Below are positions 1 through 64,000 of a DNA stretch of 64,000 nucleotides, piece by piece. The notes under the pieces were generated by a model that did not search any database, was not told the DNA's origin, and saw only the letters and a list, made by a program, of their open reading frames with translations. Numbering within the stretch: the first letter of the stretch is position 1; every line of letters starts with the position of its first letter. The DNA lies in the NCBI RefSeq assembly GCF_964204865.1, contig NC_135251.1:26908001-26972000 (forward strand). Reading direction: 5' to 3'. The DNA comes from Styela clava. Taxonomy: Eukaryota. The position numbers were made by a program, and so were the translations under genes.

Positions 1-2151
1 GAAATGAGATCGTGAGGCATCGGGTACTTTTGAGTGTTCATTACTTTTAATTTTGGATTCGACTGGAAGAGCAGGATACAATATCACTTTATCTGGATAG
101 TTGAAAATGAATGTTTTAACTTTGAAATACCAAGTTGTAGCATTTTTTCCATTTGCTACGTAGAAAAGATCGCCACTTCCAACTGGAGCCGCTATATACA
201 GGTTATTGCAGTTGCATTTTAGATTAACCCCTCCAGAAGATAAACGTACTCGGAATGTTCTAACAAAATAAATCAAAATAAGTAGGAATTATTAATAAAA
301 AAATAGAAAAAATTGCATCCAAGCACATGAGCCTATTTGTATTTAAGTGCAAATTAGTTTGGCAATTTAATAAATCTTTATTTTTTCTGATTGCAAACGA
401 TAAATATTATGTATCTTTGCGCTGACAATACTATGTTACACATGTCCACCGCACGCTTATGAGTAATTTTTAGTAGATGTAGGGCTTTGGAACGGATAAG
501 TATATGGCCTGCTGTAACTTCTTTTTATATAATACGCTACCTTATTCACTCCCTTTGCTCAGATCAAAGGCCTATTCAACGATATAAAAACGCAATCTTT
601 CCGGTTCGGCATTGCCTACCCCAGGGTGGTCCAAACCCAGGCCCGCGGGCCACATTTGGCACGCCGCCTCATTATCTGTGGCCCGCGTCACATTGGGAAA
701 GTAATCAAAAATGCGGATTCTATTAGCCTAGGATGACTATGTGTACAATAAAAGTGTTTGTTTTGCAGTCTTTTCCTATTCTTGGCACTATTGTGGCCCG
801 TGAACAATGTAAAAATAATTTTGTGGCCCTCGGAGCCGACAACCTTGGACCACCCTGGCCTACCCTATTTAGTACACTATAGATGAGGTAAGGCCGGCAT
901 AGAGTAAATCTACGAGATGTGTAATAAACGAAGTTTCATTACTGTCTGCATAAAGATCTCCAGCTGCAAATTTAATCGACAAATCGTTTTCGATACTCAT
1001 CATCCAATCCTGTTTAGCAGACAATTGTTGGGTTTGTATTGGTAGGTGTTCACTAGCTTCCCAAGAGATCCACTTTTGCGAGGAATGAGCTTCTAGAATC
1101 TGCACCATAAATTGTGCCAATACGCTGATCGGAAACAAAAAAGAATTTGCATATTTAGCTCCTTTTCTGGTAATATTGTGCGGAAGGAATATTCTAATTA
1201 CCAAAAAAACATGAGAAAATACAAACCTTTGAATTAGAGTAAACGATGGAGTAATGAGCCACATGATATCTTCGGTTGGATTTTCAGTCGTCACCATATA
1301 TAATTTCCCACTGGTATGGCGAAGATACCGGTCACGGGACTTTCCGGCACGCAGAAGCATACCATGTCCTGGGTAGATAAGAATAGCGAAAAATCTGCAA
1401 AACGATTGGTTATCAATCACTGTATCAAATAAAAAACATTTCTTATTGAATAACATGTCCTGCATATTCCGTTTATATATATAACCCGAGGACTTCGTAA
1501 CGCAAGATGCGTTCACAAAAAAGTGCACTTGTGCAAAATCATAAAATTAAACACTTTTTTTAGACAAAATCAGACCATGTCAAACCATCTTTTCAGAACA
1601 GACGTAAATATAAATCGATTATTGTAAATTTGATTTTAGTCAGCGGGCTGACAATTCGTTATTGACCTATCGGCCCTATGCCGGAGAAACTGATCGTATG
1701 AAAGAGGTCAGGTTAATGATATTTCAAGCTCTTAAAAAGGTCTGTGTTACTACTATTAACACCGATTTATATAGAATGCTATTGTTGCAATTGATCGAGG
1801 TGTTGCCATTGATATAAGTCTTAAAAAATCTTGCCTCCCTTTTTTATTTTCTCCATTATCTTCATACTGAAGAGTGACGTCATTGTTGTTATCATTATAC
1901 GTAACGTAAAGCTTCTTTCGGTTGACTGATGAAATGACGTGAAAACTCCATAAAGCTTCATCACCGCGCCTTTCGACTCTCCATTGTTCGAGAACATCTG
2001 GACGAAGTTCCACCGGAATATTATCATTCAAAGCTCTATTACTTGAAATCCATTTCCCACCTTCTTTGTCCCCGATTTCTAGGCTAATGTAAGATGAAAC
2101 TTCACTGTCGGTCTCTCCACTTGTCGAGCTTTCCAAATTTTCAGATGACAT
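1..2151 (-). CDS. Double beta-trefoil-like protein, paralogue 1; exons 2151-1835, 1394-1227, 1124-(930 or 876), 259-<1; 3' end runs off the window
   Basis: Exon peptides are homologous to the other paralogues (KWISSNRALNDNIPVEL; GMLLRAGKSRDRYL; KWISWEASEHLPIQTQQ; GGVNLKCNCNNLYIAAPVGSGDL). Acceptors are ttttgcag, ccgatcag and ttgttag. Exon B is 168 nt as in the paralogues. Intron 1 has a GC donor. The exon C donor is ambiguous. Confidence 0.75.
622..857. mobile_element. hAT (Charlie/Buster-like) MITE in intron 3 of paralogue 1
   Basis: TIRs CAGGGTGGTCCAA / TTGGACCACCCTG; 8-bp TSD GCCTACCC at 614-621 and 858-865. Confidence 0.9.
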
Positions 2152-3357
2152 TTTATTTTCACCATTAAAGGCCTAAAAACATTTATGATAGTAATTGTGA
2201 TGCCAGGCAGTTAAAACACAAACCACTACGAAACTGCTAAACACATTAAATCTACATCGTCTATTTGTCGAATCAAGAATGGGAATACACCAATTTGTAT
2301 ATAGCTGGGATACTTGACGATTACTTAGGACAGACAGGAAATTAACTGGTTTCTATCGCGATTCCAGCAAATGCTTCAATTGGAAGACTGACTCATTATT
2401 TACTAAAGTTTTCTACCTGAGTCAAGCATCCGGCTTCCGTTATTAAGTGATTCAGAAAATTAAAAAATATCGTTACATTACTCATAATAAAATTACGATA
2501 CATTGCTACTGTTGACTGGAAACTTCCTTAGCCACTATATGAAGATGGTATAAGTAGAATATCGTTCAAGTTTTACAAATTTTAAAATCGAGTCTTATGA
2601 TACACGATATTTAACCAGAAATTTAGCTGTTGTATTTCATTTAAAAGGAGCACTTTTTCTGTATCGCTTGTTCGTTGATCTTTTCAGCAAACCCATTGGT
2701 CTCAGTGCTGATGCGTGATCTTTGTGATCGTATATATTTGTGCATCATCTACGCCATATCGCCAACTATTTACAGGCATTTTTTGTTTTTGTCACAAATT
2801 CAGAACAACCTACAAATAAGACACTGACAATGCACCTGTGTTGTTGTTTGAAATGAGATATGTAATTGACAATTCTACAAATAGCCACAGATGGAGAAAA
2901 CACATATATATATATATATCATTTCTTGACAAACTTTGACAATAATTTAGTAGAAGACTAGTTTCTCAGACAGCATACTTGTATATTTATATATTTATTT
3001 ACTAAGACTTTCAAAAAAAGATAATTGGCATATACATGTGCTGATGCCAGTGCTGAAACTATATTGCCATTAATATCAACACTATACATGCCATATAGAC
3101 GTGAACACACTTCCAGAACCTCAAATATAACAATAACAGCCTGGGATGTAACAATAGGACACACGTTTAAGTGGTTTGGTTCTTATTTACAGGGTGGCCC
3201 CAAAAATAAATTATAAACTTTCTAATTAGTTTTACGAAAATTAAAAAAATTATTTTACATGTGAACTATTTTACAGTTTGTGTAAATTTTGTGACGGTGT
3301 AATTAAACACTAGTTCACATTTGTTGACAAACAAAGATTTTTCAAACTATATCACAA

Positions 3358-6092
3358 TCAAACTATATCATAATATGGCACAATGATGGTTTTGTCTTTG
3401 TATTTCAAGACAATTCTTGTTGTCATTATGTCCCAAACAGTAGCATTCTTTTTTCCTGGTAAAAAGTGAAGGTCGCCGCTTCCCTCTGGAGCGACTACGT
3501 ATTGATTATTAGATTTGCATTTCAAGAGTACTCCACCTCCAGTATCATGCCATGTAAATTCCCTGAAAATAATAAATATGGAATTCAAAAATAGAATTAT
3601 TAACGTTTCCTTTATAACTGCCAGACTTTCATATGGGCTGGTAAATTTCAACCGTCGTAATACATATTTGGGATTTTGAGTGGGAAACGAATTCGGCACC
3701 GACACGAACACGATTGAAGCAGTAGAGTCTTGCTTGAAAATGAGCAAACCTACTGGTTAATTAATATTTGATTGGCCACTGATAGGCGTGCGACAAGATG
3801 GGTGGGAGTGCTTCTTTAAGTTCGTACTGCAATTATCGTACTAACTTGTTTTTCGGACGTGAAAGAAGGCAGTTCGCCGTTTACTCTCCGATGGGCGACA
3901 GACCGGACAGAAGTTTTGAGTTGAGTGTGTCTGTTTATGCCAGTTTGGATATATTTTAAAGCTATACAAACAGGGTCACAGTGAATATAAACGTGAAGTT
4001 TTGCCGATTGCAATGACATTCAAGTAAGAAATGAAACATTTCCGACATATAGGGCTGAGTTCATTTCATCAGTTTCTTTGTACCATAGGTCGTTCCAATA
4101 TTATACAGATTTTCGTTACAGATTTAGGCATTTTCACTGGTTTAGGTCACCGAGAAAACAGTGCTTTGTCTCGAAAGCACTTTTAACTCGCAGTGGATGA
4201 ATGATACTTACGCTGGGACTGAACCAAACAATAGTTGACTTATATTTACTTCTGCATACAAATTTCCGGCTGAAAATTCACAACTCCGACCACTGTCTCT
4301 AAAGTTAAGCTGCCATTCCTGCAGAGCGCCGGTTTGTTGTACTTGGATTGGTGCGTTTATTTTTGCATCTTGGTACACCCATTTATTTGCAATGGGATCA
4401 TTTCGAATTTCTGCGAGACGGGAAAGAGACACACTGTAAAATATGTAAATTAATATTTATTATTCAAATTAATATTTATTGGAAATATTATGAGAATCCC
4501 TTATTCAGCAAGCATTCCCATGTCGCACGTTATCAAGGTTCTTGATTATATCAACCTTTAAAAAGTAAATGACGCACGCTGTAATATCTTCGAACGAAGC
4601 CGTAATGAACCATTCCATATCATCAGTAAGATTTTTTGATGTTGTCATTTCTAACTTTCCTCCGCTGTTTCGTACGTATCTGTCACGTGAATTTTGAGCC
4701 CGCAGAAACATCCCGAAGTTTGGTTTAGGCAGCATATAAAAAAATCTACAAAAATGTAGAGTTATAATGTAAAGAATTTTCTGCAATCTGTTGAGTGCAA
4801 CCTGAAGTAGTATAAAACGGATGTCTCGGGACTAAAGGCTTTTTTTTCTTTTGAATCATTTAAAACCCCATTTGTAAGAAATGCAATAGAGTGGAATAAA
4901 ATTTATTTTTAACTCGGAAGCACGCTACTTGGTGAAAAATATAATTGGATGGTCATGAGAAACTATCAAATGTCGGAAAATCTCTATCAAGAGGATTTTC
5001 ATCTTAGTCCACCGGCGGCAAATAAATAATAGTGATTTATTAATTTGTATCTTAACTTACGGAGGTTCACGCGCCCCCTGGATCCATCAAAATATTTTGG
5101 GGGTTCATGAGCTAAGCATGCACATGATAAAAACAAAACAGCGAAATTCATCTATTTTTCTTTGTGGTCTAGCTCTCATAAACGGCAATAAGGTACAACG
5201 CAATCAACCAGATTACGAGTTACGAACACATGATCTTGCTCATGTGAACAAACATAGTCATTAGCTTTAAAAACTTATTCAATTTGTCATTTTATCAAGT
5301 TCAATAGACGCTTGGCACTTTGTTGTTTTTGTTTTTTCTTAAATATTAAATATTCAGAGTATGTTAATGTAGGACAATTGTCTCTACCGACGAAGAGTTG
5401 CCTAAATTTTATGGGATAAAATTAGCAGTACAAGACTGCCATGGGATCCATGTGTTAGGTTTTCTGATTAAAAGATCAATATACTTGAATAGGGAAATAG
5501 AATATGTGAATTAAAGTATAAAATTGTCAAAATTTTGTATGAAATGTCAATAAATCAAAAATATTCCTCGGCTAGGCAAAAATGAACTTACATGGGAAAC
5601 ACACCCACCTGGAGTTTTGAGATGAAGATTATACTCATGTTTTCAACGAAAATATTAAATCTAAGTTATGCTGACGGGCCAGTCAGTGTGACTAGCGATT
5701 GCGTAAGGCATGTTGAATGAAATATTTATAATTTCTATTTTATACTTAAAAAGTGTTAATACATTTATAAATCTGAATTTGCTTCACCTTCCTTTCCCGT
5801 TGTTCTGCGTGATGTCATCTAATTCTTCTAGAGTAACGTCATCGCTGTTGAAGTTATATGTGACGTACATCTTTTTCCCGTCATCTAATAAAATGTAAAA
5901 ACTCCACAAGGCTTCATTTTTTGATCTCTCAAGCTCCCATGCTTCCGTTACGCTGGGATTTAGTTGTACAGGTATATTGTCATGCAAGGATCTATTTTGT
6001 GATATCCATTTTTTCCCGTCTCTGTCACCTATTTCAAACTTGAAGTTGATCGGATCGTTATCCTTTGTTGTTCCTGCCCAATGTGATTGCAT
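3358..6092 (-). CDS. Double beta-trefoil-like protein, paralogue 2, 299 aa; exons 6092-5788, 4745-4578, 4433-4212, 3562-3358
   Basis: GT-AG introns, all phase 2 (AG|gtgaag, GC|gtgcgt, GC|gtaagt). The spliced length is 900 nt and open. The frame stays open up to an acceptor at 6121-6122, so a short N-terminal extension is possible. Confidence 0.85.
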
Positions 6093-6989
6093 AATCACAA
6101 TATTGTTTACACAGATGTACCTACAGATTATGATTTCTGATTAAATAAAAGGTCATATAAAAATAATCATACTAAGCACAAATTTGAACTGTTCTTAACC
6201 TCGAGCCCTCTATGGTGTATGTTGCTTTGTACAACTTTAACCCATATAATGCTTTTATTATTCATTTAAAAGCTCAACCGAACTTTGAAAAAAAAAAATT
6301 ATTATAACGATCGCGATCGACTGATCGCTATCGAATGGGCTGATAACTGCACACACGCATATACACAAAATTCCACCGCTGCCAATAAGAAGGCTTTGTG
6401 GGCACATTATTATTAAAATCGACATAAAATTTTAATTTTTTATGTTCCATTTAAGTTGTTGATTTGATCATTTATTTGTACCCGGAGTAAATGTTTCATC
6501 ATTTATTTAAGCTTTATTGAAATCATACAATGCAGATAAAAGGCGTGCCTAATTTTTAGTCGTTAGAGTTAAAAATTCCTAAAGAAACCTTGCCAGTTAT
6601 TATCCAAACAGCGAAAAAAAAATTCTCAAACCATGAATGTTACATGACTGCCCAAACTTCAGTATTTAAGTTACAATTTACTCCAAACGCGATTCTTTGC
6701 TTGCTTAAAATTAGAACAAATTGGGCATTTTTATGCCACTGCTACCATTGCGAAAAAAATCTATCACACTACTCTTGGAGTGAGACAATAATTTTTGCAT
6801 ACTTTTTCAGCGTGCCGGATATCGCGTGTCTACGGCATACTGCGGAAGTTATTGTAGGATCGTTTGTCAGTCTAGACACGCGATATTCGGCACGTCATTT
6901 TTAAACTTTGGCAGAGGAAAAACTGGCATTTGTTACGTTATAATATGCTTTATCGGGCTCGCCCAGACTCAAATACAGTGTATGTGTAT

Positions 6990-7663
6990 TAGAGCTAAGA
7001 TCTGGAGCCCACCCGACCCGGGTCGGGCCTGAAATGCCAATCATTACGTTGGGGTCGGGCCTGAAATGTCAATCATTACGTTGGGGTCCGGCCTGAAATG
7101 TCAATCATTACGTTGGGGTCGGGTCTGAAATGTCAATCATTACGTTGGGGTCGGGCCTGAAATGTCAATCGTTACGTTGGGGTCGGGCCTGAAATGTCAA
7201 TCATTAAGTTGGGGTCGGGCCTAAAATGCCAATCATTACGTTGGGGTCGGGCCTTAAATGTCAATCATTACGTTGGGGTCGGGCCTGAAATGTCAATCAT
7301 TACGTTGGGTCGGGCCTGAAATGCCAATCATTACGTTGGGGTCGGGCCTGAGATGTCAATAATTACGTTCGAGTCGGGTCGGGCTTCTCTATCGCTGACT
7401 TATTTTGAAATGAATACCTAAACTATGCGTGGATACTAAACAAAGGAATATATACTTGTTATAAATGAAATAATTTGAATAAAACAGAGAAGAAGCTGTA
7501 ATGGACCTTTCCCCGACTTTGACCTCGAAAATATTCTTCCTACACCATACCCGGCTCGGGTCGGCGAATTCAGTTAATTGGTCGGGCTCGGCTCGGGTCG
7601 GGTTTAATACCCACGTGCCCGGATCGGGTCGGGCTGTAATTTTTGGGCCCTATCTTACCTCTA
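6990..7663. mobile_element. hAT-like non-autonomous element containing a minisatellite
   Basis: Imperfect TIR TAGAGCTAAGAT / ATCTTACCTCTA; subterminal CCCGACCCG/GGGTCGGG motifs; absent from the paralogous site at 16500. No clear TSD. Confidence 0.6.
7020..7382. repeat. 32-bp minisatellite, ~11 copies (GGGTCGGGCCTGAAATGTCAATCATTACGTTG)
   Basis: Head-to-tail units with period 32 and no spacers. Confidence 0.95.
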
Positions 7664-8351
7664 GTGCAAGCATGTAAAACTCATTAATGCTGTATTTATT
7701 CAATCTCCAATTACTTTTTATTGAAATTGGAAACTGGAAAGGGCATAAAATATCCAAAGAAGCTGAAAAGTTTTGCAAAGATTGACTTCATAGTTTTATT
7801 CAAATAAAGCACAAATATGTGCGCAAGGTCTTGATTCTAGCTCTATCATATCCAAGTGTCATAAGAAGATAATACCAAAAGCTTTCAGCTGAGCCTGCTT
7901 TTACAAAAATTGCTTTTGATTTGATCCAGCTAAATGGCGATGTTTCTTCAATGTAGTGTAATTTAGAAGTGGTAAGTTTTGTAATTTAACGGAATGGCCA
8001 AAACCGTATTCCTAATTATTTATTATTTAAATATGGAAGGAATTCCAAACTGTAAACAAATTGGTGCTTGGTTAGTGACAAACTTAGGTCTCAAAATCGA
8101 CAATTCTCATATTCAAATATTTGAAAATTTTCCCAAAATCAAAGAATATACTAAATCGAATATAATAAACCTCTGATATGTTCGAATATTCAATTTGTTT
8201 TGGACATCCTGATTTTAGGCTTTCTTTTTCATCAACTGCTTATACTATACAAAAGCAGTATGCTCGCCAGCTTTGCATTTTAAAGGAGTTTTTCATGATT
8301 TAGAGGGTGATAAATATTTTGCAATTAGCCTTAAAACTATTTACAACCAAT

Positions 8352-9319
8352 CAGGGATGGACAATATACAATAGGGAATTCGGAGGATTCGAATCCAAAA
8401 GGATCCGATAACAAGATTCGGTTTCCGCCTCTTTGGCGCTGTGCGTTAATTTTTGTATTTCGGATCTCTAATTTATTATTCGGTGGCGACCGTTTTCTCT
8501 CGCGACGAAATCTCCCTCGCTTTATTAAACTTGTGTTTTTTCGCAAAGAATCAGCAAAAGCGACAGACATCAGACACAGTAATCTCAGCTTGCATATTCA
8601 GAACGCAAAGACGGTGTGCACCTTTTTCACGTTTTACAATTTGACTATCTACTTCGCCTATAATAATATTTATTATTGGTGCATGCTGTAGACTTACTGG
8701 CGATTTTCCGATTACAACAATCTTAAATTTTTGGAATTCGTGGAACATTCTTCATTTTGATTTAAATGACTTTTCGCGGCCTTCAAGTTCTTCCGGAAAA
8801 TGATTTGTACCAGACGTTAGAATAGATGATAAACATTTTTTACGAATAATTTATATCAAATTTTACTTTCCACGACACCCCGTTTCCGGAAATACGAAGT
8901 TAAATCGCAAAACAAGGCGTTGCATTACATTCATTTTGCATTCCCAATAAAATATATATTTTCCGTAATTGAAGTCGTCGATGAATCCATTTCTATTAGT
9001 ATTAAAGTGTATAATGCGCTATTTATTTCAACACATAAGTATTTAGAGATCACATAAAATCGAAGTAAAAAGAAATTTGTTAAAATTCTTATATTTTATT
9101 GTCGTATTTGGTAAGGAATTGAATCCAATGCTCAAGGTCTTTTTAAATTAAATACAAAGGTAGTAGTACAATTTTGCGTTTTTTGAATTGTAATCCATAA
9201 ATATGGTGGGAGAAATTCCACATTTGAATAACAATAAAAATAGAATAGGATTGATTCGGTACTCTGGATTTGATTCAAGTATTCTAGAATAGCAAATTAT
9301 TCTATATTGCCCATTCCTA
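8352..9319. mobile_element. hAT-like non-autonomous DNA transposon
   Basis: TIR CAGGGATGGACAATATA / TATATTGCCCATTCCTA; 8-bp TSD CAACCAAT at 8344-8351 and 9320-9327. Confidence 0.85.
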
Positions 9320-9541
9320 CAACCAATGAAAACTGTTTTATGTGTTTGACTGACCATCTACACTGGTACATTCAACACTTTCTGGCTATTCAAATACAAT
9401 TATATTCAAGTTAGAAATTAAGAGCCTGATGTCGGTTTCGTTCTTGAAAAATGAGGTTGTTTGGGCAATCACGCAATGGATATAAGTGGAAACAATTGTT
9501 TTTGACTTTGACTTTTGAAAAGAAAAAAATCAAGGGTATTA

Positions 9542-9651
9542 CCGTGTTTCCTCGAAAATAGAACCTAGCCTAAATTTGTAAAATTATTTCAATATAAGAC
9601 CTCCCTTTAAAATAGGACCTAGTCGATAGCGCGACCTAGCCGGAAACACGG
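9542..9651. mobile_element. Tc1/mariner (pogo-like) MITE
   Basis: TIR CCGTGTTTCC / GGAAACACGG flanked by TA on both sides. Confidence 0.75.
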
Positions 9652-10294
9652 TATCTGATGAAACATCAACGAATTTTCTCGAGATAAGATTAGTAGTATT
9701 CTTTTGGCTACAGCTACACTCTTACGTAACATAGACCTCCTGTGCCACCTTTTCTTCATGAAGTTGTAGAATGCATGCTAGTTATACTTGCTTGTTTAAC
9801 TTATTGGTGTAATTTTAATTCGAAATCTACATATGCTTGTGAGTCTCTGTTTTTCATTATTAGTAGTCCGACTGTTGAAACTAATAGCCTAGTGTATTTC
9901 TCTGAAGCTTAAAATATAAACGCAATTAGAAATCTCTGTCAGTGGTCTCAGAAGTCTCACTGATACAGCATTAGAAAAGTAATCAAATTTTTTTGTCGGA
10001 CTAACATTTTATTGAAAAGTAACTTGATACCTGTTTAAACGGTTTATTACCGTGAATTGGTGGAAAGTGTTGGTTGGAAAGTAGCAAAGCATTGTTAAAG
10101 GTGAATGAATTTTAGGTATATTGCGTTTTCACGGTTTGGGAGGATTTTTTTTCCTCCATGCTCTTTACATATACTTTTAATTTTGAAATGTCAGTCGTAT
10201 GTTCTCACAAATTTCGACTGGCACGCGGAAGAATTTTGTTATTGAATTAAGTCGATTTGGGCACGCAAGCCGAAAAGAACCACCCCTGACCTAG

Positions 10295-10575
10295 GGTGTA
10301 ACAGATCATATCAAATGGGTCAGTTTAATAATATTTCAAGCTCTTAAGGTCTATGTTACAACTTAACACCGTATTATATAGAATGCTATTGTTGCAATTG
10401 ATCGAGCTGTGGGCAGTGACATTATGGATTTATGGGTCCTAAAAATCTTGCCTCCCCTTGCCATTTCCTTCATTATATTCATGCTGAAGAGTGACATCCT
10501 TGTTGCCATCATTATACGTAACGTAAAGCTTCTTTCGGTTAACTGATGAAATGACGTGAAAACTCCATAGAGCTC
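10295..10575 (-). pseudogene. Remnant of a paralogue-1-type gene (3' half of exon A plus the start of intron 1)
   Basis: Encodes LWSFHVISSVNRKKLYVTYNDGNKDVTLQHEYNEGNGKGR followed by gcaag, matching ~1690-1955. The 5' half of the exon is replaced by unrelated sequence ending GCTACGCCACTA (~10943). Homology to ~2260 resumes near 10950. Exons B-D are missing. Confidence 0.85.
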
Positions 10576-12340
10576 CAAGCGGTTAGAATTTAAAAATTTG
10601 AGCCGCAAAACCATAAGCTGCATTGCAAAACCCGTAACGTACAGTCGTCGATTTTCTGCGTCTTGTGGTTTGATCGCACCGGCAAAATTACGAAGGCTGT
10701 CAGAATGATGTCGAAAGCAAAACCTCTCAGTGGCGCACAGAAACGCAGAAGCACGTATGAAAAAAATCAAAGCAACGAAGATAAACGGCAAATTTCAGGT
10801 TACCATTGCCTTTTAATAGCGACATGTTATGCTTTTTGACGAAATAAAAAAAGCGTTGTTTTAGCTTATGTCCGAGAGTTTTTAGGGTAATTTCCACGAA
10901 ATATTTTTGCGGGGGGGGGGCACGAGAGTCTTGCTACGCCACTAGCCTCTATATATGTCGAATCAAGTATGGGAATACAGACAATTTGTATATAACTGAG
11001 ATACTTGACTATTACTTAGGACAGACAGGAAATTAACTAGCTTCAACCGCGATTCAAGCAAATGATTCAATTGACTCATCACTTACTAAAGTTTTCAACC
11101 TTAGTCAATCATCCGGCTTCCGTTATTAAGTGATTCAGAAAATAACAATGCCTTTACAATACTCATAATAAAATTACGATACAATGCTACTGTTGACTAG
11201 AATTTTTTTTAGCCAATATTTGAAGATGGTATAAATAGACGACTATCATTTACTTTTTACAAATAAAAAAAAAATCGAGTCTTATAATACACGATATCTC
11301 ACCAGAAATTTTGCTGTTTCATTTAATTTAATCGAGAGCACTTTTTTCTGTATCGTTTGTTCGTCGATCTTATCAGCAAACCTAGTGATATCAGTGTTGA
11401 TGCATGACGTCTGTGATCGTATATATTTGAGCATCATCTCCGCTACATCGTTAACTGTTTACAGGCAACTTTTGTTTTCGTAACGATATCAGAACAATGT
11501 AAGCACTACCACGAAGACACTGACAATGCACCTGTGTTGTTGTTTGACATAAGGTATGTAATTGACAATTCTATAAATAGCCACAAGTGAAGATTTCAAA
11601 AGCACTTGTCATTCTTGACAAAGATTTAAAGAAGTCAAGTTTTTCAAACAGCATAAATGTATATATATATATATATATATATTCACCAAGACTTCCAAAA
11701 GAAGATAATTGGCATTTACATAATGAAGCTATATTTCCATTAATATCAACACTATACACGCCATATAGGCGTGAACACACTTCTAGAACTTCAAATATAA
11801 CAATATCTGAAATGTTACAATAGGACACACGTTTAGTGGTTTGGCTCTCATTTACAGGGTGACCCCAGAAATAAATTTCTAATAAAAAGAACATGAAGAA
11901 ATTTATTTTACATGTGAACTTCTGTTTGTGTATGATTTTGTAACGATGTAATTAAACACTGGTGCACATGTGTTGCTGTTCGAAGAGATAAACAAAGATT
12001 TTTCAAACTATATCAATCAATCGTCAAATTTTTTCATGTTAAATATTCCTTCATATTTCCATTGAAACTTTCTTGATTTGCTGCATTATTTTTGCATATA
12101 GGTTCAATTTTGTATTTTATGCAAAATAACATTAAATAATGACGCAATAGTTTTTGTCATTAAATTCCTTTGAAACAATAAGCTATAACGATCAAGTGTT
12201 GTTTCTTGTTTGGACCATACACAAGGGCTAACAATACCGGCTACATGATTACTAATTACTATGGGGCAAGTTCTGAATATGTTTATGAAACAGGATAATT
12301 TTATATTTTTTAAACTAAAAATAAGACATTTTATATTGAT

Positions 12341-14704
12341 CTACTTCTTTGTCTGCTTTACTTCTATTGGGTAATATGGAAAAATGATGGTTTTGTTTTT
12401 GTATTTCCAGACCATTCTTGTCCCGACTATTTTCCAAAAAGTAGAATTCTTCTCTGTTGCTGAATAGTAAAGATCGCCACTTTTCTCTGGGGCGACTACG
12501 TATCCATTATTAGATTTGCATTTTAAGCTCATTACACTTCCAATCCGATGCACTGTAAAATCCCTGAAAACAAATGAATATGGTTTAAAAATAAAATTAC
12601 GAAAGTTTCCTTCATCACTACCAGACTTTCCTATAGGCAGGAAAACACCTAACTAGCGTAATACATATTTGGAATTTTGAGGGTGAAACGAATTCGGCAC
12701 CTACACGAACATGATTGATGCAGTAACGTCAAGCCTTGCTTGAAAATGAAGAAATCGTCATATTGCAAACCTACTGGGTTATAGTTGATTGGGCACTGAT
12801 AGACGCGAAAGTGCTTTTTTTAAGTTTGTACTGCAATTATCATATTAATTAGTTTCTCGGGACGTGAAAGAAGGCACTTCGCCGTTTACTTCCCGATGGG
12901 CGACAGACCGGGCAGGAGTTTTGAGTTGAGTTTTGTCTGTTTATGCCAGCCAGGATATATTTTAGAGCTTTTCAATTAGGGTCACAGTGAATATAGACGT
13001 GATATTTTGTCGATTAGAGTGACATTCAAGTAAGAAATGAATGGCTTTTGACATATAGACCTGAGTTCATTGCATCAATTCTTTTGTATACATTAATTCG
13101 CTTCAATATTATACAAATTTTAATTACAAAATTAGCCGCTTTGCCTGGTTTAGATCACAGAGAAAGCAGTGCTTTGTCTAGAAAGCACTTTTTATCTCGC
13201 AGTTGATGAATGATACTTACGCTGGGGCTGATCCAAACAATAGTTGACTGTTTGCATAAAAATTTCCGGCTGAAAATTCACAACTCAGATCACTGTCAGG
13301 GCTGAGCTGCCATTCCTGCAAAGTGCTGGTTTGTTGGACTTGGATTGGTGCGTTCATTCGTGCATCTTGGCACACCCATTTATTTGAAATGGTATCATTT
13401 TCAATTTCAACAAAATAGGAAGACAGCACACTGTAAAAATATGTAAATTAATATTTAATATTCAAATTAATATTTACTGGGAATATTATGAGAATTCGTT
13501 TATTCAGCAAGCATTTCCGTGCTGCACGTTATCAATATTCTTGATTATATCAACTTTCAAAAAGTAAATGACGTACGCTGTAATATCTTCGAAAGAAGGT
13601 GTAATGAACCATTCCATATCATCAGTAGGATTTTCAGATGTTGTCATTTCTAACTTTTCTCCGCTGTTACGTAAGTATCTATCACGTGAATTTTGAGCCC
13701 GCAGAAACATCCCAAAGTTTGGTTGAGGTAGCATATAAAAAAATCTACAAAATATGTAAAGTTACAATGTAAGTAATTTTCTGCAATATGTTGAGTCAAC
13801 CTGAATTAGTATAAAACAGACATCTCGAGACTAAATCCCTTTGTTTGAATTAATTAAAGCACGGTTTGTAAGAAATGCAATTGGGTGAAATGATTTTTTT
13901 TTAACTCGGAAGCACGCTACTTGGAACTACAAGTTCAATAGATGCTGGACACTTTTTGTTTTTGTTTTCTCATAAATATTAATTATTTAGAGTATGTTAA
14001 TGTCAGACAATTGTTTTTACCTACGGAGAGTTGCCTAAATTTTAGAGGATAAAATTTGCGGTACAAGACTACCATGGGATCCATGTGTTGAGTTTTCTGA
14101 AGTATTAAAAGTATCAATATACTTGAATAGGGAAGTAGAATATGTGAATTAATGATTAAAATTGTCAAAATTTTGAATGAAAATGGCAATAAATCTGAAA
14201 TATTCATCGGCTAGGCAAAAATGAACTCACACGGTAAACCTAACTGGAGTTTTTGAGTGAAGATTATACTCATGTTCTCAACGATTATACTAGCCAGTCA
14301 GTTTGACTCTCAATTGCGTAAGGCATAAATGAAATGTTTATAATTCCTAGTTTATAACTAAAAAGTGTCAATACATTTATGAATCTAAATTTGCTTTACC
14401 TTCCTTTTCCGTTGTTCTGCGTGATGTCATCTAACTCTTCTAGAGTAACGTCATCGCTGTTGAAGCTATATGTGACGTACATCTTTTTTCCGTCATCTAA
14501 TAAAATGTAAAAACTCCACAAGGCTTCATTATTTAATCTCTCAAGCCCCCAACCTTCCGTTACGCTGGGATTTAGTTGTACAGGTATATTGTCATGCAAG
14601 GATCTGTTTTGTGATATCCATTTTCTTCCGTCTCTGTCACCTATTTCAAACTTGAAGTTGATCGGATCGTTATCATTTGTTATCCCTGCACAATGTGATT
14701 GCAT
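12341..14704 (-). CDS. Double beta-trefoil-like protein, paralogue 3, 301 aa; exons 14704-14400, 13744-13577, 13430-13221, 12563-12341
   Basis: GT-AG phase-2 introns (gtaaag, gtacgt, gtaagt); 906 nt open when spliced. Confidence 0.85.
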
Positions 14705-14919
14705 AATCACAATATTCTTTACACAGATGTAGCTACAGATTATGATTTCTGATCACATATTTAGAATATATATATAGAGTATATTTGTGTCTCACAAAAG
14801 GTCATATAAAAATAATCATACTAAGCACAAATTTTAACTGTTCTTAGAGAGCCTCTATGATGTATGTTGCTTTGTACGACATTAACCCATGTACTAGTGA
14901 TTTTATCATTCATTTGAAA

Positions 14920-15359
14920 CAGGGGTTTGCAAACCCCCAGGGGTTCACGAGAAGATTTCCAGGGGTACTTGGATGGAAGTCGAGTTTTTGTGTGTGTGTG
15001 TGTGTGTGTGGTTTGTTTCTCAATATCCTTCAACAAGGAAAACTAAGTAACTACAAGATGAAAATGCATGCCAATTAACACTCAGCTTAGATTTTTCCTG
15101 ATCTAACGCTGTTGTGTTTATGACGCAACAATGTGAACTTGAGAGAGATACCAAGAATTCATTAGTTAGGGGGAGGACAAAGACAATAACATCAACATGA
15201 CTATTTAATTAAGTTACAGCAGTTGGTCAATGAATTGCCGTTGCAACAAATTATCAGTCAATACATCACAACTTTGTTTGGTGTCTGATTACTGGGGGTT
15301 CGCGTTGATTGCTTCGTGACTCGGGGGGTACTTAACAGAAAGAAGGTTGAAAACCCCTG
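14920..15359. mobile_element. hAT (Charlie-like) MITE containing a (TG)n tract
   Basis: TIR CAGGGGTTTGCAAACC / GGTTGAAAACCCCTG; TSD ATTTGAAA / ATTTAAAA; empty sites in paralogous units near 6264 and 28676. Confidence 0.85.
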
Positions 15360-15862
15360 ATTTAAAAGATCAAACGAACTTTGAAAATGGTCAATTTCTC
15401 ATAACGATTGCGATCGACTGATCGGTAATAAGGTTCTACACAAAAACGAATGAGCACTAAATGTGCTAATAACTGCACACACGCATACACAAAATTTCAC
15501 CGCTGCCAATAAGAACTTTGTGGGTACATTATTATTAAAATCGACAAAGGGCGTGCCTAATTTTTAGTCGATAGTGTTGAAAATTCTTCAAGAAACCTTG
15601 CCAGTTATTATCCAAACAACGAAAAAGAAATATTCTCAAACCATGAATGTTACATAACTGTCCAAACCTCAGTATTTAAGTTACAATTTTCTCCAAACGC
15701 GATTCTTCGCTTGCTTAGAATTAGAACAAGTTGGGCATTTTATGTCACTGCTACCATTGCGAATAAAATTCATCACACTACTCTTGGAGTGAGACAATAA
15801 CTTTCGCATACTGCATACTGCGTAAGTTATTGTAGGATCGTTTGTCAGTCTAGAGTCTAGAC

Positions 15863-16380
15863 CAGTGTTCTTCAACCTTTTTTATTGTGGTATACCTTTT
15901 ACAATTTTTCAAGGGCTTTGTATACCTCACAAATACCCATGTTTATTTAATAAGGCTTAAAAAGACATTGAATTTCAAGCACATATTGTACTGCAACATC
16001 ATCATGCAATCTAATAGGCTAGTGTCCGCAAGTTATAAATTTGACTGACGGCCTCATCGTTAACTGGAATAATGTTCAACATAAATCAAACTAAGTACAC
16101 GGCAGCCGAAATCACCAACCCAGTCACGTGACCGCATTATCTATATAATTTGTGATGTAACAATGTACTCACGTCGGTTCTTTGCGTAATGTCATTTTAT
16201 ATTTCATTTGCGCAGCGTTTGCATTGTTGTCTTCACTTGAATATTTTATAATTTATTATATCATAATTTAGAATCCCCAACTTAGGCTGTACACCCTTCG
16301 TATACGCTTTATCAGTTGTATACCCAAATTATTGTTCGGTATACACTTGGGTATACCGTATACCCGGTTGAAGAGCACTG
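15863..16380. mobile_element. hAT (Charlie-like) MITE
   Basis: TIR CAGTGTTCTTCAACC / GGTTGAAGAGCACTG; TSD GTCTAGAC at 15855-15862 and 16381-16388; empty site at 6870-6877. Confidence 0.9.
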
Positions 16381-19349
16381 GTCTAGACCCGCGATATCCG
16401 GCACGTCATTTTTAAACCTTGCCGGAGGAAAAACTGGCATTTGTTACGTCATAATATGCTTTATCGGGCTCGCCCAGACTCAAATACAGTGTATGTGTAT
16501 ATTCTATATTGTATTTTGCGCATGTAAAGTACAGTATTCTTCCTGTTGTAAAGCACACAACTGGTTTGGGGCAATTTTGGGGGGTATTTCAATAAAATTC
16601 ACTCAACATCAGACGCGATCGACTGCTCGAGACCTGGCGTGTTAGCCACCCCTGCTATCCATCAAATAATAAATTCAATTTAGAAATACATATATTAAAC
16701 TGGAATGATTTCGTTGCGAAAGTTTCGAATCATTCGCCTGAAAGATATATATATATATATGTTACAAATTCAATTCGAAAGCTTAAATCTTGGAATAGTT
16801 CTAAAAAATCTTCATCGCTGATGGTCAAACATTTAGACTAAAATCTACGTTTACACATATAAGCTATGCTATACTTCGTCTGAGGATGCAAGCAAATTGA
16901 ATGTGAAAGGAATCTTTATTCTAAGTGAGGTAGCCTCGCCTTATTTGTAGGTAATGAAGATTTATGAATACAACATCAGAAATATTCACAAGTCACTGTA
17001 TTAAAAACTGACGCTTCACCGCGAGTTAAAACAAGATTGCTCCCTAGATCGAAATAATCAGGTGAATGGGGCCTAAGTACAGATATCAGTATGCTGCGCA
17101 GTTTCTTGGGTTTTGAAATTCCATCGTCAAAATCAAGCGCCTCGTGTTCACTGAATGCAAAAGTTACCAACTGTCAAACTACATGTTCACGATCAAGCCC
17201 TATTGCAATTAGCCTGCTGCAAATATTTTGAATTAGCTGTAATCTTCATCTATCTCGATGGTTATCATATTTTCATTTACCGGCACCCTTTTACAGCACT
17301 CTATATATTATCATCAATCCCCAGTAATGAACAAAATAATGAACTCATAAACGAATTCATAATAAATCCCATTAAAAACGAGTAGACGAATCATACATAG
17401 ATCGTGGAGTTTCAAATGAGACAAGCGAGCTTGAGATCTTGAACCAAATTTTGAATTTTTGGAGATTTTTTTGTCCGAAACGGTCTCAAATCACCCCGTT
17501 TGCTGTAAGAAAGGCGTTTTCTTTGTTTCGATAGTAATTGCGTCGCGGATAAAAATCTACTAAATAAGATGCGGGAACTGAAATAATCCATGGTTCTACT
17601 TTAAAATGAGAGGTTTTGCCAAATGATTTGCACACAAATATATCACTTACTGTATATCTTTTGCAAAATTCATTCTGGTTTCGCCGAAATTCTAAAGTTT
17701 CAGAAATGCGCTACCGCCCTCGCGGGTTTCGCTCCCCAATTTGCCTCTTTCTTCGCCCAGGGAGCAATTTCATATCTGGAAACAGAACTATCAACATCAT
17801 TAGGTTGTGAAACATAACAAGATGTTTTTTCGTCATTGGAAACAGTCGTAAAAGATAATATTACATCGTGTAAATATGCAATTATCCCGTCTCGACTCTA
17901 TTCTATTCATTGCCCAAAAAATATACTCTTTAGGGACTCAACCTGCACGCGAATGAATCGCGTGACAATTGTCATACGTTCGAAAAAAAGTGAGGAGGAG
18001 TAATGTGCAAAAGATAATATTATTTAACGGAAATATGCAACTATATCCTGTCTCGACTCTATTCTATTTATTGCCCACAATATATAATCATCTTTATGGA
18101 ATCAACCTGCACGCGAATGAATCGCGTTACAATTGTCATATACTCGAAGAATAAGCTAGGAGCTATTTCGGCTTAATTGTTTCATGTATATAAATCACAA
18201 CATTGTAGTACCAATGAGCATCACAACGATGAAATATTGTTTATACTTTAGTTGATTCAAATAGTAGTTTTTTCACTTCCTGCATATTGGATATTTTGCG
18301 ATTGCGCTATCCAGTAATTGCAAGTTTTTACTAGTTTATAAAATAAATGAGTAAATATATAATTACCCACGTATAGAACGTTGAAATAATAAATTTAATG
18401 CTGTAATGTGTAAGCGTAAACCTTCCAATGAAGTAACTTTGAACAATGAACCTCTAAATTGAATATATAACAACAGAGAAACGATGAAATTTATGGACAC
18501 AAACGCCAATGAATCAGACTGATACATTTGTTTTTATGTACTTTCATAGGTACTCTGGCCTTCAAAGACGCAGGGGGGGGGGGGACGATATTTATAAAAT
18601 GAATGAAAATGAGATTTTATCCTAAATAAAGAAATAAATTGAAAATGTGAAAGCATATATATAACACGTCAATATAAAGAAAAAGTACGGCTTATCTAAC
18701 TGAGCCATCCCCTCAAAGAAATATAAAAAATGCATAAAAAATGACAAATATAAAATTGTAGCGAAGGGCTGGCAAACTCGGCGATGGGTTCTGAACAAAG
18801 AAATGTAACTGAAATATAATTACCGCTTGCCTTTTCCTATCAACCTGGGAGAAATTCTGAAACAATGATAGTTTCGATAGGAAAAATTTGATCAAATTAT
18901 TAGATTAAATTGGAAATGATCAAACTGATAAATCTCCGCAGAAAGGTGTTGCAATAACTGCAAATTAAAATTGAGATAACTAGGACAAGCGGTATACACT
19001 AATAAATATATGGCATATATGTGGTCCCAAGCTCATCGCCGTAAGTTTGTGGAGGCATGTGGTGGAGAAAGAATGAAATACAAACAAACCAATTTGGGCC
19101 GCTGGATCAGTGGACTTTATTTTATTTATTTTTATATATATATTCATTATTATATAAAACACAGTTGATCGATACCTCTACAATAACTACAACATTATTA
19201 ATCACTAATCATAGAAAGTACATAACCGCAATTCATCATATAAAATAATCAATTAATGTGCATACATCATAAAATTTTCCATTTTTATCATATTACTTTA
19301 TTTTACCATTTTTATATGCAATGAACCGTTCAATTTCCCTTACTTCATA

Positions 19350-20195
19350 CAGGATGGAAGTGCTTAACCAATACTGTTTTCAAGCAATGCTTGAAGGAAA
19401 ATTGAGCTCAAATTCATATGTTCTAAACTAAAGCATTTACATTTAACATTCATTCGAAATGTATTTAAAAACTGGTATTTCTGTAAAATGTGCTTTTTGA
19501 TTGGAAAATGTCAACTTTTGATCAACCTATATGGTACAAAAAAAGTATTTCTTATGCCAGAAAACAATTTTTTATCAAATCTTGGTATGAACATGGTATA
19601 AAAGCAGTAAGACACTTAGCAAATGTGGGTAGTTTGTTTACTTATAGAGAGTTGACTAAAAAATATGGCATGCAATATAGTGATGAAGAGTATGTAAATT
19701 ATTATCGCATCACTGGAGTTTTACCTGATGATTGGTTATGCAATATTGGAAACTGTATTTATTCTAGTGTATTGAGTGACCCTGAAGAGAACATATATCA
19801 TTTTATTTCTGAAACATTTGAATCAGGAAAAGGGAATAAAAGTAAATATGAAAAGTTGAACCTGATCAAATTTATATCCCCTGATGAATCGAGAAAAAAT
19901 GGGCAAATCTGATTTTTTTAGAGAGTGATTTTAGTTGGAATAAATTGTATATGGATATCCTTTATTGTACTATTGAAACTAAATTGCAAGATGTTCCATG
20001 GTGCCATAGTACTAAACGATAGATGGCATAAATTTAAACTTGTTTCATCAGAGTTATGTAAATTCTGTCATTCTAACGTTGAAAATCCTAACCATTTTTT
20101 CTATGACTGTATAGTTGTGCTACAGTATTGGGAATCTCTGAACATGTGGATATATTCAAAAACTGGGATCAATTTTAACTTTTCAGTGGACTTCA
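19350..20195 (+). mobile_element. Decayed L1/Tx1-like LINE, 3' part of ORF2
   Basis: Broken ORFs with PIWY...FFIKSWYEHGIKAVRHL and a zf-RVT-like CCHC motif, CKFCHSNVENPNHFFYDC...YW. Confidence 0.75.
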
Positions 20196-22445
20196 TTTAA
20201 TGAGCGAAGGGCTCAAACGACTCAGGGAAACCACTAGTGGGAATCAACCGGCCGGGCCAATATAATTACGAAACACTCACGCGAACTCGCAAACACATCA
20301 ATACAAGCCAAAGAGGAAGAATAAGATAAGACAAAGTAGAATGAAGTGTCAAGAAAGAGAGCGACGTCAGAAGTCCGCACCAGGCCCTCCCGATGCAATG
20401 GGAAACCCCGGGTGGAGTCCCTAACGCAGTTACGGGAGACCGCCGTAGCGGCACCCCCGGCCACACTCAACGCACGAATAGCTGTCTGGTTCCCCGCGGC
20501 ATAACTGCCAAGGGAACCAACCACAAATGCGTGGAACTCCACCATCTTGCCAGTGACAAGACCAATGGAGCAACATAACTCTTCATACTTTGAGTGCTTC
20601 TGTCGGGCCGCATCATCTATGTCACCCTCATCGTTGTCAAATGGGCACACAACATCGAGAACTACGACCCGAGATGTACCGATTTCCTTAGAAATCAAGT
20701 CGGGCCACAGCATCTAGCTGTTCTCGCGATGCGCTCTCGACGAACTACGTTGACATCGCGTTTAGAAAACCTAGCTGGAGGTAGGTGAGCCAAGATCTTC
20801 TCCTGCACTGAATCATGCTTCACCTTGATAGTATTTATCATCGGGCGTCATTGATTCAGCACATGGAGAAGAGTCTCGTTTGCGTAACCACATTTACTAC
20901 AAGTCGCCCATGGTTCCGCATATTCCGGTAACCACCTGCGAATGGACCGCAGCGGCAGAAGATTTAATCGAGCTTTCAAAACCTACGAAATCTCGAACTG
21001 TGCGAGAGAGGCAGAAGCGGACAGAAAATGGTTTAAGCAACTAAACCGGGAATGACAGGAAACTGTCTTTCCTTAGTCCCACAGTTCGTCCACCGACTCA
21101 ACCAACGGGTGTTGGACACATGGTGCAACACCCGAGTTATTTTCTTGCCTCTCTCGATCGGGAAATTGTTAGTGGTTATCGTAAAACTCCCTTCCGAGGG
21201 GATACCCCAGCAAAGGCCGATACGGCGACTCATAGGGCGCAGTTGGCCCCAAAGATCACCAAACAGGCCGATGCGTCGCCCATCTGGCTCAGAGGAGTTT
21301 TCACAATTGAGAAAGACAATTTTCAGAGCCCGTGTCGTCTCCGGGACTCGGTAAAGCTTTGGCAAAATCTCGTCCAGCTTCACGTGCAACATTTGAGACG
21401 CCCAGACCCCCGGCTGCAGCCGTGGAGTGGAAAAACGGCTGACAGCTCCAGTCTGGTAACCACAAAATGGTTCTTATCAGACGGCGGATGCTAACATTTA
21501 GCCACTCGAGATCGCGCCCACGGAAATACCAAATTCGTAGTTAGAAGAAGAGTCTTGGTAGAACAAACCTCTTCAGCACCAACAGCTGTTGGAACCGAGC
21601 GATATCAGAAGATCCTCCAAATATAGATTAAAATTTAATTCAAAACATCACTCTGTCCGACGATCCGGTACCCCATGCTCTTGTCGACTTATCTCCAGAA
21701 GTCATCCCGGCTGAGAACAGCAACCTTGCCATTATTGAGATAGAAAATCTCACTGCCCCTGACCATCGTGCCTTCCGAAGGAACCAAGGTAGGAAAACGG
21801 CATTTGGTTGAATGGTTTGAATTGCATTCCGGACCATCGCGCAAACTCTTCACGTATTGAGAGTTGCACCTCCAGCTGTTGTTGCGACGACGCACACAGA
21901 GCAGAACCCTATGCGTAGCCCTGGCCGTTGATGGTCACATCCGGCGCACATCGCAATTGGTAACTGACGTCCGACAAACCTTTGACCCCCCGGGAGAACT
22001 TCCATCACCATGTAAAAACTGATTGCCAAGCGAGACCATTCTTGATGGACTCTCCTACAAGATGGAATAGGGGACATGTCGCCATCGATAGTTTGAATGG
22101 TGAACACATTATCCCTGTAAACGTCAACATCCATTTCCAACATAAGGTTGCAGGACTCCGAGAATGGCACCATGCCCTCCCGACCCAAAAGCAGTACGCT
22201 AATGTTTTCTGGCATCCGCAGTGATCGAATCAAGCATGAAAACATGCTCGAAGACGCGTTCGAAAGAAACGAAGCCCTTCTGTTCTGGAGAAATCACCTT
22301 TTTCCTAGCTGCCCAAGACTCAAGACGACGAGCAATCACGGCTGCATAGATTTTATACAGCGTGAGGCAGATCGCAATGGGTCTCCAGTTCCCGACGCCA
22401 TTTATATTGTCCTTCAGGTCCTTAGGAATAAGGGTTATCCTAGAG

Positions 22446-23275
22446 CAGGGGTCGGCAAACTGCCGTCCGCGGGCCAAATGCGCCCTCGAACGACCCGACT
22501 TTTAATGCATAAAACAAAGTTGATATTAAATCTATTATTGTCTCAATTAGGATTTATAGGTTGTGAGTATAACTTAAGTCTATAATAATTTTTAATATTT
22601 AAATGTTTGGGAAACGGAGGGGAATTTGCGAAAAGGGTCGAACATTCCAAAGTGCTTGAAGGGAAAAATATTTTTCATTCTTACGCATTTCAAAACCAGT
22701 TTGCTTGATATGCCAAATCAGCATCGTTGTTATTAAGGGGTTTAATGTTAATTATCATTATGAAACGTGTCTTCGACAATACGAAATTTACGACGTACCG
22801 CGGGACAACAAAGTTGGCATTTGATTTTGACGGTGACCGTACATTTGAACCCACGTACATTTGAATCCATGCGTACATCCACGGGTTCAATCTATATGCG
22901 GGTTCTAAAACCCATGGGTTAGGGTTAGTATGGGTTTAACTATCCGTGAAAATCCGTGAAAAAAAAATTCCATAGGTGCAATAGCATACAGGTGCAATTG
23001 TCATGGGTTCAAATGTACGTGGGTTCAAATGTAATGGAACCGATTTTGACGCTTCGGCCATGACACAGAAACAACACCATCCTTCACATTGATAGTAAGT
23101 GAATAAGAACAATGTATTGCTTGATAATATATTGAAAAAGGCCACATACACGTCCAATTGTGGCAGGCTTTCACACAGTAATAGAAGTACAAGTGCCCCA
23201 TGATTTTGAAGTTCAATGTTCGCAAGCGGGATGTTTATAGTTGGCCTGCGAGTACATAAAGTTTGCCGATTCCTG
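22446..23275. mobile_element. hAT (Charlie-like) MITE inserted in the RT region of the RLE element
   Basis: TIR CAGGGGTCGGCAAAC / GTTTGCCGATTCCTG; TSD TCCTAGAG at 22438-22445 and 23276-23283. Confidence 0.9.
22832..23041. mobile_element. Mutator-like foldback MITE nested in the hAT MITE
   Basis: Long TIRs (TACATTTGAACCCACGTACATTTGAA); GG...CC ends; 9-bp TSD GATTTTGAC; internal GGGTTAGGGTTAG. Confidence 0.85.
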
Positions 23276-24734
23276 TCCTAGAGGAACGACCTGAACTTAA
23301 AATACGTCGAGAACTTCTGCAGATTTCGAAGAGCTTGAAGAGAATTTCACCTCGTTGATCAATTTTTCTCCAAAATCCATAGGTGAACCATATGGTTCCG
23401 GACCCCCTCTGGTCCCGGGGAAGTGCCGATTAAAATCGATAAGTAAAAACGGTGCAATAACGCCGTCTTCGCGTTCTGAATATTCAAGCTGGGATTACCG
23501 TGTTTGATATCTGCCGCAAACGCGTTTGCGGGCTCTTTGCGAGAAAACACAAATACTGTATAATCATGCGAGACAGATTTATCACGCGTACCGAACCGGC
23601 CGTGAGCTAACTATATTCAGTAAACTATGCTCGGTGCGGGTTCAGTTGATCGTCGTCATGTTTTGTATTTATGCTTCCAAGCATACTTCATGCGGCTTCT
23701 TGTTTTTGGCCTGTTTTATCGTGTATGTTGGTACTCAGTGCTCCTGATATGAATGCAAAAAGAACTGACGAAGAAATAGCGAAGGAGATGATGATAATGA
23801 AAGCGAGCAAAAATGAATATATCAAGGGACATTTCATAATTATGCAGCTATAGGTACAAAATCAGTGTTTATAGGACTGTCAGTGTGTTGTTTGACAGTT
23901 TGGGACCTTGTCTGTTCGGAGTTTGTTCCATGTAGTCTACATGCTGACATATAACATAGCTAGCCTATACAGGAATTGAGGCTCGTGTATTGTAATGGTA
24001 TGCAGTGAAAAGTGCGAAAACTCAATAACTTCAAACATAGAAATAGCCTATGTGTACCCAGATCGGCAAAAAAAAAGTCATGTCACATATTTTAATGAAG
24101 GGATTTTATTTTCAAAATATGGCATTCTGAAATGCATATCATTATAGTAATCATATAGCGGAGTTAATGACTTCATACCTAAATTTTTTACAGATAGGAA
24201 GTATACTTGTCTGTAGGTTCTGTTAAGTGTCATTAATGTCAAATTGCTGATTTCCACAAATGGTATTACAGTATACAACCAACTGTATACCCGCACATCA
24301 TTGATTCACCAACAAAGTTTAAGCATTAAATTACAGCATTTGAAAGCGATAAAAAATGACTTGACTTGATTTGACCCAGCTAAATAGTGATGCTTCTGCA
24401 ATGTAGTATAATTTAGAAGATAAGTGCTAAGTTTTGTATTTCATCGGAATGGCCAACACTGTATACTTATCTATTCAGAATAAGCTCTGAAAGAATATTT
24501 TAAATGTGGAATATATATATTCCAAACTGTAAACAAATTGGTGCTTGGTTGGTGCCAAATTTAGGGCTCAAAATCAACAATTTTCAAATTAAATCATTTG
24601 AAAATTTTCCTAATCAAAGAAACTACTATATCGAATATAATAAACCTCTAATATGTTTGAACATTCAATTTGTTTTGTAATCGAATTTAGTCGATTTTGG
24701 CACGCAAATCGAAAAAGGTTGCCTACCCCTCCCG

Positions 24735-24890
24735 CAGGGTGTAACAGATCGTATCAAAGAGGTCAGGTTCATAATATTTCAAGCTCTTAAGGACCATGTT
24801 ACAACATTAACACCGTTTATTTGGAAAGCTATTGTTGCAATTGATCGAGCTGTTGACATTGATATAAGTCATACAAAATCTGGCCCCCTA
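24735..24890 (-). pseudogene. Small remnant of a paralogue-1-type gene (start of intron 1 and end of exon A)
   Basis: Matches ~1690-1840 and ~10295-10458, then jumps by deletion to the sequence equivalent to ~2645. Confidence 0.65.
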
Positions 24891-25743
24891 GATAAAAGAG
24901 ACCACTTTTTCTTTTATTGCTTGTTCGTCGATCTTTTCAGCAAACCCAGTGATAAGTGATATCAGTGCTGATGCGTGTTTTTCTTGGTCGTTTATATTTG
25001 AGCATTATTTCCGCCATATCGTTAACTATTCAAAGGCAATTTTTGTTTTCATCACAAGTTCGAAACAATGTTCTACTATCAATAAGACACTGGCAATGCG
25101 CCTGTGTTGTGTTTTTTATATGAGATATGATAATATATAATTGACAATTCTACAAATAGCCACAGATGAAGATTTTGAAAGCACTTGACAAAGATAATTG
25201 CCATATATATATGCTGATGCCATTGCTGAAGCTATATTTCCATCAATATCAGCACTATACCCTCCATATCTGCGTGAACACACTTCTAGAACCTCAAACA
25301 TACCAATAACATACTAAGATGTAACAATAGGACACACGTTTGAGGGGTTTATCTCTCATTTACAGGGTGACCCCAGAAACAACTTATCAATACACTATGT
25401 ACCAATACCTAAAGTTGTGGAATCGGTCGTCAAATTGTTCATATTTTCAATAAAACTATTTGGATTAGTTGCATTATTTTTTCATATAGCTTCAATTTTG
25501 TATTTTATGCAATGTAAAATCACATTAAATTATGACTTCGCACTTTTTGTCATTAAATTCCATTGAAACAATGCGCTATAACAATCAAGTGTTGTTTCTT
25601 GTTTGGACAATGGCTGGCAATATAGACTGCCGCTACACGATTACTAAGTACGTCACGATGGCAAGTTCTGAATTTGTTTTTGAAACAGGGTAATTTTATA
25701 TTTTTTAAACTAAAAATAAAACAGTTTTAATTGATGAGTTCAT

Positions 25744-28482
25744 CTACTTCTTTGCCTGCGTTACTTCTATTGGGTAATATGGAAACACGGTGGTTTTGTC
25801 GTTGTGTTTCCAGGCAATTCTTGTCCCCACTATGTCCCAAGCAGAAGAATTCTTTTCGTTTGCTGAATAGTAAAGATCGCCGTTTCCCTCTGGGGCAACT
25901 ACATATTTATTTTTAGAATTGCATTTTAAATGCACACCTCTTCCAATCTGATGCACTGTGAAATCCCTAAAAATAATAATAAATGTGGAGTTTGAAAATA
26001 AAAATTATAAACGCTTCCGTTTTCATTATCAAACTTTCATAGGCAGAAAAACTCTAGTAATACATATTTGTGATTTTGAGTGTGAAAATGAACGGCATCT
26101 ACACGAACAAGATTGATGCAGTGGAGCCTTACTTGAAAATGAGCAAACCCATTGGGTTATAGTTGATTGGGCATTGATAGGCGCGCGACAAGGTGGGTAC
26201 ATGGGAGGGATCTTTTTTAAGTTCGTACTGCAATTATCGTACTAATTGGTTTCTCGGGACGTGAAAGACTGTACTTCGCCGTTCAATCCCCGATGGGCGA
26301 CCGACTGGACAGGAGTTTTTAGTTGAGTTTGTCTGCTTATGCCGTTTGGATATATTTTAAAATTTATCAAACAGGGTCACAGTGAATATGATGTTTTGCC
26401 GATTAGAATGACATTCAAATAAGAAATGAGTAGCTTTCGACATATAGGGCTGAGTTCATTGCATCAATTCTTCTCTTTTTACGTTAGGTCGCTTCAATAT
26501 CATACAGATTTTTATTATTATTACAGAATTAGGCGTTTTACCTTGTCTAGATTACAGATAAAGTTTAGAGTTTTAGTTTAAAGAGCACTTTTTGTCTCGC
26601 AGTGAATAAATGATACCTACGCTGGGGCTGATCCGAACAATAGTTGACTGTTTGCATACAAATTTCCGACTGAAAATTCGTAATTCAGATCAGGACCAAA
26701 GCTGAGCTGCCATTCCTGGTGCGTACTAGTTTGTTGGACTTGGATTGGTGCGTTTATTCGTGCATCTTGGCACATCCATTTTTGTGAACTAGTAGCATTT
26801 TGAATTTCAACGTAATAGGAAGAAAGCATACTGTAAAAATATGTAAATTAATATTAGAGATTTTGGTACTCCTGAAGTATTCGCACCAAGATGTCGCATA
26901 ACCTAAACCCTAACCTGGTACACAACCTGAGTTCAGGTTGTGCGCCATCTTGGTGCACATACTTCAGGAAGTCCGAGATTTTTATATTTACTGGGAATAT
27001 AATGAAACTCTTTCTATTCAGCAACCATTTCCATGTTGCGTTATCAAGATACTTGATTATATCAACTTTCAAAAAGTAAAATGACTCACATTGTGATATC
27101 TTCGAACGAAGGCGTAATGAACCATTCCATATCATCAATAGGATTTTCAGATGTTGTCATTTCCAACATTCCTCCGCTATTACGTAGGTATCTATCACGT
27201 GCATTTTGAGCCCGCAGAAACATCCCGAAGTTTGGTTGAGGCAGCATATGAAAAAATCTACAAAAAATATACAGTTATAATTGGGCTTACCATATTTCTG
27301 AAGCAAAAGTACGGGACAGTGCAAATTGAACAAGCCAACCTTTGTTCGATGCCGAGTATCATAGTAATAGTTAAAACTTTCTCGCTGCCATTTTGGGTAG
27401 ATTATGGGCAACAAAATGAGCTGTAAATCCTATTGAAAAATACCCTCCATTGGATTTTGCTACAAATATTAGGATTCGTTCTTCAACTCGTTAGAAAACT
27501 TTCACTCTGTTGGTATACCAATAATATTGAGAATATTTGTGAGCATATCGCTGGAGGGGATATTTTGAACCCCGACTGTTTGCATTAATACACAGGGCGC
27601 ATTTTTTTTTTTGTATGTTTGTTTTTGGGCGCAGAATTTTTGATCAATTAACACAAATAACTTGAAGTTTTTATTCATTACTTATCGATCTCGATCGATA
27701 AAGTATTTTTTATCTCTACTTACAGATACCATTCCTATTATCTACAATCCAGTAATTCCCAACAAGAAGCTCATGTGTCCCGTGGATCGATCGGAATATT
27801 TTGGGGGTTCATGAGCTATAAAAACAAAACAGCGAAATTGATCCCATTTTTTATTGTGTTTTAGCTTTCATAAACACGACACAATAAACCAGATTACGAA
27901 TTAACACAGAATCTAGCTCACGTGAACAAACATATATATAGTTATAACCTTTCAAAACTTATTCTATTTGGGTACTCCTGTAGTATGCGAAACAATGTGG
28001 CGGACACCGGAACGTAGTTTTTAATAGAAGGTCATACTCATTAGTTTAACGAATCATTAAACTAAGCCATGTTGACGGGCCAGTCAGTACATCTTGCGTG
28101 ATGCAGAAAGGAAAAGTTTATAATTTCTTGTTTTATACTTAAAAACTGTCAATAAATTTAAAAATCAGTATTTGCTTTACCTTCCTTTCCCGTTGTCCTG
28201 CGTGATCTCATCTAACTCTTGTAAAGTAACGCCGTCGCTGTTGAAGTTATACGTAACGTACATCTTTTTTTCGTCTTCTGATAAAATGTAAAAACTCCAC
28301 AAGGCTTCATTATCTAATTTCTCAAGCCCCCACCCTTCCGTTTTGTTGGGATTTAGCTGTACAGGTATATTGTCATGCAAGGATCTGTTTTGTGATATCC
28401 ATTTTCTTCCGTTTCTGTCACCTATTTCAAGCTGGAAGTTCTGATCGTTTTCATTTGTTGTTCTCGCACAATATGATTGCAT
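25744..28482 (-). CDS. Double beta-trefoil-like protein, paralogue 4, 300 aa; exons 28482-28181, 27257-27090, 26830-26621, 25966-25744
   Basis: GT-AG phase-2 introns (gtaaag, gtgagt, gtaggt); 903 nt open when spliced. Confidence 0.85.
26865..26974. mobile_element. 110-bp hairpin MITE in intron 2 of paralogue 4
   Basis: Inverted arms CCTGAAGTATTCGCACCAAGATG / CATCTTGGTGCACATACTTCAGG; flanking repeat GAGATTTT; CCCTAACC inside; absent from intron 2 of paralogues 2 and 3. Confidence 0.8.
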
Positions 28483-31400
28483 GATCACAATATTCTTTAC
28501 ATAGATGTGCTCACTAATTATGATTACTGATTAAATTTTGAGTATATTTGTGTATCATAAAAGGTCACAGAGAAATAAACACACTAAGCACAAATTTGAG
28601 CTGTTCTTAAATAGCCCTTTATGATGTATGCTGCTATGTACTGCATTAACCCACGTACTAGTGAGTTTATCATTCATTCAAAAGCTCAAACGATTTGAAT
28701 ATCCCAATCAAAGTTCATACTACGTACACAAAATTTGGTTCACGGTTGTTTTCGCAGAAATCAAATAATAAATTCAATTTGGAAATATATATAATAAACT
28801 GAAACTGCAGAGGTTTTGAATGCTTCGCCTGAAGAAGATATATATCAAAAATTGATTTCGAAATTCTAAAGTCTGGGAATAATTCTAAAAACTCTTCATT
28901 TCTAATTGCGAAACATTTTGACTAAGTTTTACGTTTACACAGATAAGCTATGCTAAGGATGCAAGCAAATTTAATGTGAAAGAATATTTATTCTCAGTGA
29001 GGTAGCTTTCGTCCTTTTTGTATGTATCAAAGATTTATGTATGCAACACCAGAAAGATGTATAAGTCCCTGTATTAAAAACTGACGCTACATCGTGAGTT
29101 GAAACAAGATTGTTCCATAAATCAAAATAATCGGATGAATGGGGCGGGGCCTAGCTACTGTAATTTCTGGCTCTAAAACTTACTTTTATCTAGAAGAATT
29201 CACTCACGTACTCGGTTCCATTAGATTCAATTATCGGGGTTTTCTTCGTACATCACATTATAAGTTATATCTGTATATACAGAGAGGAGGTAGTTGAATC
29301 TTGATGAATGGGTGTTATTTCAGTAATCGAATACTATTGAAAACATTGCTTGTTATGAATACATGTGCGCTGACGCAAAGGCGAGAACATTCGTTGACGC
29401 CACTTTGGCAATTTAGGATGGTAACGCAAACCTTCGAAGGCTGGAAAAATACTATCTCAGGCCCTACGTCTCAATTAATTTGATAGAGCGCTTGCAAAAT
29501 AGCCAATATCCAAAAAATGAAGTACCGTATATTCTCGTTTTACCGCCCGATCTTCAATAATGGTCCGTTTGAATAGCCGCATGTGTGAACAAAACATAAA
29601 AATAAATAAGGGCCGGAGCTTTGAATACCCGCCCCATGTAAAAGCTGATTTTCAGTGGTAGAGAACAATATGAAATAAGGAGCGCTTTTGTCACAACGCT
29701 GTTGAATTTTAAGCGCTGGTAGATAACACTCACGTCTTAGGCGTCCAATTACATACCAGATAGCATTGATTACGTGACACCGTGGTTCTCAAACTGGTAG
29801 TCGCGACTCCCAAATGCGTCTTTTCAATATTGATAGGGCGTCGCAAAACTTTTTTCCTTTTGCGGATTTGTACTTGCGGTGCGTAGAAAAAGTCAAAATT
29901 TTGTTATTCTGTTTAAATCATACTTGAGAACTGGAAATGACAATATTTTAGTTATTGTAACGATCGATCTTATCTATATATATATATTTTTTTTATATAT
30001 TTTTGTGTATAATTTTACTTTAAAAATAACAATCGCCCGTGCTTGAATAAGATCCCGGTTAGTGAGTTTGGTTAAAAAAGTATGGGCCCGGGCAACAAAA
30101 CGAGCAAATACGGTAATTGATATTCATCATGAGCATTACAGGTTACATTGATGAAATATTGTTTATACCTTGGTTATTTCGAATATCAATTTCTTCACTT
30201 CCTAAATATTGGATATTTCGCGCTAACCAGTTAATTGAATGTTTACAAGTTTTTACTTTGACTCATTATAATTCTCAAAGAAATATGAATAGCCTATGGA
30301 CATGAAAGCCAAAACAAAATATGTTATTCACAATTTCCCCGAAACCATATCCTGAACCAAGCTCCAACGGGCTGGCCATATCCATGGGTTTAGTGTAGTT
30401 TACTACCACAAGTACTTCTAGTGAGCGTGTCGTAAATATTCTTTTGCATATGTCATTTCACACCTCAACCTAACTGGGCCATCTAAAAAATATGTCACTA
30501 CACCTGATTGCTTGTCGTACTCGCACCAAAACATTTCCGGTAAGCGAGCAACGATTTCGAATCAAAGAGGAGACAGCCATCACGCTTGGTGGGATACAAG
30601 AACCGTGCTTCGATGAGTAAAAATAGCGAAATTCAGGGTCAAATATCAGATCTCATAGAATTCACAAGAAATTCATGAGTATTTAAATTTCTAGCGATGA
30701 TAACAATTTTTAATAAAAAATTTAAAATCAATCGTAAAGTTGGAACGTGAATTCCAATCCACTCAACGTTATTGCAGTGGAGTCCTATTCGCACCCGCCT
30801 TGAAGAATTATGCGCAATCTCCCAGCTTCTAGTAACTGCACAACCAAAGTAAAGAGGCAACGAGATCCTTAGAAAACGAACTGTATTCATCAATCTCCAC
30901 ATATGGGTAAAATGTAGCTACGGCACAAAAACTTGAAAACAAACGATAAAACTAATTTATAACGACACGGATGCACTATGAACAAGCAATGAAAGAATGA
31001 CAAAATAGCATTCACAATGACAAGCTATAATAACCAATACTAAAGAGGACCTAACTGAGCTAAATTAATATAACAGATTTCACGAAACCCGCACCCCTAA
31101 TGTAAGCTATATCCAAGACAAATATCAATACTAAACGACACTTTCGCAATCCCACAATGCCGTATAGAACAAAGTATCAGGGAAGCGTTATCTCAAAACC
31201 CGAGGAAAAAGGTTCACTCCCTATATCTTCACTATGGCGCAATAATGAGTCACCGTCAACAGGTAATAAAGATAATGAAGATACAACATAATTCGTCTGG
31301 GATTGTTAATATAATAGAGAAATATAAATGGACAAAAGTGTGAGGCGTGCGAGGTCAAATCTACAATTCCGGCCCCAGATAATTTAGACTTATATTTATC

Positions 31401-32307
31401 TCAATAAAAGAGGTGATCGAAGTAGCCGAACACAAAACATATAAGTAAACCAAAAAAAAAATGATGAATACGAAATTGTGCATGGAAAAATGTGAACAGT
31501 GTGAAATGTGGGGCTGGGAATTTCAGGGAAAACACTTTAACCGTTAACCGGGTAAAATTAACCGGTTAACCGCCGCGTGACGTTTGACGTAATAATTTAT
31601 AATTTCAGCTTGTTACGTCACAATGCTTATAAAGCAATTTCGCGTGTTCTTATCCCGGTATCGCTTATTAAAATTATTCACGAATCGAGATAGTTTCATG
31701 ATTACTCTGCTGCAAGAGATAGGCAGCGTGGTTCATGTGGAAGTATTTTAGAAAACCTGATTCCGTTGTTAAACGTCATTTATGTCACAAATTATCAGTG
31801 TTCGATGTGCAAATTTTACTTCGAGATATATCATATAAAGAAAAACGTCATCAACTGCGCACTTGTTGTATGACATTGAATATCCGATTTTGCAATGAAA
31901 TCGGAATAAATATTTCGAAATCGGAAAATATATTTCGAAATCGACCGAAAACTGATTCTGAATTCATCATTGTCAAATTTCCATAATCAGCAAACTTGGT
32001 ACTTCCATTATGCACAGTCCTTACCCACACAGTTAATAATATTCATTAAATGCCACATAAGATAAATTTGAGATGACGTAATTGTAATGTCCATGGAATA
32101 CTGATATATTATATGTCTTATATTTGGTCTATGACGTAATAATATGAGGACATCTAGTGATCTAGTTTAGGCCACATGACAGAACATTCTAGAACTACTC
32201 TCGGTGAGCGACGGACGTATGTTGTATTTCTATTTACTTTCATGCAATATATTCTGTGAACAATTGAAGCCTGTGTTACTTGGATTCAAGACCTTGAATA
32301 TTACATC

Positions 32308-32319
32308 TGGCGACGAGGA
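32308..32319 (+). promoter_or_regulatory. Primer-binding site complementary to the 3' end of tRNA-Ser(GCT)
   Basis: TGGCGACGAGGA, 2 nt after the 5' LTR, is the reverse complement of TCCTCGTCGCCA. Confidence 0.8.
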
Positions 32320-32504
32320 ATATTTTAAGTCTCCAACATACGTGGAATACAGAAGCTCGTCGGGGGGAAAAGTTTGCTTTAAGTGCTACCGTAACGTTAC
32401 TTACAGACTTAGTGTCACCGCTAATTTCAAACGTGAAAAATGGCGTCTGCGTTACCGGACTATCCAATTTTTGATTGCGCTGATTTGTCAAGTGCCGGAC
32501 CAAG

Positions 32505-35138
32505 ATGGAAGAAATGGCACTTGCAATGAATATCAAAGATTCTGATGAAGATAAGCAACGGAAGAATTCTCTAATGTTGCACTACATGGGTGAGCAATGT
32601 TACGATATTTATGAAACCTTGAAGGAGGAAAATGATACTTTTGCTGATACAAGAAGAAAATTGACCGAATATTTTGTTCCCAAAGCCAATAGTGAGTACG
32701 AAATTTATTTGTTTCGCAACACAAAACAACATGAGGGTGAGTCACTTGATCAATTTTGTACACGACTTAAGAAAATGGCTGTAAATTGTGAGTTCGATCC
32801 TGAAAAGGTAGAAGGGGAAATCAAAAGTCAAATAATTCAGGGATGCAAATCGTCAGAATTAAGGAAAAAATGTTTAAGCAAAAAGATGGATTTAAAAACC
32901 CTACTCGACAATGGTAAAGCAATGGAACTGGCAAAATCTCATCTGTCTGTGATGGAAGGAAACACTGAAGAAACTGCACAAGAGAATGCGTATCGGATCA
33001 AATCAGTGAACCAAAACAAAACACGCAAGAAAAACAATTACTCAGTGAAAATTTGTTTTTATTGTGGCGGCTCGTTTCCACACAAAGGTCAGTGTCCTGC
33101 TAAAGGGCGAAAATGTTTTAATTGCAATGATTATGGTCATTTTGCAAAGTTTTGTAGGAAGCCAAAACAGAAGAAGTTTTCACGTTCTGTTAATAATTTG
33201 AAAGCAAGCTCAAACAACTCAAGTAAAGTTGAATCTCAAAGTTGTGCAAATTCTGAATACTCAATGAAGGTTGAACAGTCTCAGATTTGTAATAAGCTTC
33301 CAACAGTTGAAGTGGATTTTAATAGTGTTAAATGCTGTTTTATTGTTGACAGTGGTTCTAGTGTTAACATCCTAGACAACAAAGCGTATCAAGAAATACG
33401 GAGGAATACTTCCAAATGTTGCAGGTTGTGTCCTGCTGATACAAAGTTATTTGCTTATGGTAGTGAAAAACCACTGCAGTTAATTGGCAAATTTGCTGCA
33501 AATGTGAAGTCAAATGATGGCCAGCAACTGTCAGCTGATTTCTATATAACGAAACATGCCAAAGGTTGTTTAATGTCCAATGACACAGCAAAACAACTTG
33601 GAATACTGAAGATTATACATTCCGTTGAAAATGAACGAGAAAAGCGTACAAAGGAAATTCTGTCAGAGTATGATAGTATATTTCATGGTGTCGGAAAACT
33701 CAAAGGATACCAGTTAAAGCTGAACATCGATGAATCTGTGGATCCAGTACATCAAAAACACAGAAGAGTACCATTTGAAACCAGAGCTAAAGTGGAAAAA
33801 GCTATTAAAGAGCTATATGAAAATGATATCTGTGAAGATGTGGATAATACACCAACTCCGTGGGTATCTCCTATAGTTGTGGTACCTAAATCCAGTGATC
33901 CTGATAATATTCGATTGTGTACGGATATGAGAGCTGCGAATAAAGCTATCAAAAGGGTGAAACATCCAATGCCAACAATGGATGAGCTAATTCATGACCT
34001 GAATGGTTGCAAGGTATTTTCAAAACTTGATTTAAATCAAGGATACCATCAAATAGAGTTACACCCAGGCAGCAGATATATTACAACGTTCAGTACACAC
34101 CTTGGGATCCATAGACATAAACGTCTCAATTTCGGGGTGAATGCAGCGACTGAAAAATTCCAGTTTATAATTGAACAAGTTCTTCAAGGACTAGAAGGCG
34201 TGAAGAATATTTCGGATGACATCTATATTTTTAGCAAAAATGATGATGGTCACGAGAAGCATATCAGAGCATGTTTACAACGAATCAAAGAAAAAGGTCT
34301 TACGCTTAATAAAAGAAAATGTGAGTTTTTCAAATCATCTATGGAGTTCTACGGTAATATTTTTGGTGAACGTGGAGTGTCTCCTGATCCAAAGAAAATT
34401 AAAGCACTCAAAGAAGCTTTCAGACCTACAGATAAATCACAAGTGAAGTATTTGTTAGGCATGGCACAATATCTCTCAAGATTCATTAAAGATTTAGCAA
34501 TTCTTGTGAAGCCGCTGAGGGAATTGACAAAAAAAAATTCTGATTTCATCTGGAGTGATGAATGTGAAAGTGCCTGGCTGAAGTTGAAAGAAAATCTAAC
34601 AAGTGACACGGTTATGTCATATTTTGATCCTGATCTAAAGACTGAATTAATTGTAGATGGATCGCCATTCGGAATAGGAGCAATTTTGACACAAAAAAGC
34701 TCAAAAAGTGGAAAAGTACAAGTTGTTGCTTATGCATCAAGAAGTCTTGATGATGTTGAAACTCGTTACTCTCAAATCGAACGTGAAGCACTGGCTGTTC
34801 GTTGGGGAGTTGAACACTTTCACTTGTACCTATATGGAATGAATTTCAATGTTATCACTGACCACAGACCATTGGTTAGTATATTTTCAAATGTTACTGC
34901 AAAGCCTTCTCCAAGAATAGAAAGATGGTGTTTACGACTACAGCAATATGATTTTGTTGTGATATACAGACCTGGAGCGAATAATCCAGCAGATTATTTG
35001 TCACGCCATCCATCGAAAGCAGAGAATAACTGTGATCTGAAAATTGCAGAAGAATTTCTGAACTATGTGTGTGAAAGTGCTTGTCCAAAAGCGATCACAC
35101 TAAAAGAAATAGAAGAAGAGACTTTCAATACCCTATGA
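32505..35138 (+). CDS. Gypsy gag-protease-RT-RNase H polyprotein (disrupted)
   Basis: Two zinc knuckles (CFYC..H..C, CFNC..H..C); protease IVDSGS; RT motifs PWVSP, RLCTDMR, KLDL..GYHQ, LNFG and NISDDI; RNase H motifs DGS.FGIGA, YSQIEREALA and TDHRPL. The original start is probably 32440 (MASALPDYPIFD...RWKKW), now out of frame. Confidence 0.9.
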   Translation: MEEMALAMNIKDSDEDKQRKNSLMLHYMGEQCYDIYETLKEENDTFADTRRKLTEYFVPKANSEYEIYLFRNTKQHEGESLDQFCTRLKKMAVNCEFDPEKVEGEIKSQIIQGCKSSELRKKCLSKKMDLKTLLDNGKAMELAKSHLSVMEGNTEETAQENAYRIKSVNQNKTRKKNNYSVKICFYCGGSFPHKGQCPAKGRKCFNCNDYGHFAKFCRKPKQKKFSRSVNNLKASSNNSSKVESQSCANSEYSMKVEQSQICNKLPTVEVDFNSVKCCFIVDSGSSVNILDNKAYQEIRRNTSKCCRLCPADTKLFAYGSEKPLQLIGKFAANVKSNDGQQLSADFYITKHAKGCLMSNDTAKQLGILKIIHSVENEREKRTKEILSEYDSIFHGVGKLKGYQLKLNIDESVDPVHQKHRRVPFETRAKVEKAIKELYENDICEDVDNTPTPWVSPIVVVPKSSDPDNIRLCTDMRAANKAIKRVKHPMPTMDELIHDLNGCKVFSKLDLNQGYHQIELHPGSRYITTFSTHLGIHRHKRLNFGVNAATEKFQFIIEQVLQGLEGVKNISDDIYIFSKNDDGHEKHIRACLQRIKEKGLTLNKRKCEFFKSSMEFYGNIFGERGVSPDPKKIKALKEAFRPTDKSQVKYLLGMAQYLSRFIKDLAILVKPLRELTKKNSDFIWSDECESAWLKLKENLTSDTVMSYFDPDLKTELIVDGSPFGIGAILTQKSSKSGKVQVVAYASRSLDDVETRYSQIEREALAVRWGVEHFHLYLYGMNFNVITDHRPLVSIFSNVTAKPSPRIERWCLRLQQYDFVVIYRPGANNPADYLSRHPSKAENNCDLKIAEEFLNYVCESACPKAITLKEIEEETFNTL

Positions 35139-36433
35139 TGCAAAATGTAAAAAAATGCATTGTTTCTGGAAAATGGCAAGATTATCGAAACTGTGAAGAA
35201 ATGCGAAATTTTGAAAGTTTATCTAGTGAATTGAGCATAACTGAACAAGGCATAATTCTTCGTGGACATCGTATAGTAGTTCCTGTGAAGATGAGAAAGC
35301 AAATGGTCTCCATAGCACATGAGGGACATCAAGGAGTTGCTAAAACAAAAGCATTGATTAGAGCAAAGTTGTGGTTTCCTAATATTGACTCAATGGTGGA
35401 AAACTACATAAAAAATTGCCCAGCTTGTGCCGCTGTTACAAAAGATGAAAGATTCCAACCTTTACGAATGAGTAAATTGCCAAGAGCTGTTTGGAAATCT
35501 CTTAGTGCTGATTTCTGTGGACCGTATCGTAGTGGTGAATATCTCTTGGTAGTCATTGACAACTACTCAAGATTTCCTGTAGTTGAACTCGTAAAATCGA
35601 CATCAGCTCGTAGCGTGATTCCAATCTTTGACAAAATGCTCAAGCCAGATAATGGAACACCGTTTCAAAGTCACGAATTTAAAAGATTCATGGACTACTG
35701 TGGAATTCATCATCAGAAAATAACTCCGTTATGGCCAAGAGGAAATGCCCAAGCTGAAAATTTCATGAAACCACTAAATAAAGCAATCAAAACTGCTACA
35801 GTTGAAGGAAAATCATGGAAACAAGAATTGTATAAATTTCTAAGAAATTACAGAGCGACTCCACATGTAACAACACATAAAGCTCCTGCTGAACTGCTTT
35901 ATGGAAGAAATATTAAAGTTTTATTTCCTGAAGTAATAAAAGTTGCAGATGATAAAGAATTGCGAGAATGTGATTCGAAACAGAAAACCATACAGAAAAG
36001 GTATGCTGATAAGAGACTTTGCACAAGACCTGCTTCTCAACTGCATATTGGTGACATGGTGTTGGTTCGACAAAGAAGATATAACAAGTTAACTCCAGCA
36101 TATAACCCAGAGCCTATGACTGTTGTTGCTGTGAAGGGAAGTATGGTTACTGCAAGAAGTCCTGGTTTGGGTAACAAAACCAGAAATATATCTCAGTTTA
36201 AAAAGGTGAATGATCGACAATTTCAGACTCATGTTCCTGAAATATCAGATGAAATGGAAGTGGCTGCTGATATAATTCCTGAGGCATCAAATGAATCTGA
36301 TTCTCCAGCTGATGAGCAGATTTCATCTAGTTTCTCAAATAATCAACCTCATAACGAGATAGTGGCTCATCGCAAATCAAAGCGTTCAATCAAACTGCCT
36401 AAACGCTCCAGAGATTATAAATTGTATAAATGA
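35081..36433 (+). CDS. Gypsy integrase, frameshifted from pol near 35120
   Basis: HHCC motif (HEGHQG...CPAC); DDE core (ADFCGP, DNG.PF, GNAQAE); YRATPH. There is an apparent short deletion before DNG. Confidence 0.9.
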   Translation: MSKSDHTKRNRRRDFQYPMMQNVKKCIVSGKWQDYRNCEEMRNFESLSSELSITEQGIILRGHRIVVPVKMRKQMVSIAHEGHQGVAKTKALIRAKLWFPNIDSMVENYIKNCPACAAVTKDERFQPLRMSKLPRAVWKSLSADFCGPYRSGEYLLVVIDNYSRFPVVELVKSTSARSVIPIFDKMLKPDNGTPFQSHEFKRFMDYCGIHHQKITPLWPRGNAQAENFMKPLNKAIKTATVEGKSWKQELYKFLRNYRATPHVTTHKAPAELLYGRNIKVLFPEVIKVADDKELRECDSKQKTIQKRYADKRLCTRPASQLHIGDMVLVRQRRYNKLTPAYNPEPMTVVAVKGSMVTARSPGLGNKTRNISQFKKVNDRQFQTHVPEISDEMEVAADIIPEASNESDSPADEQISSSFSNNQPHNEIVAHRKSKRSIKLPKRSRDYKLYK

Positions 36434-37404
36434 ACATTTATTTCAAGGACTGTACTGAGAAAACATAAATAATATGGACTGTTTAGCAATATCAAGCTTG
36501 GTGACTTACTAATACTAACACTATTTTTGAAACTATGATATCAAGCTTGATCAAACATGAATAGACTGTATATAAACATTACCAAGCTGTGTAAAAGAAA
36601 TGAACTGTGATTGTGTTACACTTACAAAAGGGGTGTAGTCAATTAATGATAAATTGTTATGTATAAAGTTGATTATGCCTGAATTTTGATTGTTATAATT
36701 TCATTACTTTGTGAAGTGAATTTCATTGTAGTGTGTTAACTTTTCAATATCACAGTACTATATTTCATTTTTAAGTTTATTGCATGATACTTAAGTGTGC
36801 TTGATAACTATTTCAGACAAATATTTCATGAATGGAAATTTTAGGTTAGCCAAGTACTATCTAGTGTCATAACATATTGCTTATACTTGATTTACATTTG
36901 TGACAGCTATGTGTGAAATGTTCTACAGCTATGTGTGAAATGTTCTACTAGATTATGCATATTCCCAAGTGAAATTTAATGTGATAAATTCCAGATTTAA
37001 GTTAGGGAGGGATGTAATGTCCATGGAATACTGCTATATTATATGTCTTATATTTGGTCTATGACGTAATAATATGAGGACATCTAGTGATCTAGTTTAG
37101 GCCATATGACAGAACATTCTAGAACTACTCTCGGTGAGCGACGGACGTATGTTGTATTTCTATTTACTTTCATGCAATATATTCTGTGAACAATTGAAGC
37201 CTGTGTTACTTGGATTCAAGACCTTGAATATTACAGTAATCATATTTGAAGAAATTGTACGGTATGAAGATGATTTGTACCTGAGATGTCAGTTAACGGT
37301 TAAAATAAATCGTAACCGTTAACCATCTGAAATCGGTTAACCGGTTAACCATTCCCACTCCCCAGCCCTAGAGAAACAAAATGAATAATCATCAATGAGG
37401 TATT

Positions 37405-38430
37405 TTAATCAAGTTCAAGTGAACATATCTTCCAAACATCACGCATGAAGGTAGATTTAGAGGTTCGTACCTTCACCTTACGCACAATGCCTAGTTTATC
37501 GGGATAAACCTCATCCACAACAGCCATTGGCCAAGTACCACAGTGAAGTATGTCATCACACATAAGTACTAAGTTACCAGGCTTTAGGTTAGGGGAGGGA
37601 TGAAACCACTTTGAGCGTTTCTGAAGCAGAGGTAAATATTCCCTAGTAAATCTCTGCCAAAATATATCCAACAACCGCTGGACATGACTATAGCCCTGTC
37701 TATACTCATCATCTCGCAGAAAAACATCAGGGGGTAGATCAGGATCTAATTTACTTAGTAAAATAGAGTTAGGTGACAGGGCATGGAGGTCTCTGGGATC
37801 ATTACTTACTCGGGTAAGGGGTCTGTCATTTAAGAGACCAAAGTGAATAATCTGTTAATGGTTTATCATCGAGCATATTCCTCAGAATCTTCTTAACTTC
37901 TCTGATCAATCTTTCAACAACTCCATTCTGGTGACTCGCAAGAGGTGGTGAAAAATGCCATTGAATTCCCTTTTGTGCAAGAGCATTGTCAATTTGTTTC
38001 TTATTCCAATTTGTAATTCCATCCTTGAGTGCTTTACTCCCAGCAATAAAATTCGTACCATTGTCAGAGTACATGTGAGCTGGTCTTGCACGTCGCGAGA
38101 CAAAACGAAAAAAGCTTGTAAAAATGCAGAGGTATCCAAACTTTCTGCAACCTCCAGATGAATTGCTCGAGTAGAAAGACAAGTGAATATAACTCGGTAA
38201 CGCTTATGTTCGTTTCTGCCCAACTTGACCTTTATAGGACGAAAATATTCAACGAAGCTGTGAAAGAATGGTCTATTCCCTGTACAAAGTCTAACAGCAG
38301 GCATATCTGAGATCCATTGTTTACCAGGTCTGGCAGATCGAATCTTGCATGGCAAGACTGAAGATGCAATATCCAATACTTTTGTAACAAATAAGCCTGT
38401 ACTTGATTGCTTCCACAATGTCCATGTTCA
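37405..38430 (-). pseudogene. BEL/Pao integrase and C-terminal (DUF5641-like) remnant
   Basis: FTCLSTRAIHLEV; YSDNGTNF; PPLASHQNGVVERLI; FWQRFTREYLPLLQKRSKW...WPMAVVDEVYPDKLGIVRKVKV; frameshifted. Confidence 0.9.
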
Positions 38431-41125
38431 CAGTGGAATTCTGTGAATTCATGGAAGCAGAATAAAAAATTTCAAATCAATTGTAAAGTTGGAACGTGAA
38501 TTCCAATCCACTCAACGTTGTTGCAGTGGAGTCCTATTTGCACCCGCACCCGCCTTGAAGAATTATGCGCAATCTCCCAGCTTCTAGTAACTGCACAACC
38601 AAAGTAAAGAGGCAACGAGATCCTTGGAAAACGAGGCTATAATAACCAATACTAAATAGGACCTAACTGATCTAAATTAATATAACAGATTTCACGAAAC
38701 CCGCACCCTTAATGTAAGCTATATCCAAGACAAATCTCAATACTAAACGACACTTTCGCAATCCCACAATGCCGTATAGAACAAAGTATCAGGGAAGCGT
38801 TATCTCAAAACCCGGGGAAAAAATTTCACTCCCTATGTCTTCACTATGGCGCAATAATGAGTCACCGTCAACAGGAAATCAAGATAATAAAGATAGAACA
38901 TAATTCGTCTGGAATTGTTAATATAATAGAGAAATATAAATGGACGAAAGTGTGAGGCGTGCGAGGTCAAATCCAACATCAATTGATCCAGTAGCTGAAG
39001 GGAAAATCGAGTTTTCAACAGCAGCAATAACAACAAGAATACCACTGTCAACAACAACATAACAGTAACACAAGAGACCAATGCTCAAATATATGGACAC
39101 GAAGATCAGAGCAAAGCAGTAGTCTACCTTACCTTTACAGCACGGTATCGTCAAAAACTTCCGACTTTTGTGTAGCAAGAGAATATCGCTAGAGAGGTCG
39201 AAAAATTGCATATATACAAATTTGGAAACATCCCTAAAATGAAAGTAATCATACATGACGAAATTTTGACACGAGCAGTTATGCGCCATGAAATTCAAAT
39301 ATTCCCTTCCAATACAAGACAGTATATTGAACCGAGAAGGAAGAATTTTTTTAAAAATGACTTATATAATATATATATATATGCTCAATGCTACAAATAA
39401 TTTGTATCAATTTTCAAGAGGTCATCACACGAAATTTCGAACTGAAAAAAAACGAATCCTACGAAGAGCAAAGAAATAAAAGTAATAGCCTTTTAGCGAC
39501 GAATACAATCTTTAATCTTCGAAAATTTCAAAATGAGTGATTCAGTAGTTAATGAAAAAATCGATTTTTCTCATACGATTACAACAAGAAGAAAATACCA
39601 ACAAAAACAAGAGAGCAATGCTCAAATATATGGACACGCAGAACAATTCTCCAAAAAATCATATTCGGTGACTTACCAGTACCTGTATAAACAACGCACC
39701 ACATCACAGGAATCAAACAGACAAAAACACGGTGGTCGCAAATTGGTTGACGAAGATATAATCGACGTATTGGAAATGCGCACCCCCCTATTCTCCCTCC
39801 TTTAAATGTAAAAACGCGAAACCTTCAAAGATGGTTAAGAGAAACACAACTCTACCCACCTGCCAAAGTTCATCTTTTTATCTCTTATATTTGTATGGAT
39901 TTTCAAGCTTTTGACAGCTACGAGTTAGTTCAGTGTCACCGCGCTACCAGAACTTCTCTATCTTTGAAAACATTGGGCTTCTAATTGCATTTCTGACCGT
40001 CATATACGGTATTTTAAGAACACGGTTATTTCGAACAAAACTCGTCAAATTATAAACAAGAGAGCTATGCTCAAATATATGGACACGTAGCCATATAACC
40101 CAATAGCGTAACCTAACCCAATAGCAATAGTTTTGATGACGCCATAGCGAAAAAAAAAGTAATAGCCTTCTGGAGAAAAATTTTATCTTTAACCACTGAA
40201 AATTTCAAAGCAATTGGTCCAGTATTCGAAGAGAAAAGCGATTTTTTAATGATAATGACGAAAGAAAATAACAATAACAACAAAATTTTGAAACAATCGT
40301 TATGGCCACTAAACGTGTCCAACAAAGCACCACATCACAGCAAATAAACGGACGAAAACACGGTGGTCGCAAATTAGTTGACAAATACTGACATGACACA
40401 GTATCAGCATTTGCAAAGTTATAACTGTATGATTTAAATATTTATTCAGTTCAAAATTTTGTTAGGTAAGGATACCGGCACTGGTAGTCTATGCCAATTT
40501 TAGTTTTTGTCCAAAGTAGGCAAATCTGGTGAATGAAATTCATTTCACTACCGCTACTAGGCATTCTGACATTTGATATATTCCAGTATTCGGATACCGG
40601 TACAAATTTTGGTTTTCGTCCGAAGTAGCCAAATCTGGTAAAAGAAATTCATTTTACTACCGGTACCAGGCATTCTGACATTTAATATATTCCAGTGTTC
40701 GTCACTTACCGGTACCGGGTAACAGCGTATGGTACCGATGTTAGAACTGAGACAACGCAGTTACCGGTACGGTATTAGGAATAAAATATTTTACATGTTT
40801 CCTGTTTATAATACAATAACTGAATAACCGTATTGGTCTAGTTACGGTCTACATACCGGTACATACTTGGTCTACATACCGGTACTGGTCTACAAGACAT
40901 AGCACAGTCTACAAATATACTGACACCAAGCAAGCAGTCCATGATTTCGAAAAACAAATACCGGTAGCGAAGAGCGTAGCAGTATTTACCTTTGACGCCA
41001 CCGGTACCCACAAAAAATTCCGAGTTTCGCGTAGAAATAATTTACAGAATCAAACCGGACAGCCAGTGTTCCCATGGATAAAATAATACAGCGAAATTTT
41101 AGACGAAATATCAGATGTCTTATAT

Positions 41126-44064
41126 GTCTTACGCTTAATAAAAGAAAATGTGAGTTTTTCAAATCATCTATGGAGTTCTACGGTAATATTTTTGGTGAAC
41201 GTGGAGTGTCTCCTGATCCAAAGAAAATTAAAGCACTCAAAGAAGCTTTCAGACCTACAGATAAATCACAAGTGAAGTATTTGTTAGGCATGGCACAATA
41301 TCTCTCAAGATTCATTAAAGATTTAGCAATTCTTGTGAAGCCGCTGAGGGAATTGACAAAAAAAAATTCTGATTTCATCTGGAGTGATGAATGTGAAAGT
41401 GCCTGGCTGAAGTTGAAAGAAAATCTAACAAGTGACACGGTTATGTCATATTTTGATCCTGATCTAAAGACTGAATTAATTGTAGATGGATCGCCATTCG
41501 GAATAGGAGCAATTTTGACACAAAAAAGCTCAAAAAGTGGAAAAGTACAAGTTGTTGCTTATGCATCAAGAAGTCTTGATGATGTTGAAACTCGTTACTC
41601 TCAAATCGAACGTGAAGCACTGGCTGTTCGTTGGGGAGTTGAACACTTTCACTTGTACCTATATGGAATGAATTTCAATGTTATCACTGACCACAGACCA
41701 TTGGTTAGTATATTTTCAAATGTTACTGCAAAGCCTTCTCCAAGAATAGAAAGATGGTGTTTACGACTACAGCAATATGATTTTGTTGTGATATACAGAC
41801 CTGGAGCGAATAATCCAGCAGATTATTTGTCACGCCATCCATCGAAAGCAGAGAATAACTGTGATCTGAAAATTGCAGAAGAATTTCTGAACTATGTGTG
41901 TGAAAGTGCTTGTCCAAAAGCGATCACACTAAAAGAAATAGAAGAAGAGACTTTCAATACCCTATGATGCAAAATGTAAAAAAATGCATTGTTTCTGGAA
42001 AATGGCAAGATTATCGAAACTGTGAAGAAATGCGAAATTTTGAAAGTTTATCTAGTGAATTGAGCATAACTGAACAAGGCATAATTCTTCGTGGACATCG
42101 TATAGTAGTTCCTGTGAAGATGAGAAAGCAAATGGTCTCCATAGCACATGAGGGACATCAAGGAGTTGCTAAAACAAAAGCATTGATTAGAGCAAAGTTG
42201 TGGTTTCCTAATATTGACTCAATGGTGGAAAACTACATAAAAAATTGCCCAGCTTGTGCCGCTGTTACAAAAGATGAAAGATTCCAACCTTTACGAATGA
42301 GTAAATTGCCAAGAGCTGTTTGGAAATCTCTTAGTGCTGATTTCTGTGGACCGTATCGTAGTGGTGAATATCTCTTGGTAGTCATTGACAACTACTCAAG
42401 ATTTCCTGTAGTTGAACTCGTAAAATCGACATCAGCTCGTAGCGTGATTCCAATCTTTGACAAAATGCTCAAGCCAGATAATGGAACACCGTTTCAAAGT
42501 CACGAATTTAAAAGATTCATGGACTACTGTGGAATTCATCATCAGAAAATAACTCCGTTATGGCCAAGAGGAAATGCCCAAGCTGAAAATTTCATGAAAC
42601 CACTAAATAAAGCAATCAAAACTGCTACAGTTGAAGGAAAATCATGGAAACAAGAATTGTATAAATTTCTAAGAAATTACAGAGCGACTCCACATGTAAC
42701 AACACATAAAGCTCCTGCTGAACTGCTTTATGGAAGAAATATTAAAGTTTTATTTCCTGAAGTAATAAAAGTTGCAGATGATAAAGAATTGCGAGAATGT
42801 GATTCGAAACAGAAAACCATACAGAAAAGGTATGCTGATAAGAGACTTTGCACAAGACCTGCTTCTCAACTGCATATTGGTGACATGGTGTTGGTTCGAC
42901 AAAGAAGATATAACAAGTTAACTCCAGCATATAACCCAGAGCCTATGACTGTTGTTGCTGTGAAGGGAAGTATGGTTACTGCAAGAAGTCCTGGTTTGGG
43001 TAACAAAACCAGAAATATATCTCAGTTTAAAAAGGTGAATGATCGACAATTTCAGACTCATGTTCCTGAAATATCAGATGAAATGGAAGTGGCTGCTGAT
43101 ATAATTCCTGAGGCATCAAATGAATCTGATTCTCCAGCTGATGAGCAGATTTCATCTAGTTTCTCAAATAATCAACCTCATAACGAGATAGTGGCTCATC
43201 GCAAATCAAAGCGTTCAATCAAACTGCCTAAACGCTCCAGAGATTATAAATTGTATAAATGAACATTTATTTCAAGGACTGTACTGAGAAAACATAAATA
43301 ATATGGACTGTTTAGCAATATCAAGCTTGGTGACTTACTAATACTAACACTATTTTTGAAACTATGATATCAAGCTTGATCAAACATGAATAGACTGTAT
43401 ATAAACATTACCAAGCTGTGTAAAAGAAATGAACTGTGATTGTGTTACACTTACAAAAGGGGTGTAGTCAATTAATGATAAATTGTTATGTATAAAGTTG
43501 ATTATGCCTGAATTTTGATTGTTATAATTTCATTACTTTGTGAAGTGAATTTCATTGTAGTGTGTTAACTTTTCAATATCACAGTACTATATTTCATTTT
43601 TAAGTTTATTGCATGATACTTAAGTGTGCTTGATAACTATTTCAGACAAATATTTCATGAATGGAAATTTTAGGTTAGCCAAGTACTATCTAGTGTCATA
43701 ACATATTGCTTATACTTGATTTACATTTGTGACAGCTATGTGTGAAATGTTCTACAGCTATGTGTGAAATGTTCTACTAGATTATGCATATTCCCAAGTG
43801 AAATTTAATGTGATAAATTCCAGATTTAAGTTAGGGAGGGATGTAATGTCCATGGAATACTGCTATATTATATGTCTTATATTTGGTCTATGACGTAATA
43901 ATATGAGGACATCTAGTGATCTAGTTTAGGCCATATGACAGAACATTCTAGAACTACTCTCGGTGAGCGACGGACGTATGTTGTATTTCTATTTACTTTC
44001 ATGCAATATATTCTGTGAACAATTGAAGCCTGTGTTACTTGGATTCAAGACCTTGAATATTACA
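41126..44064 (+). mobile_element. Duplicated 3' half of the Gypsy element (end of RT, RNase H, integrase 41910-43262, LTR 43842-44064)
   Basis: Copy of 34297-37235. Confidence 0.95.
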
Positions 44065-44233
44065 GTAATCATATTTGAAGAAATTGTACGGTATGAAGAT
44101 GATTTGTACCTGAGATGTCAGTTAACGGTTAAAATAAATCGTAACCGTTAACCATCTGAAATCGGTTAACCGGTTAACCATTCCCACTCCCCAGCCCTAG
44201 AGAAACAAAATGAATAATCATCAATGAGGTATT

Positions 44234-45807
44234 TTAATCAAGTTCAAGTGAACATATCTTCCAAACATCACGCATGAAGGTAGATTTAGAGGTTCGTACC
44301 TTCACCTTACGCACAATGCCTAGTTTATCGGGATAAACCTCATCCACAACAGCCATTGGCCAAGTACCACAGTGAAGTATGTCATCACACATAAGTACTA
44401 AGTTACCAGGCTTTAGGTTAGGGGAGGGATGAAACCACTTTGAGCGTTTCTGAAGCAGAGGTAAATATTCCCTAGTAAATCTCTGCCAAAATATATCCAA
44501 CAACCGCTGGACATGACTATAGCCCTGTCTATACTCATCATCTCGCAGAAAAACATCAGGGGGTAGATCAGGATCTAATTTACTTAGTAAAATAGAGTTA
44601 GGTGACAGGGCATGGAGGTCTCTGGGATCATTACTTACTCGGGTAAGGGGTCTGTCATTTAAGAGACCAAAGTGAATAATCTGTTAATGGTTTATCATCG
44701 AGCATATTCCTCAGAATCTTCTTAACTTCTCTGATCAATCTTTCAACAACTCCATTCTGGTGACTCGCAAGAGGTGGTGAAAAATGCCATTGAATTCCCT
44801 TTTGTGCAAGAGCATTGTCAATTTGTTTCTTATTCCAATTTGTAATTCCATCCTTGAGTGCTTTACTCCCAGCAATAAAATTCGTACCATTGTCAGAGTA
44901 CATGTGAGCTGGTCTTGCACGTCGCGAGACAAAACGAAAAAAGCTTGTAAAAATGCAGAGGTATCCAAACTTTCTGCAACCTCCAGATGAATTGCTCGAG
45001 TAGAAAGACAAGTGAATATAACTCGGTAACGCTTATGTTCGTTTCTGCCCAACTTGACCTTTATAGGACGAAAATATTCAACGAAGCTGTGAAAGAATGG
45101 TCTATTCCCTGTACAAAGTCTAACAGCAGGCATATCTGAGATCCATTGTTTACCAGGTCTGGCAGATCGAATCTTGCATGGCAAGACTGAAGATGCAATA
45201 TCCAATACTTTTGTAACAAATAAGCCTGTACTTGATTGCTTCCACAATGTCCATGTTCACAGTGGAATTCTGTGAATTCATGGAAGCAGAATAAAAAATT
45301 TCAAATCAATTGTAAAGTTGGAACGTGAATTCCAATCCACTCAACGTTGTTGCAGTGGAGTCCTATTTGCACCCGCACCCGCCTTGAAGAATTATGCGCA
45401 ATCTCCCAGCTTCTAGTAACTGCACAACCAAAGTAAAGAGGCAACGAGATCCTTGGAAAACGAGGCTATAATAACCAATACTAAATAGGACCTAACTGAT
45501 CTAAATTAATATAACAGATTTCACGAAACCCGCACCCTTAATGTAAGCTATATCCAAGACAAATCTCAATACTAAACGACACTTTCGCAATCCCACAATG
45601 CCGTATAGAACAAAGTATCAGGGAAGCGTTATCTCAAAACCCGGGGAAAAAATTTCACTCCCTATGTCTTCACTATGGCGCAATAATGAGTCACCGTCAA
45701 CAGGAAATCAAGATAATAAAGATAGAACATAATTCGTCTGGAATTGTTAATATAATAGAGAAATATAAATGGACGAAAGTGTGAGGCGTGCGAGGTCAAA
45801 TCCAACA
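44234..45807 (-). mobile_element. Duplicated BEL/Pao integrase remnant and LTR
   Basis: Copy of 37405-38978. Confidence 0.9.
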
Positions 45808-47974
45808 TCAATTGATCCAGTAGCTGAAGGGAAAATCGAGTTTTCAACAGCAGCAATAACAACAAGAATACCACTGTCAACAACAACATAACAGTAACAC
45901 AAGAGACCAATGCTCAAATATATGGACACGAAGATCAGAGCAAAGCAGTAGTCTACCTTACCTTTACAGCACGGTATCGTCAAAAACTTCCGACTTTTGT
46001 GTAGCAAGAGAATATCGCTAGAGAGGTCGAAAAATTGCATATATACAAATTTGGAAACATCCCTAAAATGAAAGTAATCATACATGACGAAATTTTGACA
46101 CGAGCAGTTATGCGCCATGAAATTCAAATATTCCCTTCCAATACAAGACAGTATATTGAACCGAGAAGGAAGAATTTTTTTAAAAATGACTTATATAATA
46201 TATATATATATGCTCAATGCTACAAATAATTTGTATCAATTTTCAAGAGGTCATCACACGAAATTTCGAACTGAAAAAAAACGAATCCTACGAAGAGCAA
46301 AGAAATAAAAGTAATAGCCTTTTAGCGACGAATACAATCTTTAATCTTCGAAAATTTCAAAATGAGTGATTCAGTAGTTAATGAAAAAATCGATTTTTCT
46401 CATACGATTACAACAAGAAGAAAATACCAACAAAAACAAGAGAGCAATGCTCAAATATATGGACACGCAGAACAATTCTCCAAAAAATCATATTCGGTGA
46501 CTTACCAGTACCTGTATAAACAACGCACCACATCACAGGAATCAAACAGACAAAAACACGGTGGTCGCAAATTGGTTGACGAAGATATAATCGACGTATT
46601 GGAAATGCGCACCCCCCTATTCTCCCTCCTTTAAATGTAAAAACGCGAAACCTTCAAAGATGGTTAAGAGAAACACAACTCTACCCACCTGCCAAAGTTC
46701 ATCTTTTTATCTCTTATATTTGTATGGATTTTCAAGCTTTTGACAGCTACGAGTTAGTTCAGTGTCACCGCGCTACCAGAACTTCTCTATCTTTGAAAAC
46801 ATTGGGCTTCTAATTGCATTTCTGACCGTCATATACGGTATTTTAAGAACACGGTTATTTCGAACAAAACTCGTCAAATTATAAACAAGAGAGCTATGCT
46901 CAAATATATGGACACGTAGCCATATAACCCAATAGCGTAACCTAACCCAATAGCAATAGTTTTGATGACGCCATAGCGAAAAAAAAAGTAATAGCCTTCT
47001 GGAGAAAAATTTTATCTTTAACCACTGAAAATTTCAAAGCAATTGGTCCAGTATTCGAAGAGAAAAGCGATTTTTTAATGATAATGACGAAAGAAAATAA
47101 CAATAACAACAAAATTTTGAAACAATCGTTATGGCCACTAAACGTGTCCAACAAAGCACCACATCACAGCAAATAAACGGACGAAAACACGGTGGTCGCA
47201 AATTAGTTGACAAATACTGACATGACACAGTATCAGCATTTGCAAAGTTATAACTGTATGATTTAAATATTTATTCAGTTCAAAATTTTGTTAGGTAAGG
47301 ATACCGGCACTGGTAGTCTATGCCAATTTTAGTTTTTGTCCAAAGTAGGCAAATCTGGTGAATGAAATTCATTTCACTACCGCTACTAGGCATTCTGACA
47401 TTTGATATATTCCAGTATTCGGATACCGGTACAAATTTTGGTTTTCGTCCGAAGTAGCCAAATCTGGTAAAAGAAATTCATTTTACTACCGGTACCAGGC
47501 ATTCTGACATTTAATATATTCCAGTGTTCGTCACTTACCGGTACCGGGTAACAGCGTATGGTACCGATGTTAGAACTGAGACAACGCAGTTACCGGTACG
47601 GTATTAGGAATAAAATATTTTACATGTTTCCTGTTTATAATACAATAACTGAATAACCGTATTGGTCTAGTTACGGTCTACATACCGGTACATACTTGGT
47701 CTACATACCGGTACTGGTCTACAAGACATAGCACAGTCTACAAATATACTGACACCAAGCAAGCAGCCCATGATTTCGAAAAACAAATACCGGTAGCGAA
47801 GAGCGTAGCAGTATTTACCTTTGACGCCACCGGTACCCACAAAAAATTCCGAGTTTCGCGTAGAAATAATTTACAGAATCAAACCGGACAGCCAGTGTTC
47901 CCATGGATAAAATAATACAGCGAAATTTTAGACGAAATATCAGATTTCATGCAAAATTTAGAAATAAATAAAAG

Positions 47975-48510
47975 TAATAGCGTTCTGGCAAAAAAATCAA
48001 TCTTTACTCACTGAAAATTTCAAAGCAATTGGTCCAGTATTCGAAGAGAAAAGCGATTTTTTAATGATAATGACGAAAGAAAATAACAATAACAACAAAA
48101 TTTTGAAACGATCGTTATGACCACCAAACGTGTCCAATAAACGTGTCCAACAAGAGAGCTATGCTCAAATATATGGACACGTAGCGCCGCCCAATGGCAA
48201 TCATTTTGATAACGTCGTAGAAAAAAAAAAATAATAGCCTTCTGGAGAAAAATTTTATCTTTGACCATGAAAATTTCAAAGCAATTGGTCCAGTATTCGA
48301 AGAGAAAAGCGATTTTTTAATGATAATGACGAAAGAAAATAACAATAACAACAAAATTTTGAAACGATTGTTATGGCCACTAAACGTGTCCAATACCAAT
48401 AACAACAAAATTTTGAAACGATCGTTATGGCCACTAAACGTATCCAACAACAACTTAACTTCGTGTCCAAAAGCAATCCTTAGGTCCGTTTCGTGTCCAA
48501 CCACGGAAAT
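47975..48510. repeat. Internally repetitive unclassified element, related to 39060-40385 and 45890-47215
   Basis: Recurrent blocks ATGCTCAAATATATGGACACG and TTCAAAGCAATTGGTCCAGTATTCGAAGAGAAAAGCG...AAACGTGTCCAA. Confidence 0.65.
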
Positions 48511-49040
48511 GTTCACTATTTAATATTTGAATCGACGATGACTGTGCCGTGTTACCTGCTAACAAAACTCCGTGATCACATCTCGATCATACGGTGGTCG
48601 GACTACCGGTACTGTGCAGAATTTGATACAATACTTCGTTTTGTCCTCCGTGTTCATGTATTTAAGTATTACTCTCTTGTTATTATTATTATGTTGTTGT
48701 TAGTGTTGGGCACAAATTTTTATTTAGTATATATACATTAATACAATACAATTGTATACATTTTATTATTGAGACACTCTGTAGCCTCTATTGAAAGCGC
48801 AATGATATTATAACACTGGAAATAACACGCCGTATTTTAGGTGGTTGTATCATTTTTCAGTTCAATTTGTCTGGTTCTAGGAATTATCTCTATGTAAAAC
48901 TTTTGTCTGCATATTCTGACTTCGTTATAGTTTCAGATACAGATAGTTTAAGTCAATAACTAGTTCAGTTCTTTGTAATCCTTACATTCAAACAGGCATG
49001 TAAAAGAACCACTCTTCATCCGGAATAGTTTTTTGCTCGA

Positions 49041-52000
49041 CTATTTCGGATCTTTATTTTTCTTGATGGGAAACTCAGGAAAAATGATTTTTTCACCCTC
49101 GCATTCGTACATTAATCTCATAATCTCTATATCCCAAGATGTCGAAGTTCCTTCGGTTGCTGAGAATAAAAGGTCGCCATTGCCCTCTGGAGCCACTACA
49201 TACTGACTATTCGTGGTGGACTGTAAACTAACTCCACCTCCATAGGGATTGAGAGTAAAATTTCTGAAAAATGGAACATTTCAAAAACATTATTTATTAC
49301 AGTAATTAACAATACAACATTTGCAAAACCAATACCTCAAACTTGAAATTTGAACTTAAATTATAGTACATGTTTGGTATAAGTAAGCTTTTATTCAACC
49401 TGTACAATCCACAGAGAAAAAATCTAGAATATCGGTTAGAAACCGAAGACTTATCGGTCGAAGGTTAGGGGATCCCCCAAAACAGTGGTCTTACTCCATA
49501 GTGACACCGTGTGTCCCATCACTAATTAATTAATAACTCGCTAATTATACGACATAATCCATCCAAAATCAATAGGCTTCTGATCCGAGCTATGATGAAT
49601 GCACATGCAAAATTTGGAGCAGATTCAACCTCGTTTTCGTGAGATATCGCATGCATCTGACACACAGACATACAGACAAATACCTATCAACATACTTACC
49701 GATCTTAAGATCGATAAGTAACAACTAAAATATTCGTTTCCACCCTTTTTTAACTGTGATATTATTATATTACATGAGAATTTGTCTCAAAGGCGGTCCA
49801 AGTAGAATGAGAGACGTCTTTTTTCTGTAATACTACAAAGTTAAAATTGTGATTGATTGTTGCAACTTGCAAGATTACCTCACGTCATCTGTAACATTCA
49901 CGTGTACGGAGGGACTAACGGAATTCAAAACCTTTTGCTTAATCTTACAGACTTACACGCATACAAGTTTTTATGCACTGAAAATTCCACATTTATTCAT
50001 AATAAAACCCAAAAGCCTGAAATTGTCATTACTACGTGTATACTCCCATCTTATACTCTATAGCAAAAAGTTACAAGTAAATTAGGTTGTAAGCTAATAA
50101 TTACACTTTTCGATGCAATATATCGTTCACTGTTGTATTACTCACGCTGGCACAGTTCCAAATTGCAGAGTATCATCGGCATTTAAAGATCCAACCGCAA
50201 ACTGAACTTTCCTATCGTCAGTGGTAGATAAAGTCCAGTCCTGATCAGAACTGAGCTGTTGGACTTGAATTTGAGCATTCGCTGTCGCTCCATCACACAA
50301 CCATTTCTGAGAACTGTTCAATTGGTGAACTTGAACAGTGAATTGATCAATTATGCTGGAGAAAATATAAAAACTCTAAATTTTATTCATGTGAAAACAA
50401 TTTTCATCTGTGCCAGTGTTATTTTTTTACGAAATGTCCTGAATGATGTTTGCGCTAATGATAAACCGCATGCTCATCGGCAACAGTTACATAAAATCAC
50501 ATTTCACGTTAATCATTAAAATCGAGCGTGACAGTAAACTCCTTTCGTGAACAAATGATCAGAACCTTCACCATCTTGTCCAATTATGGATCAACTAATT
50601 TGCAGTATAAAAAAAACACACCAGACATGGTCGCGTAGAGTTCCGGTTTCAATTTAAAAACGAAAAACTAAATTTTCCTTTAAATATACATTGTGCAGTG
50701 CAGATGACACACTGCCAAAAATAATAGATTCTTAGACACCAATTGGGTAATTTCAATATTCGAGCACAACTACACAAGGTCTTACTTAAATAAAATAATT
50801 TTAGGCTCTGGACAAATTCGGGCCTTACAAATAGTTAAAAATGAATACTAACGAATCAATCAATTCAAATGATGGAGAAAGGAACCAGTGTATTGCAGAG
50901 GTTGGACTCTCGGTTGTCACCATTTCCAACTTTCCTCCGTTATTATACAGATATCTGTTTGTTGTATTTTCAGCTCGCAGAAACAGCCCGCGTTTAGGTT
51001 GAAGAAGCATCGAAAAATATCTTTAAAAAATAAAACCTGTTAGGTTGTATCGCAATTGATAGTGATATATCGAATGTGAGGAGATAATAGATTGAATACC
51101 AAATACACTGCAGGTTTGACATGCAGACTACAGTCAGTCAAGATCTACATTCAGGGTCGATTTTCTCAATTCGAGGTTGAGAGGCGAAACGAAAAAAACA
51201 TCGTTCATGTTTCACTATCTGGTAATTGTGATACGTAGCTTTTTCTACCGTTGACAGCAGCGTTTATTGGGACATTAGTAATAACAGCATTAGCTACGTA
51301 GATTAGATAATACAGCATATGTATGGTTTGGGTATTTAATTCTCCCATTCAAAAATGGCCCAACGTTTTTGATTTGGCCGTGAAAAGTGTTTGAAAACAG
51401 TAACATACGCTAAGTTATTATCTTAGTAATTGTAGTATAATTCGTATAACAATTTTCTTTCTGGCTGTAGTTCTATTCGGAAAATAAAAGTATTATTCCA
51501 ATGGACTCAGATCAGCTCATTTCCGCAAAATCATTGTATTTGCGTCAGATTAGGCTATTGTTTTGGCAATAGGAATGCGAAACTGCACGATCACGATATT
51601 TGGCATAAAGTAGCGTCTTCGTGTACATGAACCAAACGTTGGGAAACAATATTATAACGAGAATATCGATCGGAGACCAAAGACTTATCGATCGAAAGTT
51701 AGGGAATCCCCCAAAACAGGAACTGCGATTTCGATTCATCCGATCTTACTTCATAGCGAAACCGTGTGTCTCATTACTAATTAATTACTAACTCGCTAAT
51801 TATACGACATAATTCATCCAAAATCAATAGGCTTCTGGTCCGAGATATGCTGAACGCACATGCAAAATTTGGGCAGATTTAACCTCGCTTCCGTGAGATA
51901 TCGCGTGTATCTAACAGACAGACAGACAAACAAACATCAACATACTCACCGATCAAGATCGATAAGTAACAATATTAAATAATTTCAATCATTGGAATGA

Positions 52001-52504
52001 GTCAATACTATTTTTTTCACATAAGTCCAGTTTACAACATCTTAGATGGTGGATGTGATTATGGGGAAAAGGTGTAAACATGTATATATATTTCCTCAGT
52101 GAATGTTATCGCAACCATACAACTACACTATCAGTTATTTGCAGAGTATATCAATGAAAGTCATATTTATCTCCTCACCTCCCCTTCCCGTTATCGTCCG
52201 CGATATCGTCATCATATTCAAGTGTAACATCGTTGTTGCTCTCGTTGAACGTGACGTACATTTTCTTATTATTCTCTGACATAATATAAAAACTCCACAA
52301 CAATTTATCGTTAGGTCTCTCCAATCTCCAGCCTTCAACACCTTCGGGACTTAGTTGAACGGGAATATTGTCATGTAAAGATCGGTTGCTGGAAATCCAT
52401 TTTTGGCCTTCCTTGTCCGCTAATTCGAGTTTAGCATAATTCAGGCAATCTTTATTTTTCTTCTTCTTGGATTGTATGGGAATGCATCCACAGAATGTCG
52501 ACAT
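49041..52504 (-). CDS. Double beta-trefoil-like protein, paralogue 5, 308 aa; exons 52504-52179, 51020-50853, 50355-50146, 49263-49041
   Basis: GT-AG phase-2 introns (gtgagg, gttagt, gtgagt); 927 nt open when spliced. An in-frame TAA lies 18 nt upstream of the ATG. Exons C (IIDQFTVQVHQLNSSQKWLCD...) and D (NFTLNPYGGGVSLQSTTNSQYVVAPEGNGDL...) are not in the ORF track. Confidence 0.88.
49424..49721. mobile_element. Helentron-associated (HINE/DINE-1-like) repeat in intron 3 of paralogue 5
   Basis: Subterminal inverted motif ACTTATCG / CGATAAGT; terminal palindrome ACTTACCGATCTTAAGATCGATAAGT; CAGA-type microsatellite; multiple copies in the window. The class assignment is inferred. Confidence 0.65.
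51658..51969. mobile_element. Helentron-associated (HINE/DINE-1-like) repeat in intron 1 of paralogue 5
   Basis: Same family as 49424-49721; (CAGA)n and terminal palindrome. Confidence 0.65.
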
Positions 52505-55263
52505 TATTTTATTATTGTTTTACTTAGGAAATAAAAATTGTAATGGTAGAATATCCGGTTTTAATAGATAAATACAAATGTGCGTACTTTGTTGATAACA
52601 CTCTGGAAACGCAGACAATACCAATTTTACGATGTGAGATATTAGATAATAATTCTTGTTCCGAAGTTTTATATTAATGAAGTATCTTCAATTTTTGATA
52701 ATTCAAAGGTCCCTCGGGCAATGCGGAATAGCTCGTTTTGAAATATATGAATTAGGTTTCAGAGGTTATGACTATGAGTCATTATCGCTATTTATATTTT
52801 CCTGGTACGGAGAGGAAAGTGCTCACGGTGGGTGACTAATACCGGCATTATAATACTAAATGTACATTGTGTGAAATCATACTCTATTTCCATTTCAATA
52901 TTGTCAACAACTACGGGGTCTTGTACTGAATACATGTAACCATCATCACGTTTCCTTACCTTCCCCTTCTCTTTTATGAAAAATGCCAGTTGAATTACCA
53001 TTGCGCTTTATAGACAAATTATTACAGATCGTTCGCACATTTGTTTCACTTATTAGGCATTTAATTCAGAAAAAACTTGCGGTTCTAATACTATAACGAA
53101 AACTGAAAGTACAATCTCAGCTCCCTTTATCTCAACTATTCGTTTTACAGAATATTTTCTTATGCACGTATTGAAACCAACGCCAATCAGTTCCGCTTGG
53201 CGCAAGCGCCGGAATGCCTACTGGCGTGTTCTGAACAGCAATGCCGCAGTTTATATATCTTCAATCGTTACGCACTATGAGCGGTGCAATTTTAAGGAGA
53301 AAAGCACTTCTAGTCAATAAATTGGCAGTGATCGTGTAATCACATTGCCGATGCCCATTTATGGATATATTCTGTGACGAATAATTCCTCATCTTATGGT
53401 GAATTACGGCATATTATTTATAATATGTGCTGATAAAAGTCTCACAAACTCTAGAAAAATCGAGTATTTTAACTCAATCGTGCTTTACAATTTCTAGTAA
53501 TAATCCTTTATTTGCTCAACATCATTTTCTATCATGATATATAAGACATGGACTACAACATATTTTCAGTAGAAGTGCTTCGCAACACACTGATACAGAA
53601 CTTTCGGCAGACTGCAGGGTTTAAAATTGACAATAACTTGCACAACATCAGTAACTCAGTTGAAATCTGACTGATGAAACTTATGTTTATTTTTGGTGTT
53701 TTGCGTGTAATAGCAACGGTTAATCTGTTTCAATAATATTTGTGACGATGTAACTCTCGAAGAAAATCAAAGATTTTATTCGAGCGCTTCAAATAAAATG
53801 ATTTCATTAATCACGAACTGAAGAATATTATATATAAATCATAACAAAGCATGCGGTGAAAAAATTTGATCTTTTGTGAAATATATGACAGTAATATGAC
53901 AACTATTTCTTGTAGTTCAACCTAATTTTATCATAGTATTAAAAAAGGAATAAATGATATAAACATACAATGTTAACAATTTTCAAAAGAGAGCTATAAA
54001 AGTAAAATTGTCGTGTAGATTAGTGAGTAATGGGGGAATTTGAAGACGTGAGGAGAGATTTCGAAATCAACTCGAACAAAATCTCATTTTCTCATTTTGT
54101 TGTTGGTTTCGCATCAGCGTACTTTCCACCGCCTATTTTAGTTCATGTTTTATTATCTGCGACGTAAGTAATGATGTAAAGAGAGAGATAAAATACCATT
54201 CTCCCAATTTAACTTGTGGGTAATATGCCACGGGGAATTTCTTAGTTGAGTAAACACTAAACTATGTGATCATAAAGATTACATCATGACTGAAAACTCC
54301 GCTTGTTAATGCCTTTTACTTCCGTACTAACAGTGTAGACTACTTTTGTGCATCGTAAGATTGATATTATATGGCAATTACTATTATTAATATATTGCAA
54401 TTTTACCTGTTTCAATTTTTTCACTTATTATGCATTCTTCTTGTCAATAGACACGTGCTTGCACATAGCTTAAATAATTTCAAAACCTAATAATCGTTCG
54501 CATTGCCAACTCAGCAGCAAAAAAAAAGATTCTGAAAGAGATATGTCCGAAACAATTTGGTGTGGATTTAATTTAATGGTTTCCAAACTCGGGGTAACGC
54601 GCCGAACATATTCAACTACTTGGTCAGGTTCCACTTTATCGGACTGGAACAGGATTTATTTGTTGCAAAATATGTCATCAACATTGTTTCTTCATATTGC
54701 GTACATGATAAAGGAATTGCCTTCGTTTCGCACAAGCAAATACGGCTTTAACGTTTATACGGACTGCGACAACAATGCTAAAGCCTCATTTACTATATGC
54801 ACATAAAGGTGAAAAGTATCGGAAACGACTGCGTTGGGCTCGTTAAAGACCTTATTTACTTTGTAGAATAACGATTTGTGTGTTTAGCATAACGGGAACA
54901 TAGTTACTGTCTAGACTGGGGTCGCGGACGTAAAAATTTAATATCTCTAATGCAATTACAATATAGTATAGGTATTCAAAAAGAAATATTAATTTTTGTG
55001 ATAGCAAATACGCGTTTGTCATATTTTTCGTGAAATATTTAAGATACCTATGAAATGTAGCGAACGATTGTAGTTTTTCAAGCAAGTACATATGCAAAAA
55101 GTAATTTCGCTATACTGAGCTTCTATGTAAATTCATCTGGACAAAACCGGATTGTTTCGCGAATAAAATGCGGCGATAATGCATATTTACGCCAATTAAA
55201 TTTCGGGAACATGCAGTTTGCGCGAATCGATTTTGATAAGTATTCAATTTTGGGGATTTAATT

Positions 55264-55470
55264 GGTTCCATTAGATATGAACCCATCGTACAGTTGAATC
55301 CACGACAAATGCACCTGCATACTATTGCACCTATGGAAATTTGCACCTACGTATATTTGAACCCATACTAACCCTAACCCATGGATTTTAGCACCCGCAT
55401 ATAGATTGAACCCGCGGATATACGGGTGCAAATGTATGGGTTCAAATGTACGTGAATTCAAATGTGCACC
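55264..55470. mobile_element. Mutator-like foldback MITE, inverted copy of the 22832-23041 family
   Basis: Same internal sequence in reverse (CTAACCCTAACCC); 9-bp TSD GATTTAATT / GATTCAATT. Confidence 0.8.
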
Positions 55471-55530
55471 GATTCAATTATATATACGTACTGTTTGCGT
55501 TATGCACTGCCTACCGTATTTCTTTCAATT

Positions 55531-56050
55531 TCAATGAAAATTATAGTATTTTGTTTTGATCGCCGTCAACGTTGAAAATACAGACTCGCATAGATACGTT
55601 GAGGCGAAGGGCAGAAGTACAGTTACTGCTAAATCAGATAATGTTGGAAATTCTGTTCTACCACTAAGCTGAAGCATTTTTATAGAGAATTCAAGGCTCA
55701 AGTCGCACGTTAGAATCAGAAGGTAGATCAGCAAATTTTTCCGGGTATTCAGTGCGCGACTCATAACGACTCTTACTGAAGTTAATACCTTTCATATAGC
55801 ATCCTGTATAACTGCATTTAGATCAGGAGAATTTCGTTAGCTACTGGGGCCTTCGATGAATCATACAGTGGTTAAAAGTAATAGGTGTATCACTTACAGA
55901 TTGCATTCCCGCATGAAATCCGGCTGCAAATAATGTTATTGCTACTGCTCCGTCGTTACACATGTCAGTACGCAGGAAACTTTCGCTATATATTCTTTTT
56001 AGTATGCCGACTATTTGTTTTCTCATTGTACTCGCGCCTATTCGATTCAC
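55531..56050 (-). pseudogene. hAT (Buster/Charlie) transposase remnant
   Basis: CNDGAVAI...NHCMIHR (catalytic region and CxxH) and the dimerisation motif FPTLSDLAVTVLLPFASTYLCESVFSTLTAIKTKY. Confidence 0.85.
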
Positions 56051-57062
56051 AAATCGTTGTCGTATTTGCCTCTACTTCTGCAGAAACCACATCGACGGTT
56101 TCATCTTTTTAACCATCTATCCATTCATTCCGTTAAATTTACCTTTTCAGTATTTAGCCTGCAATATTATTTACCAGGCATAATAAAATGATAAAGCGAC
56201 GAAACAAAAAGAAAGGCGGTTAAATCCTAATTTATATTTGATGTCGTGGCATATCTGTCATTAAGATTTCCGCAGCACCAGAAAAGTGATATAAATAACG
56301 ATGTCTGGCCACCGATGGCATGGTAGTAATTCGGCATTGTTACTCAATCTTCATCGTCAATGATCAAATTTGCATAACGATCGGAGTCGTTATTGCGCGC
56401 CGCTTCTATAATTTCATGTCTCCAAATTGTAAGATTTACATTAGTTTTAGTAATTGTGTTTGAAACGAAAGTCCAAGAATATTGCGACCACTAAAATTCG
56501 TCATATCCGACATATATCACACGAACCCTGGACAGACGAAAATATACAAAAATATTCATATTTGTGTTAGTGTGCTGCAAGACTTAAGATTGTCTTCTTC
56601 GTTTTTATTATTTTGTAAATAGTAATTTTGAATATCAGATTGTTCAATATTGACACTTCGCGTGAATATCATATTCTTCGAAGTAAAATCTGCGTTGATG
56701 CCAAGGGAGAAAAAATACAACAAATTGTTCAAAAACGGTACTCTTGGTGAGTCGCAGACAATGTCGCTTGCTATTAATGAAGAACAAATTCCATACATGT
56801 TATGGAAAAACATTTGGGAGAGGATTTCTATAATGCTATGCTGTTTAAGCCGAGCAATTCAGGTGTCTGACTGACCACGTCTAATGACTAAAATGTTAGG
56901 TGCAAGTAGAGCAAGTCCTCAAACTCTCGGCAGTAACAATGAGGGATTTCGAAGAAAACTATAGAAGTAGGTTTTAAAATTGACAAAAAGCAATCTGCAA
57001 ATGTGAGGTTTTTATATTTACTATATTATATATTAATAAATGCAAAACTTCTGAATTTTTAG

Positions 57063-60054
57063 CTACGTCATCCAATTTCGGACCAAGCGTCACTAAGGGG
57101 TAATATGTTCAGTTCTTGTGAATGCTTTGACAAGATGGTCACCAAGGTAGAAGACAAAATTGTGAATGAACCTGAAACGAGGGAATCGCAACACATGGAA
57201 CATTGTGATAACGAACCATATTTGGACGATGGCTTTAAAATCGGTACTGTCAATGAAGATAAATGGTTTTCAGATGAATTCATCAAGGAAAATCATACTG
57301 TTATAGGTAAAGCAGATGCATCACAATGTCACATTTGGCAAGGTAAAGATTGGGAAATGAATTGCCATGGATTTTCGGCGTAATAAGAAAATCTAAAAAA
57401 GTAGCAAAAGTAACAAAAATTAATATAAAAAAGCTTTTCAAATTATTTAATTGAATTTCAGAATTTATCAGACGTGTACTTACAGTCAATATGTAGTATC
57501 AAAGGAGTGTTTGATAGCATTACAGTAAGGCTAAAACAAAATAAGCATCTAATTTATTCGTTACTGATATAGGTTGAACGTTAGACCGACAAATGCGTCG
57601 TTCTAGGTTGTACATTATTTGATTATAAACCTTCCGTCCTTCCAAATGGATAGGTGGCTGGTTTGAAATTCAATGGTTTCGTCTTCAGCAGCTCCCGAGC
57701 CGCAATATCATCAAACTGTGCAGCTCGGGCTTCCTAGCCACTGAAGTTTTTGGTAAACGTGATAAAATATTCGGATTATTAAGAACTGGATCCGCTGAAA
57801 TTCTTCGGGAGTTCCGGGAGTAAGCTTGGTTCCAGTTCCAACAAGACGTCAGGGCTCCATGTCCCCACGCTCCGGCTCCAGAGTCCTGGGTTTATTGAGC
57901 AAAAACGGGTGTCTCAAACTTATGGAATAAAACATTACCTTGTCTACATTTCTCACTTGGTGCTACAATTCTGCTACGCATCAAAGCGCGATTTTTCAAA
58001 ACTGACCATAAAATTGCAATCGATCTAACAATGAAACGTACTTGGAAATTGTAATGCTTTTTCGATACTAAATTTATTGATGTTTAGTGATGTATATTCC
58101 CAAACCATATTACTTTAAAAGGCTGTTAGTAAAACTAGCTTGTTTTGAGTATATATGTATAGATCTGCTACATCTCAACAAGACGCATACTACCTTCAAG
58201 TATTATACATAAAAATGCGACCTTGTTGTATCCTGACAGAACTCCCAGTTTATTAATATTTCCCAATTTAATGTTTTCCAGTGCTACTACTATGTTGACT
58301 AAAATATTATTTCAATTTTGTCAGGCTATTCACGCTTTTGTTGCAAAATGACAGAGGCATGTTATTACGAGCAGGTGATCCAAATTAATAGGAACTGATG
58401 GAAGTATACTTGAAATGATGACACTGATAATCCGACTGCGGATATGCGATGGTTTATTACACCTTCGTTTAAACTTTAAACTATGCGAAAGGTAATGTTG
58501 TATCATAGCCTATTGATATTCAAAGGCAAACATCAAGCATTAGCAAGTACCCGAGATGAAAATCATCCACTGAATGTTCGCCTCACGGATAATATACATA
58601 TAGGATTTACAGATTTATCCCAGGGGAGGAGAAAAACGATCAGACGGCCTAATCATAATATGATAAACGCCGACCTCTGTCCATGTTGCCAGTCCATGTC
58701 GGGAATGTGGTTAGTCAGACAGTTCTTTGTTTCAGATGCATGGAACTCGATGATTGAGAAAGTCGTAACCGATCAGCGCTTACGTGAACCACCCTACGGC
58801 ACCGAGAAGCCAAGCAATCCTCGCGCAAATAATTATTCCCCATTCGAACCTGTGATCCCATGCCAGGTAATCAGAGGTTCGGTGGCGAGCGTATTCTTGA
58901 TGCTTAGCACGATGCGCCACGCCGACTAGCTGAGCTCATAACAATATATCAATAAGTAGGGTTTTAGGCTTATTGCGACTTTTACAGCCATGACTTACCT
59001 CTTACCTAAGAGCTTGGGACCTTGACTCGAGCAAACTTACATGAAACTACTTGTATATATTTTTGGTTGAGAGATATTAATTGTTAGAGCAAATATTTAA
59101 TTATAAAAGTGGGAAAGTTTGTAACCGTTCCATATTTAGGTTCAAATATATATTTACGGGGTTTCCTGAAACAAGACTCATAAATTTGTTCAATTACTTG
59201 AAACAAAAATGAAAAAATATATGTATATTTAATTTGGTGAACTAGAAAGGGATGCAGCGAAAAATCAAGGAAATTTCCATAGATGGCTGGGTGCGATTGA
59301 TTGACAATTTCGCGGGCAGTTTAGTTCACTGAAACTTTTTAGTATAGTCATACGCAAACAAGTTCAAACAAATTTAAACATTTACTTCATATTTAAAAAA
59401 GTGATCGAAAAATTCATGGATTCTGTTTTTTAAAGATAACCCTGTTTATATAATAAATAATTCTTGAAAACTGATAAAAGAAATTTTATATAGCTATATA
59501 TATATAGTATATATATATATATAAAATACCTTCAATTTAAATAATGCTTTGAATACAAATAAGGCTTTCATCGGATTTCACGATGCAAATAGTCAATAGC
59601 AATTGATAAAATGATTTGCCGATGTACCAGTGGTCGGCTATCCTGTTCAACAAGTACGAACCGATACTGTACAATCATGGACAATGGGAAGCGATGGTGT
59701 GAATATGGGGTTTTATTCTGGAAAATTAGCGGTATTATCTACTCTGCATTTTGGCTTACCAATCGAGTGAGTTAGAATACTTCTAATACATTGTTTTTAC
59801 ATTATAAAGATATAAGTTTGTGTAACGCACATGCAAAACAATCTTGCATTAAAACAGATACTTCTGCTTCCCGAATATTGGAGTAGGATACACATTGCAG
59901 AGCTTAGTTCATGGCAATTGTATTCGTGGTATGCCAACGGACGGAGACGACAACCGATAAACCCGATGCCACAATTTGGGAGCTACCAGCCACGTGTTTG
60001 GTATTTGAAACAACAATTGGTACAATCACCAACCTACCTATTCCAACGACGTGA
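57063..60054 (+). pseudogene. Divergent pseudogene of the double beta-trefoil family; exons ~57063-57523, 58325-58491, 59564-59766, 59858-60054
   Basis: A: FKIGTVNEDKWFS...NELPWIFGV...SDVYLQ. B: LFTLLLQNDRGMLLRAG...LEMMT/DNPTADMRWFITPSFKL (167 nt). C: LSSDFTMQI/K*FADVPVVGYPVQQV..QSWTM...LHFGLPIE. D: YFCFPNIGVGYTLQS...DATIWELPATCLVF. Splice sites are retained; each exon has a frameshift or stop. Confidence 0.8.
58590..58926 (-). mobile_element. Putative tRNA-derived SINE in intron 2 of the pseudogene
   Basis: The minus strand begins GTCGGCGTGGCGCATCGTG (A-box-like), has GGTTCGAAT (B-box) downstream, and ends in an AT-rich tail. It does not form a complete cloverleaf. Confidence 0.6.
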
Positions 60055-60605
60055 AAATGACTAAATTAGCCGAATAACAGTGAAGGCTTATAACCATTTA
60101 AATGTTTCATCATTTGTTTAGATTTTTTATAAAATGAAAGTCATGATTTTCCTAAGCATTTATTAATCGTGTTATTTAGGGCTATAGGCTATATATATAT
60201 ATATATATGGTATTTTTGTATATCGTGAGCTACCTCGAAGCCTCTTTTACAGATAAGTTTAAAGACTTGCTTTTCCTAAATATGATTTTCTTACAACCGA
60301 TATAATTGTAGCCCGTTGACTATTTTTTGATTTTAATTAAAACCATACCATTATATTCTATTTCTATTGTATAAGCTCCATCTATATGTTACAATCCAAG
60401 ATACTTGAAAGATTAGACGCGTCAAATATGCTTTGGCGGACCGAATTCGTAATGATGTAAAAGTCATTAAATCTTCGATACGTCTGTGATTTTTCATGAA
60501 ATTCGTGGCACTGCTTGAGAACGTTGAAGATATTGATGTGTTTCATCTAGAAATGAAATGTGTATTTGTAGCTATAACTGGACAAGTATATACTGATACT
60601 TGAGG

Positions 60606-62310
60606 AGCTGCTAATTTGGGAAAGATTACAGTTTTCCTACTTCAAGTTTGTTCCCACGGTACTGCTCGGTAATTAGTCAAAGTGGACCTGTGGATGTTTT
60701 AAATATTGCTTTTTTACCTTTCCCCTTAGATTACTGGACAATACCATTCAAACTTTCAACAGTTACGAAATTGAAGATAATCCTGAAATGATATTTCATT
60801 CACAATTTTTAAATGTAAACGCATCTAAACATAGCTCATTGTTAACTAAATTCTAAATTACTCGCAGGCCGATCTAATCTAACAAAATCTACATTCAATT
60901 GTAAAGTAGAATTGGACGGCGCAAAATAAAATAAACAATGAGCTCGATGACCCGATAGGGTTGGTAACGTGCCATACATATACTGCCAAGAATATGCATA
61001 TACCGCCAACTAGTATACATATACAGCCAACCAAATATACATATTTATTACCAAGTCATATATAGCCAAACTCAATATACAAGTACGACCATTAAAATTA
61101 TGTAAAAATATTCCACAAGTGCTAGCTGATCGTTGATAACACGAGAAATGTGCTGGCGGAAAATCTCTTTTCAAAAAACTATTCTTTGGCTATTGTCAAT
61201 AAACTGTTCACAAATTTATCAAATTAACGCTCGGTGGAAAATATAAGACATAAAACTGCCGGGGCGCGTAGTTCTTGATAAATATCAAATAGGCGCCAAT
61301 CTATGATGTCATAAAACCCCACAAAAGCTGATAGTTGATAACACGAGAATGGTGCTTGCTGAAAATCTCTTTACAGAGAAATATTCTCCGGCTATTGGCA
61401 ATAAACTGTCCACAATTTATTCGAATTAACGCTTGGTGGAAAATATAAAACTGCCGGGGCGCGTAGTTCTTGATAAATATCCAATAGTCGCCAATTCTAT
61501 GATGTCTTAATAACCCACAACAGCTGATCGTTGATAACACGGAAATGTGCTGACTGAAAATCTCTTTCCAGAGAACTATTCTTTGGTTTGGCTATTGGAA
61601 ATCAACTGTTCACAAAATACCCAAATCAACGCTTGGTGGAAAATATGCAACATAAAACTGCTGGTGCTCGTAATTCTTGATAAATATCCAATAGGCGCCA
61701 ATTCTATGATGTCATAATAATCCACAACAGCTGATCGTTGATAAAATGATAACACGGTTTCACGGTTGCCAGGATAGATGTATATAAAACCTATTTCAAC
61801 ATTACTACCATGTTATTTTTTTATGTGAATTGCATTTCCACATTTTCTGTTACAATGGTCTTTGCAATAAAAAATTTCAGTTGAATAGCTGCTAGCTGCT
61901 AATTTGGGAAAGATTACAGTTTTCCTACTTCAAGTTTGTTCCCACGGTACTGCTCGGTAATTAGTCAAAATGGACCTGTGGATGTTTTAAATATTGCTTT
62001 TTTACCTTTCCCCTTAGATTACTGGACAATACCATTCAAACTTTCAACAGTTACGAAATTGAAGATAATCCTGAAATGATATTTCATTCACAATTTTTAA
62101 ATGTAAACGCATCTAAACATAGCTCATTGTTAACTAAATTCTAAATTACTCGCAGGCCGATCTAATCTAACAAAATCTACATTCAATTGTAAAGTAGAAT
62201 TGGACGGCGCAAAATAAAATAAACAATGAGCTCCATGACCCGATAGGGTTGGTAACGTGCCATACATATACTGCCAAGAATATGCATATACCGCCAACTA
62301 GTATACATAT
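60606..62310. repeat. 417-bp direct repeats (60606-61022, 61894-62310) flanking three ~200-bp tandem units (~61125-61745)
   Basis: Offset 1288, 2 differences seen; the inner units begin AGCTGATCGTTGATAACAC. Confidence 0.85.
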
Positions 62311-62519
62311 TTGGCCAAAGAATAGTTCACTGAAAAAAAAAAAGATTCTCAATGTCGCCTTTTGCTGCCTCACATTCTCACGTTATCACAATAAAGTGTT
62401 GTGGGGCTATCTCGTGGCATCATAGATTGCAACCTATTTTATGTATGCGACTGACATTGTACGAATCGTTACGCACAAATAACATGTAAGGGCTTGTCAC
62501 TAAATGATGCTGATATCAC

Positions 62520-64000
62520 AACGAGAACCGAACCGAAGAGTTATCGATTGGAAGTCAGGAGATCCCCAAAACAGAAACGCGGTTTCGATTCACCTGCTCT
62601 TACTTCATAGCGACCCCGTGTGTATTCAAACATAGCCTAGCGATATTTTGGTGCGGAATTTTGCAACCCTGAACCGGATAGAGGGATATGGAAATTGCTT
62701 AAGGAGTAATTACGAGAATATCGATCAGAGACCGAAGACTTATCGATCGAAAGTTAGGGGATCCCAAAACAGAAACTGCGGTTTCGATTCGAAAAATTCT
62801 GCGAACCCTAACTGGATTGTTTTGATTAGTTTTCAGCCAATATCAAAAATGTAGGAAACAATAGCCAACTCCCCATGTCGTCGTCGAAATACTACTCGAG
62901 GAAATACTTTTATGAAGAATTCTACAAATCCGAACTGAATTGTTTCGATTAGTTTCCAGCCAATAGCCTATTCACCAATCCTATATTTTGTGTCAAATAC
63001 AACGGCGCTAACCCGGGTTGCGACGACTATTCAAACACAGCCTAGCGATATTTTGGTGAGGAATTCTGCAACTCCGAACCTGATAGAGGGATATGGACAT
63101 TGCTTGAACTTTAACGAGTAATTATAAGTAACGAGATACGATCTCGCGGCGTGTATCCTTCGCTCTGACTCAATAGGGTGGAAAATTTCTCGAAGGAAAC
63201 TTGCGCATCGCGACGACGTCAAAGTAACAAGAGAGATATGGACAATGCTTAAAGATTAATCACGAGATACGATCTAGCGGTGTGTATCCTTCGCTCTGAC
63301 TCACTAGTGTGAAAACTTGCGCATCGGACACGCACACACACATTCAGTGCGTCGAAAATCTCTCGCTCTGCAAATATCCAGATCTCTTCACTAATTAATT
63401 AATAACTCACTAATTATACGACATAAATAGGCTTCTGGTCCGAGATATGATGAATGCACATGCAAAATTTGGAGCAGATTCAACCACGCCTTCGTGAGAT
63501 ATCGCGTGCATCTAACAGACAAACAGACAGACAGACAGACAAATACCTATCAACATACTTACCGATTAAAATCGATAAGTAATAAGTAACGAGATACGAT
63601 CTCGCGGCGTGTATTTTTCGCTTTGACTCAATAGCGTGGAAAATTTCTCAAAGGAAACTTGCGCATCGCGGCGACGTCAAAGTTACAAGAGGGATATGGA
63701 CAATGCTTCAAAGATTAATCACGAGATACGATCTAGCGTTATGTATCCTTCGCTCTGACCAAAGTGGCTATAAAGTTATACTGTTATAGTCACTTTGGCT
63801 CTGACTCACTAGCGTGAAAACTTGCGCATCGCACACACACACACTCAGCGCGTCTCAAAAATCTCTCGCTTCGCAAAAACCGTTCTCTAGATTTGCAAAA
63901 ATCCAGATCTTTTCATCACTAATTAATTAATAACTCGCTAATTATACGACATAATTCATCCAAAATCAATAGGCTTCTGATCCGAGCTATGATGAATGAA
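62520..64000. mobile_element. Cluster of nested or tandem HINE-like elements with internal repeats
   Basis: 5' pieces at ~62520 and ~62712; 3' pieces at ~63388-63582 and ~63917-64000; interleaved repeated blocks ACGAGATACGATCT...CTTGCGCATCG. Confidence 0.65.

Follow-up and report, generated by a model that had tools for sequence, protein, structure and literature searches.

Why should one half of a protein change several times faster than the other half between two neighbouring gene copies? This question is raised by a stretch of 64,000 nt of the Styela clava genome (the window), which contains tandem paralogues of an unnamed and unannotated gene family with at least 15 loci in the genome. 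Two of these paralogues, P2 and P3, are located on the minus strand and consist of four coding exons (A–D) each. A preliminary description of the region from 3358 to 14704 (correctly placed, as these positions are the P2 stop and the start codon of P3) had claimed that between the two copies the second domain diverges about three times faster than the first.

Gene models and predicted fold

The following features are used below (all on the minus strand, except where no strand is given):
1..2151, minus: P1, a distant paralogue that in this sequence lacks the end of exon C relative to the database variant P0022
3345..3371, minus: P2 deletion junction; about 350 bp lost, which in the P3 form comprise the final codons and the proximal 3' UTR
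3358..3562, minus: P2 exon D, completing trefoil 2; runs X5 and X11 contain the spliced C/D joint
4212..4433, minus: P2 exon C, which opens trefoil 2 and has insertions of 3 nt and 9 nt
4578..4745, minus: P2 exon B, completing trefoil 1; runs X5 and X11 contain the spliced B/C joint
4746..6262, minus: P2 side of the tract homogenised between P2 and P3 (upstream DNA, exon A and intron 1)
5788..6092, minus: P2 exon A, first part of trefoil 1; start codon at 6092
10300..10577, minus: P1 remnant (end of P1 exon A and start of intron 1) inside the P3 duplication unit
12341..12563, minus: P3 exon D, including codon 234, the strongest site-model hit
13221..13430, minus: P3 exon C, including codon 202, a site-model hit adjoining the P2 insertion
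13577..13744, minus: P3 exon B; splice joints in contigs
14400..14704, minus: P3 exon A; A/B joint in runs X5 and X6
24743-24888: another, shorter piece of this end of the P3 duplication unit
25744..28482, minus: P4 (exons 28482-28181, 27257-27090, 26830-26621 and 25966-25744), identical to P0004
49041..52504, minus: P5 (exons 52504-52179, 51020-50853, 50355-50146 and 49263-49041), from a second clade

Translation of the exon models gave exactly the database proteins P0006 for P2 and P0005 for P3, while P5 differs from P0008 at 2 positions. The splice joints of P2 and P3 are visible in contigs which we presume to derive from RNA, although no run is recorded as such. P4 is the third member of the recent P2/P3 clade and served as local outgroup. 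The 9-nt insertion in P2 exon C carries an alternative donor used in the truncated isoform P0002, and the final three P2 codons derive from the deletion junction, where a short duplicated stretch is found at the join. As P0006 and P0003 share this ending and a contig of run X9 spans 3224-3374 without a difference, an assembly artefact was ruled out.

The AlphaFold model (mean pLDDT 79) predicts two beta-trefoil domains, which match exons A+B and C+D. Residues 14-155 and 159-289 of the model each align to trefoils (Z 13-16, rmsd 2-3 Å), so that both predicted halves have the fold and the size (about 125–145 residues per trefoil) of the beta-trefoil superfamily. In the structure search 148 of 48,161 chains reached Z>=8, and the 50 listed were all of trefoil type (best match Z 15.9, 2.4 Å over 121 residues). 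The two domains were aligned with each other by HHalign (77%, E 2e-5), and the A/B and C/D introns lie at an aligned codon, both in phase 2; judged from the sequence, the two trefoils arose through internal duplication. We searched for an N-terminal hydrophobic stretch and found none, from which a leaderless protein is predicted; several paralogues start with Cys and basic residues. The protein contains no catalytic or pore-forming domain.

By sequence no known family fits. Among eight exon frames, 12 proteins and 17 alignment members no member exceeded a curated Pfam cut-off, and the best PDB match by sequence or by profile had an E of 0.58. Two proteins, P0018 and P0019, were dropped as SEA-domain mucins with chance matches, and P0020 (84 aa) was excluded from the family alignment. 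A literature search gave no paper under six family identifiers and none on the family by title.

Divergence and constraint of the two domains

We counted 9/102 amino-acid differences between P2 and P3 in exon A, 6/56 in exon B, 20/70 in exon C and 25/64 in exon D after masking the three codons made by the P2 deletion (27/67 unmasked). Together, 15/158 positions differ in A+B and 45/134 in C+D, which is a 3.5-fold difference (Fisher p=4.5e-7) and confirms the earlier claim; the hand counts behind it were reproduced apart from exon C, for which 19 had been given, and the indels mentioned for this exon are the two insertions in P2. The dN values are about 6-fold apart (0.041 for A+B, 0.245 for C+D). 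The same contrast recurs in pairs with P4 and in two further subclades, with 16/138 differences in domain 1 vs 53/133 in domain 2 for P5/P6, 16/141 vs 56/140 for P0009/P5 and 18/134 vs 33/116 for Ca/Cd. For P6/P7 the difference counts gave p=0.21, and the dN/dS contrast in the P5/P6/P7 clade gave p=0.09.

Codon models were fitted with custom code, which yields empirical rather than Bayes-empirical posteriors and was run without null simulation. With branch lengths separate per half, dN/dS was 0.30 for domain 1 and 1.19 for domain 2 (p=0.006); for the trio we obtained 0.48 and 1.00 (p=0.036), and with non-coding calibration 0.34 and 1.45 (p=1e-6) at a time ratio of merely 1.34. A dN/dS well below 1 in exons C and D, which had been named as evidence against diversifying selection, was thus not observed (1.0-1.45). 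Could the excess then reflect relaxed constraint only, with a domain 2 that need only fold or is partly dispensable and drifts outside its core in a birth-and-death family, while domain 1 does the work? We regard this as quite possible, if somewhat short of even odds. It agrees with the three C+D fits of 1.00, 1.19 and 1.04, none of which differs from 1. When fitted to codons only, whole-domain-2 dN/dS was indistinguishable from 1 (p=0.59), and with intron 3 as clock it was not significantly above 1 (1.25-1.34, p=0.10-0.20); it exceeded 1 at p=0.02 only once the 3' flank was added, part of which is 3' UTR and possibly under constraint. Exon D alone, whose divergence between P2 and P3 is larger than that of intron 3 and so speaks against pure relaxation, gave p=0.02-0.04 for the pair; for the trio the value was p=0.10-0.18, all within a set of 24 tests without correction.

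Domain 2 is not simply decaying, as its core positions are kept: variation is seen at 12/40 positions that eight distant paralogues conserve, compared to 53/94 of the other positions (p=0.008). The conserved positions have a dN/dS of 0.56 (p=0.025 vs 1) and the others 1.39 (p=0.022 vs 1), although under another conservation threshold the p values were 0.086, 0.14 and 0.06. The average of 1.3-1.4 at non-conserved positions argues against mere relaxation, and so does the retention of domain 2 across saturated distances, with dN/dS of 0.2-0.5 between clades. In favour of relaxation, variable residues are about equally frequent in loops (30/58) and strands (35/76, p=0.60). This even spread, together with the prediction of trefoils for both halves and the lack of a catalytic or pore-forming domain, does not bear out the proposed picture of a recognition surface on a conserved effector domain. 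The family is rich in broken, chimeric and sample-specific copies. Domain 2 carries lesions, again as expected under relaxation: P1 is hit at the end of exon C, P2 has its insertions, the deletion at the C-terminus and an isoform that truncates the protein, and P7, Ca and Cb are affected too. However, domain 1 is damaged as well, by a stop in P7 exon A and at the exon B end of Cb. From these comparisons we conclude that domain 1 is under purifying selection and that domain 2 is constrained at core positions only.

In the site tests, M2a was preferred over M1a for C+D in ten copies (LRT 19.7, p=5e-5) and in six intact copies (LRT 8.0, p=0.019), whereas no gain was found for A+B in any set (LRT 0). 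About 68% of the domain-2 codons fall in the neutral class, and the signal rests on two codons, being gone after codons 200-204 and 234 were dropped (p=0.37); both observations suit relaxation. Against it stands codon 234, with nine different residues among ten copies and a posterior of 1.0. Recombination, which does occur in this family, can inflate site tests. Clustered multi-nucleotide changes, another possible cause, occurred in 21/54 changed codons and 21/83 changed intron triplets (p=0.13). Replacements among database variants were distributed 8:5 over domains 1 and 2 (P3, P4 and P5; none in P2), compared to 15:45 fixed ones (p=0.019); since inclusion of P1 (0:4) changed this to 8:9 (p=0.13), we set the polymorphism test aside. 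A few domain-2 sites are likely under positive selection, for which the proof is thin. As dN/dS exceeds 1 in some calibrations only and the site signal comes from two codons, the domain-2 excess results mostly from far weaker constraint and likely in part from positive selection at few sites.

Taken together, we assign a probability of about 0.5 to the reading that these are tandem two-trefoil paralogues with a domain 1 under purifying selection and a domain 2 that is constrained in its core, likely carries a few positively selected sites and fits a variable binding module. Domain 1 would bind an invariant target, be it a host partner, a membrane or another subunit, and domain 2 a varying one, most likely glycans or microbial surfaces, while duplication, unequal exchange and gene loss may maintain several domain-2 versions in the population. 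Improbable in our view is that the same rates reflect another ligand, with the proteins acting as intracellular adaptors similar to fascin or FRG1, as protease inhibitors similar to mycocypin or as leaderless, cytokine-like proteins, and with domain 2 tracking a fast-changing protein partner. The trefoil fold is common to all candidates and cannot choose among them: the scores of fascin, macrocypin, IL-33, IL-1Ra and FGF differ from those of the lectins by no more than about 3 Z units. The N-terminus described above would suit such proteins too, and look-alikes in the Atlas included fascin/FRG1 (0.93-0.94) and the inhibitor I66, which at low recognition (1764) are leads only. No sequence match to fascin/FRG1, inhibitor or cytokine families was obtained, however, and over the whole length the best matches are sugar-binding proteins with two trefoils. 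On selection this alternative overlaps with the preferred reading; it differs on the ligand.

Homogenisation of the 5' part

The earlier statement that the introns align readily holds, but divergence is uneven along the gene: non-coding P2/P3 divergence amounts to 9.0% (30/334) in the 5' part and 16.3% (141/863) in the 3' part (p=0.0009), while the distances of both copies to P4 stay at about 17-20%. A breakpoint scan at non-coding sites (P4-only sites 51/74 vs 91/244, 0/2000 permutations) indicated a later homogenisation of P2 and P3, which is real and confined to upstream DNA, exon A and intron 1. On the P3 side the tract covers about 13745-14910; its 3' end lies near the end of intron 1, and its 5' boundary is provisional. 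Exchange is also visible in P7, a chimera with exon A from P0009 (1/83 differences) and exons B (0/54) and C (2/50) from P6. In exon trees, P2+P3 was supported at 66-69% in A and B and at 93% in C; exon D instead grouped P3+P4 (70%), so that topology exon by exon is not decisive.

The preliminary description offered diversifying selection or gene conversion of the 5' half; both causes contribute, conversion as the minor one: it adds 1.3-1.8-fold to the domain contrast, and the larger part is the difference in dN/dS. A mosaic as sole cause, in which gene conversion or unequal crossover left the 5' half younger, is very improbable and refuted as such, since a 1.3-1.8-fold age ratio faces the 6-fold dN ratio, the fits with separate ages still require different dN/dS, exon B lies beyond the homogenised tract and is still conserved (dS 0.23 yet 6/56 changes, vs 45/134 in C+D, p=0.001), and other clades and pairs show the contrast as well.

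Significance and comparison with known systems

Tunicates are the sister group of vertebrates, and S. clava is not known to have adaptive immunity. As a process, tandem copies that exchange sequence, are lost and evolve fast in one domain are already well known; new is the family itself, without a Pfam family or a solved relative by sequence. If domain 2 is a variable binder, the family would give tunicates a further repertoire for recognition; as far as the cited texts below report, IL-1 and mytilectins were looked for in this group without success. Rather doubtful, but conceivable, is an ascidian repertoire of leaderless two-trefoil sensors with a conserved domain 1 and a diversifying, exchangeable domain 2, in which exon exchange and differences in gene content between individuals generate recognition variety.

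The HA33 haemagglutinin (5bqu, 1qxm), amaranthin (1jlx) and ricin B-type chains likewise have two beta-trefoils in about 290 residues. Such two-trefoil lectins were the top Foldseek matches (E 2e-8 to 2e-5; Z up to 15.8), but share only 8-13% identity with the family, and the domain packing of the model differs (rmsd 13-17 Å over both domains). With the Ricin_B_lectin and RicinB_lectin_2 profiles, 0/17 members reached the Pfam cut-off (best E 0.11, for the distant P0021). R-type lectins repeat their sugar-binding residues across three subdomains; domain 2 contains Q-x-W-like stretches and conserved Trp in the alignment, which are at most candidates for such residues. Fascin and FRG1 are tandem, leaderless trefoils like the family (E about 1e-6, Z 14.9), which has two trefoils compared to four in fascin, and fascins are conserved proteins, in contrast to the fast turnover seen here; Pfam Fascin and FRG1 gave no match at E<=0.3 among 17 members.

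The IL-1 superfamily shares the leaderless trefoil (IL-33 Z 15.7, IL-1Ra Z 13.1). The paper on IL-1anc (PMC13736523) reports no IL-1 candidate in Styela clava, Ciona or Botryllus, and most IL-1anc are described with an N-terminal PDZ domain, some without, and with a trefoil of 3-5 exons, two central introns and an F/L-E-S motif. Measured against this account, the family differs by two trefoils, one phase-2 intron per trefoil and no Pfam PDZ hit, and the F/L-E-S motif was not seen by eye in the family alignment. Mytilectins and SeviL are leaderless trefoils of marine invertebrates as well (SeviL Z 15.4, mussel CGL Z 13.6). As far as their report goes (PMC10744619), mytilectins consist of a single trefoil, to which a pore-forming domain may be joined, and none is reported in tunicates; the family differs in its two trefoils, in having no pore-forming (aerolysin-like) domain and in giving no PDB sequence match.

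With respect to process, paired Siglecs (PMC6288428) and the fungal het-d/het-e NWD genes (PMC1805685) offer an analogy: in these paralogues, exchange of sequence goes together with fast change or positive selection at few sites of the binding surface. What is exchanged in both systems is the recognition module. In the present family, whose recognition role is putative, homogenisation has instead affected the DNA upstream of the gene and the initial portion of the conserved domain.

Gene family and predicted fold

Self-comparison of the window gave three long similar blocks (about 1.7-7.0, 10.2-16.5 and 24.4-29.1 kb), with fainter similarity around 52 kb; in these regions we found five minus-strand paralogues, P1-P5, with four coding exons (A-D) apiece. 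P2-P4 form a recent clade with P4 as local outgroup, P5 belongs to a second clade and P1 is distant. The open frames of P2-P5 have 299-308 residues.

P2: 6092-3358, minus strand, canonical splice sites, open frame
P3: 14704-12341, minus strand, canonical splice sites, open frame
P4: 28482-25744, minus strand, canonical splice sites, open frame
P5: 52504-49041, minus strand, canonical splice sites, open frame
P7 (outside the window): L003:1155-4320 on contig C2, inverted, broken chimera

P2, P3 and P4 equal the database proteins P0006, P0005 and P0004 in sequence, which are labelled 'uncharacterized, Styela clava'. In contigs of sequencing runs guessed to be RNA, the B-C and C-D joints of P2 (X5, X11) and splicing of all three P3 introns (X5, X6) were observed. 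Genome searches outside the window found two further close copies (P6, P7), four copies on contig C6 (Ca, Cb, Cd and an exon-A piece), at least four distant copies on C6 and C8 and weaker traces on C2 and C14; the family comprises at least 15 loci in the S. clava genome. Among 13 matches in 1.84 billion representatives, the relatives from outside S. clava are unnamed assembly proteins only (P0010, 46%; P0020; P0021).

No member tested reached the Pfam cut-off, and a PDB sequence search gave no match to the family. The AlphaFold model, computed from a 17-row alignment, is nearly all-beta (mean pLDDT 79); Foldseek returned 86 matches at E<=0.001, with two- and four-trefoil proteins (HA33, fascin, amaranthin, ricin B chains) ranking first. 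In a wide structure search with this predicted model, single trefoils align on residues 14-155 and 159-289 (Z 13-16, 2-3 A), and the B/C exon junction coincides with the predicted boundary between domain 1 (exons A+B) and domain 2 (C+D). HHalign aligns one half with the other (77%, E 2e-5), and introns A/B and C/D both interrupt the aligned codon in phase 2; we infer from this that the gene arose by doubling of a two-exon unit. The preliminary description had suggested, as one option, a variable recognition surface on a conserved effector domain: judging from the model, both domains are real, but they appear to share one fold, with no separate effector domain.

A hydropathy scan (not SignalP) found no hydrophobic N-terminal stretch in any member. 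The N-termini of P5, P6, Ca, P0010 and P0015 have a Cys in the first eight residues followed by a lysine-rich run, which we take to resemble putative S-acylation plus polybasic membrane anchors; residue 5 is Cys in P3 and P4 and Trp in P2.

Domain 2 evolves faster under weaker constraint

Between P2 and P3 we counted 9/102, 6/56, 20/70 and 25/64 residue differences in exons A to D, after masking three P2 C-terminal codons created by an approximately 350-bp deletion. The 3.5-fold contrast (15/158 in A+B versus 45/134 in C+D, p=4.5e-7) bears out the earlier hand count of a faster domain 2. It is real and recurs across the family: P5/P6 differ at 16/138 versus 53/133 residues, P0009/P5 at 16/141 versus 56/140 and Ca/Cd at 18/134 versus 33/116 (p=0.004), these pairs being partly non-independent; the contrast is weaker in P3/P4 (p=0.026) and P6/P7 (p=0.21). 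Outside P2-P4 the codon model was fitted to P5/P6/P7 only (dN/dS 0.53 versus 1.04, p=0.09).

With separate branch lengths per half, the P2/P3 pair gave dN/dS 0.30 in domain 1 and 1.19 in domain 2 (p=0.006); the trio P2-P4 gave 0.48 and 1.00 (p=0.036). Synonymous divergence was 0.14 versus 0.21 (p=0.30). With non-coding DNA as clock the values were 0.34 and 1.45 (difference p=1e-6; domain 2 versus 1 p=0.02), and with intron 3 alone domain 2 gave 1.25-1.34 (p=0.10-0.20). By exon, C reached 1.0 and D 1.6; the exon D excess (pair p=0.02-0.04, trio not significant) is one among 24 uncorrected tests.

Positions of domain 2 conserved across eight distant paralogues vary less often among P2-P4 (12/40 versus 53/94 others, p=0.008), with dN/dS 0.56 versus 1.39; a second conservation threshold gave the same direction, not significantly. 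Across ten copies, site models favoured a positive class in C+D (LRT 19.7, p=5e-5), with 3% of codons at 6.5, 68% neutral and 29% constrained, and none in A+B (LRT 0; 78% constrained). Six intact copies alone gave p=0.019. Alignment columns 1-24 were masked, as were those ends of P1, P7, Ca and Cb that carried frameshifts or aligned poorly. The positive class consists of codons 202 and 234: p was 0.0008 without the indel-flanking codons 200-204 and 0.37 when 234 was dropped too. Variable residues are equally frequent in strands and loops.

We read domain 2 as a constrained core with many near-neutral positions, in which one site, or a small number of sites, is probably under positive selection; the diversifying selection proposed earlier for domain 2 is in this sense partly supported. 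Neither codon-fit estimate for domain 2 (1.19, 1.00) differs from 1, and relaxed constraint without adaptive change is a serious alternative, which we rate at somewhat below even odds.

Homogenisation and gene turnover

Restricting the comparison to non-coding positions that align across P2, P3 and P4, we counted 30/334 differences between P2 and P3 on the 5' side of exon C against 141/863 on its 3' side (p=0.0009); the distances of both copies from P4 are about level along the gene. A scan of non-coding and synonymous sites placed a breakpoint at the end of intron 1, with P4-only sites at 51/74 before and 91/244 after it (as extreme in 0/2000 permutations). From this breakpoint and the step in divergence it follows that P2 and P3 were homogenised across upstream DNA, exon A and intron 1 later than the duplications, by what may be gene conversion or unequal crossover. 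The P2/P3 pairwise alignment, with more sites, gave an age ratio of 1.34 between gene parts (p=0.014). Exon B serves as internal control: it lies past the breakpoint (dS 0.23), still has only its six changes and differs from C+D (p=0.001). A pure mosaic as sole cause is rejected as very improbable. The suspected 5' homogenisation was seen, but its effect is smaller than that of the constraint difference, which makes up most of the domain contrast, with modest support for positive selection.

In P7, exon A is nearly that of P0009, exons B and C nearly match P6, and the gene is interrupted by a stop and by a frameshift. Damage is seen in P1, Ca and Cb as well. The P0009 gene itself is missing from the S. 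clava genome searched, where its domain 2 has no close copy (best 51-67%), yet the start of its exon C is present in contigs of runs X5 and X7, and an X6 contig resembles these in joint and difference counts; gene content therefore likely varies between animals.

Further features were noticed. P1 exon C lacks its final codons and donor (window 860-940, approximately), which database variant P0022 keeps; beside it lies a small inverted-repeat element (about 615-868, 8-bp flanking duplication, by eye), and the first P1 intron apparently uses a GC donor (1835, exon A end). A donor within a 9-nt insertion in P2 exon C (4240-4250) is used by the early-ending isoform P0002; isoform P0003 skips exon B, and exon skipping is annotated for C6 copies too (P0012, P0013, P0016). 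Just upstream of P2 lies a minisatellite (7020-7378; 32-bp unit, 11.2 copies, 93% matches), and an isolated, decayed exon-B-like piece lies on the plus strand at about 58412-58590. A 6.8-kb head-to-tail duplication (34297-41119 and 41126-47948, 99.97% identity), either very recent or an assembly artefact, spans part of an LTR-retrotransposon-like element with flanking repeats (about 30712-31361 and 38461-38973) and frames resembling gag-pol and integrase by eye (32484-35138, 35075-36433). On C6, an open frame of 658 residues (L011:7826-9799) that by eye looks like a DDE transposase of the pogo/Tc1 type adjoins a distant member.

Possible role and comparison with known systems

Trefoils are most often glycan binders. 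Because the best whole-length structure matches are also sugar binders, we favour a role as glycan or microbe sensor; fascin-like, inhibitor-like or cytokine-like roles score nearly as well. In such a two-trefoil protein, predicted to be leaderless, the constant half would most simply bind a fixed partner and the variable half a changing ligand.

Searches with six member identifiers and descriptive terms, covering open-access literature and few subscription papers, found no paper on the family. One study, in its accessible part, uses a PDZ, an intron pattern and a motif to define IL-1anc and found no candidate for IL-1 in Styela clava (PMC13736523); our family lacks all three features. Mytilectins were not found in tunicates, according to the accessible part of another (PMC10744619). 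The evolutionary process is familiar and the novelty lies in the family, apparently undescribed: exchange plus fast change is likewise described, in the accessible parts of the sources, for Siglecs (PMC6288428) and fungal het genes (PMC1805685).
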